Part shown: piece by piece, positions 1-64,000 of the stretch
Numbering within the stretch: the stretch's first letter is position 1
Layout: each line of letters begins with the position of its first letter
From: a virus
Length of the DNA stretch: 64,000 bases
Virus record (IMG/VR): IMGVR_UViG_3300046170_000494
Span: 64,001 to 128,000 of that record
Direction: 5' to 3' (one strand)
Notes under the pieces: generated by a model
The model's database searches: none
What the model saw: the letters and a program-made list of their open reading frames with translations, nothing else
Told to the model about the DNA's origin: nothing
Translations under genes and position numbers: made by a program

Positions 1-296
1 TCGTGACAATAGTTTATTATGTCCCAATTTAATAAAATATAATCTATAAACCCTAGCTCATCTAAGATTTTAAGCTCTGATTTTGCTCTATCAAAATATT
101 CTTTCTTATTTTTAAATTTATCTATGCCTCTATCATAAACTCCTTTATGGCATAGCTTACGTAGAAAGTCGAAGTTTGAAATATCTTCTGATGCATCAAG
201 CATTTCATAGTATTTCTTTTCGATTTTAATTTCTGGTAATTTTACGCCTGGAGGCGCACAATCTTCGTAATCTGTAAACTGTTCTGTAAAACTCAT
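1..296 (-). CDS. dnaE: DNA polymerase III alpha (DnaE-type) catalytic subunit, N-terminal part; runs off the window
   Basis: Not in ORF track. Manual translation from ATG 296: MSFTEQF...YFDRAKSELKILDELGFIDYILLNWDIINYCH, matching the DnaE 'Y..R...EL..I...GF.DY.L...D' segment. TAATG overlap with the upstream exonuclease gene. Confidence 0.75.
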   Translation of the reverse strand, partial: MSFTEQFTDYEDCAPPGVKLPEIKIEKKYYEMLDASEDISNFDFLRKLCHKGVYDRGIDKFKNKKEYFDRAKSELKILDELGFIDYILLNWDIINYCH

Positions 297-940
297 TATA
301 CTTCTATCTCCCATATCATTTTTTTGAATACTTCGTAGTTAACTCTAATGTCATATAGGGCATCATGCAATTTTTTCTCATCAAAGTCAATATCAAAATC
401 TTTGCAACATTGCTTAAGATTACAACTTAAACCCCTCTCAATCAGGTGGTTCAGTCGATATTGCCATGCTAAAAAATTATCGTCTTTGTCTAATCTAATT
501 CTTTTCTTTAGAGCTTTTGCTAGGCAAAGAGTGTCTACTAAATGTTCTGTGTAGCTAAAATCAGTTTCTGCATTTTCATCAATTAATTTGCGATGAACAT
601 TATGCATATATACATCAAACCCTAGTAAATTGTGACCAACTTTAAGATAAGAATCATCATACAGATATTTTTCGAAATGATCTAATGCAGCTTTGGGGCA
701 TGTAGCTTTTTTCTTGTACTTTGCTTCTGTAAAACCAGTGATCTTAGCTGCGTCAGGAGAAACATTTAATTCATCCCACTTAAGCCAATAATCTTTTTGC
801 TCTACAATTTTATTATTTTCTATTACAAGGAATGCTAATTGCCATGGTTTATTGTTGGACACAAGATTTAAATTACATGTTTCATAATCGAACAGTAAAT
901 ACTTTTTATTCTTTTGAAATCTAAGCAGTGATTCTTTCAT
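296..940 (-). CDS. DEDDh 3'-5' exonuclease (Pol III epsilon-like)
   Basis: ExoI FDYET, ExoII HNLLGFD, ExoIII HDALYD. Likely start MKESLL at 940 (track gives 973). Confidence 0.85.
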   Translation of the reverse strand: MKESLLRFQKNKKYLLFDYETCNLNLVSNNKPWQLAFLVIENNKIVEQKDYWLKWDELNVSPDAAKITGFTEAKYKKKATCPKAALDHFEKYLYDDSYLKVGHNLLGFDVYMHNVHRKLIDENAETDFSYTEHLVDTLCLAKALKKRIRLDKDDNFLAWQYRLNHLIERGLSCNLKQCCKDFDIDFDEKKLHDALYDIRVNYEVFKKMIWEIEV

Positions 941-1694
941 TTTTTTCCTTCCAGCTTTCGAAGCAAAATTCATTGCTGCCGAAATGATCTAAGTTTGGTT
1001 TTGATAATGTTTTATTGCCGAAAGTACGGCCTGTAATGCACTTATAGGTTTGTAATGCCTGCACATCTTTTTTCTTATTATAATAAATGCTCTTCGTTTG
1101 TTGTAATGTCATATTGTTTTTGCCGGCATATTCCTTAACTTTACTTGCTACGAAGTTGTCAAAAGGTAATGAATTGTTTTCTATAAAAAGCGTTGGCTTG
1201 CAAAAATCAAAATTTGGCGTGCAGTTACAAAATTTAATTAAATTATTAAATATAAATGAATCATAAAATGGGATTGCCATTAATAGATCTTTATTATTCC
1301 AGAATCTTTTGAGTGTTTTTCTGTCTACGCAGTTATAGTTCTCTGTATAAGCTGCACTAGAAATATTATTTAATAATTTACATCCTTTTGAGTTTTTTGC
1401 AAAAATAATAATTTTGTGAGAGCATTGTTGGTTTTCTTCTTTTGGGTTAACTTTCGCATCTTCCTTCATGTCAATCCTTAATCCAAAAATTAATTTTAAG
1501 CCAAGATTATCCGCTTGCTTTTTAGCTTGCAGGAATCCTGTGAGAGAATCTTCTACAAGAACTACTTCTTTTAATTTATTTTCTGTAGCAATTGTAAAAA
1601 CGCTGTCCGACTTACCTTCTTTATGTGTAATTGGATCTTCAAGCGTTAATATACTTTTGCCAATAGAAAAGTGGCTTTTGAATAATGGTATCAT
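921..1694 (-). CDS. Stand-alone PHP domain of DNA polymerase III alpha, metal ligands partly degenerate
   Basis: PLFKSHFSIGKSIL (cf. HxHxxYS), LIFGLR, IIIFAKNSKG. Start 1694 supported by a promoter 7 nt upstream. Confidence 0.7.
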   Translation of the reverse strand: MIPLFKSHFSIGKSILTLEDPITHKEGKSDSVFTIATENKLKEVVLVEDSLTGFLQAKKQADNLGLKLIFGLRIDMKEDAKVNPKEENQQCSHKIIIFAKNSKGCKLLNNISSAAYTENYNCVDRKTLKRFWNNKDLLMAIPFYDSFIFNNLIKFCNCTPNFDFCKPTLFIENNSLPFDNFVASKVKEYAGKNNMTLQQTKSIYYNKKKDVQALQTYKCITGRTFGNKTLSKPNLDHFGSNEFCFESWKEKNERITA

Positions 1695-1701
1695 GCTATC
1701 T

Positions 1702-1730
1702 ATTCTATAATAAATACAGTTCAATGTCAA
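1702..1730 (-). promoter_or_regulatory. sigma70-type promoter for the PHP/exo/dnaE operon
   Basis: TTGACA-N17-TAGAAT, 7 nt before ATG 1694. Confidence 0.8.
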
Positions 1731-1763
1731 GAAAGAAAAGTTGTTAACAGCTATATATTCCTA

Positions 1764-1792
1764 TTGACAATTACCCCCTCAAATGTTAATAT
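1764..1792 (+). promoter_or_regulatory. sigma70-type promoter for nrdA
   Basis: TTGACA-N17-TAATAT with TGn extension, 12 nt before ATG 1805. Confidence 0.7.
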
Positions 1793-1804
1793 TTTAAACA
1801 CAAT

Positions 1805-4240
1805 ATGGATATAAAAGTAAAAAAACGAAACGGACGTCTTCAAGACTTTAATGTCGAGAAAATTAATGCTAATGTTGAACGCGCATGTAACGATATCGCT
1901 GATGTATCAGTAAGTGAAATCGTGCTAGATGCTCAACTTCAATTATACGACAAGATCACAACCAAGGAAATTGATACAGCTCTTATATTAAGCGCTCGAG
2001 AAAAGATCGAAAAGGAGCCTAACTATAGTTACGCCGCAGGTAGACTACTACTGAATACAGTATATAAAGAAGTTTTTAAAGAAGGTGTTGATAGTGACGC
2101 GTTCAGGCTTCAATACAGAAAGAGCTTTATTCAAGGAATAAAAAAGCTCGTTAAGGGTGGTAAGCTTAATACTAGAATGTTGGAATACGATTTAGGGAAG
2201 CTTTCTGAAGCTATTCGTATTCGTAGAGATAACTCTTTTAAATATTTGGGTATACAAATTTTAACAGATAGGTATTTTATTCGAGAAGACGATAAAATCA
2301 TGGAGGCTCCTCAGTCTTTTTGGATGAGAGTCGCAATGGGCTTAGCGCTAAACGAAGAAAACAAAGAGGATTGGGCGATTAAATATTATGATATGTTTAG
2401 TCAATTTTTATATACTTCTTCGACCCCTACTCTTTTTAATAGTGGAACGGTCAGATCTCAATTAAGCTCATGTTATTTAAACACTTTTGATGACAGTATT
2501 GATGGTATTTTTGACGGTGCTTGGCAAGAGGCTCGTAAGAGTAAATATGCTGGAGGCCTAGGTCTTGATGTAACCCCTTTTAGGTCAACAGGTTCACACA
2601 TTAAAGGGACTAACGGTGTTTCTAGCGGACTTGTACCGTGGCTTAAGATATACAATGATCTCCTCGTAGCAGTAAATCAAGGAGGTAAGCGTCCAGGTGC
2701 TGGATGTGCTTATCTAGAGCCTTGGCATTTAGATTTTGAAGACTTTTTAAACTTAAGGAGGAACACTGGGGATGACAGGTTGAGGTGTCATGATATGAAC
2801 ACCGCTTCTTGGATTCCTGATGAATTTATGCGTAGAGTTCAGAATGAAGATGTTTGGTACTTTTTTGATCCAAAAGAATCTGGACTGCACGATTTGTTTG
2901 GGGCGGAGTTTGATAAAAAGTACAATGAACTATGTAATCAAGCAGAAGAAGGCTTAATTAAAAATTACAGAATAACCCCTGCAAAAGAATTGTGGAAAAA
3001 AATGCTTAAGGTTTTATTTGAAACTTCTCACCCATGGAATACTTTCAAGGATCCGTGCAACATTAGATATACAAATCAACACGAAGGTATTGTTCATAGT
3101 AGTAATTTATGTACAGAAATCACTCTTCACACTAAATCTTCTAAATACGAAAAAGGAGAAAAGACTAATATTGGAGAGACTGCAGTATGTAATCTTGGGT
3201 CAGTCAACCTTCTTAATCATTTAAATGAAGACAATACTTTAGATTATGATAAATTAAAAAATACTATTCACACTGCAATTAGGGCATTAGATAGTGTTGT
3301 CGATCTTAATTTTTATCCAACTAAGGAAGCAGAGGCTAGTAATTTAAGGCATCGCCCTATTGGTTTAGGTATGATGGCTCTTCATGATATTTGTCACAGA
3401 ATGAATATTAATATTGATAGTGATGAAGCTGTAGAGTTTAATGATAAATTATTTGAATTTTATTCTTATCATGCAATATACGCTAGTTCTCTATTGGCGA
3501 AAGAAAAAGGTAGATACGAAACTTTTGATGGGTCTCTGTGGAGCAAAAATATTCTACCTATTGACTCTAATAATAGATTAATGAATTACCGTACAAAATC
3601 CAAGGAATCCGAAAGAGGTGAGGGGGAAAGCATGAAAGATGAATGGCTTGAATTAAGGGCTCATATATCTGAATTTGGCATGCGCAATAGTAATGTTATG
3701 GCTATTGCACCAACAGCTACCATCGGCTATATTAATGGAGTAGAGCAAAGTATAGAACCTAATTTTTCTGTGTTGTTTGTTTATGAAAACAAAAGCGGTA
3801 ATTTCTTTATTACGAATGAACACTTTATTAATGACATGAAAAATGCTGGTTTATGGAATAGCGAAATCGCTAAGCTCGTAAAAAGCGTCGATGGGGACCT
3901 ATCTTTACTAAATGGAGATATTCCATCTGAATTAAAAGAGAAATATAAAACAGCGTTTGATCGCGATATGTTTAAACTAATTGAATGTAATGCGGCTCGC
4001 CAAAAATGGATAGACCAAGCGGTAAGCTTTAATTTATACAATAAATCTACTTCCTTAAAGTATTTAAATGATGTTTATATGTCTTGCTGGGAAGCTGGAT
4101 TAAAAACAACTTATTATCTTCGTAATCGCGCTGCATCCAAAGTAGAAAAAGCTCATAATGATGAAAGCAAAAAAGAAGAACCATCCGCTTGCAGTATAGA
4201 AGCGATGAAGAATGGTGGTACTTGCGAAAGCTGTCAATAG
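1805..4240 (+). CDS. nrdA: Class I ribonucleotide reductase alpha subunit with N-terminal ATP cone
   Basis: ATP cone VKKRNG; SSCYL, SNLCTE, VCNLGS, APTAT, TTYYLR; C-terminal CESCQ. No intein apparent. Confidence 0.97.
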   Translation: MDIKVKKRNGRLQDFNVEKINANVERACNDIADVSVSEIVLDAQLQLYDKITTKEIDTALILSAREKIEKEPNYSYAAGRLLLNTVYKEVFKEGVDSDAFRLQYRKSFIQGIKKLVKGGKLNTRMLEYDLGKLSEAIRIRRDNSFKYLGIQILTDRYFIREDDKIMEAPQSFWMRVAMGLALNEENKEDWAIKYYDMFSQFLYTSSTPTLFNSGTVRSQLSSCYLNTFDDSIDGIFDGAWQEARKSKYAGGLGLDVTPFRSTGSHIKGTNGVSSGLVPWLKIYNDLLVAVNQGGKRPGAGCAYLEPWHLDFEDFLNLRRNTGDDRLRCHDMNTASWIPDEFMRRVQNEDVWYFFDPKESGLHDLFGAEFDKKYNELCNQAEEGLIKNYRITPAKELWKKMLKVLFETSHPWNTFKDPCNIRYTNQHEGIVHSSNLCTEITLHTKSSKYEKGEKTNIGETAVCNLGSVNLLNHLNEDNTLDYDKLKNTIHTAIRALDSVVDLNFYPTKEAEASNLRHRPIGLGMMALHDICHRMNINIDSDEAVEFNDKLFEFYSYHAIYASSLLAKEKGRYETFDGSLWSKNILPIDSNNRLMNYRTKSKESERGEGESMKDEWLELRAHISEFGMRNSNVMAIAPTATIGYINGVEQSIEPNFSVLFVYENKSGNFFITNEHFINDMKNAGLWNSEIAKLVKSVDGDLSLLNGDIPSELKEKYKTAFDRDMFKLIECNAARQKWIDQAVSFNLYNKSTSLKYLNDVYMSCWEAGLKTTYYLRNRAASKVEKAHNDESKKEEPSACSIEAMKNGGTCESCQ

Positions 4241-4509
4241 TGAATCGACATCAACATTTAAAAGCTTTTAAAGAAGCTATTGTTAGATGTAAATTAATTA
4301 GAAGAGATCTAAGAAGAATTAATTCTAATATAGATTCTATAAATTATAGAAAAAATAGAGATTACGCTGAAACAGCTTATTTTCAAACATTGGAAGAGAT
4401 AATAGATAGAGGTAAAAAGTATCTTTCTCTAAACCCAGAGGCAGATGAATCAATAAGAGTTGCGATAGATATTGAAAAATATCAGCATCTTTTAGATAAA
4501 TTAGAGTAA
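4240..4509 (+). CDS. Hypothetical protein
   Basis: ORF between nrdA and nrdB; GTG at 4240 overlaps the nrdA stop (track start 4189). Confidence 0.55.
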   Translation: MNRHQHLKAFKEAIVRCKLIRRDLRRINSNIDSINYRKNRDYAETAYFQTLEEIIDRGKKYLSLNPEADESIRVAIDIEKYQHLLDKLE

Positions 4510-4517
4510 ACTTAATC

Positions 4518-4546
4518 TTGACTTAGAACGTTATTTATTATACAAT
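4518..4546 (+). promoter_or_regulatory. sigma70-type promoter for nrdB
   Basis: TTGACT-N17-TACAAT, 6 nt before ATG 4553. Confidence 0.8.
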
Positions 4547-4552
4547 AAAACT

Positions 4553-5566
4553 ATGAATGATAAAACAGGAGAATTACTAACAGAAAATATCGCGGGGGTA
4601 AATAGAATTTTACCTCATAAACATAAATATGCGTGGGATTTATTTTTAAAAAGTTGCGCCAATAATTGGATGCCTACTGAAATTAGTATGCAGAACGACA
4701 TTAAACAATGGAAAAACGATGAAATTACAGAAGACGAAAAATTACTCGTTAAACGCTGCCTTGGATTCTTTGCGGGATCTGAGTCTTTGGTTGGTAATAA
4801 CCTGCTGCTTTCGGCTTTTAGATTTATTACTGATGCTGAATGCCGTCAGTACATACTTCGTCAAGCTTTTGAGGAAAGTCTTCACAACCTTACGGTAGTG
4901 TATATTTGTGATAGCTTAGATCTTGATATAGAAGAGGTTTTTGCTGCTTACGAAACAATTCCAAGTATTAAAGCTAAAGATGACTTCTTAATGGGTATTA
5001 CTAATGATATTAGTCGTCAAGATTTCAGCGCTCACACTACAGAGGGTAAGCAAGAAATTTTGCGTAATTTTTTAACTTATTGGATTGTTTGTGAAGGAAC
5101 ATTCTTTTTTAGCGGATTTGCAATGTTATTAGCCTTAGGTCGCCAAAATAAACTTCAAGGAATATCCGACCAAATTAAATATACTTTAAGAGACGAAAGC
5201 TCTCATATTGCGTTTGGAACTTATTTGATTAATACTTTGATTGATCAAAATCCAGAAATCTGGACAAAAGAAATTCAAGATGAATTTGTGGAGCATATGA
5301 AAAAAGCTGTAGAGCTTGAAATAGCTTACGCTCACGATGTTTTGCCTACAGGTATATTGGGTTTAAATGCAGATATGTTCGTAGAATATATGCATTATAT
5401 AGGAAACAGAAGACTAGAGGGTATCGGTTTAGATTACCGTTTCCCTAGTGATAAAAACCCTTTTCCTTGGCTAAGTGAAGTTGTAGATGTTCAAGCTATG
5501 GGGAATTTCTTTGAAAGAAGAGTTAGAGAATATCAACAAAGCGGGGCTTTAGAAGACGACTTTTAA
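4553..5566 (+). CDS. nrdB: Ribonucleotide reductase beta subunit, class Ic-like (R2c)
   Basis: Ferritin-like ligands E77, E108, H111, CEG..FF, DESSH; C-terminal NFFERRVREY. Val115 at the radical-Tyr position. Confidence 0.93.
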   Translation: MNDKTGELLTENIAGVNRILPHKHKYAWDLFLKSCANNWMPTEISMQNDIKQWKNDEITEDEKLLVKRCLGFFAGSESLVGNNLLLSAFRFITDAECRQYILRQAFEESLHNLTVVYICDSLDLDIEEVFAAYETIPSIKAKDDFLMGITNDISRQDFSAHTTEGKQEILRNFLTYWIVCEGTFFFSGFAMLLALGRQNKLQGISDQIKYTLRDESSHIAFGTYLINTLIDQNPEIWTKEIQDEFVEHMKKAVELEIAYAHDVLPTGILGLNADMFVEYMHYIGNRRLEGIGLDYRFPSDKNPFPWLSEVVDVQAMGNFFERRVREYQQSGALEDDF

Positions 5567-5593
5567 TTTCGAACAACTCCAAAAGAAATGTTC

Positions 5594-5617
5594 AAGCCCC
5601 CGTAAGGGGGCTTTTTT
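5594..5617 (+). terminator. Rho-independent terminator after nrdB
   Basis: AAGCCCCC-GTAA-GGGGGCTT followed by a T run. Confidence 0.85.
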
Positions 5618-6908
5618 ATGACAAGATATCAAGTAAAGGCTCGCCTTTATGAGCTATTGTAAAAGGTCTTCCAGAAGGAGAATATTGGTAGTCATTTAAT
5701 GGTAAGCCTAAAGTGTGTGCAATTGTAGCATTTAAGTCTTCTGGTTTAACAGGCTTGCCTTCTGTAGGAGTGCGCCCCGTTTTGTCGGTTTCTCCATAAG
5801 TCATTCCACCTTTAACTCCTCCTCCTGCTAAAAAAGCTGTAAAGCAATAAGGCCAGTGATCTCTTCCGTCTCTTCCGTTAATATTTGGAGTTCTTCCAAA
5901 TTCAGAAGTTAAAACTACCAAAGTGTCAGAAAGCATACCTCTTCGATTTAAATCGATCAACAGTCCACTTAATGCTTGATCGATATCTGTGCAATTTGCC
6001 GCTACTCTATCAAAGTTATTATCATGTGTATCCCATCCTCCTCTTGTTACTTCAACATATCTTACCCCATGTTCTACTAACCTTCTTGCTAATAAGCATC
6101 CTTTTGCAAAATTAGTTTGACCATAAAGATTACTTGTTGACTCAGGCTCTTTTGTGATGTCAAAAGCGTTTAAGTCATTACTATTCATTAATTTAATTGC
6201 GTCTTTATATAAGTCAGAATAAGCTCTTACTTTTTTCTGCGGAAATTGGGTAGAAAAATTTTCATTTAAAGCTTCTGCGATAGATATTCTACTTTGAAAA
6301 TGCTCATGATCTAAGTATGAAGCCATTTTGCTATTAGCTAATCCTGAGTTTGGATTATTAATTGGTAATGCTCCGTATTTAGATTCTAAAAAACCAGCGC
6401 CGCCTCCGCCGCCTCCTATTTTAACATTGCTGGGTATTGTTCTGTTGATTGAGCCAGAAAGTTTGGACACCCAGCTACCAAATGTAGGATGAACAATTGT
6501 GCCTCTTTTAAGATAGCTTGTATGCATTAAATAACTGGCTTGCTCGTGAGCTCCTTGGCTTGTGTTCATTGTTTTAATTATTGCTGCATGATGCATAAGC
6601 TCGGCGGTCTTTGGTAGGTTTTCCGAAAGGATTACTCCATCTGCGCTTGTTGGAATAGATTTAGTAGGGCCTTGAATATCTGGTGCGTCTGGCTTCGGCC
6701 CAAATGTATCAAGGTGAGACATGGCTCCTCCCATATTTAAATAAATTACGTGCCTTGCGGTAGGAACTCTTGCTCCTGGATTTAACGCGCTAACACTATT
6801 ATGTATATACGCTCCTGCCATTGGCATAAGACCCACCCCAAAACATGCTTTTGCAGCATGAGCTATAAATTCTCTTCTTCCTAATTCGTCTATTGTATTA
6901 AAGTTCAT
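5616..6908 (-). CDS. DUF1501 family protein with Tat signal
   Basis: GRREFI twin-arginine leader; YLNMGGAMSHLDTF, GGWDTH, SEFGRTP, GRDHW motifs. Confidence 0.9.
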   Translation of the reverse strand: MNFNTIDELGRREFIAHAAKACFGVGLMPMAGAYIHNSVSALNPGARVPTARHVIYLNMGGAMSHLDTFGPKPDAPDIQGPTKSIPTSADGVILSENLPKTAELMHHAAIIKTMNTSQGAHEQASYLMHTSYLKRGTIVHPTFGSWVSKLSGSINRTIPSNVKIGGGGGGAGFLESKYGALPINNPNSGLANSKMASYLDHEHFQSRISIAEALNENFSTQFPQKKVRAYSDLYKDAIKLMNSNDLNAFDITKEPESTSNLYGQTNFAKGCLLARRLVEHGVRYVEVTRGGWDTHDNNFDRVAANCTDIDQALSGLLIDLNRRGMLSDTLVVLTSEFGRTPNINGRDGRDHWPYCFTAFLAGGGVKGGMTYGETDKTGRTPTEGKPVKPEDLNATIAHTLGLPLNDYQYSPSGRPFTIAHKGEPLLDILS

Positions 6909-6918
6909 AATAGATTAT

Positions 6919-6923
6919 TACAC
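6919..6923 (-). promoter_or_regulatory. GTGTA promoter motif
   Basis: GTGTA-N10-ATG (6908). Confidence 0.6.
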
Positions 6924-6947
6924 AATTTTGAGAAAAGTCAACAGGAA

Positions 6948-6952
6948 GTGTA
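6948..6952 (+). promoter_or_regulatory. GTGTA promoter motif
   Basis: GTGTA-N9-GTG (6962). Confidence 0.6.
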
Positions 6953-6961
6953 TGATATATT

Positions 6962-7348
6962 GTGCGGTTTTTATTGCTTATATTCATTATACCCAGTATT
7001 TTATGCGCTAGATTGCAAAGAGAAGATTATTTAGATAATTGTGATTGGTGCAAAAATCAAGCTAAGTCTACTCAGCCATTAGATATCGGCGAATGGAGCA
7101 TGAGGTGCCAGCAAAAACCGAAACCAATATGGTTTAATTATAGAAATATAGGCAGAGCATATGGAACTTATAAAGAAAAAACTTCTATGTGTTGGATTTA
7201 TTCTGAAAAATTAGGTTGGATATATAACACTCCTCAATATAAAGATTATATTTATACTCACAAACTTGGATGGATCTACGTAAAAGATGGCAAGGTTTAT
7301 GTCTTCAAAAAGAAAAAGTGGGATTATTTTACAAATATAAATTCATGA
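6962..7348 (+). CDS. Small secreted hypothetical protein
   Basis: Hydrophobic leader MRFLLLIFIIPSILCA, CDWC motif, two LGWIY repeats. Confidence 0.6.
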   Translation: MRFLLLIFIIPSILCARLQREDYLDNCDWCKNQAKSTQPLDIGEWSMRCQQKPKPIWFNYRNIGRAYGTYKEKTSMCWIYSEKLGWIYNTPQYKDYIYTHKLGWIYVKDGKVYVFKKKKWDYFTNINS

Positions 7349-9594
7349 GTATTAATTAATGTCCAAATTATTTCTTTGTATGCATCTTTTTCGTTTTTAA
7401 TATTATCAGTAAATATTTTCATTTCTTTAGAAGAGGGTTTTCTATTTAATATATATTTATATCCTGTTGTAATTTTATCATTCAATGACTTTTGCGACTG
7501 TATTGCTTTTATAATTTCAAAGTTTTTATTTTTTAATAATCTAGTTTCAACAAAACCATTAAGAAGATTTAATACTTGTGTTGCAGAGGCGCTTTTATTT
7601 GCGTTTTCTATCTGTTCCCTATCTGAACCACCAAACTCACGAATAAGGTGCCCTATGGGCGCAGGAGAAGGTAGTTCTGAGGCTCTTACTGAATTGCGGT
7701 CTTTTACAAAGTTTTGCTGATATTCTTTTTTCTTGTTTTCAATCTGAGATTTGAATTTATCAACACAAGATTCGCAACAAAAAGCTAAAGTCTCTCCGTT
7801 TTCATTTAGAGCTAATAATGTTGGGTCTATTGCTCTGCCAGGTTTAATTGGACAGTCTGTGTTTATTGGCTTGCTGAATTTAGACTCGCTTTGAGTTTTA
7901 GGTCTTTCAGTTTTGTTGATTTTAGCCATCAATTCCGAAAACAATTCTTCTCCTGTCATTTCTGAAAAATTTTGAAAATTTTGATATCCTTTTGTATTTT
8001 GCTCTAATTTTCTAGAATCAACATTATTTACCGTTAAATTAACTAAGGAATCCCAGATTTGTTCTCCGCTCATTCTTTCAAGCATGGGTCCTTGATAGAA
8101 ATAGGGTACTGCATTTTTGGATTGATTTTCGCTATCTGGACCAGCCACAATCCATTTTACTTCTACGGGCATAGACTGATCTTTATTGTCTTTGGGAATA
8201 ATGTCTCTCACCACAGATTGGCGCTGAAAAGTTTTTGTATTATATAATATTCTAAGAAATTCCTTAAGGTCATAATTTAATGCAACCATAACTTTTTCGA
8301 GGTGAAGTTGAAGTTTTGGATCGGTCGCTAATGTATCATCAAACATATTGTCTATGGGTTCAATTAATGCTAGTCCAAAAGCTTCTTTCCAGAGTCGGTT
8401 AACAATAACTGCTGTAAATCTTGGGTTTGAATCTGAGGCTAGCCAGTTTGCATAAATTTCTCTAGATCCTGATTGAGGGGCTTTTGTTTTAATGTCTATC
8501 TCTTCTCCAAAAATAGTTTTACCCATTAATGCTTGGTTTGGTTTTCCGTTGTCGTATTGATAATCTTTTGGAAGATTTATCTTTCCATTGCCCATACTAG
8601 CTAGTCCAGTTTGAAGAATGTCTTGTATGTCTCTCACTCCGTTTTGTAATTGCCTTGATTTTTGCGGTTCATCATTATTTTCTAATTTGCGCCTTTCATC
8701 TCTAGCCAATCTGTTTAATATGGTTAAATTTTCTGGACTTTTGGTTCTTAAGTTAGTTGAGCCACTCGTAAAAGCTGCCATTTCGTAAAATTGCTTTTGA
8801 GTCCAGCGATCAAATGGATGATCGTGGCATTGGGCGCATTCTAAGCTCGTACCTAAAAATACTCTAACTGTATTTGCCATACTGTCTAATGGCATATTTA
8901 CATCACGAGCAAAATAACTAACTCCCTCATTACCTTTAATCCATAGTGGGCCAGAAGAAGAAAGCATCTCTCTTACCCATTCATCATAAGGTTTGTTATT
9001 GGAGATGAAGTCTTTTACATAATTTTTATATGGAACGCCAGATATTCTATTGTTTAATCTATCTTTAATTCTTAATATATCTGCCCAAAAGTTAAACCAA
9101 TGGCTTACATATCCTTCGCTACCTAATAATTGATCAATTAGCTGCGATCTTTTATTTTTATCTTTACTATTTAAAAAAGAATCTACTTCTGTTAAAGATG
9201 GAGTCCTGCCAATAACCTTTAAGTATGATCTGCGTAAAAATGTAGCGTCGTCAACTTCTTTATTTGGTCGAAGATTATATCCTCTAAGTTTTGTTTCAAT
9301 CAAGCTATCAATATAATTAGCATGAGTTTTTAAATCTTTATCTGATAAGGGTTTTTTGAATTTGGGTAGAGCTTCATGGCTTGGGGGGAAATTATTTTTA
9401 ATATATGCTTGATTATCTTCTGTGAGAGAATCTATTGCTATTCTAAATAACTGTAAATCACTAGATCTTTTTATTAAAGCGTGAGTCGCATTTGCCTCAA
9501 GAATATCTCCTTTTAGATCTTTTCCGTTGTTAAAATAAAGCGTATCGCCGAAGCAATAGATTGATGATAAGAATAATAAAATTAGTTTTTTCAT
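7324..9594 (-). CDS. DUF1549/DUF1553 (PSD1-type) secreted protein with CxxCH and a YHS-like insert
   Basis: Signal peptide from ATG 9594; DDATFLRRSYL..IGRTP, FLGTSLECAQCHDHPF, NPRF..VIVNRLW, FGGSDRE motifs. Confidence 0.88.
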   Translation of the reverse strand: MKKLILLFLSSIYCFGDTLYFNNGKDLKGDILEANATHALIKRSSDLQLFRIAIDSLTEDNQAYIKNNFPPSHEALPKFKKPLSDKDLKTHANYIDSLIETKLRGYNLRPNKEVDDATFLRRSYLKVIGRTPSLTEVDSFLNSKDKNKRSQLIDQLLGSEGYVSHWFNFWADILRIKDRLNNRISGVPYKNYVKDFISNNKPYDEWVREMLSSSGPLWIKGNEGVSYFARDVNMPLDSMANTVRVFLGTSLECAQCHDHPFDRWTQKQFYEMAAFTSGSTNLRTKSPENLTILNRLARDERRKLENNDEPQKSRQLQNGVRDIQDILQTGLASMGNGKINLPKDYQYDNGKPNQALMGKTIFGEEIDIKTKAPQSGSREIYANWLASDSNPRFTAVIVNRLWKEAFGLALIEPIDNMFDDTLATDPKLQLHLEKVMVALNYDLKEFLRILYNTKTFQRQSVVRDIIPKDNKDQSMPVEVKWIVAGPDSENQSKNAVPYFYQGPMLERMSGEQIWDSLVNLTVNNVDSRKLEQNTKGYQNFQNFSEMTGEELFSELMAKINKTERPKTQSESKFSKPINTDCPIKPGRAIDPTLLALNENGETLAFCCESCVDKFKSQIENKKKEYQQNFVKDRNSVRASELPSPAPIGHLIREFGGSDREQIENANKSASATQVLNLLNGFVETRLLKNKNFEIIKAIQSQKSLNDKITTGYKYILNRKPSSKEMKIFTDNIKNEKDAYKEIIWTLINTHEFIFVK

Positions 9595-9624
9595 TGTAGG
9601 ATTATAATATTTACAAACTATAAT

Positions 9625-9655
9625 TACACAAAAAAGCCACCCATTTCTGGGTGGC
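9625..9655 (-). terminator. Rho-independent terminator fused to a downstream GTGTA motif
   Basis: GCCACCCA-GAAA-TGGGTGGC-TTTTTT-GTGTA on the minus strand. Confidence 0.8.
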
Positions 9656-9679
9656 CGTATGGAACATTTATTAGATTTC

Positions 9680-10330
9680 TTAAAAAGAAAAGTTAAATGC
9701 TGCAGACAATAAATCTTCTCCATCCATAGATTCGGAGTCTACTCTCGCATATCCTATAGAGCCTTCAATAGAATCGGTTAGATTTTTTGAAAGAGTCGCG
9801 CCAACTTGATAGTAATCATTATTTTCAAGTCCATACCTATCTGAATTACCGACTGATCCGCCAATAGTTAAGTTTGCGAATTGCAAATCAAAACCGTGTG
9901 ACATTCCTCCTTCGAAGACGTAGTTATTATCACTGGTATCTCTTTGAATTAATAGATAAGGAGATAATACAGTATTCAAGCTCAATCTCACAACTGCATC
10001 GAGTTGACTTTGACCACTCACAATCTCTTCATGCTCAAGGCCAACATAAGCTTTGAGTAAATCTGCAAATTCAGAAGAAGCTCCTACAGAAAAAACATAA
10101 ACACTTTGTCCGTCAGAGAGTTCATCAAAAGAAGATGCCGAACCTTCAAGGGTTAGGCTTTCAATTTCTTGACTGTAACCGACTGAAGCAGAAAGACTTT
10201 CTTCTGTGAGTAAAGAGCCTTTATTGAATGTGTCGCTTCCATATCCAAGGGATACGGAGCCGGATCCAGCGTAAGCTGCGTTAATAAAAAGCGCCGTAAT
10301 GGCGGTAACAGTAATTAATAATTTTTTCAT
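9680..10330 (-). CDS. Putative outer-membrane beta-barrel protein
   Basis: Signal peptide ending AYA, alternating amphipathic strands, C-terminal AAFNFSF with terminal Phe. Confidence 0.7.
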   Translation of the reverse strand: MKKLLITVTAITALFINAAYAGSGSVSLGYGSDTFNKGSLLTEESLSASVGYSQEIESLTLEGSASSFDELSDGQSVYVFSVGASSEFADLLKAYVGLEHEEIVSGQSQLDAVVRLSLNTVLSPYLLIQRDTSDNNYVFEGGMSHGFDLQFANLTIGGSVGNSDRYGLENNDYYQVGATLSKNLTDSIEGSIGYARVDSESMDGEDLLSAAFNFSF

Positions 10331-10342
10331 AATTAAAGTAGG

Positions 10343-10370
10343 ATTATATATTATATATCAATAATGTCAA
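10343..10370 (-). promoter_or_regulatory. sigma70-type promoter
   Basis: TTGACA-N16-TATAAT, 12 nt before ATG 10330. Confidence 0.65.
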
Positions 10371-10819
10371 TCAATTTTTATTTTATTTATAGATTTTCCT
10401 TTTCTGCGAGGTATTTTGATTTCTAATATACCATTATTCATAGATGCAGATATTTTATCAGGATCTAATTCTGATGTAAGCTTAAATGTATTCTTAAATC
10501 CATCTTTAAAGATTTGTTGCTGAACATATTCTCCTTCGATAGATTCTTCTTTTGGGGTTTTATAAGAGACAGAGAGCTTTCCGTTGTCGCATTCGATGTT
10601 GATGTCTTCCTTGGGTATTCCTGGAGTTAGTAGTTCTATTACAGTTTCTTTTTCTCTCGCAATAACATTAGCTTGAACTGGATAATCATCTAAATCATTA
10701 AAATAATCTGTTTCTTCAGGTAATGAGAAGTTAAGGAATAAATCATTTAATAGATTGTTCATTGTTGTTTTTGTTTTATTTGAATCTGGTCTATAGTTTT
10801 TTTTGAAGTAATATGACAT
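10367..10819 (-). CDS. Small heat-shock protein (Hsp20/alpha-crystallin)
   Basis: IELLTPGIPKEDINI...F.NTFKL...DPDKISASMNNGILEIKIPR. Confidence 0.92.
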   Translation of the reverse strand: MSYYFKKNYRPDSNKTKTTMNNLLNDLFLNFSLPEETDYFNDLDDYPVQANVIAREKETVIELLTPGIPKEDINIECDNGKLSVSYKTPKEESIEGEYVQQQIFKDGFKNTFKLTSELDPDKISASMNNGILEIKIPRRKGKSINKIKID

Positions 10820-10858
10820 AATATATTTTATAAGGGTTAATATTGATTTTTCTATATT

Positions 10859-10875
10859 TGCATTCTATGTGCCAA
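10859..10875 (-). promoter_or_regulatory. sigma54 (-24/-12) promoter upstream of hsp20
   Basis: TTGGCACATAGAATGCA: exact GG-N10-GC spacing, one mismatch to TGGCAC-N5-TTGCW. Confidence 0.65.
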
Positions 10876-11472
10876 TTACTTTTTAAATAAAAACGGAGCC
10901 CATTCGGGGCGCTCTTTTTGCAAGGGATGAAAGAAAGGGTATGGGTTTGAAGGCTTTAATTGCTCTCCTTTATAGTTTTTATAAGGATATATTGTGGCTT
11001 TTTTAGAGTTGCATGGTTGACAGGTTAATGTGACATTATGACTCTCTTTTGTGCCACCTTTGCTTTTTGGATAAATATGTTCAATGGTGGTATCTTTTAT
11101 TTCGAACTTATCTCCACAAATTTGACACCTTCCTCTATATCTTTTATATAAATATCTTAAATTCGGCTTTCCTTTTGTTTGATACACCCATTTAGCAGTA
11201 GTTAATAATATTGTTGGTACTGGATATAACTTGTTTGACGCGGCAATAAATGGTTGCTCTTTATAATAAGTTGAACGCTCTTCATCTATCCACTCTTCCC
11301 AATATAAAGGCTCTCCTGATTGAGATAATACTTTAACAGAAGGTTCGTTATTAGAGGTCGATCCGCAAGATATTAATTTTCTTATTCCTTCTTTAGCTGT
11401 AGTTATGTTGATTGGAGTCCAAAAATGAGATAATATTAAAACTACTCTATCTTTGCTATTAATTAAATTCAA
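10876..11472 (-). CDS. HNH endonuclease (McrA-like)
   Basis: CQICG...TIEHIYPKSKGG...NVTLTCQPCNSKK. Confidence 0.9.
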   Translation of the reverse strand: MNLINSKDRVVLILSHFWTPINITTAKEGIRKLISCGSTSNNEPSVKVLSQSGEPLYWEEWIDEERSTYYKEQPFIAASNKLYPVPTILLTTAKWVYQTKGKPNLRYLYKRYRGRCQICGDKFEIKDTTIEHIYPKSKGGTKESHNVTLTCQPCNSKKATIYPYKNYKGEQLKPSNPYPFFHPLQKERPEWAPFLFKK

Positions 11473-11474
11473 GA

Positions 11475-14400
11475 TTAATAAACTACCTGAAAGCTGATTC
11501 TGTTGCTGTTGGTCATGCCGTTGGCTGCGGTTCTTATCTCGATGTGGAAATCAGTTGTGGTGACTGGGTAAGTGTAATGTTCCACTCCGAAATATGCTCC
11601 ACCGTAACCACTTGGATTGCTCGAGCCACTGACGCTGTAATCGGCATGAGGCATGGGGTTGATGAATGTCACTTTGTAAATGCCGGTTGAGACTCGAACG
11701 ATGCTTGCCACATTACCTCCGGTGTGTCCAGTGATGGTGTTGCTGCCTTGTGTGCCATCGAATGTACCCCAGGCTTTGATACCGTATTGTGGTGCGGCCA
11801 AGCCAATCGGGCGATCCTGATGCTGAGCCATGATGCAAAATTCTGCTGCTACAGTAGTAGAATCATTATTTCTCATGGTCACAACATTCATGGAGTCTTT
11901 TGTTAAATTGTTGTAATTGACCAATACATAAGACACACCGTCCGCAATATCAGCCGAGACATTGATCATTGGTGTAGATGTGAAATGCCCGGGTTTGAAT
12001 TGGATGGCATACGATCCGGCGGATACACCGACAGTGGTTACACTTTGAATCCAGTCGTAGTTACTGCTGAGCACGGTGCCATCTGCACCTATTCTGGCAC
12101 TAACAACATTTGACTCGTTGTATCCACCGTTGTAGATGGCATGACCATTCTCGATGAACCAACGTAAATTATTGTTGGCCATATCGGATGAAGCACCATC
12201 ATTGGAGGGTGTGACGTTTGAACCATCTGCATCAGCTAGGAAATGTAAAGAATAGTCACCACTTCCAAAATATTCAATCCGATAAATGATCTCCCAAACG
12301 GTACCACCTGCTGTGGTGTTTGGTTTGATCCAGTGCAATCTGAACACACCAGCGTAACCTGGTCCAGTACTGTCGCAGAATATTGCATCCGGAAGCTCCG
12401 TGTAAAATCCACCGTTTGGACTGCCGCTCACAAGTGTTTTTAAATGATTCAAGCTACCTACGCCGCTGGTGCCACTCTTCTGACCATGATAAACAGCATG
12501 TCCATTGTCAATTATTTGCTGCAATACATTCACACTGTCAATGAAACTCCAACCGTTCCCATGTTGAACACCACCAGTTCCGGTTAGATCATTATTAAAA
12601 GTTGTATAATAGGGGTTTGAATTCTGTGTCCAACTAATGTATTGTATCTGAGAAGTCGTAACTGCATATAATGTCGCAAAAGCTGGACCGCCACCATGGT
12701 AAATAACAATTGAATCGGGTAATTTACCTGCGAAATTGCTGGTAGATTGGACTAGGCTGTTGCCTCCTGCCCCTCCGTCAGGTGGTGCGGTTTTGATTTG
12801 TTCTATGGCATCGCCTGCAGAGTTGACTCGAAAGTAACTACCAGCGTCCAATGTGGCGGGTGTATCTGTCAAATCCACGAACTCGTTGCTTTGAGCGCCA
12901 GGTCTCCACTTGCTGTTCGTGTCATCATACACTAATACCTGGCCATCACTGGGTGGCGTGGTTGTTACATCAACATCAGTCAACTGTTCAACAGATGAAG
13001 CTCCTCCACCACCAGAATCAACAGATCGACCACCGTGATACACCACGTTGCCGTTGTCGATCAATTGCTTCAAGGTGGTTTCACCATTCGGAGTGGTATA
13101 TTGACTAGCAGAGGGTCCTTGGGTCACCAGTCCAGATCCAGTGGCATCATTGTTGCATCGAACATAATAGCTTGAACTACCTGACGAGTCAGTCCAGTGT
13201 GTAAAATATATATAATTTGGTTCTAAATAATTGAATTGATAATTAAACACACCGCCAACTGATGCTCTTTTTATGATGATCCCATCTGGTATCATACCTT
13301 CAAAATTGCTCGTGTTTTGTATCTCCGGATGTGTGCCTGCGCTGCCGGTGTTGTCGGTGTGCCCATGATACAGAGCTCGGCCGTTTTCAACATACCATCG
13401 GAGATTTCCTAATGCGGTGAAGAAGATGGTCAACGTAGTGTTTGGAGTGCCATCTGCATCATTTGAAAAATAAATGCGACGGTCCTGTGTTGATCCATCT
13501 CCAAGATCTTCAAACCGATAACAGACATAATCTGTCTCAATGTGCGCGATATTCAGGATAAACTGCGCACCATTATGTTCATGAACAATCGCATCTGGTA
13601 AGTCAGTGTAAAAATCACTAGCGTTTTTGATTACGCTCAGGCTTCCGGCTCCGCTGGTGCCGCTTTTTTGGCCGTGGAATACCGCCTGTTTGTTGTCGAT
13701 ATATTCTTGAATGCTAGTGTACTGAGGAGACCCACCGATTGATTCGGTTTCAATACCTATACCCTTCGCACCAAACTTAATGAACCCGTTTCCGTTTTTA
13801 TATACATAATATATACCCGTGTCGTTGATGTAATATAGATCAAGCACCCTTACTATACTGGAATTGAGACGATCTATCAGCTGGTCAGGCAATTTTCCAT
13901 CGAACTGGCCGTACGATTGTATTAGACTGTTGTCACCTAAACCTCCATCGGGTGGTGCGGTCTTTATCTGTTCTATGGCGTCTCCCGTGGTGTTGACTCG
14001 TAGATAGCTACCGGCATCCAGAGTGGCAGGTGTGTCTGTCAAGTCTACAAACTCGTTGCTTTGAGTACCAGGTTTCCACTTGTCGTCTGTGTCATCATAC
14101 ACCAACACTTGACCTGCACTGGGTGCGTTTGTTGTTGTGTCCACATCGCTAAGATCGTCAATGTGATCAACCAGCTGATCCAGATTGCTACCGGTTCGAC
14201 CGTAAAACAAAGCGCGACCCGCGGCGATGTAACCTTGTATGTCATCATGCTCTTTGGTGACGTTCACCGCATGCGATCCACCAGTCCATACACCGGTGGT
14301 GTTGTTAAATGCGAACAAATAGTTGCCTGAGTGGCTATTTGATTGGTAATCGAATCGATCCGCACGAGCTTGTGTAAATTTAAATAATCGCAAATTACCG

Positions 14401-15482
14401 TTATGATCTTTGCCAAGTATGGCGTCAGGTATGTCAATCTGACTGGCCAGAGGCACCATTGATTTGACGTCTTCAAGCTGACCGATTCTGCTGGTCACAG
14501 CATCATGGCCATGATACAAAGCTCGCCCGTTCTCGATGTGCCACCGTAAACTGTTTGCGCTGTCTGCGTGAGTGAAGTACGATTTTTGTTGTTGTGTGCC
14601 GTCCGCGTCGTGGTTGTATCTTATCATCCGCAAATCGCTACTGGCATCTCCGTAGTCTTCATTTAAGTACTCTATATAACTAGATGTGACTCTTTTGAGA
14701 CTCAGTAAATATGGGTCATTACTAGAATCATGCGGGATGACAATTTGATCAGGTAGTTCTGTATAGAAATCGGTTACAGCGTTTTTGATTACGCTCAGGC
14801 TTCCGGCTCCGCTGGTGCCACTCTTTTGTCCATGGAATATGGCACGTCCATTGTCAATATACCAACGCAAGGATCCTGCAGATGTGAAAGATATATCGCT
14901 ATCCACAGTGCCAGATGCATCATTGTTGAAAATTATTCTATAATCATAAGTCGATGCGTCGCCAAAATCTTCGTATCGATATCCTATCTTCGTTCCGATA
15001 AAATGCAATGTTAATACGTACTCTGCTCCGCCCTGGTCATGTATAATCGCGTCTGGTAATTTACCATCAAAATTGCTGGCAGCTTGCATGTGACTGTTGT
15101 CACCAACCCCTCCATTAGGTGGCGCTGTTTTGATTTGTTCTATAGCGTCACCTGAAGAGTTGACTCGTAAGTAACCGCCGGCTTCAAAAGCATTAGGAGT
15201 ATCAGTGAGGCTAATAAAGTTGGTTGAAATAGAGATATCTGAAAACTCTAAAGCGTTACCTTCTGCATTTACTTTTAAATATTTTTCAGCTTGAAAGGCT
15301 CCAGGAGTATCAGTTAAACTAATGAAATCTGATGTTAATGCGGATGCTTGATTATCTACATTTCCTTGGTTGTCTATTTTATTTGTAGCTAATTTACCAT
15401 CTTGAGATACAGATAATAGTATTCCTTCTTCGGAGTCTTCGGCAACTATTTTGACAGAATTAGCATTGACAGTTCTTGTCAT
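11475..15482 (-). CDS. Long tail fibre / adhesin-like protein with 8 copies of a ~95-aa domain
   Basis: Four F..LTDTP linker modules, DLSDV-type repeats, 8x (LPD.I ... I[DE]NG.A.[FY]HG); C-terminal KAWGTFDG...VRVSTGIYKVTF fibre tip. GC visibly above the backbone. Confidence 0.7.
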   Translation of the reverse strand: MTRTVNANSVKIVAEDSEEGILLSVSQDGKLATNKIDNQGNVDNQASALTSDFISLTDTPGAFQAEKYLKVNAEGNALEFSDISISTNFISLTDTPNAFEAGGYLRVNSSGDAIEQIKTAPPNGGVGDNSHMQAASNFDGKLPDAIIHDQGGAEYVLTLHFIGTKIGYRYEDFGDASTYDYRIIFNNDASGTVDSDISFTSAGSLRWYIDNGRAIFHGQKSGTSGAGSLSVIKNAVTDFYTELPDQIVIPHDSSNDPYLLSLKRVTSSYIEYLNEDYGDASSDLRMIRYNHDADGTQQQKSYFTHADSANSLRWHIENGRALYHGHDAVTSRIGQLEDVKSMVPLASQIDIPDAILGKDHNGNLRLFKFTQARADRFDYQSNSHSGNYLFAFNNTTGVWTGGSHAVNVTKEHDDIQGYIAAGRALFYGRTGSNLDQLVDHIDDLSDVDTTTNAPSAGQVLVYDDTDDKWKPGTQSNEFVDLTDTPATLDAGSYLRVNTTGDAIEQIKTAPPDGGLGDNSLIQSYGQFDGKLPDQLIDRLNSSIVRVLDLYYINDTGIYYVYKNGNGFIKFGAKGIGIETESIGGSPQYTSIQEYIDNKQAVFHGQKSGTSGAGSLSVIKNASDFYTDLPDAIVHEHNGAQFILNIAHIETDYVCYRFEDLGDGSTQDRRIYFSNDADGTPNTTLTIFFTALGNLRWYVENGRALYHGHTDNTGSAGTHPEIQNTSNFEGMIPDGIIIKRASVGGVFNYQFNYLEPNYIYFTHWTDSSGSSSYYVRCNNDATGSGLVTQGPSASQYTTPNGETTLKQLIDNGNVVYHGGRSVDSGGGGASSVEQLTDVDVTTTPPSDGQVLVYDDTNSKWRPGAQSNEFVDLTDTPATLDAGSYFRVNSAGDAIEQIKTAPPDGGAGGNSLVQSTSNFAGKLPDSIVIYHGGGPAFATLYAVTTSQIQYISWTQNSNPYYTTFNNDLTGTGGVQHGNGWSFIDSVNVLQQIIDNGHAVYHGQKSGTSGVGSLNHLKTLVSGSPNGGFYTELPDAIFCDSTGPGYAGVFRLHWIKPNTTAGGTVWEIIYRIEYFGSGDYSLHFLADADGSNVTPSNDGASSDMANNNLRWFIENGHAIYNGGYNESNVVSARIGADGTVLSSNYDWIQSVTTVGVSAGSYAIQFKPGHFTSTPMINVSADIADGVSYVLVNYNNLTKDSMNVVTMRNNDSTTVAAEFCIMAQHQDRPIGLAAPQYGIKAWGTFDGTQGSNTITGHTGGNVASIVRVSTGIYKVTFINPMPHADYSVSGSSNPSGYGGAYFGVEHYTYPVTTTDFHIEIRTAANGMTNSNRISFQVVY

Positions 15483-15487
15483 GCTAT

Positions 15488-16888
15488 TTATTTTTCAGGT
15501 TTTTCGTGAGTATACCCCATTTTTTTCATTTTGAGGTGATCTTCTAAAGTTTTTGCTTTATAGCCTTTTCCTGTTTTTGGGTCATACATAATATGTGGTT
15601 CAAAATCTTCTTTGGCATAATCTTTTTTGATTTTTTTAGATTGTGCTTTTTTAATTGCTTCTTTTGAAGGATAGTCTTTATCTCCTGGTTTTGCGGCTTT
15701 ATAGTTTTTGCCCATTCTTTTTTTCTTTTTTTGAATGTTTTCCCAAAGACCTGCGTCAGAAGTTCCTCCTTGTTTTTTAAGGATTGCATCTTGTAGAGGC
15801 TTAGGTAATTTTTTTTGCTTTTCGGTTAAACCAGCTTCTCCTTTTTCATATAAAGAGCTTTTCATTTTATCGTATTGCATAGCGCATGTAGCATATGTTT
15901 TATCTTTATCCATTCCAGCTGTATTTACTAAATCTTTATCATAACTTGCGCAATGATCCATAAATGGTTTTTTCATGTAATCTTCAGTAGCTTCAGAAGA
16001 TTCTTCAGGCTCTTCCAAGTTTTCTTCTTCTCCTTTGGTTAATTTAGTAACACTTTTTTTACTCCACATTTTACAACTCCAATAACGAGCTTTTGTTTTT
16101 GGGCCAGGATTAGAACAATTATGACGAGCTCTAAAATTTTTGCGACGACCAGGGTCATCACGTTTTATTTCCATATTTGGGTCACCGAAATTTACTTTAA
16201 CGACATTACCTTTTTCATTTTTAACATAAACAGAAAACTTTTTTGGCCCTTTTGGCGTTCTGAAAGGTTTGTTTAGTTTTTTTCCTTTATTAGCTTCTGC
16301 TGCCCAACTTTCCTCGCTAACATATTCTTCGAAACCTAATTCATCAACATCAATAAAAATTGTACTCCACATTTCATCTGTAAACTCTGGGTCTTCTTGT
16401 AGCTGATGATTATAAATATCTAACTTTGCTTGAATAAAATCTTCTTCTGTAAAAAAGTTTTCTTCTCTTATGCCATCATCGATAAGAACATTTGCAGAAG
16501 CTTTTGCGATATCTTGATCTGCTTTTCTGTATGAATCTTTAACTTTGCCTCCTCTAACCATTTTTAAGAATGTATTCACTCGAGCCATAGCCCATTGACC
16601 TCTACTTTTGCCTGGTCTATGGCTAGAAGAAAATGCTCCTGCGCCTCTGCGATAAACTTTCTTTAATTGAGAAAGGGTAACCTTTTTGCTGTATTTAGAA
16701 TTATGTTCTTTTACCTTAGATTTTAGGGACTCTAGAACTTTTTCTGAAAAGGTAATTTTTCCGCCTTTTCCTCCTGCGCTCCCTGGCTTATTTTTATCTG
16801 AGCCTTTGCGTTTTTCTGATTTTTTTGCGGGTGTTTGCGCTGAACTCTTTGGTCCAGGACGTTTAGCTGAGTGAGATTCATTTTCCAT
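15488..16888 (-). CDS. Lys-rich modular hypothetical protein, possibly head-associated
   Basis: Modules SHRPG...QWAMARVN, LNKPFR...VNFGDP...NFRARHNC...YWSC, GLWENI...KAAKPG; GTGTA motif upstream. Confidence 0.55.
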   Translation of the reverse strand: MENESHSAKRPGPKSSAQTPAKKSEKRKGSDKNKPGSAGGKGGKITFSEKVLESLKSKVKEHNSKYSKKVTLSQLKKVYRRGAGAFSSSHRPGKSRGQWAMARVNTFLKMVRGGKVKDSYRKADQDIAKASANVLIDDGIREENFFTEEDFIQAKLDIYNHQLQEDPEFTDEMWSTIFIDVDELGFEEYVSEESWAAEANKGKKLNKPFRTPKGPKKFSVYVKNEKGNVVKVNFGDPNMEIKRDDPGRRKNFRARHNCSNPGPKTKARYWSCKMWSKKSVTKLTKGEEENLEEPEESSEATEDYMKKPFMDHCASYDKDLVNTAGMDKDKTYATCAMQYDKMKSSLYEKGEAGLTEKQKKLPKPLQDAILKKQGGTSDAGLWENIQKKKKRMGKNYKAAKPGDKDYPSKEAIKKAQSKKIKKDYAKEDFEPHIMYDPKTGKGYKAKTLEDHLKMKKMGYTHEKPEK

Positions 16889-16890
16889 AG

Positions 16891-17925
16891 TTATTTATTA
16901 CACAATAAATTGTAATCATTATCGTACATTTTTTGAACTAATTTTTTAAAATTTGTTTTTCTTTTCCAACCCAATTCTTTTTCAGCTAAAGATGGATCTC
17001 CGCATAGTTTATGAACTTCTGCAGGTCGGTAGAATTTAGGGTTTACCTCAAAAATTAATTGACCATCTAAAGTATAATATTTTTCATTATCTTCAGATCC
17101 AGAAGATTTAAATTGAATTCCTGCACATTTTAAGGTTTCATTTAAAAACTCTCTCACGGTATGCATTTCACCGCTGCCTAGAACATAATTTTTAGGTTTT
17201 TCTTGATTAAGCATGAGCCAAACGCCTTCCATGAAATCTTCTGCGTCGCTCCAATCTCTTTTAGCTTCTAGGTTTCCGAGTTTTAAAACAGGTATTTGTT
17301 TTTTGTCTTCTATAGCTAATTTTATTCTGGCTACCGTATGGCTAATTTTTCTTGTTACAAAATCCAAGCCTCTTCTTGATCCTTCATGATTAAATAGCCA
17401 ACCTTGAACTGCGTACAAGTTGTAAGATTCCCTGTAAACCCTGACAATATGTCTAGCTGCGCATTTCGCGGCGCCATATGGGCTTTGCGGTCTGAGGGGA
17501 TGGTTTTCGTCTTGAGGAGAGAAAACAACGTCACCAAATTCTTCACTGCTTCCAGCATTGTAAAATCTACAGTGAGGAGAAAACCTTCTAATTGATTCTA
17601 AAATATGTAGCACTGCATTAGAATCTGTTTCCCACGTTTGTATTGGATAATTCCAACTCCCAGCTACAAAAGATTGTGCAGCAAAATTTATGAAAAAATC
17701 TGGCTGTAAATCAATCACTATATCGCGAATACTATGTGCGTCGTTTAAATCCATATCAATTAGCTCAAATCGCGATTCATTTTCTAGATGTAAAATATTT
17801 TCATGGTTTTTCACGCTTAAGCGTCGCGCTGTACCGTATATTTTATAATTTGTATTTTTTAAAAGATAGTCAATCATGTGACTACCATCTTGACCTGTTA
17901 CTCCTGTTACTATAATTTTTTTCAT
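16891..17925 (-). CDS. gmd: GDP-mannose 4,6-dehydratase
   Basis: TGVTGQDG, AAQSFV, SSEEFG, SPYGAAK, LFNHE, FVTRKI, LGNLEAKRDW, RPAEV. Confidence 0.93.
   Translation of the reverse strand: MKKIIVTGVTGQDGSHMIDYLLKNTNYKIYGTARRLSVKNHENILHLENESRFELIDMDLNDAHSIRDIVIDLQPDFFINFAAQSFVAGSWNYPIQTWETDSNAVLHILESIRRFSPHCRFYNAGSSEEFGDVVFSPQDENHPLRPQSPYGAAKCAARHIVRVYRESYNLYAVQGWLFNHEGSRRGLDFVTRKISHTVARIKLAIEDKKQIPVLKLGNLEAKRDWSDAEDFMEGVWLMLNQEKPKNYVLGSGEMHTVREFLNETLKCAGIQFKSSGSEDNEKYYTLDGQLIFEVNPKFYRPAEVHKLCGDPSLAEKELGWKRKTNFKKLVQKMYDNDYNLLCNK
16899..16903 (-). promoter_or_regulatory. GTGTA promoter motif
   Basis: GTGTA-N10-ATG (16888), lying inside the gmd 3' end. Confidence 0.6.
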
Positions 17926-18317
17926 TTTAACATTAAAATTGAATTAATTGTATTTTCCGTCATCGGTGTCGGTAAAGAATTTTCTTCTATATTATAATAT
18001 CCCCATTCATCATGTTCAAAAAAATCTTTTGCATTTTCATTTGGAAAAATTAAGTCTCCTAATTCAGAATGAAAAACTGCAAATTTATCCGTTCCACCCA
18101 TATCATAAGATGATAAAAACTTTGTGTTTTCTTTATCAAGGGTAATAAGGGTTTCTTCATAAACTTCTCTAATTGCAGCTAGTTTTGGGTCTTCGTTTGA
18201 TTCTATCATTCCGCAAGGCATTGACCAGTGCTCTGCGAAGTTATGACAAATATGGCTGCGCCGACCCAAAAGCACTAAATTATTAAAAGTTAACAATACT
18301 CCTGCTGCTTTATACAT
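17922..18317 (-). CDS. NUDIX hydrolase
   Basis: Nudix box GMIESNEDPKLAAIREVYEET. Confidence 0.88.
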   Translation of the reverse strand: MYKAAGVLLTFNNLVLLGRRSHICHNFAEHWSMPCGMIESNEDPKLAAIREVYEETLITLDKENTKFLSSYDMGGTDKFAVFHSELGDLIFPNENAKDFFEHDEWGYYNIEENSLPTPMTENTINSILMLK

Positions 18318-19389
18318 CTAAGAAATCATCTAGTTTTTCTTTTTTTTGCCAATGAGGACACCCATCGTAATTCATTTTTACTATTTTATCTCCATCTTCC
18401 GGCTCAAGCTCGTGTTTGCAATCAATGAATGCACTTTTCTTAATTTTACCTTCGGAATCTTTTAATACATAATATTCCATAGGTTTGCGGTATGGACAAA
18501 TAAAGGCTTTTATTGGTTCTCCATTTTTATCCAAAACGGGTTGACCTCTTGACATTTTATAACCATCTTTTCCGCAAGCTAAAGGCCCTCCAAAAGTTCC
18601 ATCTCTTGGAAAATCTTGCTTAGCTGCAAGGTTGCTAATTGCAGCGGACTCATCAAAATTATCTAAATATTCTTGAAATTGCGTTAATTGATACTCAAAA
18701 CCTTCGAGTTCTTCGGGCGTAATTTTGTCCATGCGTAAATAACCTTTTCCATAATTACCTAAAAGATCTTTATCTAGGTCAAATCTCAAAAATAAAAACT
18801 CACTCTGAGGGTCTGTTTCTGGCATAAGGTGTTTTACCGCTAAGCAATATATTAAGTTCTGTAAATTATCTGTTACCTCTTTACCTTTAAAAACTGACTT
18901 GCTACTTTTAAAATCTCGAATAATGACCGAATTGTCTTTATATACAAAAAGTTTATCTATATATCCACGAATTGCATACCTAATACCTTGCTCTTCTTTA
19001 TGTATCTCTAAATCAAAAAATTGTTCTGACTCTGCTTTTACAGGCTTTTCTTTGCTATCTCCAAAAAAATCACATCGTAAGCCATTAACTATCATTTCAT
19101 CTATCAATTCAAGATTCTCTGCATCGTTTACAGAAAGCTCTTCGGCTTCTTTTTTAACTTGTGTCGCTACAACTTCTGTATTCCAGATAGTTCCCTCTTT
19201 TACTATTTTATTAAATTCTCTTTTATGTTTATCGCCTAATAGTTCAAATACATTATGACAAATAGTTCCCCGACTTGACCCATCATTTCCGGAATCTGGA
19301 AGCTTGAGCTTGTAATTGCACCAATAAGTCCAACTGCAGGTTTGCGCAGTTTTTATTCTGCTTGCGGATAATTTAGTTAACTCACTCAT
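18310..19389 (-). CDS. PD-(D/E)XK exonuclease (Cas4/AddB-like)
   Basis: LSASRI...C, GTICH, RGYIDKL, DFKSS; distal Cys residues (CPY, CPHW). Confidence 0.82.
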   Translation of the reverse strand: MSELTKLSASRIKTAQTCSWTYWCNYKLKLPDSGNDGSSRGTICHNVFELLGDKHKREFNKIVKEGTIWNTEVVATQVKKEAEELSVNDAENLELIDEMIVNGLRCDFFGDSKEKPVKAESEQFFDLEIHKEEQGIRYAIRGYIDKLFVYKDNSVIIRDFKSSKSVFKGKEVTDNLQNLIYCLAVKHLMPETDPQSEFLFLRFDLDKDLLGNYGKGYLRMDKITPEELEGFEYQLTQFQEYLDNFDESAAISNLAAKQDFPRDGTFGGPLACGKDGYKMSRGQPVLDKNGEPIKAFICPYRKPMEYYVLKDSEGKIKKSAFIDCKHELEPEDGDKIVKMNYDGCPHWQKKEKLDDFLDV

Positions 19390-20419
19390 TGGCTATAATT
19401 TTTTTATTTTTTAATAAAGTTTTAGGCAATGATTTATGTATTTGATTTATCTTTTCTATAATGAAAGATCTTTGTTTTTCTGGTTTAGTAGATTGTAACT
19501 TTTCGCTCCATAATTTAAAGTCTGATTGAGACATTTCTCCGAAGTCTTTTTTATTTGGTAGACATATTGAAATTTGATTTGGGTCATAATAATTAAGCAG
19601 TTTTAAATAATTTTTAATACTTGCATTTAATCCGCGATTCTCTGATGAATGTTGATCGTTGTTTAAGGATATAATTATATTGGAAACATTAAGAGCTAAT
19701 GTAGAGCATATGAGTTTTGAAGATATATCTAGTCCGAAAGTGACTAAAACATTTTTATATCCATTTTCATTTAAATTAAGCATATCTCCAATACTCTCCA
19801 CAAAAATTACCGATTGAGAATCATTGATGCTTTGCCGAACTTCTTCGCTTGCGTATAATGGATATATCCAACCTTTCTTTTTGCCTATATGTTTCCATTT
19901 TGGGCGCCCTTCAAGGTTAGACATGTCTCTGCCAGAGAAACCATGTATTTGATTATGCTCATTGTAAATTGGGAAAACAAATCTTTTATTTAATTTACCG
20001 CTAGTTGCGAATCCGCCTTTTAATGATTTTAATACTTCTGTAGAAATACCTTTATCATTATAGAATTTATAATGTGGTAATAATTTTTTAAGACAATCCT
20101 CTGGGTATATTTCTTCCATTTCTAATTTCTCCGAAAAAGTTAATCTATTATAGTTTGCGCCAATATCTTCTTCATCAACATATTGCTTGATTTGTTTTGG
20201 GTCGTTTGTACCTAAAGTTATTTCGACTAGACGTTTGAATGGAGAGAAGGCGCTGTTTTGCACGTGGTCTTTCCATACTCCTGTGTTTTTGTATATTTGT
20301 ATTGCAGTTTTATTATCTCCATTCCTGAAGACTGCATTGGTTTGCCAATAAGCTCCTCTATCTGAAAGTTTATAACCTAAACTTAGCAAAGACTCCTTGA
20401 GTTTTTCTTGAGATATCAT
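19382..20419 (-). CDS. DNA primase (TOPRIM)
   Basis: RFVFPI...IHGFSGR, FVESIGDM, KDFGEM; located next to DnaB. Confidence 0.75.
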   Translation of the reverse strand: MISQEKLKESLLSLGYKLSDRGAYWQTNAVFRNGDNKTAIQIYKNTGVWKDHVQNSAFSPFKRLVEITLGTNDPKQIKQYVDEEDIGANYNRLTFSEKLEMEEIYPEDCLKKLLPHYKFYNDKGISTEVLKSLKGGFATSGKLNKRFVFPIYNEHNQIHGFSGRDMSNLEGRPKWKHIGKKKGWIYPLYASEEVRQSINDSQSVIFVESIGDMLNLNENGYKNVLVTFGLDISSKLICSTLALNVSNIIISLNNDQHSSENRGLNASIKNYLKLLNYYDPNQISICLPNKKDFGEMSQSDFKLWSEKLQSTKPEKQRSFIIEKINQIHKSLPKTLLKNKKIIANE

Positions 20420-21933
20420 TAGATGTTTGGAAGTTCCTCTAAGAACCCTTCTACCGCCTCAACTCCTTCGGAATCCATATGGTCGACTAAGTCTTGTAGA
20501 TCGCCCCGTTCTTCTAGGGCAAAATTTTCCATATGTAAGTTGATGTAGTTTTTTCTTTTGCTTCCGTCTGGCATTTCCACGGGCTGCAATGCTCTATGCA
20601 CATCTTTACCTAGCCACCTGTATTTCAAACAAATTAACTTATGAGTACCAAAACCTTCGGGTTCGGATTGAATTTCATCCATTGTTTTTTGCCTTAATAG
20701 AAACAGGTGAGAACAGAATTGTGTGATTTGGTCCGATAAAGAAACTATGCTTTCGTCATCAACCACGTTTTCGGCGCTGCGATTATTTGTAATACCAAGC
20801 CTGTTGCTTTGAACACTCGTTAACATCGCAACTGTCGGGGCATCATTAAAGCATAATTCTTTTTGAATTAACTGTTTGAACTTATCAACCATTCTACCAA
20901 CGGTCTCCCATGAACTTGCGCCATTTTGTCTTTCGTATGTAGTTTTAATATAATCAAAGCTGAAGATCATTTTATTCCCACGACCTATCTCTGAGTAATA
21001 GAATCTGCGAATAATATTTAACATACTATCGATACTATGACCTGCGACATTATAATAATAAAATTTTAAGTTTTTTATCTTATTCCAAGTTTGCCTGACT
21101 TTATTGACAACCTCTTCTCCTGCCTGCCTCCATCTCCCTGTCTCAAGTAAATGCATTGGAACTCCAGAAATTGCTGAGCATTGACGAATGATTAATTCCT
21201 CCTTACTCATTTCTCCATTATCGAAGTGAAGAACTGGTGTATTGTTGTTTATAGCTGAAACCTTCGTGCAGAAATCCATACAGAATTGAGTTTTACCTAC
21301 TCCAGCTCTAGCGACAACAACAGTTATGTTTCCTGGCCTGAGTAATGAGCCATATAATTCATTGACTCTTTGATGTGGCCCCATTAGCCCAAATTCATCA
21401 ATAGGATTATTACCTCTGTCTTCAATAAAGTCTTCCATTTCTTCAAAAAGATTCTCGGGTTTAATTGAACCGATTTCATAAAGGTTAACTTTGTCATTAT
21501 ATATTTTATCAGCTTCACTAACTATATCGTCAAATGATGCACTGCTCGATAGTGATTTCATATTTTTAGCCACCTCTAAAGAAGAGTCGTGTATTTCTCT
21601 CCTAACTGTAATTTTCTTTAATTCTTGAGCGGCTTTAATTACCCCATCTTTCGATATTTGGCGCATAGATAATGCTTTTATGTAATCCGAAACATTGATA
21701 TTATCCTCGAAAGATATATTTAACGATTTAACTCTTTGCGTTAAGATGACTTCGTCTAAGGCTTCTCCTTTCTCTAAGCTTTGCCTCAGGATACAGAATA
21801 TTGTCTTATTTACTATAGTATTTTTATTAAAAAAATCTTTATCATCTATAAAAGATGCTATTAAAGGATAGCTTTCTGGAAACTTAATTAGTCCCGCTAT
21901 TAAATGTTGCTCTAGTTCATATGAATATACCAT
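20419..21933 (-). CDS. dnaB: Replicative DNA helicase (DnaB/SF4)
   Basis: Walker A ARAGVGKT, FDNGEM, FSFDYI, SVQSNR, SDQITQ. Confidence 0.88.
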   Translation of the reverse strand: MVYSYELEQHLIAGLIKFPESYPLIASFIDDKDFFNKNTIVNKTIFCILRQSLEKGEALDEVILTQRVKSLNISFEDNINVSDYIKALSMRQISKDGVIKAAQELKKITVRREIHDSSLEVAKNMKSLSSSASFDDIVSEADKIYNDKVNLYEIGSIKPENLFEEMEDFIEDRGNNPIDEFGLMGPHQRVNELYGSLLRPGNITVVVARAGVGKTQFCMDFCTKVSAINNNTPVLHFDNGEMSKEELIIRQCSAISGVPMHLLETGRWRQAGEEVVNKVRQTWNKIKNLKFYYYNVAGHSIDSMLNIIRRFYYSEIGRGNKMIFSFDYIKTTYERQNGASSWETVGRMVDKFKQLIQKELCFNDAPTVAMLTSVQSNRLGITNNRSAENVVDDESIVSLSDQITQFCSHLFLLRQKTMDEIQSEPEGFGTHKLICLKYRWLGKDVHRALQPVEMPDGSKRKNYINLHMENFALEERGDLQDLVDHMDSEGVEAVEGFLEELPNI

Positions 21934-21939
21934 GTTTGT

Positions 21940-21968
21940 ATGGTATCATATGTATAGAATATAGTCAA
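21940..21968 (-). promoter_or_regulatory. sigma70-type promoter for the helicase/primase operon
   Basis: TTGACT-N17-TACCAT with TGn extension, 6 nt before ATG 21933. Confidence 0.75.
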
Positions 21969-22246
21969 GTAATTTCTTCGTCGCCAAAATCATTTAGAGA
22001 ATCTAAATGCATTTCTTGGGTGGCGACTTGTTCTAGGTATTGTTCTAGGGCTTGCCTTAATCCCATTTCTATTATTGGAGAATTAGCTTTTGTTATAATT
22101 GATGGAAGTCCGTCTTGATTCACGAATGCTAATATAAATCCACTATCTCCTCCTGTGGAACCCGTAAATTCAAATAGTTGGCTAATAATATTTTCAGGCA
22201 AATTGAATCTTTCCAGATTTTCTGGGTCGATGTTATCTTCGTTCAT
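21965..22246 (-). CDS. Hypothetical acidic protein
   Basis: 93-aa ORF tiling the operon, preceded by GTGTA-N9. Confidence 0.65.
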   Translation of the reverse strand: MNEDNIDPENLERFNLPENIISQLFEFTGSTGGDSGFILAFVNQDGLPSIITKANSPIIEMGLRQALEQYLEQVATQEMHLDSLNDFGDEEIT

Positions 22247-22255
22247 AAATTATAT

Positions 22256-22260
22256 TACAC
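22256..22260 (-). promoter_or_regulatory. GTGTA promoter motif
   Basis: GTGTA-N9-ATG (22246). Confidence 0.6.
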
Positions 22261-22263
22261 ACA

Positions 22264-22674
22264 TTAAAGATTAACTCCAAAGTTTTCGAATAGTTTTTCA
22301 TTTAATTTATCTTCTTCGTATATTTCAATTAACTGAATGTCGTTTAATTCGCAAAATTTAAGTTTATCTTGATCTCTTTTTAATTGATTGATGTAATTAA
22401 TCTTATTCTTTCCATGAAAGAAGGGAACATATTTTGTATGCTGTTTTCCTTGCACCTCAACTGCGACCCTTTTATTTGCATTATAAAAATCTAAGGAGAG
22501 TTTTGTGCCTGCAACCGGAAATTCTTCAAATACAATATGATTGCTCCAATATTCTTTTAGAAACTGCTTGGTCTTGTATTGTATTTTACTTCGACTTGGT
22601 CCATCCCAGTTAATTAAATAATTCTTAGCTTTTTTAACAGTTCTGGTTGCTCCAAATAAAGTCTTAAAGCGCAT
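22264..22674 (-). CDS. PD-(D/E)XK endonuclease (DUF559/Vsr-like)
   Basis: LSLDFY...AVEVQGKQH...RDQDKLKFC. Confidence 0.72.
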   Translation of the reverse strand: MRFKTLFGATRTVKKAKNYLINWDGPSRSKIQYKTKQFLKEYWSNHIVFEEFPVAGTKLSLDFYNANKRVAVEVQGKQHTKYVPFFHGKNKINYINQLKRDQDKLKFCELNDIQLIEIYEEDKLNEKLFENFGVNL

Positions 22675-23770
22675 TAGTCAAATTTTTGAAATCTTGATAC
22701 AGGAAATCCGAAAGCTTTTCGTTTTCTTCTAGATAATCAATTAATCTCTGTTCTCCTTGGAATTTTTCATTTATTTCTAGCTTTTTATCAGAAAGCTCTT
22801 TAATTAAATCTTCCGAAACAGATATCCATGCACCTTTCTTTTCTATTAAATTAAAAAGGTATAACATGTCAAGAATTTCTCTAGCTCTCCATACTGACTT
22901 TCCGTCTTTTTGCCCGTATTTAATTGGATACCTTACTGAAGATCCAGTTTTTTCATTTACACTTTTCCTGAATTTAATCTTACAGTAATGCCCTATAGGC
23001 TCACCTTTATCATCTAATTTTGTTGCGGTTGGGTTTTTGAAAATTAAATCAGAAGTATAGCGCTCTTCAAATTCAAGAATAAAGTTAGCATAATGCTTGA
23101 TTGCATTACCTCCTGCTTGCTTAACTTTTGGACCTCCTCTAGATGCGTAGGGATTGGTTGCGACTTCAACTCTAACTTGGCTAGTTAAAATCATTGTATG
23201 GCCCATTTTTGTTATAGGTAAAACCATTTTCTTTAAAAATACAGAAGTTATTAATGCTCCTCCTGCAACTTGTTCCGATTCTGCGAAAGGCTTGTCAATA
23301 TCATTTACTCTGCATAATGCATCGACACTATCGATTATGAACATATACTTTTTATTGTGTTCATTGTGAAAAACTAATTCTCTTATTAATTCAAAGACTT
23401 TTTCAAACACGTTGCAATCAAAAACGAAAAATTTTTCAGGGTTAGTGTCTATACCTGATCTTTCAATCATTTCGGGACTAAATCTACCCTCGCTTTTGAT
23501 ATAAATTATCATACCTTCTTTTTTAAACATTTTTTGGAAGTTTTTAGCGAAAGCCATGGCGCAGCTAGTTTTACCTCCTTCGTTGATTCCTGTAAATCTA
23601 TGAGCTCCGCCAGGCAGGCCTCCACCTAGGGCTATGTCGAGATTTAAGCTTCCACTTGGAATTTTGTACTCTTCGCTTTCGTGAAAATTGTAATGATATT
23701 TTTGATTATCTTTATCTGATAAAAATTTAGATATTTGGTCTGTAGTTTTAATTTCTTTAGTTTTACTCAT
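22664..23770 (-). CDS. RecA/UvsX-like recombinase
   Basis: SGSLNLDIALGGG, Walker A GINEGGKT, IIDSVDAL, SQVR, GGNAIKHYA. Confidence 0.9.
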   Translation of the reverse strand: MSKTKEIKTTDQISKFLSDKDNQKYHYNFHESEEYKIPSGSLNLDIALGGGLPGGAHRFTGINEGGKTSCAMAFAKNFQKMFKKEGMIIYIKSEGRFSPEMIERSGIDTNPEKFFVFDCNVFEKVFELIRELVFHNEHNKKYMFIIDSVDALCRVNDIDKPFAESEQVAGGALITSVFLKKMVLPITKMGHTMILTSQVRVEVATNPYASRGGPKVKQAGGNAIKHYANFILEFEERYTSDLIFKNPTATKLDDKGEPIGHYCKIKFRKSVNEKTGSSVRYPIKYGQKDGKSVWRAREILDMLYLFNLIEKKGAWISVSEDLIKELSDKKLEINEKFQGEQRLIDYLEENEKLSDFLYQDFKNLTNAL

Positions 23771-24095
23771 CTATAAATTGTCTTATTGTTTTGGGTTTTT
23801 TAAATATTAATTTATCTTCTCCAAATTTCTCTCCAAGTTTTATTTTTTTACTTTCTGGAATTTTATAGTTAAATTCTCTATATTTTTTTCTTAGAATTTT
23901 TAATCCATTTGGGCTTCTGAATAAAGCGAGGGATTTGGATTTAGGTAATGATACTTTTTGCCAAAAATCGATATTCGGGAACATGTCAAGTAAATCATTT
24001 AAGATTTTCATTTCTCTAGCCCAAAAAAGCCTCTTTTGCGAAGAGGGTTCTTCTGCGAATTTTTTTATTAAATCTTTCTTATGAGTTTGCTTCAC
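23763..24095 (-). CDS. Hypothetical basic protein
   Basis: GTG start 6 nt after a sigma70 -10 box; overlaps the start of the recA-like gene. Confidence 0.65.
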   Translation of the reverse strand: MKQTHKKDLIKKFAEEPSSQKRLFWAREMKILNDLLDMFPNIDFWQKVSLPKSKSLALFRSPNGLKILRKKYREFNYKIPESKKIKLGEKFGEDKLIFKKPKTIRQFIDE

Positions 24096-24101
24096 TCACT
24101 A

Positions 24102-24130
24102 AGTTTAACTTGTGAATTAAATATTGTCAA
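24102..24130 (-). promoter_or_regulatory. sigma70-type promoter
   Basis: TTGACA-N17-TAAACT, 6 nt before GTG 24095. Confidence 0.7.
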
Positions 24131-26198
24131 GCAAAAAACAATAAGAGGGCTTCTCTTTTCTGTAAGATCTGTTATCTAATCTATCGTTTAAATATTTTTT
24201 TACGGTTGTATCAAAAACTTTTTGCATCAAAGGGGTTTCTTGTTGCGGGCAAAGATCATCGATTTCTGCGGAAATTGCTTGACAATTTAATATATCCGCC
24301 TTACTAAAGTCAGCTTCCTTAGAGAATTTATGGCATCCTTTAATTGATGACGGAACGATTACGTAAAAACCTGAATCATCAGAACCTTTAATTATCACGT
24401 CTTTTTCTCGAGCATTATTTAGATCATTTAATGCTTTTTCTTTTTCTTTTATTAGTTGATCAATGAATTCTTTTAATTCGTTTATCTGTTTTAATTTGTT
24501 ATTTAGGTCAATATTTTTAGATTCAAATTCATTTGATTTTAAATTTAGATATTTAATTTTTTTATTTTGAGAATTTACTGTTTCGTTTAATTCTTTTATT
24601 AAGATCTCATTTTCTGTATTGATATTACTTTTTTCTTTTTGTAGGTCATTTAATTGCTTCTTTAGATTTACAAGTTCTAAGGAACATTTATTGGCCTCTT
24701 CTTTAGTTTGAGATATTAAAAACTCATTACTTTTTCTTTTAATTTGTATCTGTTTTATTTCCTCAATATCATTTTCGAGGTTATTGGCTTTATCTAGGAC
24801 TCGTTTTTTGGATATTTTAATTTGCTCTAGCTCTCTAAATTTTTCATCTCTTTCAGCTTTTAATGTTTTTATTTCTTCTTTAATTGGAGAGTTTCTCTCA
24901 GCTTCAAGAGCTTGTTTTTCAGCTTCGATCTTAGCTTCTCTTGCGGATTGTTGATATTTCTGTATTTCTTCTTTATAGAGATTTACCTGAGACTCTTTTA
25001 GTTCTATAATTTTTTCTTCTTGTTCAATATCTTTTTGCCTTTCTTTTATTTCTAATTCTTTAGCTTCCAACTCTTTACTTATAATTTTAAACTCAGCGTT
25101 CTTGGTTATTACTTCCGATTCATCAATTTGTAATCCAGGAAATCTTTTCATTAAACTAATGTGAGCGGCTAGTACAAGTAGAACAGCTAAGGGATCGAAT
25201 ACAAAAATCAATATTATTATCACTATTCTTACCGCTTTTCCCATATCAAAGTCAACCCCTGTGAAGTCAGAAATTAATTCTGCAACATATTTTATCGGCC
25301 CAACTTCAGCTTCTAATTGTCTCGATCCATCGTCATAATTAAATTTTTCTTTTTCTAATTCATCAATTTTATTTAAAGATTCAGTTATCTTGTTGTTATA
25401 TTCTTCTATTTTATTTTTGACTTCATCAGGTTTATCAAATCCAATGGATTGATATTCTTGTATTCTTTTTCTGATATCTGAAATCAAAGAGGATGTCTCG
25501 TTTCTGTATTTAGATATACGTTCTTCTATCTCACTTTTCTTTTTGCTTAATTCAAGCCTCTCGTCTGCTTGTTCTGCAGTGATCTGCTCTAGATCCTTCT
25601 TTTTGTTAGAAAAGAGCCCTCCAGATTTACTTTTAACTAAATTCAATTCTTCATTTAATTTATCAATTCTGGATTGAATAGGGATTAACATTTTGTTGTC
25701 TAATTCAATATCTTTTTCTAATTGACTTGAGAGTTGTTCTATCTTTTTTTGTTCTAAATTGATATTCTCTTGGCTTTTGTCGTTTAAATTTTGATTGCTA
25801 TTTTCTGCCTGAGATATTAGATCTTTTTGCCTTAAAATAAAATCTTTTTCTCTTTGTATTTTATTTTCTACTTGAGTAGCTAGTGCAATATTTTTTTCAG
25901 CATTAGCTTCGTGTTCTATATGAGACTTCGATAGAAATCCAAAAATGCCCATACTAGTAATCCCCATGAGAACTAATATTGCCGAAAATAAATATATTTT
26001 TATAGTTTTTGGGGCGGAGGCCCAGTTATTATGAAGCCATATTGCTGCAATAATTTTTCCAACTTCTAATGCTGCGCCCATAGCTATAACAGCTTCTATT
26101 GAACCTGGGAAAATTGTAGCTAAACCTATTATACTGAAATAAGCAGCTATACAAGAAATGCTTAATGCGGATAGTAATGTTAATATTGCAAAAATCAT
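24117..26198 (-). CDS. Membrane-anchored long coiled-coil protein
   Basis: Three N-terminal hydrophobic helices, a central TM segment (IVIIILIFVFDPLAVLL), and K/E-rich heptads. Confidence 0.75.
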   Translation of the reverse strand: MIFAILTLLSALSISCIAAYFSIIGLATIFPGSIEAVIAMGAALEVGKIIAAIWLHNNWASAPKTIKIYLFSAILVLMGITSMGIFGFLSKSHIEHEANAEKNIALATQVENKIQREKDFILRQKDLISQAENSNQNLNDKSQENINLEQKKIEQLSSQLEKDIELDNKMLIPIQSRIDKLNEELNLVKSKSGGLFSNKKKDLEQITAEQADERLELSKKKSEIEERISKYRNETSSLISDIRKRIQEYQSIGFDKPDEVKNKIEEYNNKITESLNKIDELEKEKFNYDDGSRQLEAEVGPIKYVAELISDFTGVDFDMGKAVRIVIIILIFVFDPLAVLLVLAAHISLMKRFPGLQIDESEVITKNAEFKIISKELEAKELEIKERQKDIEQEEKIIELKESQVNLYKEEIQKYQQSAREAKIEAEKQALEAERNSPIKEEIKTLKAERDEKFRELEQIKISKKRVLDKANNLENDIEEIKQIQIKRKSNEFLISQTKEEANKCSLELVNLKKQLNDLQKEKSNINTENEILIKELNETVNSQNKKIKYLNLKSNEFESKNIDLNNKLKQINELKEFIDQLIKEKEKALNDLNNAREKDVIIKGSDDSGFYVIVPSSIKGCHKFSKEADFSKADILNCQAISAEIDDLCPQQETPLMQKVFDTTVKKYLNDRLDNRSYRKEKPSYCFLLDNI

Positions 26199-26434
26199 TG
26201 TATTCTATAATTTGAATTAGGTGGTTGTTTTTTATTGAGGGGATCTACTTGCGAAATGTCTGTGCGGTTTGAATTCGCATAATACCCGCGGTTATCGTTA
26301 GGGTAATACTCTCTTTCTCCTTTTTTAGCTGTTTCTTCAACTTCTTGTTGAGAAGAATAATCGTATGGCCCTGGGGTTAAATCTCTATTATCGTTGCTGT
26401 ATCTAAAATTTGGATTTTCTGTATGTTCACTCAT
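26195..26434 (-). CDS. Hypothetical hydrophilic protein
   Basis: Start revised to ATG 26434 (GTGTA-N9, motif at 26444-26448); ATGA overlap with the next gene. Confidence 0.6.
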   Translation of the reverse strand: MSEHTENPNFRYSNDNRDLTPGPYDYSSQQEVEETAKKGEREYYPNDNRGYYANSNRTDISQVDPLNKKQPPNSNYRIQ

Positions 26435-26614
26435 ATATATCATTACACTCCATATCTGAAAGTTTTACGGTTATCGTCTGCCCATTGTCAAGTTCAATAG
26501 TCGCAAACTTAGCTCCATCTTCAGGACCTCCTAGTTCTTCGTATTCATTTATAACTTTGCCAACCATTTCTTTTCGTTGACTTTAACTATGCATATTTTA
26601 GGTTTTTCTTTCAT
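26427..26614 (-). pseudogene. Small beta-rich protein interrupted by a 1-nt frameshift
   Basis: ATG 26614 (GTGTA-N9) gives MKEKPKICIVKVNEK..stop. One extra A in the run at 26571-26574 would join it to EMVGKVINEYEELGG...FATIELDNGQTITVKLSDMECNDIYE. Not in ORF track. Confidence 0.5.
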
Positions 26615-26623
26615 ATTTTTATA

Positions 26624-26700
26624 TACACATTTATATTTTAAGTGCAAAAGTTAAAAGTTAACTTTGGACTTTTATTAGACTTTACTTTAACTTATGTGTA
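26624..26700. promoter_or_regulatory. Divergent GTGTA promoters flanking an AAAGT/ACTTT repeat array
   Basis: TACAC at 26624-26628, GTGTA at 26696-26700, perfect palindrome AAAGTTAACTTT at 26654-26665. Confidence 0.6.
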
Positions 26701-26709
26701 TCATAAAGG

Positions 26710-28698
26710 ATGAGCAAAAGAAAATATACTAAACGCTCCGATTATTGGAATAAGTTTGATAAAGATGACGATGATAACCTCAAGCGTTTAATAGAAATTC
26801 CCATCTCAGAACCCTTTTCTTCCGGAGAGCCTTATTACTCTGAATCAAAAGCTTCATCGTATTCCAGAACAGAATCTAAGTCTGACGAGTTTGCATCTAG
26901 GAGAAATGCAACTCATAAATCTAGTAAAAAATTTAGGTTTTCTAATATATCGGGGGGCATGTTGCCTTATGTTTATGGTCATGACGGAGTAAATGTAAGA
27001 GATTCTATTGAGTTGTGTCAAAAAGCTTACGCTAATATATCTGTTTTTAGAAATGCGATTGATGTAATGTCTGAATTTGCTAACTCAAATCTCTATCTCG
27101 AAGGAGGGACTCAAAAATCTAGAGACTTCATATATAAATGGTTTGATAAAGTTAACCTCTGGAACCTTAAGGATCAGTATTTTCGAGAATATTATAGGAG
27201 TGGAAATATATTTTTATACAGAGTAGATGGCGAATTTTCTAAAACAGACTTTGATAAATTGAGTAAGATATATGGATCAACAATATCTTTAAAGCCTGGA
27301 AAATTACCTGTAAAATATATAGTTCTTAATCCTTATGATATTGTTGCGACAAAAGGTTCTTCTTTTGAAACGGCTTTATACGAAAAAATATTATCCGAAT
27401 ATGATATAGAGAGACTTAAAAACCCCAAAACAGACTATGATTTACAGGTATACGAATCATTAGATGAAGATATTAAGGAGAAAATTAAAAATGGAAAATA
27501 TAATCAGGACGGACTTAGGGTTAAATTGGATCCGAGTAATTTGGTTTACTCTTTTTACAAAAAACAAGATTACGAACCTTTTGCTATTCCTTTTGGTTAT
27601 CCTGTGTTAGATGACATTAATTTTAAATTAGAACTAAAAAAAATCGATCAAGCTATATGTAGGACAATTGAAAATGTAATTCTTCTCATTACTATGGGTG
27701 CAGAGCCTGATAAGGGAGGTATTAATCCTCGAAATATGGAGGCGATGCAAAATTTATTTAAGAACGAAAGTGTCGGGAGGGTTTTGGTTAGTGACTATAC
27801 AACAAAAGCTCAATTTATTATACCTGATATTGGTAAGGTGGTTGGCCCCGCTAAATATGAAGTAATTAATAATGACATTAAAGAAGGTTTGCAAAATGTT
27901 ATTGTCGGAGATGAAAGGTATAGCAATACTCAAGTGAAAGCTAAGATATTCTTAGAAAGATTAAAAGAGTCTAGGAATGCTTTTATTTATGATTTTTTGC
28001 AACCTCAAATAAAAATGATTTGCCAGAATTTAGGGTTTAGAAAATACCCGAAAGTCAAGTTTGAGGAGACGGATATTAAAGACGAAGTTCAATTACAGAG
28101 GGTCGCTACTAGACTAATGGAATTAGGCTTAATTACTCCACAACAAGGAATGACCGCGATAGAAAAAGGTATATACCCTAATCCCGAAGAATTGGATGCA
28201 GCTCAGGAGGAGTATATAGAGCAAAGGAAGAATGGGTTATATAATCCAATAGTAGGTGGAGTACCAATGGTTTCCCCTGAAGTTGGGGTTACTGAGACAG
28301 AGGTTCGAAACAATACGACAAAAAATGAAGTTGGTAGACCTGTAGGAACTTCTGATATACCTCAAGAATCTTCAGCATCTTTATTTAGTAGAGAAGATAT
28401 TCAATCTGTTATTTATAACACAGAAGAATTAAGAAACTTTGCTCTAGCTGAAATTAAAAATAAACTTAAAAGAAAAAGATTACGAAAACAAGAGAAAAAT
28501 ATGATTGATGAATTATGTCAATCAGTTATAATTTCAACTAATAATAAAAAGTGGAAGGATAGGATTGCATCATGCATTAATGATTCTAGTAATATAGGAA
28601 ATTTACATCCAAAGACAGAAGTGCAAGATATAGCTTCAGAGTATAATCTTGATTTGTATTCTGCAGCTTTGTTATATCATAGCCAAAAGGAGGTTTAA
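26710..28698 (+). CDS. Probable portal protein
   Basis: FRNAIDVMSE, YFREYYRSGNIF, KQDYEPFAIP, ILLITMG pattern and 662-aa size resemble large-phage portals (recognition only). Confidence 0.6.
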   Translation: MSKRKYTKRSDYWNKFDKDDDDNLKRLIEIPISEPFSSGEPYYSESKASSYSRTESKSDEFASRRNATHKSSKKFRFSNISGGMLPYVYGHDGVNVRDSIELCQKAYANISVFRNAIDVMSEFANSNLYLEGGTQKSRDFIYKWFDKVNLWNLKDQYFREYYRSGNIFLYRVDGEFSKTDFDKLSKIYGSTISLKPGKLPVKYIVLNPYDIVATKGSSFETALYEKILSEYDIERLKNPKTDYDLQVYESLDEDIKEKIKNGKYNQDGLRVKLDPSNLVYSFYKKQDYEPFAIPFGYPVLDDINFKLELKKIDQAICRTIENVILLITMGAEPDKGGINPRNMEAMQNLFKNESVGRVLVSDYTTKAQFIIPDIGKVVGPAKYEVINNDIKEGLQNVIVGDERYSNTQVKAKIFLERLKESRNAFIYDFLQPQIKMICQNLGFRKYPKVKFEETDIKDEVQLQRVATRLMELGLITPQQGMTAIEKGIYPNPEELDAAQEEYIEQRKNGLYNPIVGGVPMVSPEVGVTETEVRNNTTKNEVGRPVGTSDIPQESSASLFSREDIQSVIYNTEELRNFALAEIKNKLKRKRLRKQEKNMIDELCQSVIISTNNKKWKDRIASCINDSSNIGNLHPKTEVQDIASEYNLDLYSAALLYHSQKEV

Positions 28699-28701
28699 GA
28701 A

Positions 28702-29211
28702 ATGGGAGCCTTCGAAACTTTCGTAAATGCTAACTTAGGTATAAGAAAGCCTTTAATCCTTGATTCCGGGCATCCAACCGGAAGCTTTAAAGCTGCAGGT
28801 ATAGTTGGTTCTGAATATATAGATACTGATACGAATGAAATCTACGAGAAGACTGGGGAAAATAATTTACGCGATTGGTCTTTAATTAGGAAACTTGGAG
28901 ACTCGCTTGAGGATTCTCAGTCATCTGTTTCTGCTCAAAGTTTTTCTGCATCGATAAACGTTCCATTAAATGCAGATAATTTAAATATAAAGTTCGATGA
29001 TTTAGGTAACGAGAATGTATATCTTGAAGCTCCTAGGGTTTTTGTTTCCTTGAGGTTTAATGATTTACCTGAAGATCTGTATGCTCACTCTATTTATGGA
29101 GTAAATTCAGAAGGTTTTAATATTCAACTGTCAGACGAAATGGCTCAAACAGGTTGTTATTTAGATGTACTGGTTACTGCTTCACCGGATCAAATTAGCG
29201 GTTCATTTTAA
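28702..29211 (+). CDS. Putative structural protein with a C-terminal beta-sandwich
   Basis: YIDTDTNEIYEK head motif; APRVFVSL...SEGFNIQLS tail; AGGAGG upstream. Confidence 0.5.
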   Translation: MGAFETFVNANLGIRKPLILDSGHPTGSFKAAGIVGSEYIDTDTNEIYEKTGENNLRDWSLIRKLGDSLEDSQSSVSAQSFSASINVPLNADNLNIKFDDLGNENVYLEAPRVFVSLRFNDLPEDLYAHSIYGVNSEGFNIQLSDEMAQTGCYLDVLVTASPDQISGSF

Positions 29212-29886
29212 AGGCTTTAAGTTTCTTGCTATTATTTCAAATATAGATTTTTTTATTTGTTCGTCACCTTTGTCCCATTTATACATTATATCATTTTTTA
29301 TATGGTTCATTTGTTGCTCCATTTTTTCGATCTCTTTTTTTAATTGATCTATAAATTCAGGAGAAATTGTTTTAACGCCCACGTTAAGTTCTAGGGCTAC
29401 TTTAAGTATTTTGCGAAAATCTCCATTCTGTTTACCTTCAATGACCTCATTGTACATATCTAACCTTTCATTGGTTTCGTTTTCAGGTAAATCTTTATTT
29501 AAATCCGGGTGAGTTTTTTTAACAACTTCACGAAATAAATCATTCATCTCGTCATTAGATAACTCTGTTGACTTATCTTTTTTATCTGGAACAGATTCAA
29601 ATGGGTGTTGTATTTTTTTATTGTCGCAATATTCAAGCATGGCTGCAATAAACTTTCTTCTAATTTCTTCAAATTCTTCAACCAGCTCTTCATGTTCTAG
29701 ATTGAGATAGATCGCTTTATGCCTTAATTTATTGAAAACTTTCTTTAGTCTTTTTTGAGCTTCTGGCGCAGAATACTTGACAGGTAAGTTTTCTTTTATA
29801 TATTTTTTATTATCGGGCTCATATTTACCTAGTGGATGTTTTTCTCTTTCTGAGAATAAATCATTAAACAAATCTTTTCTATTCAT
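29203..29886 (-). CDS. J-domain (DnaJ-like) protein
   Basis: LFREVVKKTHPDLN...MYNEVIEG with HPD motif. Confidence 0.7.
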   Translation of the reverse strand: MNRKDLFNDLFSEREKHPLGKYEPDNKKYIKENLPVKYSAPEAQKRLKKVFNKLRHKAIYLNLEHEELVEEFEEIRRKFIAAMLEYCDNKKIQHPFESVPDKKDKSTELSNDEMNDLFREVVKKTHPDLNKDLPENETNERLDMYNEVIEGKQNGDFRKILKVALELNVGVKTISPEFIDQLKKEIEKMEQQMNHIKNDIMYKWDKGDEQIKKSIFEIIARNLKPLK

Positions 29887-29895
29887 ATATTATTT

Positions 29896-29926
29896 TACAC
29901 AAAAAAGGCGACCCCAAGGGGTCGCC
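29896..29926 (-). terminator. Rho-independent terminator fused to a GTGTA promoter
   Basis: GGCGACCC-CTTG-GGGTCGCC-TTTTTT-GTGTA-N9-ATG (29886). Confidence 0.85.
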
Positions 29927-29956
29927 AAAGATAAAGAATATCTTTCTCGTTAGGTT

Positions 29957-31282
29957 TTACCCAATAGAAGCAATTAACTCTACTGTGTAATTTGCAGAAG
30001 GTGTGTTATCTGCAAATGTTACAGTAGCAGCGCTTGCGCTAACTGAGGAAACCATGCATGCGATGATTGGATCGTTTGCATCAGAGCTTTTTAATTGAGC
30101 TACAACAATTGGGGTTGATGCAAATGTGCGACCAAAACTAATTGAGCCGGAATTGTCAACACCGTTACCCACACTTGTGCTAACTGCGACTACATCATTT
30201 GTTGCGATAATAGCTGCGAGGCTAGAGATATCACTATCAGTAGTTGCTTCATCAGCGTCGCGTTGAGCTTGTAAGCTAGAAACGTCACTCTCAAGGTCTC
30301 CTGTACCTGCGCTATTAAGAGCTGCAAGACTGGAAACGTCGCTCTCAAGGTCTCCCTTGTTAGTTGAGATATCACCAGCAAGACTGGAAACGTCGCTATC
30401 AGTAGCTGCTTCGTCAGCTACGCGCTGAACTTGAAGGCTGGAAACGTCGCTCTCAAGGTCTCCCTTGTTTGTTGCGATATCACCAGCAAGACTGGAAACA
30501 TCACTATCAGTAGTTCCTTCGTCAGCGTCGCGTTGAGCTTGAAGACTGGAAATATTGCTCTCTAAATCTCCTGTGCTTCCTGCAGATATAGCTGCAAGGC
30601 TGGAAACGTCACTCTCAAGGTCTCCCTTGTTAGTTGAGATATCACCAGCAAGACTGGAAACGTCGCTCTCAAGGTCTCCCTTGTTTGTTGCGATATCACC
30701 AGCAAGGCTAGAAACGTCACTATCAGTAGTTCCTTCGTCAGCGTCGCGTTGAGCTTGAAGACTGGAAATATTGCTCTCTAAATCTCCTGTGCTTCCTGCA
30801 GATATAGCTGCAAGGCTGGAAACGTCACTCTCAAGGTCTCCCTTGTTAGTTGAGATATCACCAGCAAGACTGGAAACGTCGCTATCAGTAGCTGCTTCGT
30901 CAGCTACGCGCTGAACTTGAAGGCTGGAAACGTCGCTCTCAAGGTCTCCCTTGTTTGTTGCGATATCACCAGCAAGGCTAGAAACGTCACTATCAGTAGT
31001 TCCTTCGTCAGCGTCGCGTTGAGCTTGAAGGCTGGAAATACTGCTCTCTAAATCTCCTGTGCTTCCTGCAGATATAGCTGCAAGGCTAGAGATATCGCTA
31101 TCAGTGTTTCCTTCGTCCGCTACTCTTTGAGCGTGTAAACTAGAGATATCATTTTCAATAGTTTGACGAGACATTAATGTGCTACCGCTTGCGCTTTTAA
31201 TTTCAAAAGCGTTTTCGGAGCTCGCTTCAAGGAGGAGATTACCTCCAAGATTTAATGATTCAGTACGGAATATTTTTGCCAT
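29957..31282 (-). CDS. Ser-rich coiled-coil fibre with 18-aa repeats and a C-terminal lectin-like tip
   Basis: 17 full S[DNS][VI]SSL-anchored units; C-terminal SGSISFGRTFASTPIVVAQL resembles H-type lectin/fibre-tip folds. Confidence 0.65.
   Translation of the reverse strand: MAKIFRTESLNLGGNLLLEASSENAFEIKSASGSTLMSRQTIENDISSLHAQRVADEGNTDSDISSLAAISAGSTGDLESSISSLQAQRDADEGTTDSDVSSLAGDIATNKGDLESDVSSLQVQRVADEAATDSDVSSLAGDISTNKGDLESDVSSLAAISAGSTGDLESNISSLQAQRDADEGTTDSDVSSLAGDIATNKGDLESDVSSLAGDISTNKGDLESDVSSLAAISAGSTGDLESNISSLQAQRDADEGTTDSDVSSLAGDIATNKGDLESDVSSLQVQRVADEAATDSDVSSLAGDISTNKGDLESDVSSLAALNSAGTGDLESDVSSLQAQRDADEATTDSDISSLAAIIATNDVVAVSTSVGNGVDNSGSISFGRTFASTPIVVAQLKSSDANDPIIACMVSSVSASAATVTFADNTPSANYTVELIASIG
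30218..31153 (-). repeat. 54-bp (18-aa) tandem repeat array of three unit types
   Basis: 18 SSL anchors spaced exactly 18 aa apart. Confidence 0.95.
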
Positions 31283-31347
31283 ACAGTAATATATACCTTA
31301 AAACTATAGTTTTGGGAAGTTTATTTTTTAATAAATCCAGATAAATA

Positions 31348-32133
31348 CTAGCATCCAAGGTGATTCCAGTAACTCATAAATATCTTCTTTAATTCATAAG
31401 GATAAGCCATAAAATGTAATATAAATGTGTCATTATTTACTAACCTTGGGTCAGTATTAAATTCTTTCATTTTAAATATTTTTCTATTAAAACCAAAGCC
31501 ATCACTCTTTTTTAATATCTCGCATAATATTTCTTGATCTCCTCCGCTGGCGTACAATGAAGATTTATCTCCATCGAAATCTCGCCATTTTTTTATTATG
31601 TTTTTTGTATATTGATGAGATTTAAAGAATAATACCCCGCTATTTAGCATGCAATGATCGCCAATATCTTTTGTTGCAAGTATGAATTTTTTCGGAGCTT
31701 TTTCTATAATTGATTCAAGTTTTTTTTCTGGATTAAAAATTAACGTGTCTGAATCCATCCATACAATATAATCGTGATCATCAATATGATTAAGTAACGC
31801 TTGGGATTTTGACCAATTCGGACTTCCGTTTTTATCTAAATTTTCTCTGTAGACGTAAAAGCTGTAACCCTGCTTTTCGCAGTATTCTTTAATACTTTTT
31901 TCTGAGTAAATAGCGAATTCAGAAATCTCTTTCGTATACAGGCTGACGATTGCAATCTTCTTAAATGGATTAAAACAATTGAATTTATCTTTAGGTTCTT
32001 CAATCACAGGTATTTGCGAGCTTATGTATTTAACCCAATCAAAAAGCTTTCTGTGTTTTCCAAATCTATCATTATTGAAAAAACTTAACCATTGATTTTT
32101 GAGATCTATTAATTCTTGTTGTTTTTTATTCAT
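31348..32133 (-). CDS. Glycosyltransferase GT34-like (MNN10/GMA12)
   Basis: WSK...YIVWMDSDT, LNSGVLFFK, GDQEIL. Confidence 0.82.
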   Translation of the reverse strand: MNKKQQELIDLKNQWLSFFNNDRFGKHRKLFDWVKYISSQIPVIEEPKDKFNCFNPFKKIAIVSLYTKEISEFAIYSEKSIKEYCEKQGYSFYVYRENLDKNGSPNWSKSQALLNHIDDHDYIVWMDSDTLIFNPEKKLESIIEKAPKKFILATKDIGDHCMLNSGVLFFKSHQYTKNIIKKWRDFDGDKSSLYASGGDQEILCEILKKSDGFGFNRKIFKMKEFNTDPRLVNNDTFILHFMAYPYELKKIFMSYWNHLGC

Positions 32134-33635
32134 TTGAATTTCATTTTATTTTTATCTATAGGGTTTCTTACCCCCCAATGTTCAACTCCACTTTCATCGT
32201 ACATAGCTTCTTTACCTAAACCATTAGCTATATTGAATGTATTTTTATCGTATTTAAATAGAAAAGTCTCTTCGGGCGGAGTTTCTATGAAAATTTGAAT
32301 ATACTTTGATTCATTTATCTTTTCAATTATTTTATCTAAAACTTCTTCGCTTGGATGTCTTTCTAGACTGTGTCCATAAATCATTTTAGTTAAAGCGTGA
32401 AAATATGTAATTGGCGCTAATGTTAATATATCTTGCCAACCTGACCTTCTTCTCCTTAACATTAAATCTAATGCTGATTTATGTAGTGGATTATTTGGGG
32501 CGCTAATCATAATATCTTGAGAAAAGTCTATGATTTTTCCATGATTGGAGTGCAGGGGTAAAACGCATTTTGCGTTTTTTTGTATAATTGAGTCTAGATC
32601 TTTATTTGTATGTCTATCTATATCTGTATATAGGCCACCTTCGTTAACTATTTTTAATAGACGCCATGTGTCAACTTTTGATACTATCGGTGCGTCTTTA
32701 ATTAAATTGTAGTCTACGCTTGATAAGTTCTCCTTTAAATAAGTTTCTACTTCGTTATCATCTGAGATGATAAGCTCCCAGTTAGGGTTTAACTTAATTA
32801 AATTCTGTATTCCATTTATAGCTAATTGATTTGAACTTTCTAAGATAGATTTATCTTTCCATGAAATATGAATTTTTTTAGGTATAGATGGTAGAGGTTC
32901 AAGTAAATCATCTAGATTTTTTGATTGAGAACTTATTCTCATAATAGAAGAATTATTAAAAAAACTAGATTTCTTTTTGGGTAAATTAATCGGATCAGAA
33001 TATACTTTTTTATGATACTTGCTATTATCTAGTTCAAAATTAGTTGCAGCTTCCCTACCTCCGAACTTTAAATCCTGAAGAAAAATAGGTTTCTTAAGAG
33101 CGTATACATTATAATTTGTCTGCATTTCCGCAGCAAAAACATCCCAAATTTTATCTTGATAAAAACCATCGATCATAGCTTTCTGATAAGCCGCTGCGCC
33201 GAGAGCGCTGCAAATCATTATTGAGTGACCGCTTAACATATTAAATATTTGATAAGTATTTTCATCTACCTCTTTTGCAGAGATATCATCAACAGCTTTA
33301 CCGTTATTCATTGCAAGCTGGGACAAACCTAGATAAAACAAATCAGCATCATACGGAATATCTATCTCTTCTGGCATTTCCCTGAAAAAAGAAATATCGT
33401 CCTCTAATATCACAAAGGGTTGAAATGGTTTGTCATTATCTTGATCCCTTAACCCTGCCTCAATCATTCTTGCATGACCTATACTTCCAGATTTTTCTTT
33501 TGATATACCTATTTCAAAAGGTAGTACTTTTTTGCATTGATAATATTTTAATATAGATTCTACATGTTTAGAGTTTTCACTATCTTCTGTTTTTGTTAGA
33601 TAATAAAATTTAATATTATTTGTTTTGAGTATCAT
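32130..33635 (-). CDS. Two-domain glycosyltransferase (GT25-like + GT32 DXD)
   Basis: FVILEDD in the N-domain; IPKKIH...DTWRLLKIVNEGGLYTDID in the C-domain. Confidence 0.8.
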   Translation of the reverse strand: MILKTNNIKFYYLTKTEDSENSKHVESILKYYQCKKVLPFEIGISKEKSGSIGHARMIEAGLRDQDNDKPFQPFVILEDDISFFREMPEEIDIPYDADLFYLGLSQLAMNNGKAVDDISAKEVDENTYQIFNMLSGHSIMICSALGAAAYQKAMIDGFYQDKIWDVFAAEMQTNYNVYALKKPIFLQDLKFGGREAATNFELDNSKYHKKVYSDPINLPKKKSSFFNNSSIMRISSQSKNLDDLLEPLPSIPKKIHISWKDKSILESSNQLAINGIQNLIKLNPNWELIISDDNEVETYLKENLSSVDYNLIKDAPIVSKVDTWRLLKIVNEGGLYTDIDRHTNKDLDSIIQKNAKCVLPLHSNHGKIIDFSQDIMISAPNNPLHKSALDLMLRRRRSGWQDILTLAPITYFHALTKMIYGHSLERHPSEEVLDKIIEKINESKYIQIFIETPPEETFLFKYDKNTFNIANGLGKEAMYDESGVEHWGVRNPIDKNKMKFK

Positions 33636-34716
33636 CTATTATTTTCTTATATACATTAATGTTGTTTGTATTATATGGACTATATTTATTTAGGAAATTT
33701 CTATTATCTTCCCTGCTTTGATCTAGTGTTTTTGAATGATTAAGTATAGCGTTCTTTAATTGGTTTGCGCCAAAATCTACATCGCAGTCTGGATAATAAT
33801 AACCTACATCTTGTAAAGTTGGCGAATTATGTATTAAGGGCAGGTTTAAAAATAAAGCCTCGAGATAACTGTAGTTTAGTTCATTTTTTATTTGATGGCT
33901 AACTATAGTGCTTCCAAATTTACTTAAAGCGTTGAGAGAACCCCATCTTTTATTAAAGTAGCAAAAGTCTTTCTTTTTAACTACACTTAGTCTATTCATT
34001 AGTTTTTCAAAAAATGGATTAAACTTAATTCGTTGACAACAGAATAAATTTACAGATTTCATTATTTCCGAATCCTTGTGATAGAGGTTTTCGCATATAT
34101 TAATTGGCACTATACAATTTTTAATATATGAAATATTAGGTTCAAAGATACATATTTTATGGCTTCTGGCTTGTGTATAATTAGGATCCAAGCCTTTGTA
34201 TTTTAATTCTTGTATCTTATCTTCTACGAAAAATGAATCCCATATAAATGGTATGACTATAACTTTTTCAAAATTATAATATGTCTTAATATAGTTTTTT
34301 GAAAATTCATGTTGCGGGGATATCCAGATTTGATCTAGATATTTTGGCTTTTCTAATGGAAGCTTTGCGCTTTTATCTAATAAGGAGTGATGTATGTCGT
34401 CCATTAATTTATTGCCAAAATGAATCAAAATTGTATTGAAATTTTTATTTCTAGATTTAAATTTATCGTACATCTCTGGCAGTAAATCAAATCCAGCTAC
34501 TATTATTAGATCTAAGCTTTCGTTGTCATCAGATAATAAGTCATCTAATAGCATGCCTTTGTGATCTTTTTTTAATTTATGTAATGGCTCTTTATATGTA
34601 ATGTAGAAACATTCGTGGCCGCATCTTTGTATCATTTCGTACAAGAAGACTATATTTTGTTGCATCCCGTTCGCCCAGAAGGCGACCGACATATCGAGGG
34701 TTATTCCTATTTTCAT
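33616..34716 (-). CDS. DUF2827 family protein (GT-B-like)
   Basis: MKIGIT...FWANGMQQN, IFEPNI, VSHQ..NELNYSYLE, PLIHNS...GYYYPD. Confidence 0.82.
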   Translation of the reverse strand: MKIGITLDMSVAFWANGMQQNIVFLYEMIQRCGHECFYITYKEPLHKLKKDHKGMLLDDLLSDDNESLDLIIVAGFDLLPEMYDKFKSRNKNFNTILIHFGNKLMDDIHHSLLDKSAKLPLEKPKYLDQIWISPQHEFSKNYIKTYYNFEKVIVIPFIWDSFFVEDKIQELKYKGLDPNYTQARSHKICIFEPNISYIKNCIVPINICENLYHKDSEIMKSVNLFCCQRIKFNPFFEKLMNRLSVVKKKDFCYFNKRWGSLNALSKFGSTIVSHQIKNELNYSYLEALFLNLPLIHNSPTLQDVGYYYPDCDVDFGANQLKNAILNHSKTLDQSREDNRNFLNKYSPYNTNNINVYKKIIDDTQNK

Positions 34717-35792
34717 GACAATAATTTTTTATATTTTTCTATAACAAGTGGATTTTTGGGTGAATATTTGTAAATTGTTTTTCTAGAGTTTTCTTTGTAA
34801 GATTCCAGGTTTTGATCGTGGTAGTTTAGGGCTAGTTCTAAAGCTCTACTTCCAAGTTTAGTGTCGTAATCAGGGTAATAATATCCTGCTGATTTAATAA
34901 TATTGGAATTATGAACTAATGGAAAATTGAAATGTAACGCTTCGAGATAAGTATAATTCAGGGCATTTAGTAGTTGGTTGGAGATAAATATATTGGATAA
35001 GCCTGTGAATATTTTGGTCACTTTTATTCTCGGCTTGAATTCAATTTTATTTTCTTTTGTAATGTTGAGTTTCCACATTAAAGATTTGAAGTATTTTTTA
35101 TCTAAAAACTTTGATGCGCAATAAACAGATATTTTGTTGAAATCTTCTTTACTTATATTTGAAAAATATTCCTCCGCTATCATAATTGAAGGGAGGCAGT
35201 GCTTAGTTATGTTTAAATTAGGTTCGAGTATACCAATATTTTTCTCTTCTCCTGCCTTATAGTAGCATGTTTTGTTTATTTTATTCCAGATTTTTTCATG
35301 AATATCTACATATTTAGGGCTCCAGATATAAGGTAATTCGAATATTTTTTCCGTATGATAATACGTTTTATAGTAATTGTAGGAAAATTTATAATGGGGA
35401 GATATCCAAACTTCGTCAGCGGTTTCATTATCTATTGCTAAGTGATCCTGCCAACTACATCTTTCTATATCGGCTAGCATTCCGTTGCCATAAACTATAT
35501 GAATATTTTTAAAACTTTTATTTTTTTGCCTTATTAATGAAATCGTGGAAGATTCTATTAGCCAGGCAGTGTTTAGTACAAAAGCTAAATCATCACAATA
35601 ATCTAAGATTTCATTTTTTTCAATAATTATAATATCACATGGAGGATCAACACATTTATCTATGTCATGATTTACTGCAATAATAGGATTGAATCCTAAA
35701 TTAATTAATAATTCAGATAAAAATACAATATTTTGCTGCAAACCATTACTAAAAAGCCCGTTTTCAAAATTAGCTGTCAATAAAACTTTCAT
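34713..35792 (-). CDS. DUF2827 family protein, paralog
   Basis: LFSNGLQQN, LEPNL, SNQLLNALNYTYLE, PLVHNS...GYYYPD. Confidence 0.82.
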   Translation of the reverse strand: MKVLLTANFENGLFSNGLQQNIVFLSELLINLGFNPIIAVNHDIDKCVDPPCDIIIIEKNEILDYCDDLAFVLNTAWLIESSTISLIRQKNKSFKNIHIVYGNGMLADIERCSWQDHLAIDNETADEVWISPHYKFSYNYYKTYYHTEKIFELPYIWSPKYVDIHEKIWNKINKTCYYKAGEEKNIGILEPNLNITKHCLPSIMIAEEYFSNISKEDFNKISVYCASKFLDKKYFKSLMWKLNITKENKIEFKPRIKVTKIFTGLSNIFISNQLLNALNYTYLEALHFNFPLVHNSNIIKSAGYYYPDYDTKLGSRALELALNYHDQNLESYKENSRKTIYKYSPKNPLVIEKYKKLLS

Positions 35793-35802
35793 TGACTTAA
35801 TT

Positions 35803-35807
35803 TACAC
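35803..35807 (-). promoter_or_regulatory. GTGTA promoter motif
   Basis: GTGTA-N10-ATG (35792). Confidence 0.6.
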
Positions 35808-35809
35808 AA

Positions 35810-38770
35810 TTAATTTTCCGAAATTACAAAACTTGCTGGATTAGATGTTGAGGTATTTGCTGATCTGTTTAGTTTGTCTAAATTAAAAACAAAGCTCCCA
35901 TCTGAATCTGTGAGTCCGCTTGAGTTACATATTGTAAATTTATTATTTACATCGTAAGAATTGTCCAGCTGTATGCCATCAGAGTAAGATTGATAGGTAT
36001 ATATTGTTCCTCCGTTTGGAGCCGTACCTCCTTCAGAGACATTTTCAAAAGTTACGCTGCTAGTATTTGAGACAGTGGTTCCTATGTCAGCTAAACCTGC
36101 CCCTAAGCTATTTGGGGAGGCATTAATTGTTCTAGAGGAAAATCCTGCAAGCGTATAATTTGGGTTAGTTGAAATTGAATTTGTTGTAATTCCTGCTAAA
36201 TTAGTTGCGGTAATACTCCATGAGAAAGTTCCTTTTGTATTAGAATCTGAAACTGTAATTGTATAAGAATTACTCGTCTCTCCTGTTCCCGAACTATTGA
36301 TGACAAGAACAGGCTGATTGCTTTGAGATGAATCAAGACTTAGAGTTGGGCTATTCAGCATTAGCTGCGAACTTTGAAGATAAAATTGATCTGATATTCC
36401 TGATGGTGAGCTTGATAATTTTGAAGCTAAATTATTTATTGATAAAGTCAGTGGTGTGTTTGCTATATTTACTATATCTTGACGTTCGATAGTTATACCG
36501 TTTGATGTTTTCGTTCCTGATAAGATGAAATTATTAACAGATATATTATATGAACCGCCTAATCTAAAAACCTCTTTTTTAACTAAAGCGTATCCGTTTG
36601 AACTAAGCTGGGGTGTAGTATTAATGCTTACGGTTTGCGTACTACCCGAAGTAGGTTGTAACCCGCTATGATTTAAGTTTACGCCAGATGAAGCCACTGC
36701 AGATAAGTTTGGCTGACTGTTAATAAAATTTATAATTGGCCCATTATAAGGCCATCCATTTTGGCGCTTTGGATAATTAACTATAAGTGTAGTACCAGAG
36801 GTAGAAATAGATGCAGTACCTCCGTAATTTATGATGTTCAACCTAAGATGTGTATAAGCTCCTGCATAAGGCCCAGTCATAGTAACCCTTACATATCCTC
36901 CAGGTTGATTTAATAACTGCCTAACTACCCAATTTCCATAATATTCTAATTCATTATCAAATTGACTATTGGTAGAGAAGTTTAATTCACCAGATCCACC
37001 TAAATTGTTATCATCTATATAAAGAGTGTCTACGTTATTTTTTTCGAAATTGATAGTGGCAGATTCAGAATTTTTTAATGCACTTTGATTAATCGGGTAA
37101 TCTATTCCTAACAAGTTTAAATACGGTACTGATCCGTTATTTAATGTGGCAGTATCTGATGTTGTGAACTTATCGCTCAGTGTTCCAAAATTATTTCTTG
37201 CAATAAATGCTGCAGGTTGACTTCCGTCTCTGGTCGAAGATCCTATTGAACCGTATACATTAATAGGAACTGTAAATTTATAGCTTCCGTCTGAAAGAGT
37301 TGTCTTCGAGTAGCTTGAGGAGTAAGAAGTTTGTGATCCGTTAGATACACCTTCACTTCTAACTGAAAGAGAAATATTGTTTATCGATGTACCTTTACCA
37401 TCTATAAAGATTTCGGATTGCACAGTGTCTCCAGCTTTAATTTCAGAAGTACCAATTGAATGCGGAGAAGTAGCTGAGGAAGCTATTGACTGTAAGGAGG
37501 CTCCAGTTATTTGCGGCCCGTTTGCAATTTTAACTTTTATACTATCTGTGTCTGTTGCTCCGTTTGAAGTTTTAGAAGCAGAAATTGTTATATTGTTTGA
37601 ATTATTGTATATTCCTTGTACGTAATCTACTGTTTTTACCGATTGAAAAACTGCAGGATCGGTGATTGAAATATCATTACTTGTTGTATATGAAACTAAA
37701 TCAGATGAACTATTCCAATTAGATATACTATTATTAAAAGTTGTGGATTCTCCTTCTCTTAAACCATCTGTTCTACCATTATATGAAGTTGGATTACTTG
37801 CAGATATTGATGGATAAATTTGATCTACATCTCTAGTTCCACTACCGTGAACAAAAACTTCAGATGATATTGCATCTCCAGTTGAGCCAAAGGCGTTTAC
37901 CGCTTGTACTGCTACTCCGTGTGAACCATTGGATACATTTGAAACTGTTATTGGTATTGTGGCCGTAAATATGCCGTTTGATTCTACTAAACTGTAATTA
38001 GCGAAATTTATTTGTTGAGCTAAACCTGAGCCTAAAACTTTAATAGAACTAACATCATTTGTGTCAAAGTCTACGTATACATTTAAGGAATCTCCTTGTT
38101 TTAAATGAGTTGACCCTATGTTTTCTCCTGGTTTAGGCGTTGCGGCAGTTATTGGGTCAATTCTTATATCTACAGCTTCTGGACCTCCTCCTGCTTCGGA
38201 TAGGGGTATTATGATTGTTCTACCATTAGCTTCTCCGCTTAATTCAGTCTTGCCTTCTATATTTAAGTTATCTATAAATCCAATAAATCTTCTTGTATTA
38301 TCTCCTAGCTGCTGTATGTTTCCAAAAGGTATTTGTTGTCCTTCAATGTAAGCGGAACCCATATAGTCATCATTGGGTCCGTCCCATTGCATTTCAACCC
38401 TTAAATCTTCTGCAGTAGTAACTTCTACAGAAGATAAATACAAATTTGGGTCTGGTGTGTTATAATAAGTTTTATTTGTAACGCCTATATTATCAAGTAC
38501 ATCTGAAAAGAAAACAAATTCCGCTGCTCCAGATTGTACTTGAGAGACAGATGTTCCTAAGCTAGCCACATCTACTCCATCTAGGGTTAAACCGCTGATA
38601 AAATTACCACTTAAAAATTCTACTGAATCTTGCGTGGTTAAATTTTGATCCATTGAGAACTCTAAATCCCCAATAAAAAGATTGTCGAAATATCCTGTAG
38701 CCCAAGGCTTACCTAATCGACCTACTCCACCTTCTCCGCTATTTCTTGGAACTAAATTTCTTGTAGCCAT
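35810..38770 (-). CDS. Ser/Thr/Asn-rich beta-structured putative virion protein
   Basis: 986 aa; fibre-like N-terminus (NLVPR...GRLGKPW); low charge, Ig-like strand pattern. Confidence 0.55.
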   Translation of the reverse strand: MATRNLVPRNSGEGGVGRLGKPWATGYFDNLFIGDLEFSMDQNLTTQDSVEFLSGNFISGLTLDGVDVASLGTSVSQVQSGAAEFVFFSDVLDNIGVTNKTYYNTPDPNLYLSSVEVTTAEDLRVEMQWDGPNDDYMGSAYIEGQQIPFGNIQQLGDNTRRFIGFIDNLNIEGKTELSGEANGRTIIIPLSEAGGGPEAVDIRIDPITAATPKPGENIGSTHLKQGDSLNVYVDFDTNDVSSIKVLGSGLAQQINFANYSLVESNGIFTATIPITVSNVSNGSHGVAVQAVNAFGSTGDAISSEVFVHGSGTRDVDQIYPSISASNPTSYNGRTDGLREGESTTFNNSISNWNSSSDLVSYTTSNDISITDPAVFQSVKTVDYVQGIYNNSNNITISASKTSNGATDTDSIKVKIANGPQITGASLQSIASSATSPHSIGTSEIKAGDTVQSEIFIDGKGTSINNISLSVRSEGVSNGSQTSYSSSYSKTTLSDGSYKFTVPINVYGSIGSSTRDGSQPAAFIARNNFGTLSDKFTTSDTATLNNGSVPYLNLLGIDYPINQSALKNSESATINFEKNNVDTLYIDDNNLGGSGELNFSTNSQFDNELEYYGNWVVRQLLNQPGGYVRVTMTGPYAGAYTHLRLNIINYGGTASISTSGTTLIVNYPKRQNGWPYNGPIINFINSQPNLSAVASSGVNLNHSGLQPTSGSTQTVSINTTPQLSSNGYALVKKEVFRLGGSYNISVNNFILSGTKTSNGITIERQDIVNIANTPLTLSINNLASKLSSSPSGISDQFYLQSSQLMLNSPTLSLDSSQSNQPVLVINSSGTGETSNSYTITVSDSNTKGTFSWSITATNLAGITTNSISTNPNYTLAGFSSRTINASPNSLGAGLADIGTTVSNTSSVTFENVSEGGTAPNGGTIYTYQSYSDGIQLDNSYDVNNKFTICNSSGLTDSDGSFVFNLDKLNRSANTSTSNPASFVISEN

Positions 38771-38779
38771 TACTTATAT

Positions 38780-38784
38780 TACAC
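38780..38784 (-). promoter_or_regulatory. GTGTA promoter motif
   Basis: GTGTA-N9-ATG (38770). Confidence 0.6.
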
Positions 38785-38792
38785 AAATTATA

Positions 38793-41700
38793 CTAAAATG
38801 ATATATCATCTGTAAATGCTTCCGGTCCGGTATTATATCTCCAGATATTAGCTCTTAATTCTATATCAGTTTCATTCTTTAATATCCACATCGTATCAGA
38901 TATTTCTTTTTCGTTACTTGGTATAATATCTCCATTTTCATCTATTTCAAAAGCTTCTTTTAAGTCGTATCTATCTACTGATCCAGTTATGGAGCCGGAT
39001 ATATCACTAGCTTTTATTTCGTCGGTTAAAATTAAAGATTTTTCGTCGTCGGAAACTTTTAAAAATTTACCACTACCACTAATGAATGAAGTGGGGGTGT
39101 CAAGTAAATCTAAAAAGTTTGAAGCTCCGGCAGTATTAACTTTCCTTTCTAAATTTAAGTATGTATCATTTGGATTAGATGATATAGAGAATTGTCCTGT
39201 ATCTGTAGAAAAATGTTCTATTTCTGCCACGATGTAATCGTCGTGAGTTAAAAAAACGTTTTTGATATTAACTTGAGGTTTTAGTATTGATGAATATGCT
39301 GAATTATACTCTTCGACTAATTCACTATCTTGTTTAAATCTTATATCCGAACCTAGATAAGTTGTTTGATTTGTAGATATATTTTTCTTATATATATTAG
39401 CGGTAGATTTAAGTATTGATCCTAAGTTTTGGTCTTCTTTATAAGTCCATTCAAAATCTATATCATAGAATGCTGAATCGCTAGCTCTTAGAGTATTATA
39501 CTGTCCTTCGTATAGCCAATTTTTTGAGCCCGAAGATAATTGTCCATTAAAATTTAATATTGTGCCTGATTGATTATTAATGAATTGACCGTCTAATATT
39601 GATGCTTTTGAAAATATACTTCCCGAAGCTTCTACTACTTCGGAGTATTCTATTGAAGTGCCTTCTTTGGATACCCTAAGATATTTTCCTGCGCCATCTT
39701 CTATTCTTTCTGGAGTGTCAAGTAACTGCTCAAAAGTAAAAACTCCGCTTGCTGGAGAATTCTTTTTTTCTATATTTATGTATGTGTCAAATTCCTCTGT
39801 AGATATTTTGTATAATTTTCCTGTATTAGCTGAATAATGACTGGCTACTGCGTATATTTCTTCTTCAGGGGTAAGGAATACATTTTTAATGTTAATTACT
39901 GGATTTAATGCTGAAGAATATGCTCCGCTATACTCTTCGATAAATGCCGCATCTGTTTTGAATTTAACATCGGTTCCTAATATTTCTTGAAAATTTGTTA
40001 ATTTGTTAACTTTGTATACGAGGCTATTAGAGCTTAAAATATCTCCTACATATTCCCCAGAGTTATATTTCCAACTAAAATCAATATCATAATAGCCTTG
40101 TTCTTCTACGTTAAATGTGTTTCTGGAGTTATCTTCACTTAAAGATCTCCAGTCATAAGATCCTTCAGATAATTGCCCTGTAAAATTAATATTAAGTTGA
40201 TTCGCATTACTTAAATATTGCTCTCCAGACGCAAAAGCTTTGCAAAATATAGCAGCTTCGTTTGACGCTGTAACGTGTCCAGATATAACTATACCAGAAC
40301 TAAAGTCTATGCTTGATAATGAACCTTCTAATTCATCTAACCTTTCTTCTACATCAAAGCCGTTTAAATTTAAATTATCAAATATTCCTGCACTGGATAC
40401 AAAGTTTACTCCAGATAGTTCAGAGAATAATCCTGTAGATAGCTCTAGATTCTGAATCAATCCTGATTCAGTAATAAAGTTTACTCCAGATAGTTCAGAG
40501 AATAATCCTGTAGATAGCTCTAGATTCTGAATCAATCCTGATTCAGTAATAAAGTTTACTCCAGATAGTTCAGAGAATAATCCTGTAGATAGCTCTAGAT
40601 TCTGAATCAATCCTGATTCAGTAATAAAGTTTACTCCAGATAGTTCAGAGAATAATCCTGTAGATAGCTCTAGATTCTGAATCAATCCTGATTCAGTAAT
40701 AAAGTTTACCCCAGATAGTTCAGAGAATAATCCTGTAGATAGCTCTAGATTCTGAATCAATCCTGATTCAGTAATAAAGTTTACTCCAGATAGTTCAGAG
40801 AATAATCCTGTAGATAGCTCTAGATTCTGAATCAATCCTGATTCAGTAATAAAGTTTACTCCAGATAGTTCAGAGAATAATCCTGTAGATAGCTCTAGAT
40901 TCTGAATCAATCCTGATTCAGTAATAAAGTTTACTCCAGATAGTTCAGAGAATAATCCTGTAGATAGCTCTAGATTCTGAATCAATCCTGATTCAGTAAT
41001 AAAGTTTACCCCAGATAGTTCAGAGAATAATCCTGTAGATAGCTCTAGATTCTGAATCAATCCTGATTCAGTAATAAAGTTTACTCCAGATAGTTCAGAG
41101 AATAATCCTGTAGATAGCTCTAGATTCTGAATCAATCCTGATTCAGTAATAAAGTTTACTCCAGATAGTTCAGAGAATAATCCTGTAGATAGCTCTAGAT
41201 TCTGAATCAATCCTGATTCAGTAATAAAGTTTACTCCAGATAGTTCAGAGAATAATCCTGTAGATAGCTCTAGATTCTGAATCAATCCTGATTCAGTAAT
41301 AAAGTTTACCCCAGATAGTTCAGAGAATAATCCTGTAGATAGCTCTAGATTCTGAATCAATCCTGATTCAGTAATAAAGTTTACTCCAGATAGTTCAGAG
41401 AATAATCCTGTAGATAGCTCTAGATTCTGAATCAATCCTGATTCAGTAATAAAGTTTACTCCAGATAGTTCAGAGAATAATCCTGTAGATAGCTCTAGAT
41501 TCTGAATCAATCCTGATTCAGTAATAAAGTTTACTCCAGATAGTTCAGAGAATAATCCTGTAGATAGCTCTAGATTCTGAATTAATCCTGATTCAGTAAT
41601 GAAGTTTAATCCAGATAGTTCAGAGAATAATCCTGTAGATAGCTCTAGATTCTGAATCAATCCTGATTCGCCAATTAAGCTTACTCCAGATAGTTCAGAG

Positions 41701-41858
41701 AATAATCCTAGATTTACATTTAATTTTTTTACTGTAATTTCATCTACAGCAATACGATGTCCATCTATTTCTACTAGCGGATCATTAGTGTTTGGTCCTA
41801 TTACATATTGATCTAAACCAATTTTCCTTACCGGCTTTTTTATTTCAAAAAAATCCAT
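38793..41858 (-). CDS. Fibre-like protein with 25-aa tandem repeats, duplicated C-terminal domains and LDTP linkers
   Basis: (SGLIQNLELSTGLFSELSGVNFITE)n; two related NF.GQLS.GS..W domains, each followed by LLDTP...GK.L.VS. Confidence 0.65.
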   Translation of the reverse strand: MDFFEIKKPVRKIGLDQYVIGPNTNDPLVEIDGHRIAVDEITVKKLNVNLGLFSELSGVSLIGESGLIQNLELSTGLFSELSGLNFITESGLIQNLELSTGLFSELSGVNFITESGLIQNLELSTGLFSELSGVNFITESGLIQNLELSTGLFSELSGVNFITESGLIQNLELSTGLFSELSGVNFITESGLIQNLELSTGLFSELSGVNFITESGLIQNLELSTGLFSELSGVNFITESGLIQNLELSTGLFSELSGVNFITESGLIQNLELSTGLFSELSGVNFITESGLIQNLELSTGLFSELSGVNFITESGLIQNLELSTGLFSELSGVNFITESGLIQNLELSTGLFSELSGVNFITESGLIQNLELSTGLFSELSGVNFITESGLIQNLELSTGLFSELSGVNFITESGLIQNLELSTGLFSELSGVNFITESGLIQNLELSTGLFSELSGVNFITESGLIQNLELSTGLFSELSGVNFVSSAGIFDNLNLNGFDVEERLDELEGSLSSIDFSSGIVISGHVTASNEAAIFCKAFASGEQYLSNANQLNINFTGQLSEGSYDWRSLSEDNSRNTFNVEEQGYYDIDFSWKYNSGEYVGDILSSNSLVYKVNKLTNFQEILGTDVKFKTDAAFIEEYSGAYSSALNPVINIKNVFLTPEEEIYAVASHYSANTGKLYKISTEEFDTYINIEKKNSPASGVFTFEQLLDTPERIEDGAGKYLRVSKEGTSIEYSEVVEASGSIFSKASILDGQFINNQSGTILNFNGQLSSGSKNWLYEGQYNTLRASDSAFYDIDFEWTYKEDQNLGSILKSTANIYKKNISTNQTTYLGSDIRFKQDSELVEEYNSAYSSILKPQVNIKNVFLTHDDYIVAEIEHFSTDTGQFSISSNPNDTYLNLERKVNTAGASNFLDLLDTPTSFISGSGKFLKVSDDEKSLILTDEIKASDISGSITGSVDRYDLKEAFEIDENGDIIPSNEKEISDTMWILKNETDIELRANIWRYNTGPEAFTDDISF
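40411..41708 (-). repeat. 75-bp near-perfect tandem repeat, 17 full units plus a partial unit
   Basis: Anchor CCAGATAGTTCAGAGAATAATCC recurs every 75 bp from 40411 to 41686. Confidence 0.97.
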
Positions 41859-41860
41859 TA

Positions 41861-43693
41861 TTACTTAAAATTATCGTAAAACCCTGTTTCTTTATAAACT
41901 ATTGAATATTTTACTGTATAACCTGATATAGTATGAGGTCTTTTCACAAAAACTCTTCCAGCTTCATCACTGTCAATTTTGACCGCCATGTCTGTGTCTA
42001 GATATATTAGATCATCCGTTTTCGGTGAGACTGGTTCTGTGTTATTTTTTCTTCTTTCTGCAGTATGGAACTGTATAGGATAAGGGGATTCATTATATAT
42101 AACTACATGGTCTACTAAGCCTCTTTCATATAAATCATTAAAGTCGTCTAATTCATAAGAATTAATTAAACTTGCAGATTTATTTTCTTGACGAAGACTA
42201 AATAAAGTGTCACTATGGAAAGTTGCATAGGATTCGCTGCATCTATCTGGATCTGTATATTCTGAATGAATAAAATAATTAGGATGACCTGTTTCGAGCA
42301 TACTCTTGTTCAATCTTCCATTTGAAAAATAATTTCCAAAAACGTCATCCATTAAATTTTTATCTTGACCGAAGCACTCTCCTGAAACTATACCATATCT
42401 TAAATCATCTGGAATGTTTTCCATTAGAATAAAATCTTCTTCTATTTTTTGGGAGACAGTTTTAGTTCTTAGTTTCCATGGTTGGTATAATTCTCTTTTC
42501 TGAGCTTGATCTAATTTAGATAATTTACCAGATATTCCTGAAAGCAATCTATGAGTTTCTTCATCTTCTATATCTATGTTTGAAAATTCTCCAGATATTC
42601 CTGAAAGCAATCTATGGGTTTCTTCATCTTCTATATCTATGTTTGAAAATTCTCCAGATATTCCTGAAAGTATTCTGTTTGTTTCTTTATTATCCAGGTT
42701 TACATCTAGATCAGAAAGTTCCCCTGAGATACCAGAGAGTAATCTATTTGTTTCTTCACTATCTAGGCTTACCTCTAGATCAGAAAGTTCTCCTGAGATC
42801 CCAGAGAGTAATCTATTTGTTTCTTCACTATCTAGGCTTACCTCTAGATCAGAAAGTTCTCCTGAGATACCAGAAAGCAATCTATTTGTTTCTTCACTAT
42901 CTAAGCTTACCTCTAGATCAGAAAGTTCTCCTGAGATACCAGAAAGTAATCTATTTGTTTCTTCACTATCTAGGCTTACCTCTAGATCAGAAAGTTCTCC
43001 TGAGATACCAGAAAGCAATCTATTTGTTTCTTCAGTATCGATATTTATATCTAGCGAAGATAATTCTCCTGAAATACCAGAGAGTAACCTGTGAGCTTCT
43101 AAATCTTCGGTATCTAAACTAGATAATTCCCCTGAAATACCAGAGAGTAACCTGTGAGTTTCTAAATCTTCGGTATCTAAACTAGATAATTCCCCTGAAA
43201 TACCAGAGAGTAACCTGTGAGTTTCTAAATCTTCGGTATCTAAACTAGATAATTCCCCTGAAATGCCAGAGAGTAACCTGTGGGTATCTATGTCGCTATC
43301 TATAGATACATCAACTTGGATTCCAGATAAATTTTTATTAATTAATTCTAGTAAATTATTTACATCTTTACTATTATCTATTTGAGCTTCATGTATGTTA
43401 GATAGTCCTGAAGTTATTCCTGATAATATATAATTTGTATCTAAAGAAATTAAATTATGAATACCTTCAGTTTTAGATGATATACTATTTAATATATCAT
43501 TTGTTGGGCCTAAATCTATGTTTAAGTCGCCAGATATATCAATATTAACTTCATCGATATTGACTGGACCTGCTGGCTCCCATCTTCCACTCTCGGAATT
43601 CCAATTGTATGAAAATGTAGGGGTAGGTGAGAGGGAGTCAAGGTTCGTTATATCTGTGTATAACGGATTGTTTTTATAATCTTCGTTAGGCAT
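41861..43693 (-). CDS. Acidic Ser-Gly repeat protein
   Basis: 12 copies of [ED][TA][HN]R[LI]LSGISG in 21- and 23-aa units. Confidence 0.7.
   Translation of the reverse strand: MPNEDYKNNPLYTDITNLDSLSPTPTFSYNWNSESGRWEPAGPVNIDEVNIDISGDLNIDLGPTNDILNSISSKTEGIHNLISLDTNYILSGITSGLSNIHEAQIDNSKDVNNLLELINKNLSGIQVDVSIDSDIDTHRLLSGISGELSSLDTEDLETHRLLSGISGELSSLDTEDLETHRLLSGISGELSSLDTEDLEAHRLLSGISGELSSLDINIDTEETNRLLSGISGELSDLEVSLDSEETNRLLSGISGELSDLEVSLDSEETNRLLSGISGELSDLEVSLDSEETNRLLSGISGELSDLEVSLDSEETNRLLSGISGELSDLDVNLDNKETNRILSGISGEFSNIDIEDEETHRLLSGISGEFSNIDIEDEETHRLLSGISGKLSKLDQAQKRELYQPWKLRTKTVSQKIEEDFILMENIPDDLRYGIVSGECFGQDKNLMDDVFGNYFSNGRLNKSMLETGHPNYFIHSEYTDPDRCSESYATFHSDTLFSLRQENKSASLINSYELDDFNDLYERGLVDHVVIYNESPYPIQFHTAERRKNNTEPVSPKTDDLIYLDTDMAVKIDSDEAGRVFVKRPHTISGYTVKYSIVYKETGFYDNFK
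42509..43288 (-). repeat. 63/69-bp tandem repeats encoding RLLSGISGE
   Basis: 12 units in blocks of 21-aa, 23-aa and 21-aa types. Confidence 0.93.
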
Positions 43694-43703
43694 ACGAAGA
43701 TAT

Positions 43704-43708
43704 TACAC
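43704..43708 (-). promoter_or_regulatory. GTGTA promoter motif
   Basis: GTGTA-N10-ATG (43693). Confidence 0.6.
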
Positions 43709-43714
43709 TTTTTT

Positions 43715-44059
43715 TTAATCCCTATCTAAGTGATGCTTTATGCCGTTTCTTTTTTTACTATATTCCTTGAAATATTTTTGCCTAACAGGGTCGTATCCGA
43801 GTTTATCTTTTCTTTTTTGACTAAGCTCTCTACTTTGATCTATTAAGTCTCCGTAGGAACCTTTTTGGTTTGAAGTTTTTTCTATAAAAGCTTTATTATC
43901 AAAAGGATCTGTACTGGAATCGATTTTTGCTTGAGGGATATTCCACACTCTTTTCCATTTTACGCTTTTTTCATCTACAAAAACATGATCTTCATTCATT
44001 CCTTGTATTAAGTCTATCGTCTCCCCTGTTTCTGGGTGTTCGTATGTATATAGTGGCAT
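43715..44059 (-). CDS. FmdB-like ribbon protein lacking the Cys ligands
   Basis: MPLYTYEHPETGETI (cf. MPxYxYxCxxCG). Confidence 0.55.
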   Translation of the reverse strand: MPLYTYEHPETGETIDLIQGMNEDHVFVDEKSVKWKRVWNIPQAKIDSSTDPFDNKAFIEKTSNQKGSYGDLIDQSRELSQKRKDKLGYDPVRQKYFKEYSKKRNGIKHHLDRD

Positions 44060-45114
44060 TATTCTAATATCCTATCTAAAGTATTTTTATATGTAAATTT
44101 ATCTTTTAGTTTTTCTCCCTCTGTATTTAATGATTTACATTTTGATTCAGCTAGATTCATTGCTTCTATAAACTCTTCTTCATTGAATGTATATATGTGC
44201 CCTTGATTAAAATCAGAACCTTTTTTGAAAAATATATTATCATATACTTCTTCTTTGCCGTCAGGCTCTATTAAAATAGAGTTGTCTTTGTTTGCCCAAT
44301 CTTTATGGCTGGTTGAGTTTAACACTATACTCCATTTGCCTAAGCATGTTGCATTGAAGGAAGGTAGATTCCAGCCTTCAGCACCACTCATTCCCCCCAA
44401 GTCAATATCTATTGAATTAAGAAAATCATTTACTTGCGAGTTTTTAGGTAAAAACGGTAGGAAGTTAATGTTTCCGTAGCTTTTGCCTTCAAGAATATTC
44501 CTGATGGAGGCCTCCATTTGATCTTTCTTGAAAAAGGGGTTTGTGATGCAACATGTTAACTGGTAATTATAGTTGTTGCCATATTTCTTTATCCATGCTC
44601 TAATTATTTTTTGAGTATGTTTCCTTTTCTCTAATTTGCCCATCAAACCAAAATGGATTTTATTATTTAAATATTCTTTTCCTGTTTTATGAAATGAAGT
44701 ATCGAATCCTAAGGGGGCGAAATGACTTTCATTAAAATGCGATTTAGCAAAAGAACTGCTAAATACTAATTTATCTTGAAGTTCTGCTATTCTGCTCTCG
44801 GCTTCTGTCGGTGAATCTAATTCGTAAAAAGTATAAAGTATTTGCCTTTTTGTTATTCTATTCTCTGCCCCATTTAGGTGCCACATTTGTAATGTAGTTG
44901 AATTTTTATCTAGTTTACTATATCTTGAGTTAACTCCATCCTCAATCCACTTCTTGAAGCTTTGGTCTTGAACCTGAAAAGAGCTTACATCTATATTTCC
45001 TGTGGGGAAGATGGACACATCATAATTTTCATTATACAATTCTTTTAGTAGATTAAATGATACATTACCGAAAGATAATGAATTTAGTGGGCCTTTGAAT
45101 ATAATTTTTTTCAT
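44059..45114 (-). CDS. Glycosyltransferase, GT4-like
   Basis: GLMGKLEKRK, EGWNLPSFNATCLGK. Confidence 0.78.
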   Translation of the reverse strand: MKKIIFKGPLNSLSFGNVSFNLLKELYNENYDVSIFPTGNIDVSSFQVQDQSFKKWIEDGVNSRYSKLDKNSTTLQMWHLNGAENRITKRQILYTFYELDSPTEAESRIAELQDKLVFSSSFAKSHFNESHFAPLGFDTSFHKTGKEYLNNKIHFGLMGKLEKRKHTQKIIRAWIKKYGNNYNYQLTCCITNPFFKKDQMEASIRNILEGKSYGNINFLPFLPKNSQVNDFLNSIDIDLGGMSGAEGWNLPSFNATCLGKWSIVLNSTSHKDWANKDNSILIEPDGKEEVYDNIFFKKGSDFNQGHIYTFNEEEFIEAMNLAESKCKSLNTEGEKLKDKFTYKNTLDRILE

Positions 45115-45497
45115 TAAAAAGGGATATCTGAGAATTCGTCTTCTTCTTCTTGTGTGTCGTTTTCTTTTTCTGAAGGATTATCGTTAGAACTCTCATTATT
45201 TCCACTTAAAAAAGTAACTATATCTGCAATGCAGAAAATTTTGTTTCTAGTTTGCCCTTCTGAGTTTTTCCATGAATTTAAGTGAAGCCTTCCGTCTACC
45301 ATTACTTTCCTGCCTTTACTAAGAAATTTTGCGCAATTATCCGCAGTTTTATTCCATGCCTCTACGTCCATATATAGAACATTATCTGATGGTCTGTTAT
45401 TTATGGCTATAGTGAATACGCAAACCTTCTTTCCGGTTTTAGTTTCTTTTACCTCTGGATCTTTTGTTAAGTTACCTAATCCTATAAATCTATTCAA
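45114..45497 (-). CDS. ssb: Single-stranded DNA-binding protein
   Basis: GNLTKDPE, AWNKTA, KGRKVMVDGRL; acidic tail DIPF. Confidence 0.93.
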   Translation of the reverse strand: MNRFIGLGNLTKDPEVKETKTGKKVCVFTIAINNRPSDNVLYMDVEAWNKTADNCAKFLSKGRKVMVDGRLHLNSWKNSEGQTRNKIFCIADIVTFLSGNNESSNDNPSEKENDTQEEEDEFSDIPF

Positions 45498-46101
45498 AAT
45501 TAAATTCTCCTTTCAGTTCGTTTTGTATGTCTTTTATTGCTGAGTTATGTATATTAATGCATCCTTGGATACTCAGATTTAATGAATCTCCTATATTTTT
45601 CCAAGGCATTACTTTGTTTTTATTTCCTTCTATGTATCTCATGTTAAATATTTTTTCGACTCTTTTATCTGGGTGGGAACCTATGAGGTTAAGAACTTTA
45701 TTGAAAATATCTTTTTTAATTGAATTGGCGATATCGTTAGATTCCTTAGATTCTTGATCTGACATGTTCTCTATATACTCTGATTGAAATACTGGGCGCC
45801 TCTTGTTTCTGTTGTAAGTATTTAAGCAATTCCATTTAGTTTCGTTTCCTAGATACGTACTAAATTTCGCACCTTTGCTTTCATCATACTTTAGTGCTGC
45901 GGAGAAAATTTTATACTCCTTATCGTTGATTAAGTCTTCTTTGTCTATAAATGGATTATCCTTCGTTGAGTAAGCATTAACCATATCAATATATATTCCG
46001 CTATGTCTTTCTACTAATTCATTTAAACTAGCCTCAATATCAGTCCTATTTTTGATATTATTAATAAGCTCTAGGTCTGTGTGATTATTAAAAAAGTTCA
46101 T
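45490..46101 (-). CDS. Phage-encoded sigma70-family RNA polymerase sigma factor
   Basis: Region 2-like LVERHSG...EDLI...ALKYDESKGAKFSTY; region 4-like IFNMRY...WKNIGDSLNLS. Confidence 0.78.
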   Translation of the reverse strand: MNFFNNHTDLELINNIKNRTDIEASLNELVERHSGIYIDMVNAYSTKDNPFIDKEDLINDKEYKIFSAALKYDESKGAKFSTYLGNETKWNCLNTYNRNKRRPVFQSEYIENMSDQESKESNDIANSIKKDIFNKVLNLIGSHPDKRVEKIFNMRYIEGNKNKVMPWKNIGDSLNLSIQGCINIHNSAIKDIQNELKGEFNFE

Positions 46102-46633
46102 TATATATTTGGTTAACTTTGTTTTGTATATATAGATTATCTACTTCTTCGAAATTTTTCCACTCATATTTATATTGAGAAGCTTTAATTAGTTTGGGAT
46201 TGTTATTCAACTCCTCTTCGTTTGGAGCTATATTTCCTTCTCTTGATATATGAATGGTTTTACCTTGTTTTGATTTAACCCAATTTATTTCGTTTTCGTA
46301 TCTTACGTCAGTAATGAATACGTAATTTACTTTATTTATCTGTTTGAGTCTGTCGGAAACTTTTTCTATCCAACAGTTTTCATTAAGTCTTCTCCTTACC
46401 TTTGATCCATAACAAACCAAAAAAGGCCTAATGATTTCCTTTTCGGAATTTTTTTCCGTGAATGCTGATATTCCTACGTTCTTTAATAAGAAATCATTAC
46501 ATTCTTCTTTTAATTCATCTGCGAATGCTATTCTAGTTGATAATAACCCTTTGTCTTTCAATTTTTCTGCCAACAAAGAATATAAAGTATCTTTTCCTGA
46601 TCTCGCTAATCCTGATATTCCTATAATATTCAT
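46088..46633 (-). CDS. Deoxynucleoside monophosphate kinase
   Basis: IGISGLARSGKDT, IAFADELK, FITDVRYENE. Confidence 0.85.
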   Translation of the reverse strand: MNIIGISGLARSGKDTLYSLLAEKLKDKGLLSTRIAFADELKEECNDFLLKNVGISAFTEKNSEKEIIRPFLVCYGSKVRRRLNENCWIEKVSDRLKQINKVNYVFITDVRYENEINWVKSKQGKTIHISREGNIAPNEEELNNNPKLIKASQYKYEWKNFEEVDNLYIQNKVNQIYNELF

Positions 46634-46941
46634 GCTCCAAAAATATTCTTAACTTTAACCGATAAATCATGGAAACCTGCATTAGCTAACATTCTCGAAA
46701 CCGAATGATAGCTAGTTATTTCATTCAAATCATCATCCACTTCGTTTGGTATGAAGTCTTTGGTTATTTTAGATGAAACCATAACTGATGATAACTTTAA
46801 ATTCTTACCTCTTTCAGCTAGCATATTAATTAATGCTTTAGTACATGCCTCTGTTTCTGATTCCGCAGATAGAACTATATTCCAATCTGAGCATTTAACT
46901 ATGAAACACTTTTCTTTAGCTAGGTCTATAATATTTTCCAT
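46630..46941 (-). CDS. Hypothetical protein
   Basis: First gene after a sigma70 promoter; ATGA overlap with the kinase gene. Confidence 0.65.
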   Translation of the reverse strand: MENIIDLAKEKCFIVKCSDWNIVLSAESETEACTKALINMLAERGKNLKLSSVMVSSKITKDFIPNEVDDDLNEITSYHSVSRMLANAGFHDLSVKVKNIFGA

Positions 46942-46947
46942 AGAACA

Positions 46948-46976
46948 AGTATAGATGATAATTCAGTAAAAGTCAA
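46948..46976 (-). promoter_or_regulatory. sigma70-type promoter
   Basis: TTGACT-N17-TATACT, 6 nt before ATG 46941. Confidence 0.8.
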
Positions 46977-47078
46977 TTCTTATTTTATATATTTATTAAA
47001 TTAAGATATATAGTATATCCTATTGAATAACAATATACAATTTTTCGTATGTCGCTAGTTTAATTTTTTAAATGTAGC

Positions 47079-47107
47079 TTGACAAAAGTCGTTAATTAGT
47101 TTAAGAT
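47079..47107 (+). promoter_or_regulatory. sigma70-type promoter
   Basis: TTGACA-N17-TAAGAT, 7 nt before ATG 47115. Confidence 0.8.
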
Positions 47108-47114
47108 CTACCGA

Positions 47115-47438
47115 ATGAAAAAATTCATCCAAATACCATTAGCTATTCAAGAAGATATTATTTCGGGAAATTTAATTGGCAACGATCTAGTTGTTTATTC
47201 CTACCTTGTTGATAAGGCAGGGCATGGTAAGCCCATATATTTTTCCAACAACAAGATAGCTGGTGAATTAGGTGGGATGTCTTATGGTAAAATATCGGCA
47301 AGCCTAAATAGGCTTCATAAGGCTAAACATATTTTAAGAAAAAAAACAGCAGGGAACACAATGACGCAACTAAAGACTGTTGTAATAAATTCTAAAAACA
47401 TTTTAATCAAAGGGAGACAGCATGAAGATATCTGTTAG
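47115..47438 (+). CDS. Winged helix-turn-helix DNA-binding protein
   Basis: LVVYSYL...YFSNNKIAGELGGMSYGKISASLNRLHKAKHI. Confidence 0.7.
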   Translation: MKKFIQIPLAIQEDIISGNLIGNDLVVYSYLVDKAGHGKPIYFSNNKIAGELGGMSYGKISASLNRLHKAKHILRKKTAGNTMTQLKTVVINSKNILIKGRQHEDIC

Positions 47439-48375
47439 AATGGAAGGGGGTCTAGGTGATCATTTCGCCGCTAATAGATTTATACCTGCGATTAAAGAAT
47501 ATCACCCTGGATGTAAAATAGACTTATGGTCAGACACAGAAGGTAACTCAATACAGTCAGACATACTTAGAGAAATATGGCCAGACCATTTTAATGATGT
47601 TTTTGTTTTAGAAAAAAAGAAATATAAAAATTTTCGAATAAAATCATCAAATTTCCCAGAAGAAGATTATAGGGGGTCAATTAAAAATGTGCGATCCAAT
47701 GATATAAAATTAATGAAAGGAGCTTATGATAAGTTCTACGATTTACATATCGATTCTCTAGATTGGTTAAATCACGATTATGATTGGTTTAAATATTTTA
47801 ATGTATTCCCAAGACCTACCACCAGCTTAACTCAAAACATAGAGTTGCCTTTTGAAAAATTTATTTTAGCGCACCTTTATGCAAGAGATGATGCAGACTC
47901 AAATATGGAGGATTGGTATATCAAGAGGTTAATTAATGACGTAACAAAAGATTTTAATTTAATAATTCTTTATGATAACGATTCAAAGCATAAATACGAA
48001 GATTTCTTTGGATCAAAAAATCCTAAATTACATTTAATTCACGCAGATCTAAGGCAAATATTTTATTTAGCAAGTAAATGCACAGCTATGTTTGGTATTG
48101 ATTCGGGAATACGATACATTCCGTATCATTTTGGCAAACCTACATTTACTTTCTCAAAATATTGTCAAAAATATGGAACCGTTCAATATTCTTATTTAAT
48201 CAGATGGTTATTTAATGAAAGATATGTTTTCCCTTTACATTATGACGTTAGTAGCGCAAGTCAGATAATTAAAAATATGCTCGTAAACCCAGCTTATAAA
48301 CTTTACCCATTCTTACTTGATGACATTGAGAGTTTAGTTGCTCAGAGAGACATAACGGAATATATAACAGAATGA
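47422..48375 (+). CDS. GT-B glycosyltransferase, GT9-like
   Basis: EGGLGD; FGIDSGIRYI..HFGKP. Confidence 0.6.
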   Translation: MKISVRMEGGLGDHFAANRFIPAIKEYHPGCKIDLWSDTEGNSIQSDILREIWPDHFNDVFVLEKKKYKNFRIKSSNFPEEDYRGSIKNVRSNDIKLMKGAYDKFYDLHIDSLDWLNHDYDWFKYFNVFPRPTTSLTQNIELPFEKFILAHLYARDDADSNMEDWYIKRLINDVTKDFNLIILYDNDSKHKYEDFFGSKNPKLHLIHADLRQIFYLASKCTAMFGIDSGIRYIPYHFGKPTFTFSKYCQKYGTVQYSYLIRWLFNERYVFPLHYDVSSASQIIKNMLVNPAYKLYPFLLDDIESLVAQRDITEYITE

Positions 48376-49142
48376 AAACAGCATTACTTTTTAGTGGAAA
48401 ATTAGGAGACTGGACAGAATGTTCTGAGTCTATCACTGAAAATATTATAAAACCCCTAAAGCCTGACATCTTTTTTGCTACATGGAGCACAGAGAATTAC
48501 CCGGATTTCTATAATTACTACAAACCTAAAAAGTTTACAATTTCAGGAAATGAAGATCTAAAGCTATTTGATTTACACAAACACCCAGTAAAGCCAAGCA
48601 AAGGTTTACTACCAATGCTCTTTAATATGAAAGCTGTTTATAATTTATTTTGTAATCAAAAAACTAAATACGATCTAGTAATCAGGTTAAGACCAGATAT
48701 TCAAATATTAGAGGAAATTAAAAAACATGAAATAAAAGATTGTATTAAAAATAAATTCATAAGATTACCTTTATTTGAAAGTGATAATATTTACAACCAT
48801 GAAGAAGAAATAAAAAAAGAGTTCAGTTTTAGTTTTATATACGACAAAGCCTCACTACCAAATCAAATCAATGACCAATTTGCGATAGGATCTCCTGATG
48901 AAATTAAAAAATATATGAATTGTTTAGATTATTACGTTAATGCAATTAACATTCTTTGGAATGAAGGGTATCCAGAATACATGATCAAGGTCCCTGAATC
49001 AGTAATAACTATATGTTTAAATATGCAGAACTGCAAATACAAACAGTTAACAGGAACAAATTCTTTTGGAAACATAAACACAATCCTGTGCAAAGATGGT
49101 AAAAAATGGAGAAATCAAGGCCATAACTCAGTATCAGTTTAA
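48372..49142 (+). CDS. Putative glycosyltransferase-associated protein
   Basis: KTALLFSG, DIFFATW, YDLVIRLRPD, NDQFAIG pattern seen in glycan clusters. Confidence 0.5.
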   Translation: MKTALLFSGKLGDWTECSESITENIIKPLKPDIFFATWSTENYPDFYNYYKPKKFTISGNEDLKLFDLHKHPVKPSKGLLPMLFNMKAVYNLFCNQKTKYDLVIRLRPDIQILEEIKKHEIKDCIKNKFIRLPLFESDNIYNHEEEIKKEFSFSFIYDKASLPNQINDQFAIGSPDEIKKYMNCLDYYVNAINILWNEGYPEYMIKVPESVITICLNMQNCKYKQLTGTNSFGNINTILCKDGKKWRNQGHNSVSV

Positions 49143-50098
49143 TGAAAATATTTTTTCCAGACATCCATATAACCCTAACAAAAAATTTAAGCAAATCCCT
49201 GCAGCAATTAGGGCATCAAATTGTATTGCCCTCAAAAGACTATAAAATAACAGAGATGCCCCCTCAAAATTGGGCTTGGAACACATCTCATACAAAAGAA
49301 TCTATTAAAAAATTTGATCTAGCATCTAATTCTATTTTTGTAAATAAAGAAGAGCTTTTTGATATAAAACCTGATGTTATATTTGTTAGCGCATTCGAGA
49401 ATCAACTTGAGGTTTTAAATGTTATTTGGCCAGAGGCAAAAAAATGGGGAGCTAAATTAGCTTTTTATAGCGGGAATGATTACTGGGATACCGCGTATCC
49501 CTGGGACATAATAGAAAACTATATGCCTGCAGATCAGTTAGCTGCAAATTTATGCCAAAAATACCAAAAACATTACTTTCATTATAGGCCGTGGATAGAT
49601 TACGAAATGTTTTCTTTCAAGGGTGTCTCAAGCGGAAATAAGATAGGTTCCTATATCTGTGACTACAAGAAAAACTTTCCTCAAGATTATGATTGTTACA
49701 AACAAATATTAAATGCACATTCAGCAGAATATATATTATGTGAAGATAAAACAAAGCAACAAACAGCAGATATTATGCATGACACAATTTCTACATTACA
49801 TATAAAAAGATTAGAAGGTTATGGTTTCGCAATCATTGAAAGTATGGCCAGAGGTAGGCCTGTATTTTTCTGGGAACCGCTAACTCAAGGAAAAAGTTAT
49901 CTACAGTGGTTAGAACTAGGTGTCACTGGTTTTACATTTAGAGATATTGGGGATTACGTATCCCAACAAAACTTTTTAATATCTAATAATGACTTCAGGC
50001 ATCAAGTACAAACAGAATGCGCTAAAAGAATAAGAGACATTATAAATAATGAAGAACAAAATTTAAAATTAAAGTTTTTCCTAGACAATCTTGTATGA
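49142..50098 (+). CDS. Glycosyltransferase, GT4-like
   Basis: HIKRLEGYGFAIIESMARGRPV. Confidence 0.72.
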   Translation: MKIFFPDIHITLTKNLSKSLQQLGHQIVLPSKDYKITEMPPQNWAWNTSHTKESIKKFDLASNSIFVNKEELFDIKPDVIFVSAFENQLEVLNVIWPEAKKWGAKLAFYSGNDYWDTAYPWDIIENYMPADQLAANLCQKYQKHYFHYRPWIDYEMFSFKGVSSGNKIGSYICDYKKNFPQDYDCYKQILNAHSAEYILCEDKTKQQTADIMHDTISTLHIKRLEGYGFAIIESMARGRPVFFWEPLTQGKSYLQWLELGVTGFTFRDIGDYVSQQNFLISNNDFRHQVQTECAKRIRDIINNEEQNLKLKFFLDNLV

Positions 50099-50799
50099 AA
50101 TTAAATGATTTATTTGATTGCGTTTATTATATCAATTTAAATAAACGGGTTGATAGAAAAAATAAATTCTGGCAACTAAATAAAAATATTCTAGACGTAG
50201 AGCGGACAATAAGAATTACCGCATTTGACGCATCAAATCAAAAAAATAATACTGATTTTACGTCAATCATAAACGCCAGAACAGCAATTTCACTAAGTTA
50301 TACGCAACCATTCTTACATGCAGTAAAAAATAATTTTAATCAGATATTAATTTTCGAAGACGATGCAGAACCCTTTTTTACAGACGCATCCTTAATAAAT
50401 AAGTATCTAACTGATGCGAACGAATTAAATTATGAAATCATGTTTTTAGGCGGCACAGTACAATCTCCACTTGACAAAGCTTCCGCGAATCTATTTAATT
50501 TAAAAGGCAACATTTTAGCTACCCAAGCGGTATGTTTTAATAATAGAAATAGTATTTTTAATCAATTCAACCAATTCCCGTCAAGTTTCGAGAATATGAG
50601 AAATTTCTTACTTTTAAACAACGGATGTTGCATGGACACGATTATAGGTAAAAAAATGACACAACAAAGAACATCTTTCGTTACAGATAAATTATTATTC
50701 GGTCAGTACGAAAGCTTTTCGGATATTGAAGCAGAAACGACATCTTACAATAAAGATATGATAAATAGATTCCTTAAATTCGCAAATAATCAAATTTAA
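50095..50799 (+). CDS. Glycosyltransferase, GT25-like
   Basis: YYINLNKRVDR, ILIFEDDA. Confidence 0.8.
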   Translation: MKLNDLFDCVYYINLNKRVDRKNKFWQLNKNILDVERTIRITAFDASNQKNNTDFTSIINARTAISLSYTQPFLHAVKNNFNQILIFEDDAEPFFTDASLINKYLTDANELNYEIMFLGGTVQSPLDKASANLFNLKGNILATQAVCFNNRNSIFNQFNQFPSSFENMRNFLLLNNGCCMDTIIGKKMTQQRTSFVTDKLLFGQYESFSDIEAETTSYNKDMINRFLKFANNQI

Positions 50800-50826
50800 T
50801 AAAATATCAGAAAATAATACCAAAGC

Positions 50827-51585
50827 ATGAATAAAGATCAACTATTTCACGATTTACCAGAAATACCCAAGAAAATTCACGTAACATGGAGAAACAAGAA
50901 TATACTTGATTTAAATTTTTCGATTATCAGGCATGGAATCAGAAATTTAAGAGACTTAAACCTAGATTACAAGTTCGAGATCAGTGATAACACTGATGTT
51001 AATGATTATATAAAAAAAAATATTAGCGCTAAAGATTTTGATCTAATAAAACATAAGAAAATGGTCGAAAAATCAGATCTTTGGCGTTTACTAAAAATAT
51101 ATAACGAAGGAGGAGTTTATACAGACATAGATAGATTCTGTAATCAATCATTATGTAAAATTATTAAACCAGAAGTAAAATGCGTCTTACCTATGTATCA
51201 AAATATAGACTTCTCTCAAGATATCATGATAAGTTCGCCAGGAAACCCAATACATAAAAGAGCTATTGATCTCAATTTAGAAAGAAGGAGGCATGGTTGT
51301 GTAGATATTTTATCTCTAGCACCAATAACATACTTCCATGCAGCAACCGAAGTTTTATTAGGAGAGCAATTAGCTAGATGGCCGAGCAAAGAAAATATAA
51401 ATAAGTTAAACTCAATCATCAATAGATCTAAATATCTACAGTCCTGCACAGAAAACCCTCCGTTTAATACGTTCACCTATCAAGGTCCCCCCATATTCAA
51501 TGATAAAATGTCTTTCTATCACTCGCAAGAGGTTAATCACTGGACATTTAATTATAACGATAATACAGAAATTAAATACGAATGA
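50827..51585 (+). CDS. Glycosyltransferase, GT32 (DXD sugar-binding)
   Basis: IPKKIH, SDLWRLLKIYNEGGVYTDID; paralog of the C-domain of 32130..33635. Confidence 0.82.
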   Translation: MNKDQLFHDLPEIPKKIHVTWRNKNILDLNFSIIRHGIRNLRDLNLDYKFEISDNTDVNDYIKKNISAKDFDLIKHKKMVEKSDLWRLLKIYNEGGVYTDIDRFCNQSLCKIIKPEVKCVLPMYQNIDFSQDIMISSPGNPIHKRAIDLNLERRRHGCVDILSLAPITYFHAATEVLLGEQLARWPSKENINKLNSIINRSKYLQSCTENPPFNTFTYQGPPIFNDKMSFYHSQEVNHWTFNYNDNTEIKYE

Positions 51586-52958
51586 TTAAATTAATTATAT
51601 TTGATTTAGACGGAGTATTAGTTGAGTCGCGCGAATTACATTACATTGCTCTTAACAAAGCTCTCGCTGAAATAGGTGATCAATATACAATTAGCAAAGA
51701 AGAGCATCTTTGTAAGTATGACGCATTAACAACAACTCAAAAATTAAAAAAGTTAACCGCCGAAAAAAATCTTCCAGAAAAATACCACAACAGGGTATGG
51801 GAGCTAAAACAACAAAAAACTCTACAAGAAATAGATCAATATAAACCCGACTACAGAATAATAGATATTCTTAAAAAATTAAAATCACAAAACTACAAAA
51901 TTGCATGCGCAACAAATTCAATAAGAGAGACTTCAAAATTAATGTTAATAAGAAAAGGTTTTTTTGATTACATAGATTTTCTATATTCTAATGAAGATGT
52001 AAATAACCCAAAACCTAATGCCGAGATTTACATGAGATGCATGTTGAAGTGCGGAGTTAATCCAGATGAAACAGTAATAATTGAAGATTCTCATATAGGC
52101 AGGAAAGGCGCAATAAGGAGCGGAGGTTATTTGTGCGCTGTTAAAAACTCTAAAGACTTGACATTTACCAAACTAAATCATACTATAGTTAGCGCAGAAC
52201 AGCGATCTAAAATTTCACCAAAATGGCAAGGAGATAAAATGAACGTACTAATACCAATGGCGGGAGCTGGCTCAAGATTTGAGCAGGCCGGATACACTTT
52301 TCCCAAACCTCTTATTGATGTTAATGGAAAACCTATGATTCAAAGAGTTGTTGAAAACTTAAATATAGATGCAAGGCATATATTCATTGTACAAAAATCT
52401 CATTACGAAAAATATTCATTACAACACACTTTAAATTTAATATCCCCAAATTGCGAAATAGTACAAGTGGAGGGTATGACAGAAGGCGCTGCATGCACAA
52501 CTCTACTAGCTAAAGAATTTATAGATAATGACGAACCACTTATTCTTGCAAATTCAGATCAATATGTAAAATGGGATAGCAATCAATTTATGTACTCATC
52601 TATGGCTGATGATATAGATGGATCTATACTAACATTTCATTCCACTCACCCAAAATGGAGTTATGCAAAATTAAATGAAGATGGATTTGTCACAGAGGTT
52701 GCAGAAAAGAAACCTATTAGCGAACACGCAACAGTAGGAATTTATTTTTTTAAAAAGGGTTCAGATTACATTAGATGCGCAGAAAGCATGATTAAGAAAA
52801 ATATTAGAGTCAATAATGAATTTTATGTATGCCCCGTTTACAACGAAGCCTTACTTGAAGGTGCTAGAGTAAAAACATTTCATATTGATAAAATGTGGGG
52901 ATTAGGCACTCCAGAAGATTTAGATACATTTTTAAAACATGATATTAGTATCTCATAG
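51582..52958 (+). CDS. HAD phosphatase fused to a sugar-phosphate nucleotidyltransferase
   Basis: FDLDGVL, KPNAEIY, IEDS; IPMAGAGSRF..GYTFPKPLI, EKKPIS, WGLGTPEDL. Confidence 0.88.
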   Translation: MIKLIIFDLDGVLVESRELHYIALNKALAEIGDQYTISKEEHLCKYDALTTTQKLKKLTAEKNLPEKYHNRVWELKQQKTLQEIDQYKPDYRIIDILKKLKSQNYKIACATNSIRETSKLMLIRKGFFDYIDFLYSNEDVNNPKPNAEIYMRCMLKCGVNPDETVIIEDSHIGRKGAIRSGGYLCAVKNSKDLTFTKLNHTIVSAEQRSKISPKWQGDKMNVLIPMAGAGSRFEQAGYTFPKPLIDVNGKPMIQRVVENLNIDARHIFIVQKSHYEKYSLQHTLNLISPNCEIVQVEGMTEGAACTTLLAKEFIDNDEPLILANSDQYVKWDSNQFMYSSMADDIDGSILTFHSTHPKWSYAKLNEDGFVTEVAEKKPISEHATVGIYFFKKGSDYIRCAESMIKKNIRVNNEFYVCPVYNEALLEGARVKTFHIDKMWGLGTPEDLDTFLKHDISIS

Positions 52959-53361
52959 AGGAAATATTTCTGGGCCAATCCCAGAAAGAGAGAATCATCC
53001 GGACTATATAAAAGAAGCTCTTTCTAAAGGTTACGATGTAGAGGTAGATATATGGGGAGATAAAGAATTATGGCTTGGTCATGACAAGCCTCAATATAAA
53101 TGCTCTGTTAGTTTCCTTATTAATAATTATCAAAAATTATGGATTCATTGTAAAAACTTAATGGCTATAGATATATTATCTGAGTTTAAAGTTTTGAATT
53201 ATTTTTGGCATCAAAACGACGACCACACACTAACTTCTAAAAATTTCATATGGACTTACCCCGGAAAACATGTCTGTAATAAAAGTATTTTAGTAGTAGA
53301 TGACGCTAGAGAATATGCAGGTCCGATTTGTTTTGGTTTGTGTTCTGATTATTTAAAGTGA
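52939..53361 (+). CDS. Short glycerophosphodiester phosphodiesterase-like protein
   Basis: SHRGN...EN...GYDVEVDIW, LGHD, WIHCKN. Confidence 0.7.
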   Translation: MILVSHRGNISGPIPERENHPDYIKEALSKGYDVEVDIWGDKELWLGHDKPQYKCSVSFLINNYQKLWIHCKNLMAIDILSEFKVLNYFWHQNDDHTLTSKNFIWTYPGKHVCNKSILVVDDAREYAGPICFGLCSDYLK

Positions 53362-54239
53362 AATTATCTGATGACCATTTTTTAAATTACTTAAGCCATA
53401 ACGAACATTTATCGTTAGAGCAAAGAATACGTTATAAATTTTTAAAAAACTACCTTCGGTCAATGGAGGAGTTTACAGACACCTTTTCTATTATAATACA
53501 AGGGCCTTTAAATGAACGATCAATTAATACTATTCCAGAATATTTAAACTATGGCGAAGTCATAGTTAGCTGCTGGGAAACGGATGATTTTTCCAAACTT
53601 GAAAAATACAAAGATAAAATAAAACTAGTAATAAATAAATATTCCAATATAAATATAAAAAAAAGAAAAACAGGTAGTCAGGCTCCTTGGATTTATCAAA
53701 ATTATACTACATTAAATGGAATAAAAGCTGCGTCTAAATACTTTTGTATTAAAGTTCGCTCGGACGAAAGCTATCCAGTCTTAGATCCATTTTTAAATAA
53801 GCTAAGAGATAATAGAGATACTAAAAATAGCGAAACAGGCTTATATAATCACTACAAAATAGTTACATCTAATATTTATTTTAGATATGATTGGCAAAAT
53901 AAATTTCATCCATCAGACCATATTATAGGAGGAACAAAATCCAGGATGCTTGAATCTTTCAAACTTTCCACAGCGTATTGCCAACAAGAATTAACTAGAT
54001 TCCCTGAGCAACTTATTTGCAAAGCGATTATTAATAGTTATTGGGATCCTTATCTAAAAAAACAAGAATCAGCAACGGATAATGAATCTATAGAGTTAAT
54101 GAAAAAACACTTCGATATAGTTAGAATAAAAAATTTACCTAAACATATATGGACCTCTAGTTATAGGAAATATGATGAGTTATACAGCGAAGAAGATTGG
54201 TGTCATGATATAAATTCTATAGACATAAATACTAGGTGA
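53358..54239 (+). CDS. WavE-like lipopolysaccharide synthesis protein
   Basis: SIIIQGP, VIVSCW, TTLNGIK...KVRSD, FHPSDH. Confidence 0.7.
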   Translation: MKLSDDHFLNYLSHNEHLSLEQRIRYKFLKNYLRSMEEFTDTFSIIIQGPLNERSINTIPEYLNYGEVIVSCWETDDFSKLEKYKDKIKLVINKYSNINIKKRKTGSQAPWIYQNYTTLNGIKAASKYFCIKVRSDESYPVLDPFLNKLRDNRDTKNSETGLYNHYKIVTSNIYFRYDWQNKFHPSDHIIGGTKSRMLESFKLSTAYCQQELTRFPEQLICKAIINSYWDPYLKKQESATDNESIELMKKHFDIVRIKNLPKHIWTSSYRKYDELYSEEDWCHDINSIDINTR

Positions 54240-54248
54240 AATAAATAC

Positions 54249-54276
54249 TAGACAAAAATAAATCATGATATATAAT
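54249..54276 (+). promoter_or_regulatory. sigma70-type promoter
   Basis: TAGACA-N16-TATAAT, 8 nt before ATG 54285. Confidence 0.6.
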
Positions 54277-54284
54277 CTTTTATC

Positions 54285-54854
54285 ATGAGCATTTCACTTT
54301 ATAAACCAAACAGTAAAAACACAGGATGCGCCTTTAATTTCAAAATTGGCGTAAACAAAGTAAAAGAGCCGGTAATTTACGCTAGCGCAATTCAACAATA
54401 TAGCTGGGACGATAGAAAAAAAACCGGCAACTTCTCTGGAAACGGTAGTGATCCAGATAAAAGAATTAACCTTAAATTTACAGAATTTGAAATCGGCGGA
54501 ATAATTAGTTCTTTTAAGAATAGAAATGAGTTTTCTACATTTCACGCGTTTGAAGAAAACAAAACATCAATTAAATGTACTCCCTGGGATAAAAAAACTA
54601 AAGTCAAACAAGGAGATAAAGAGGAGTGGATAGTAATCCCGGCATTTGGAATTAATGTTACCAGAAACGGGAATCAGACTTTCAGGATACCATTAGAGCC
54701 TGGAGAAGTGGAAAACCTTCTTGAATTTTTCTCTTTTTACCTTTCTGAACTATATAAACACAGAAGAAGAGAAGAGATTAAAAGACTAAAAGAATCCAAG
54801 GGCGGAGGTAATCAAAATCAATCATCAGAAGATAGCGAACAAGCGCCTTTTTAA
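54285..54854 (+). CDS. Putative Whirly/PC4-like ssDNA-binding protein
   Basis: SLYK, QYSW..RK, EIGGII, TFH, FRIPLEPGE pattern; SSB-like C-terminal EQAPF. Confidence 0.45.
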   Translation: MSISLYKPNSKNTGCAFNFKIGVNKVKEPVIYASAIQQYSWDDRKKTGNFSGNGSDPDKRINLKFTEFEIGGIISSFKNRNEFSTFHAFEENKTSIKCTPWDKKTKVKQGDKEEWIVIPAFGINVTRNGNQTFRIPLEPGEVENLLEFFSFYLSELYKHRRREEIKRLKESKGGGNQNQSSEDSEQAPF

Positions 54855-56761
54855 TGAAGAGGAAAAAGGTATTAATTCACAGTAATCACTGTAAAGCTTA
54901 TACAGGCTTTGGAAAAAATACTAAAAATATATTACTACATTTACATAAAACAGGTAAGTATGATTTAGTTGAATTCTCTAATGGAATGAGATGGGGAGAT
55001 CCTTCTTTAAAACTATTACCATGGAAAACCGAAGGTTCTCTACCGAGTGACACAGTCACTTTACAGAAAATGAATCAAGATCAAGCTCTAGCTAGAAATG
55101 CTGGTTATGGAGGTCAAACTATTGATAAAATCATAGAAAGGGAAAAGCCTGATGCTTACATAGGTATTGAAGACATATGGGCTTTCTCTGGATATACCGA
55201 TAAAAAATGGTGGAATAATATAAACTGTATGATATGGACTACTTTAGACAGTTTACCCATATTACCCGAAGCGGTCAAGAATGCTAACAAAATAAAAAAC
55301 TATTACACCTGGTCATCTTTTGCATCTAAAGAATTAAATAGATTAGGACACAAACACGTAGACACATTACATGGAGCTATAGACACCACTAATTTTTTCA
55401 AATTTAAAAGCGATGAAAAAATTAAATTAAGATCAAGACTTAAAATAGATAAAGATGATTTCATTATTGGATTTGTTTTCAGAAATCAGTTAAGGAAAAG
55501 CGTTCCAAACTTATTAGAGGGTTACAAAATATTTTGCGAAAAAAATCCAGAATGTTCGGCTAAATTATTATTACATACTCATTGGAAGGAAGGTTGGGAT
55601 ATACCTAGATTGATAAACGAAAAGGGTATAAACCCTAAAAACGTTTTAACAACATATGTTTGTGCGCATTGTAAAAATTTTGAAATCAAACCTTACGAAG
55701 AAGAAAAGAAAGATTGCGGTTTATGTGGTGCAGAGAAAACCCAAGTAACCCCAAACACTAGGCTAGGAGTTACTGAAGAACAGCTCAATGAGATTTACAA
55801 CCTGATGAATGTTTATTGCCATCCTTTTACCAGCGGAGGTCAAGAAATACCCATACAGGAGGCGAAACTTGTAGAACTTGTAACTTTAGTAACTAATTAT
55901 AGTTGCGGTGAAGATTGCTGCACAGAGGATAGTGCTGGACTACCTCTCAGTTGGTCAGAATATAGAGAGCCAGGCACTCAGTTTATCAAGGCTAGTACAA
56001 ATCCAGAAAGTATCGCAAGTCAGTTAAAAAAAGTTTACAGCATGAAAGACTCTAAACTCAAACTCCTAGGTAAACAAGCTCGCGACTTTGTGATAAAAAA
56101 CTATGGTATAGAGGCTATAGGTAAAAAATTAGAATCTATCATAGATAACATGCCTGAAGTAAATTGGGATTATGATTTTAAACCTATTGAAAAAAACCCA
56201 AACTATATTCCACCTGAAATAAAAAACGACGACGATTTTATAAAAGATATATATAAAAATATATTACAATTAGACGTAAACGAATCAGATGAAGGATTTA
56301 AACACTGGAAGAATAGACTATCCACCGATATGGATAGACATGGAGTATTGAAACATTTTCAACAAGTAGCTAAAAAAGAAAATAAAAAGCAGGAAAAAAT
56401 AGATTTTACTGATATTTTAGATAAAGAAGACGAAGGGAATAGAATTTTATTTTCAATGCCTCAAAGTATAGGTGATATCTACATGTCTACATCTTTATTA
56501 AAAAATATAAAAGAACTATACCCAAACTATAATATTTATTATGCAACAAAGCCTGAATACTTTGAAATATTAGAGGGAAACCCTTATATTCATAAAGTAA
56601 TTCCTTACAGTAAATCTTTAGATAGCTTACCAGCTATGGAAGGACAAGGCAACCATAAAGGTTTTTTTGAGATAGCTTTTCTTCCTTTTATCGGAACTCA
56701 AAAAATGTTAAATTACATTCACAATGGAAAAGATAAAATACAATTCGAATTATGCACTTAA
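54854..56761 (+). CDS. Multidomain glycosyltransferase (GT4 + GT9-like C-domain, CxxC insert)
   Basis: FRNQLRK, GGQEIPIQEAK, CAHC..CGLC, SIGDIYMST...GNPYI. Confidence 0.78.
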   Translation: MKRKKVLIHSNHCKAYTGFGKNTKNILLHLHKTGKYDLVEFSNGMRWGDPSLKLLPWKTEGSLPSDTVTLQKMNQDQALARNAGYGGQTIDKIIEREKPDAYIGIEDIWAFSGYTDKKWWNNINCMIWTTLDSLPILPEAVKNANKIKNYYTWSSFASKELNRLGHKHVDTLHGAIDTTNFFKFKSDEKIKLRSRLKIDKDDFIIGFVFRNQLRKSVPNLLEGYKIFCEKNPECSAKLLLHTHWKEGWDIPRLINEKGINPKNVLTTYVCAHCKNFEIKPYEEEKKDCGLCGAEKTQVTPNTRLGVTEEQLNEIYNLMNVYCHPFTSGGQEIPIQEAKLVELVTLVTNYSCGEDCCTEDSAGLPLSWSEYREPGTQFIKASTNPESIASQLKKVYSMKDSKLKLLGKQARDFVIKNYGIEAIGKKLESIIDNMPEVNWDYDFKPIEKNPNYIPPEIKNDDDFIKDIYKNILQLDVNESDEGFKHWKNRLSTDMDRHGVLKHFQQVAKKENKKQEKIDFTDILDKEDEGNRILFSMPQSIGDIYMSTSLLKNIKELYPNYNIYYATKPEYFEILEGNPYIHKVIPYSKSLDSLPAMEGQGNHKGFFEIAFLPFIGTQKMLNYIHNGKDKIQFELCT

Positions 56762-57906
56762 TAGAACAATATGCACTTTCATGTGGGGTTAAAATAGATA
56801 AACCCTTTATCGAGACTTCTTTTTTTCCTTCTCCATTTAATAAATATATTACAATTCATGCTAGTAGCGGAATGGATTCGAAAAATTACGACTACTATAA
56901 TGATGTGATAGAAATGATATTGCCCTTTTTAAAAAAAGAAGATATACATTTGGTGCAGATAGGCGGAAAAGACGACATAAAATTGAATCACTGCGAGCAT
57001 TTAAATGGAGCGACAACAATAAGACAAACAGCTTACATAATAGAAAAAAGCTTATTACATTTTGGCAACGATTCATTTTCTACTCACGTAGCGTCTGGTT
57101 TTAATAAAAAAATAGTTTCGCTATACAGCATATTATATAAAGAATGTTGTGGGCCTTATTGGGGAGATAAGAAAAATCATATACTACTAGAGTCTCACAG
57201 AAAAGGTTTAAAACCTTCTTTTTCTAATAAAGAATTACCTAAAATGGTAAACTTAATAAAACCAGAAGATATTGCCAGAGGAGTATTGGATTTATTAGAT
57301 ATACCTCATAATTTAAATAATATAGAAACAATTCATATAGGCTCAGAATACCATCTCCCATCTTTATCTGTTATCCCAAACCACGTCATGCCGGCAACAT
57401 TCGCACAAGGTCAACCAATAAACATTTGGGGGCACGAATTTTTTGACGAATCAAATATAGTAGAATGGGCATATAATAGAAAATGTAATATTTTTCTTAA
57501 TCAACCAATGTCGGTAAAATATTTAGATGTTATCAGACATAATATAAATCAAATTAATTATTTCGTAAATAAAGACACGGACCCAAAATACTTTAAAACA
57601 CTAGAGCGAGGTGGAGTTAAATTTAAACTATTATGCGAAAATGAAAACGATTTAAATGAACTAAGATTACATTTTTTCGATTGGGAAATACATGCCCACA
57701 AAAAAACAACAAAAAAAGATCTTGACAATATAGATAAAGTCTGCGATAATACTCGTTATAAAAGTCAAATTAAAGTAATATCAAACGCAAAAATATATAA
57801 TAGTAAAGCTGCATGGAAAGAAAATGAACAAAACAGCGACACAATTATCGACACACCAGAATTCTGGGAACAAATTAAATCATTTAAACTTTACAACGAA
57901 AAATAA
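56752..57906 (+). CDS. GT9-like (heptosyltransferase-like) protein
   Basis: ITIHAS, VQIGG, IRQTAYII, GNDSFSTHVA. Confidence 0.7.
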   Translation: MHLIEQYALSCGVKIDKPFIETSFFPSPFNKYITIHASSGMDSKNYDYYNDVIEMILPFLKKEDIHLVQIGGKDDIKLNHCEHLNGATTIRQTAYIIEKSLLHFGNDSFSTHVASGFNKKIVSLYSILYKECCGPYWGDKKNHILLESHRKGLKPSFSNKELPKMVNLIKPEDIARGVLDLLDIPHNLNNIETIHIGSEYHLPSLSVIPNHVMPATFAQGQPINIWGHEFFDESNIVEWAYNRKCNIFLNQPMSVKYLDVIRHNINQINYFVNKDTDPKYFKTLERGGVKFKLLCENENDLNELRLHFFDWEIHAHKKTTKKDLDNIDKVCDNTRYKSQIKVISNAKIYNSKAAWKENEQNSDTIIDTPEFWEQIKSFKLYNEK

Positions 57907-57907
57907 T

Positions 57908-58729
57908 ATGTCAACAAAAACAACCGCAGATAATTCAGTTACATACGAATCTCAAGCAACCATAAAATCTTCCAAAAAATCTATCCCCGAAAAATATAAA
58001 AATGGCCCAGGTCGTTTTTGTAGAAATGAATTCGGACTACTAAATGAAGTAGATTATGAATTTGATGAAGATGGTTCGGTAAACTGGAGGTCCATGATTA
58101 AAGATGAACATTTATTTCCTAATAAGTCATGGTTTGATTTACGTAAAAAAGATGTACCGCGAACAATTGATGGGCTAAAAGATCATCAGCTACTCATTAA
58201 GCTTTCAGGAATTAAAGAGCTCGCTAAGCTAAGAGGCTTCTCAGATGTATCTTATGAAGTCGTGAAATGTCAAGCAGACCACGTTGCAGTTATTTGTAGG
58301 GTTACATTTTTACCTAATTATGAAACTGGAGGCAAAGCAGTCACTTTTCAAGACATGGCAAATGCAACGTTAAATAATACAAGTAGTTTTGCAACTAAAT
58401 TTTTAGAGACCATTGCATGTAATCGTGCGTTTGTTCGTTGTGTTAGAAATTTTCTCAATGTCCATATTGTAGGCGATGATGAGATAGATAAATCATCCAA
58501 CAATAATAATGCTCAAGTTAATATATCAGCCACATTAACTCCTTATTCAATGATCGAAAACTTAGCTAAGGATAAATTAAATTGCGGAAATTTCGAAGAG
58601 TTTAAAGTAGTACTTCGTGATTGGTGGGCTTCAGGAAAATATAAAAATGATGAAGTCAAAAACTGGAATGATTATTCAGATATTCCTGCAACGCAAGCAA
58701 GAATACTAATGAAAGTCATGAATGAATAA
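57908..58729 (+). CDS. Putative ssDNA-annealing protein (Rad52/Sak-like)
   Basis: AVICRVTF...A.A...ETIACNRAFVRCVRNFLN..IVG pattern. Start revised to ATG 57908. Confidence 0.45.
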   Translation: MSTKTTADNSVTYESQATIKSSKKSIPEKYKNGPGRFCRNEFGLLNEVDYEFDEDGSVNWRSMIKDEHLFPNKSWFDLRKKDVPRTIDGLKDHQLLIKLSGIKELAKLRGFSDVSYEVVKCQADHVAVICRVTFLPNYETGGKAVTFQDMANATLNNTSSFATKFLETIACNRAFVRCVRNFLNVHIVGDDEIDKSSNNNNAQVNISATLTPYSMIENLAKDKLNCGNFEEFKVVLRDWWASGKYKNDEVKNWNDYSDIPATQARILMKVMNE

Positions 58730-58795
58730 AATTTAAAAATCAAACGCAGTTCACCGTATCATTAAGTTTATTCTTAATTCAGCCTATCATTGCGT

Positions 58796-59413
58796 TTAAT
58801 TTTCTAGTTTAGATATTCTTTCCTCTAAAGATTCTATTATTTTTTGTTGTTCTTTTATTGCTCCTACCAATAACGAAGTTACTCGATCGTATTTTACTGC
58901 TTTAAATCCATTTTCTCTAGTAGTTACTATTTCAGGAGCTACCTCTTCAACCTGTTGAGCGATAAGTCCTATATCGTGACCAGAATAAACTTCTTGATTA
59001 TCGTTCCAATTAAATTCTACAGCATCCAAAGATAATACTTTATTTAAAGGATTTTCTATTAATGTGATATCATCTTTTAGTCTTTCGTCGGAAGAAGTAA
59101 ATGCAACAACATCGCCATTTACATGTAAGCCATTAAAACAACCAACATAAAAAGCGTCAGTTAAATCGGCAGTAGTAAAACTTCCTATAATATGAGTATT
59201 AACTTTATCTTCAATTTTATTTCCATATCCTTGTATAATAGAACACCCTCTTGAATTTTTAATAATATTATTTTGTCCGGCTAATATTGCATTAATTCCG
59301 TCATACCCACCTCCAAACAAGCTAGAATCTGACGGAGGCAAAGGGTTATTACTTAAATTTTTCTCAGGACTTCTTAAATCAGGATTGTCAGTGGTTATAT
59401 CAGGAATACTCAT
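58796..59413 (-). CDS. Short fibre protein with a peptidase S74 intramolecular chaperone domain
   Basis: SSDERLKDDI, IGLIAQQVEEVAPEIV, VKYD...LLVGAIKE. Confidence 0.85.
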   Translation of the reverse strand: MSIPDITTDNPDLRSPEKNLSNNPLPPSDSSLFGGGYDGINAILAGQNNIIKNSRGCSIIQGYGNKIEDKVNTHIIGSFTTADLTDAFYVGCFNGLHVNGDVVAFTSSDERLKDDITLIENPLNKVLSLDAVEFNWNDNQEVYSGHDIGLIAQQVEEVAPEIVTTRENGFKAVKYDRVTSLLVGAIKEQQKIIESLEERISKLEN

Positions 59414-62400
59414 AATAATATATTATTGTTAGTGTTAGTATCGTTTGAATAATATTTTCCAGCAAAGTCTGGATAGGTAGCTTGATTCCAAATAAACATC
59501 CATGATCTACTTTGGCTCCAAATCCAATGACCTTGACTATTGTAAGAGTTACTAACATAAAAAAATCCGTTATATATGCTATTTGTTAATACTCCAGTGA
59601 CCCAATAATTACTTTCAGCCCCTTCATTAAAAGTAGGTATAACATATAAAGTGACTGGAACATTATTATAAAATGCATATTCAACATTAATGAAAAAACC
59701 TTGCTTCGAAATTTCATCGCCTCTTAATATTTGCTCTTGGATTTGAACTATCGCTCCGAATTTAGAATTATTTATGGTATAATGATAACCACTCGAAGAA
59801 GCTGCACTTGCTATTACAGCGTCAGTACCGTTTCTACCTAAAAGATAGGAGCTTAAAGGAAATCTTTTAGAATCAAGTACAACTTTTCTCTGGCTTGAAT
59901 TATATATATTATCAACATATGAGCCAAAGCTAATAACTGGTGGATCATACTCTATGCTATTATATTTTCCTGCGATTATACTTTGGCTACTACCTCCGTC
60001 AATTGAATTACTAACTCCCGCCCCGATTATATTTCCTCCCGCATTACCACTAACAAACTGAGGCATTTCATTATTATACCCCGCGCCGACAAAAGAAAAG
60101 TTATCTCCAACATTATTATTAAAACCTCCAGCTACTGTAGAGAATCTTCCGGTTATATCATTATATGCTCCACCAATAATCGCAGAAGCTAATCCGTGAT
60201 ATCCGCCATAACCAGTAATAAAATTATCATAACCACCTCCAATGAATGTTGCGTTTTCTCCATCTAAACTATTAAATCCAATACTAGAACCTCCAGCTGC
60301 GGAGTCCAGACCGTTCAATATAAGAGACCCTTTTAATTCTATTCTATTTTCTTGCCCATTAAATCTAATGTAAGAGTCTGAACCACCTATATCAAACTTA
60401 GGATTTGGCAAGCCATTTTCTTTTTCATTACCTATAAAAAATCCCGTAACGCCGTTTCCGTACTCTTTACCAACAGTTTTAATAATTCCGCCATGTCCAA
60501 CATATTGATTATTGGAATTAACATCCCCCTCTCCCATAGTAAGAGTATGAGTGATTGCAGTGTCTTGAGCTAACAATATATCAGTTGCAACCATATCAAA
60601 TTGAGCATCAAACTCTTGCCAATCGTTATTAGAAGAAGAAGGGGTGCTGCTAGTGGTTTCGGCTAAAGCCATCCAATATCCATTGCCATAAAATACTACA
60701 TCCCCTCTTAAAGATTCTTCCGTTGCTCCCTGATAAGTTTTACTTGAATCAAATTCTCCTCTAAAAACTATACCCGCACCCTTATTTCCTTTTCGCCCAT
60801 CAAAACTTAAAGATAGATTTTGTTCAACTGTGAAAGTGCGCACTCCGCCGTCATGATCACGTGTTGTTACATTGTAAGTAACTTTAGCTTTACTATTCGA
60901 TTCGGAGCTCCATCCACTTAATTTTGTTCGAAAGCTCTGATTAACTGGTGGCATAATGGATATAGTACAATTATTAGTTGAGGTTGTTACATAATACTCA
61001 CCATTTTGACTCCCACTTGTTCCTCCATATTCAAGAGAGTCGGTTCCCTCGAATACTGTTAATATATTTTCTGTTGTATTTAAATTCGCAACTGTATTTA
61101 TTTGACTCAATCCACCTTTTTGTCCATTAGCGTCTGTACCTACGGTTATAGTAACAAACTCTTGGCTTTGAAGTATCGTTATGCCATTAGATCCTTCTTT
61201 TAATTTACTAATAGTTATTTTATCTGTGGATTTTTTCACAAACGATGACCCAACATTAAAAGAGTCGTAAGCTTCAACCTCTATGACTGTAGGCAAGTCG
61301 CTGGAAGTGTAAGAGCTTGGAACAGTAAAACCATAAGTGTTATCACGGCTCATATTTTGCACTATAGTGTTATCTCTTTTAAATATAAAATGTGGAGTAT
61401 GATAATAAAAACCTCCAGCTTCAGCACTTACTGTTACCGTGCCGGCATGAGGATTTGAACCTAAAGAATTATATTGAATAGCTTGAGGTTGTGCGGTAAG
61501 ATCAAGAGTTCTTCCAGCAGAACCTTCTTTTATTTTACTAAAAGTATATAATCTCTCAAACTCAATAGGACCAAGATCAGCCCTTGTTGAACCCGCTTTA
61601 TAATGATTATCTTGAAGAGTTATTTTTAAAAAGCCAGTAGTTAAATCATCTGGTAAACTTGTAATTTCTATATTTAATTGATCAGATGAATTTTTAGTAG
61701 CGCTATATGATATACCGCCATCACTTTTCTCTATGCTTTTACAAGAATATGTACCGGTTTGATTAGATCCAGAAAGATATTCATAAGATTGATAACCCTT
61801 CATGAATACAGTATTAGTAGAAAATCCTTGGTAATCAGTACTATGAACTTTATTATTTTCGTCAGAAGGAAATGAAACGTTTTCGTTATCTAAAAATACT
61901 GTATATGAGTCTTTTCCTGGAAGCGATCCATATATAGTTACAAAATCACTAGCAATAACATTAGTATTATATATTCCACTAATTTCAACATGAGCAAGAA
62001 ATGGAGTATCATCATATTCATTAAATTTAAGATCTAAATTATTTATAGTATGACTAGTATTATCTTGTTGATTAGCTATCTCTACTAAATTATCTAAATC
62101 CTTACCAGTAGAAAATATATAATGCAATGAACCATATGTATTATATGGAATAGCTTTTAATGATAGTGTTTTATTATTGTCCTCAAACTCTCTATCGTAA
62201 TTATATTTATAAACTTGTTGAGCAGCATCTAATTCAACATATATAGAAGCTGCGCCGTCTGCAATAAAGTTAACAGAAATTGACCTCTCAGTAGAAGTTT
62301 TTTCTCCAGAAGCAGATATTAAAATTGTATTACATGTATTAGGTAATGTAGAATTAATTATATGATCAAATCCGGTGACACTAAATTCTGCTCTTGCCTG

Positions 62401-63999
62401 CTTAACAAATCCATTTGTAAAATCCGAAGCTGGATCATATGTAAATCCACTAATATCATATTTTCCATTTGAATCGCGATCATCGTAACCAAATATTGGA
62501 ATTATATTTCCACCAACAAATACTTTATCAGCTCTAAATCTAACCTCATCAGATTCAATAGAGCTATTTTGAAATCTAGCAATAATATCACAAATATCAT
62601 TATCATCTTCAGGTATATAGGTTCCATCTGATTGCTCAACATAAAAAAACGAATTAGGTTCAGCGGTCATATCTGGAAACGTATATTCTTTATCGTCTTC
62701 AGTTCTTAATTTTCCGGCAAGAGTTAATACCCCATTATCAAAATATAATCTACCATCGTCTCCTGCGAATACAAAACTTCCATCCCCGCTTATGGCAAAA
62801 CCTTTTTGTTGATCCCCGACAGTTGGAGCTAAACCAGAAAAACCTACACTTCTTATTTGCCCAGTTCCGCCTATTTGGATATCCTGACTTCGTACTTCTG
62901 CAGATCTAATTTTATCTGCAGTTAATGTATGGATTTTAGCGCTCGTTATGGCTGCTTCTCTTATATGAGCGGTTCCTATTGATGCATTTGCAAAAGCGTG
63001 CCACATAGGAGTAGCGGTACCTGCAGCATTACGAGCAATAATAAAATCATGCTCTTCTCCCAATAAAGAGGGTTTTAAGTTATTATTATAAGGGTCTCCA
63101 TTTAATTCTGTAGTGTCTCCCTCTCCTGCAGGATGATATTTCGATGTATTATAATTACCACTGTATACAATATTTCGAAGAGGATTATTTATACTACTAT
63201 TTAAAGGGCCTCCCCCAGCACCAGTTAGTCCTAAATGTCCACTCTGTACACTTGTGAGTGGAGTTACATCATATCCATGAGTAGCTTGTTTACCTGTCGC
63301 GCTCCAATATACATACGGTTCATCAGTATCAGCGAATCCTTCTCCTATTACATAACCAGTTCCATTGTAATAAACAAAATGTCTATCCCAGCTAATTTGG
63401 TTTGCTGATGGATAATTATCAAAGAAAGGGTCGTTAGGGACTAAAGCTAAAACATTAGGGAATGAATCTGTCAAGTTTTGTTCGAAATCGGCGAGGTCAG
63501 TTGTTTTTGCTTGACCCAAGATTAACTCAAGCCCCTTCACGTCATCTGTACTCAAATTAGCAGCTCCAGTAAATGGACCTTTATTTCCAACTTGATCTAC
63601 TGGCCTAACCCAAAAATATCTTTTATCATTTATTCCTCCTTTATGAGTGATTTGAGATAATTGAGAAATTGCCGGACTATTTAATATATTAGTTGCATTT
63701 GTAATTCCACTTCCAGGGTCTTGAAGTTCTGGAGGTATAGGACCAACACTACTTAATTCTTGTCCAATTCTATTAAATCCTGTATTAGACGCCTGAGTTA
63801 AATTAACATTTAATGTACCAAAATGCAAATAATCATCTTCTGATTCCCAAATTTCATAATATTTAACATCGTCAGGAACAATATCTAATCTTCCTACGCT
63901 ATAATTTGGCGCTGCCCAGTTAAGAAAATAGTTTTCAAATGCAGTATCTCCACTGAAATCTATAACAGGCCCAGGAACTAAATTTTTAAGAATATTTTC
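59410..63999 (-). CDS. Large tail tip/fibre protein, 5' end outside the window
   Basis: Frame open to the window end (ENILKNLVPGPV...YYEIWES, FN3-like); YFWVRPVD..GN, ITSAKI repeats, FRGEF..GDVV module, GGG.N beta-helix repeats. Confidence 0.75.
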   Translation of the reverse strand, partial: ENILKNLVPGPVIDFSGDTAFENYFLNWAAPNYSVGRLDIVPDDVKYYEIWESEDDYLHFGTLNVNLTQASNTGFNRIGQELSSVGPIPPELQDPGSGITNATNILNSPAISQLSQITHKGGINDKRYFWVRPVDQVGNKGPFTGAANLSTDDVKGLELILGQAKTTDLADFEQNLTDSFPNVLALVPNDPFFDNYPSANQISWDRHFVYYNGTGYVIGEGFADTDEPYVYWSATGKQATHGYDVTPLTSVQSGHLGLTGAGGGPLNSSINNPLRNIVYSGNYNTSKYHPAGEGDTTELNGDPYNNNLKPSLLGEEHDFIIARNAAGTATPMWHAFANASIGTAHIREAAITSAKIHTLTADKIRSAEVRSQDIQIGGTGQIRSVGFSGLAPTVGDQQKGFAISGDGSFVFAGDDGRLYFDNGVLTLAGKLRTEDDKEYTFPDMTAEPNSFFYVEQSDGTYIPEDDNDICDIIARFQNSSIESDEVRFRADKVFVGGNIIPIFGYDDRDSNGKYDISGFTYDPASDFTNGFVKQARAEFSVTGFDHIINSTLPNTCNTILISASGEKTSTERSISVNFIADGAASIYVELDAAQQVYKYNYDREFEDNNKTLSLKAIPYNTYGSLHYIFSTGKDLDNLVEIANQQDNTSHTINNLDLKFNEYDDTPFLAHVEISGIYNTNVIASDFVTIYGSLPGKDSYTVFLDNENVSFPSDENNKVHSTDYQGFSTNTVFMKGYQSYEYLSGSNQTGTYSCKSIEKSDGGISYSATKNSSDQLNIEITSLPDDLTTGFLKITLQDNHYKAGSTRADLGPIEFERLYTFSKIKEGSAGRTLDLTAQPQAIQYNSLGSNPHAGTVTVSAEAGGFYYHTPHFIFKRDNTIVQNMSRDNTYGFTVPSSYTSSDLPTVIEVEAYDSFNVGSSFVKKSTDKITISKLKEGSNGITILQSQEFVTITVGTDANGQKGGLSQINTVANLNTTENILTVFEGTDSLEYGGTSGSQNGEYYVTTSTNNCTISIMPPVNQSFRTKLSGWSSESNSKAKVTYNVTTRDHDGGVRTFTVEQNLSLSFDGRKGNKGAGIVFRGEFDSSKTYQGATEESLRGDVVFYGNGYWMALAETTSSTPSSSNNDWQEFDAQFDMVATDILLAQDTAITHTLTMGEGDVNSNNQYVGHGGIIKTVGKEYGNGVTGFFIGNEKENGLPNPKFDIGGSDSYIRFNGQENRIELKGSLILNGLDSAAGGSSIGFNSLDGENATFIGGGYDNFITGYGGYHGLASAIIGGAYNDITGRFSTVAGGFNNNVGDNFSFVGAGYNNEMPQFVSGNAGGNIIGAGVSNSIDGGSSQSIIAGKYNSIEYDPPVISFGSYVDNIYNSSQRKVVLDSKRFPLSSYLLGRNGTDAVIASAASSSGYHYTINNSKFGAIVQIQEQILRGDEISKQGFFINVEYAFYNNVPVTLYVIPTFNEGAESNYWVTGVLTNSIYNGFFYVSNSYNSQGHWIWSQSRSWMFIWNQATYPDFAGKYYSNDTNTNNNILL

Positions 64000-64000
64000 A

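Follow-up and report, generated by a model that had tools for sequence, protein, structure and literature searches.

Our results indicate that a large uncultured marine myovirus carries, among its replication genes, a DUF1501 gene and a PSCyt2/PSD1 gene that together almost certainly form a real, functional phage auxiliary module. The best overall explanation, to which we would give a probability of about 0.6, is that this module was derived from Opitutales and encodes an exported ester-hydrolase system that acts in a nutrient step of the host. The window, which is the whole 64,000-nucleotide stretch of DNA analysed (positions 64,001 to 128,000 of IMG/VR record IMGVR_UViG_3300046170_000494), contains phage genes for DNA polymerase, RNR, Hsp20, HNH, tail fibre, primase, helicase, UvsX and tail sheath. 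As is looked for in an auxiliary gene, the pair has viral flanks on both sides, recurs in related viruses, has a cellular homologue and is under purifying selection.

The DUF1501 gene (5616-6908, minus strand) encodes a protein of 430 amino acids, Tat-exported by sequence and with a putative alkaline-phosphatase-superfamily fold, which matches PF07394 over the entire profile (1-390 of 390; E=1.7e-110; 370.3 bits, cut-off 27). Its neighbour on the same strand (7324-9594) encodes 756 amino acids counted from an ATG at 9594 (MKKLILLFLSSIYCFG), which is most likely the start, as it matches that of all relatives. Within the open frame at 7324-9723, PSCyt2 (DUF1549, PF07583; E=1.9e-45; 155.8 bits, cut-off 29.8) precedes PSD1 (DUF1553, PF07587; E=4.2e-26; 92.3 bits, cut-off 28.5) in one protein, and both exceed the gathering score, the threshold used for Pfam membership. 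An earlier sequence-only reading had named these three families and had called both genes intact; the HMMs support all three assignments, and both frames are open, with the DUF1501 profile covered end to end. That reading had also treated 9680-10330 as the upper end of the DUF1549/DUF1553 gene and counted two genes, but this segment is a separate ORF, which a change of frame, an intervening stop and a terminator all exclude as the N-terminus, and the stretch has four genes for exported proteins. PSCyt1 (PF07635) was absent from the phage PSCyt2/PSD1 protein and from the neighbouring genes. As loci without PSCyt1 have also been described by Kamneva et al. in 2012 (PMC3542564), this absence marks the phage locus as a reduced form of the PVC module and does not exclude it from the module.

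The pair lies in a recurrent phage setting. IMG/VR yielded 48 DUF1501 loci and 37 PSCyt2/PSD1 loci, the contigs being up to 213 kb long. About 48 viral contigs carry the module among phage replication genes, and in about 40 it was seen in the same phage replication block; the location is always within this block, with the order helicase, primase, exonuclease and, further on, Hsp20, barrel, module, RNR and polymerase. Contigs from other samples are collinear with the entire stretch at 4400-11000, at 97% and 86% identity. The same junctions are present in independent IMG/VR assemblies and synteny is shared; the region is not the chimeric host insert that would have overturned the sequence-only reading. 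Computed over a synonymous divergence of ~0.65-1.0, dN/dS among phages is 0.030 for DUF1501 and 0.068 for PSCyt2/PSD1, compared with 0.021-0.026 for RNR; hence, the phage pair is constrained about as strongly as the phage RNR. The GC content of the module genes is 0.33-0.39 versus 0.336 for the window, in agreement with the AT-rich, backbone-like composition noted earlier, and GC3 is 0.25 in the phage genes versus 0.32-0.73 in host orthologues. This constraint, the phage-matching composition and the phage-type promoter elements upstream bear out the suggestion that the pair is retained under phage control. The claim that it had not been described as a viral module also held: no viral relative was found in PHROGs, 50,697 GenBank phage records or BFVD, nor any published description in the literature searched.

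In bacteria, Kamneva et al. (2012, PMC3542564) and He et al. (2017, PMC5615132) have described DUF1501 with PSCyt1/PSCyt2/PSD1 as a "conserved genetic module" found in Planctomycetota, Verrucomicrobiota and Lentisphaerota, and Rhodopirellula baltica has 41 copies of each partner domain (PMC2754498). The phage locus shares with the PVC module of these reports (PMC3542564; PMC5615132) the two Pfam families and the order, PSCyt2/PSD1 and then DUF1501, and with the PVC/Opitutales module a signal peptide on the first protein, a twin-arginine motif on the second and an invariant CxxCH. The nearest cellular copies were all from marine Opitutales (Verrucomicrobiota) MAGs or SAGs, with identities of 66-79% for DUF1501 and 46-63% for PSCyt2/PSD1. 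There the locus has cellular flanks (FGE-sulfatase, sulfatase and aminotransferase genes) and a PSCyt1 cytochrome c as third gene (for example, L091 3261-9390 and L086 3422-9072). In contrast, the phage version is encoded among phage replication genes, lacks any PSCyt1 cytochrome c domain or gene, has a phage-like codon composition and, in this phage lineage, an unrelated small exported gene between the pair. The phage PSCyt2/PSD1 protein is also shorter (756 versus 841-890 amino acids), with the loss of one Cys4 finger or PSCyt1-like insert, and the module is single-copy, whereas the 2-Mb genomes of marine Opitutales have roughly 8-24 paralogues each.

The phylogenetic comparison with host copies that the sequence-only reading had called for showed that the DUF1501 and PSCyt2/PSD1 trees agree, with viral and Opitutales rows interleaved inside one clade with support of 100, and an AU test rejected viral monophyly (delta lnL 224, p=3e-62). 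These features together indicate that the cassette was exchanged several times, with at least three to four exchanges between marine Opitutales and the phage lineage. The module very probably originated in Opitutales. The phage host is probably also a member of this order, an assignment for which the module is the sole basis. The tail sheath had no matches in the genome contigs, nor in the five genomes behind the loci, and so provided no Opitutales link. A search with the phage epimerase likewise gave no independent link, as its matches were scattered over MAGs from many phyla with no close relationship, among them Flavobacteriaceae, Patescibacteria and an Asgard archaeon; these MAGs were read as containing mis-binned phage contigs and not as hosts.

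The PSCyt2/PSD1 protein consists of a Sec signal peptide (the one claimed previously, read from the sequence), a small SH3/SHD1-like barrel, a helical PSCyt2 core with a CAQCH haem-c-type motif, PSD1 with an inserted Cys4 (TRASH-like) finger and a DUF4214-like tail. The CAQCH motif is exactly where a CxxCH had been reported (8824-8838, minus strand). It forms part of an extended C-A-x-C-H-x-H-P, of which C253, A254, C256, H257, H259 and P260 are invariant in 70/70 aligned sequences. The protein bears both a CxxCH and a signal peptide. The Cys4 finger (CPIKPGR...FCCESC; 7765-7854, minus strand; weak Pfam match to Ta0938) is present in one copy in this phage and absent from two other viral clades; host orthologues have two fingers, or one plus a PSCyt1-like CxxCH insert. 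An AF2 model was obtained with a pLDDT of 87 and a pTM of 0.84, the least confident part of the core being that around CAQCH (pLDDT 64). Whole-model fold searches (Foldseek pdb, VIA wide, BFVD) matched the small N-terminal barrel (Sla1 SHD1, Z 8.5; Hfq-like) and indicated a resemblance of the tail to DUF4214/phycobilisome linker. No solved fold was matched by the core in these searches, and the role that we assign to this protein in the module is therefore a guess.

The DUF1501 protein carries a twin-arginine motif, GRREFI, in its signal peptide (6864-6881, minus strand; residues 10-15). R11 and R12 are invariant in 117/117 aligned homologues, which supports the Tat signal proposed earlier, and such N-terminal signals are common in the family (Kamneva 2012, PMC3542564). 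The residues conserved across the 117 homologues are RR 11-12, H65-x-D67-T68, S/T116, H121, H140, D293-x-H295, E336-F-G-R339 and R349-D350-H351. Of these, D67, S/T116, D293/H295, E336 and D350/H351 fit the pattern of the alkaline-phosphatase superfamily, with an Asp after the first strand, a Ser/Thr ~50 residues on, and D-x-H and D-H pairs. Foldseek matched LtaS, choline sulfatase, sulfamidase, arylsulfatases and YejM with probabilities of 0.94-1.0, but from a weak AF2 model (12-sequence input; pLDDT 58) with a TM to these matches of only 0.23-0.36. Because the model is poor, the choice of S/T116 or T68 as candidate nucleophile relies on the sequence pattern. A sequence-profile search of the PDB gave no real match. 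The protein has neither a Sulfatase (PF00884) match in Pfam nor a C/S-x-P-x-R formylglycine motif, the nucleophile region being T-S-Q-G-A-H, and in these two respects it does not fit the S1 formylglycine sulfatases; an hhalign comparison with a host S1 sulfatase covered no more than 33 residues, a strand-loop segment (probability 1.5%). Fold-level matches of a weak model tentatively link DUF1501 to the superfamily of S1 sulfatases, LtaS/EptA/YejM, NPP and PhoD/PhoX, and its apparent Tat export is shared with PhoD and PhoX. Unlike these enzymes, DUF1501 has no sequence-level structure match, formylglycine motif or membrane domain and has an obligatory-looking haem-motif neighbour.

We propose that both proteins would enter the host periplasm during infection, PSCyt2/PSD1 by the Sec route and DUF1501 by the Tat route. 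DUF1501 would carry out the catalysis, as a metal-dependent hydrolase whose nucleophile is a Ser/Thr, and may have its cofactor loaded in the cytoplasm, which would account for its export by Tat; PSCyt2/PSD1 would assist it as a haem-motif partner or scaffold. The pair might then work with the PSCyt1 cytochrome of the host, for which the phage has no gene, to sustain or boost one host step, putatively the removal of phosphate or sulfate esters from an imported substrate, and this could provide phosphorus, sulfur or carbon for phage replication. We advance only tentatively the specific reading, drawn from sequence features, of the module as a periplasmic ester hydrolase for nutrient supply. Marine phages are known to carry host-derived auxiliary genes, such as pstS/phoA (phosphate acquisition) and psbA in cyanophages. 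The module resembles these genes in its host derivation, purifying selection, phage-type regulation and repeated host exchange, and an exported, nutrient-related function is plausible. It differs in being a two-protein module of an orphan family with a haem-motif partner and in the probable host phylum, Verrucomicrobiota. In the L034 clade, an APS-kinase-like gene lies beside DUF1501; it was not taken to indicate a link to sulfur, since the match covers only part of a P-loop, and this is joined to a region resembling a cytidylyltransferase.

Two further genes for exported proteins accompany the pair. The spacing between DUF1501 and PSCyt2/PSD1 is 415 nt here and ~30 nt in most relatives, and the gap is occupied by an ORF (6962-7348, plus strand), transcribed away from DUF1501, for a small exported protein of 128 amino acids with a signal peptide, CDWC, two LGWIY repeats and no Pfam match. 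Intact versions of this ORF, 55-100% identical, occur in 10 related contigs, and distant copies are located upstream of PSCyt2 in L018, L043 and L044; with a gap of ~30 nt in relatives that lack it, the ORF is an insertion and not a component of the ancestral pair. The separate ORF at 9680-10330 (minus strand) encodes a beta-barrel-like outer-membrane protein of 216 amino acids with a signal peptide, a C-terminal FNFSF and a weak, below-cut-off Pfam match to Phage_OMP (0.0067).

Among the alternatives, one retains periplasmic nutrient-ester scavenging, by a system important enough to have been captured several times by phages of marine Verrucomicrobia, but makes DUF1501 a self-sufficient catalytic unit from which PSCyt2/PSD1 has repeatedly been lost. 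Some phages do carry DUF1501 without PSCyt2/PSD1, and in these its dN/dS is also 0.030; we consider this version possible but doubtful.

An unlikely alternative is that the barrel, the small exported protein, PSCyt2/PSD1 and DUF1501 constitute a set of envelope proteins for remodelling or superinfection exclusion, with DUF1501 acting on a host lipid or glycan in the manner of LtaS, EptA or YejM to keep further phages from adsorbing or to prepare lysis. Export signals are present in four genes in a row, a clustering that suits an envelope role just as well; LtaS and the periplasmic domain of YejM are among the best fold matches of DUF1501, and related phages have more genes for exported proteins inserted in or beside the module. 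The GTGTAAT element, moreover, is common to structural-region genes and may mean late expression. However, the barrel gene forms a transcription unit of its own, is ten times less constrained (dN/dS = 0.28) and persists, syntenic with Hsp20, in phages without PSCyt2/PSD1, and DUF1501 lacks the membrane domain of LtaS, EptA and YejM. The orthologous host locus, one of roughly 8-24 paralogues, adjoins sulfatase and FGE genes, which suggests catabolism and not envelope biogenesis.

It is also conceivable, though we think it improbable, that the module serves phosphorus scavenging, as phoA/pstS do in cyanophages, with DUF1501 exported by Tat and acting as a phosphatase or phosphodiesterase to provide phosphate for the synthesis of phage DNA; this is a narrower form of the nutrient-hydrolase explanation. 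The Ser/Thr at the nucleophile position in place of a formylglycine motif, the established Tat export of PhoX and PhoD, the location of the module beside RNR and DNA polymerase genes in all arrangements and the equal constraint on lone DUF1501 would all be consistent with such a function. Against it, no pstS or phoH was seen in the 64-kb window, and it is not apparent why a phosphatase would require a haem-motif partner or a cytochrome. The sulfatase and FGE-sulfatase genes beside the host locus, together with the link between PSCyt genes and sulfatases in the literature (PMC5615132), also speak against a phosphorus-specific role. An assembly chimera, mis-binned host fragment or decaying recent passenger without phage function, as might be suggested by an otherwise cellular family with no relatives in the phage collections searched, is already contradicted by the junctions recurring in independent assemblies, synteny in ~40 contigs, intact frames, dN/dS of 0.03-0.07 over that synonymous divergence, phage-matching codon composition and upstream promoter elements, and has only the slightest probability.

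DUF1501, with its PSCyt/PSD1 partners, ranks among the largest families in Planctomycetes and Verrucomicrobia that still lack an explanation, and redundancy has stood in the way of genetic work on it. By retaining one trimmed, strongly selected orthologue, the phage singles out the paralogue of greatest importance during infection, and the phage copies show that DUF1501 can persist without its partner. The compact, AT-rich phage genes would lend themselves to expression, to analysis of metal and haem and to screening of substrates. For an abundant group of large uncultured ocean phages, the module also offers a host handle (marine Opitutales), in a phylum with very few known phages. If the scavenging reading is true, phages of Verrucomicrobia would thereby have their first described auxiliary-gene class, and the module would be a minimal, single-copy way into a gene family that has lacked an explanation for twenty years.

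The intergenic regions contain several candidate transcription signals. A terminator hairpin (5594-5613) separates the convergent RNR small-subunit gene (plus strand) and DUF1501 (minus strand), and an intrinsic terminator, a hairpin with a T-run (9635-9656, minus strand), lies between the barrel gene and PSCyt2/PSD1 in a region conserved in L001-L005 and L010. The barrel gene has a promoter by sequence match (10343-10370, minus strand; 12/12 to TTGACA-16-TATAAT). A promoter-like TTGACT-16-AATAAT with a TG extension (6914-6941, minus strand) ends 5 nt before the DUF1501 ATG and includes a GTGTA at 6919-6923. The GTGTA motifs reported upstream of both genes were only partly substantiated: the motif is at exactly -14/-15 from the ATG in 7/49 ORFs, including DUF1501 and tail sheath, versus ~0.04 expected, but the copy before PSCyt2 is at -35, and GTGTA as an over-represented word was rejected (50 found versus 66 expected), only the fixed pre-start position being non-random. 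Since GTGTA is combined with a -35-like TTGACT before DUF1501, the element was not called a late promoter. On the 3' side of the 9635-9656 hairpin, a GTGTAAT is followed by a TATAAT, the end of which lies 6 nt upstream of the ATG at 9594, and in many related contigs a GTGTAAT element likewise precedes the first gene of the module.

The pair formed by the PSCyt2(DUF1549)/PSD1(DUF1553) gene and the DUF1501 gene belongs to the phage. One block order (helicase, primase, exonuclease, epimerase, orf15488, HNH, Hsp20, barrel protein, the module, RNR, polymerase) recurs in about 40 loci, and contigs assembled from other samples align collinearly with positions 4400-11000 (97% and 86% nucleotide identity). 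These contigs, together with the many times that both junctions are spanned, exclude a chimeric host insert. Relatives of DUF1501 are present in 48 IMG/VR loci (61-100% identity) and relatives of PSCyt2/PSD1 in 37 (40-99%), with module-carrying contigs of up to 213 kb. The window also encodes DNA polymerase pieces, the large and small subunits of a class I RNR, Hsp20, an HNH endonuclease, tail fibres, an exonuclease, a primase, a DnaB-like helicase, UvsX and a tail sheath with a distant likeness to those of phiKZ-type jumbo phages.

The sequence-only reading described 5616-10330 as a two-gene module; both named genes are present, but the span holds four genes. DUF1501 (5616-6908, minus strand) matches the whole Pfam profile (E=1.7e-110) and has a GRREFI twin-arginine signal. 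PSCyt2/PSD1 (7324-9594, minus strand) bears the CxxCH motif placed by that reading at 8824-8838, as CAQCH at exactly these positions. Its mechanical ORF reaches back to 9723; all relatives begin at an MKKL... signal peptide, which corresponds here to the ATG at 9594, taken as the start. Between the pair, on the opposite strand, lies a gene for a small exported protein of 128 aa (6962-7348, plus strand) with a signal peptide, a CDWC motif, two LGWIY repeats and no match to a Pfam family. It is intact in ten related contigs (55-100% identity), while most relatives lack it and have a gap of only ~30 nt between the pair. Distant copies sit immediately upstream of PSCyt2 in the loci L018, L043 and L044. 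The fourth gene (9680-10330, minus strand) encodes an outer-membrane beta-barrel-like protein of 216 aa that has a signal peptide, FNFSF at the C-terminus and a sequence alternating as in beta-strands; its Pfam match to a cyanophage outer-membrane barrel family is weak and sub-threshold. This gene has a perfect sigma-70-type promoter (TTGACA-16-TATAAT; 10343-10370, minus strand) and a 3' terminator hairpin (9635-9656, minus strand). Nearly all relatives keep it in synteny with Hsp20, and it evolves fast (dN/dS 0.28).

Pairwise comparison of the viral copies gives a dN/dS of 0.030 (DUF1501) and 0.068 (PSCyt2/PSD1); the RNR subunits lie at 0.021-0.026, and the barrel protein and Hsp20 at 0.26-0.28. 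GC3 is ~0.25 in the phage genes versus 0.32-0.73 in the nearest cellular orthologues. To judge from substitution patterns and their phage-like composition, the module genes are old phage residents that function still. By its promoter elements, the module is wired like the phage's own genes. The GTGTA motifs noted earlier as phage-type are not enriched as a word, but their position before start codons is non-random: GTGTA lies exactly 14-15 nt upstream of the ATG in 7 of 49 ORFs (~0.04 expected), namely DUF1501, orf15488, 26710(+), 29203(-), 34713(-), the tail sheath and 41861(-). Upstream of DUF1501 it falls within TTGACT-16-(TGT)AATAAT, ending 5 nt from the ATG; PSCyt2/PSD1 is preceded by a terminator and then GTGTAAT, with a TATAAT ending 6 nt from the ATG. 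In related contigs, a GTGTAA/T element occupies -13 to -16 of the module's first gene, whichever that is. TTGACA-type promoters precede replication genes (RNR small subunit, polymerase and helicase), and there too the -10 box abuts the start codon. In many ORFs of the window (e.g., 4553, 1694, 6908, 9594 and 38770), just 5-7 nt separate a box resembling a -10 element from the ATG and no Shine-Dalgarno sequence is visible, which suggests that the phage uses leaderless or near-leaderless mRNAs throughout. Genes of the structural region have a TGTGTAAT-type box and no clear -35.

In a cellular scan with one genome per prokaryotic species, the closest copies were in marine Opitutales/Opitutia MAGs and single-cell genomes (DUF1501, 66-79%; PSCyt2/PSD1, 46-63%), followed at ≤50% by other Verrucomicrobiota and Planctomycetota. 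No phage genes occur at these cellular loci, with the sole exception of L101, a 210-kb, 35% GC contig in a 'Cellvibrionales' MAG, which has the phage barrel gene and the only DUF1501 of that genome; it looks like a mis-binned phage, and we read it as such. The DUF1501 tree contains at least four viral groups interleaved with Opitutales rows, all within one clade with support of 100*. The PSCyt2/PSD1 tree is concordant: its viral rows fall into the clade of the window, another that is sister to L094-L098, and a third, basal one. A single viral clade is rejected by the AU test (delta lnL 224, p=3e-62). Thus, these phages and these bacteria exchange the pair as a cassette, and this exchange is the main argument for Opitutales as hosts. 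Bacteroidota have their own known promoter consensus, and the canonical sigma-70-type promoters would argue against a host from that phylum. Each of the Opitutales genomes (2.0-2.4 Mb) contains 8-24 matches to DUF1501, and the phage therefore has one particular paralogue.

Recombination between the two genes is implied by L003 (IMGVR_UViG_3300031851_006073), whose module is mosaic, with DUF1501 99% and PSCyt2/PSD1 87% identical to the window's copies. DUF1501 occurs without PSCyt2/PSD1 in two or more sublineages that branch within pair-carrying ones (L022/L023/L045 and L032/L048), and also in a further viral clade (L033-L040, L046 and L101), where it directly follows the 3' end of a tRNA gene, ~70 nt upstream. 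Constraint is unchanged without the partner (dN/dS 0.030). In L082/L083 (9914-14558), a single PSCyt2/PSD1 gene precedes two DUF1501 genes in tandem, the extra copy matching Pfam with E=4.7e-116. A tRNA gene lies upstream of PSCyt2 in L019.

The evidence shows that a phage lineage maintains a module of two exported proteins derived from the host. For DUF1501, a sequence search detected no solved structure; its AF2 model is shallow (pLDDT 58) and matches LtaS, choline sulfatase, sulfamidase, arylsulfatases and YejM with probability ~1 and low TM. Residues conserved across 117 homologues (H65-x-D67-T68, S/T116, H121, H140, W-D293-x-H295, E336-F-G-R339, R349-D/N350-H351) form the layout expected of a metal-dependent hydrolase of the alkaline-phosphatase superfamily, with a predicted Ser/Thr nucleophile; the formylglycine motif is absent. 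The PSCyt2/PSD1 model is confident (pLDDT 87, pTM 0.84; 70 sequences). It opens with a small SH3/SHD1-like barrel at the N-terminus and closes with a tail resembling DUF4214; between them lie a large core of helices, which carries C-A-x-C-H-x-H-P, and a Cys4 finger that is inserted in PSD1 and varies. In the PDB, structural neighbours were found for the two small terminal domains alone, and BFVD gave no match. In the Opitutales loci L091 and L086, PSCyt2/PSD1 (841-890 aa) and DUF1501 (432 aa) are followed by a third gene, for a PSCyt1 cytochrome c plus LRR protein, which the phage lacks, and are flanked by FGE-sulfatase, sulfatase, class-V aminotransferase and glyoxalase genes. DUF1501 may be a periplasmic metallo-hydrolase with a haem-motif partner, working with host components including the PSCyt1 cytochrome, and the module would sustain a step that releases nutrients while infection proceeds. 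As to the substrate, the predicted nucleophile and Tat export favour a phosphate ester; the host gene neighbourhood and the published association of PSCyt genes with sulfatases (PMC5615132) favour a sulfate ester. The main rival to nutrient release is an envelope-modifying role. We rate the pair as a marine-phage auxiliary gene of host origin. That it was undescribed as a viral module holds: in the literature searched, none of the 12 papers that mention DUF1501 treats it as a phage gene, the single phage paper gives just a weak CDD match in a 61-aa ORF, and PHROGs, 50,697 GenBank phage records and BFVD contain no relatives.

Lineages differ in the orientation or place of the RNR block with respect to the module, which lies before an inverted RNR block (as in the window), before a co-directional one or after the block. 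Extra insertions of ~1.1-1.3 kb occur between DUF1501 and RNRb in L001 and L002, and between RNRb and RNRa in L006, L009, L018, L043 and L044. The HNH endonuclease gene (10876-11472, minus strand) lies directly behind a 1335-aa tail-fibre gene (11475-15482, minus strand), the middle of which (12001-14000) has a markedly higher GC content (0.45) than the window has elsewhere (0.34). Genes of glycosyltransferase type form two islands (31348-35792 and 47422-58729), which contain GT34-like, two Gly_transf_sug, two DUF2827, GT25, WavE, GT1 with DUF4214 and GT9 genes, located with a HAD and nucleotidyltransferase fusion. A sugar epimerase gene lies at 16891-17925. MAGs of phyla unrelated to one another (among them Flavobacteriaceae, Patescibacteria, Proteobacteria and an Asgard archaeon) contain close homologues of it (L166-L177) on short contigs, which very probably are of phage origin and were mis-binned because of their composition.
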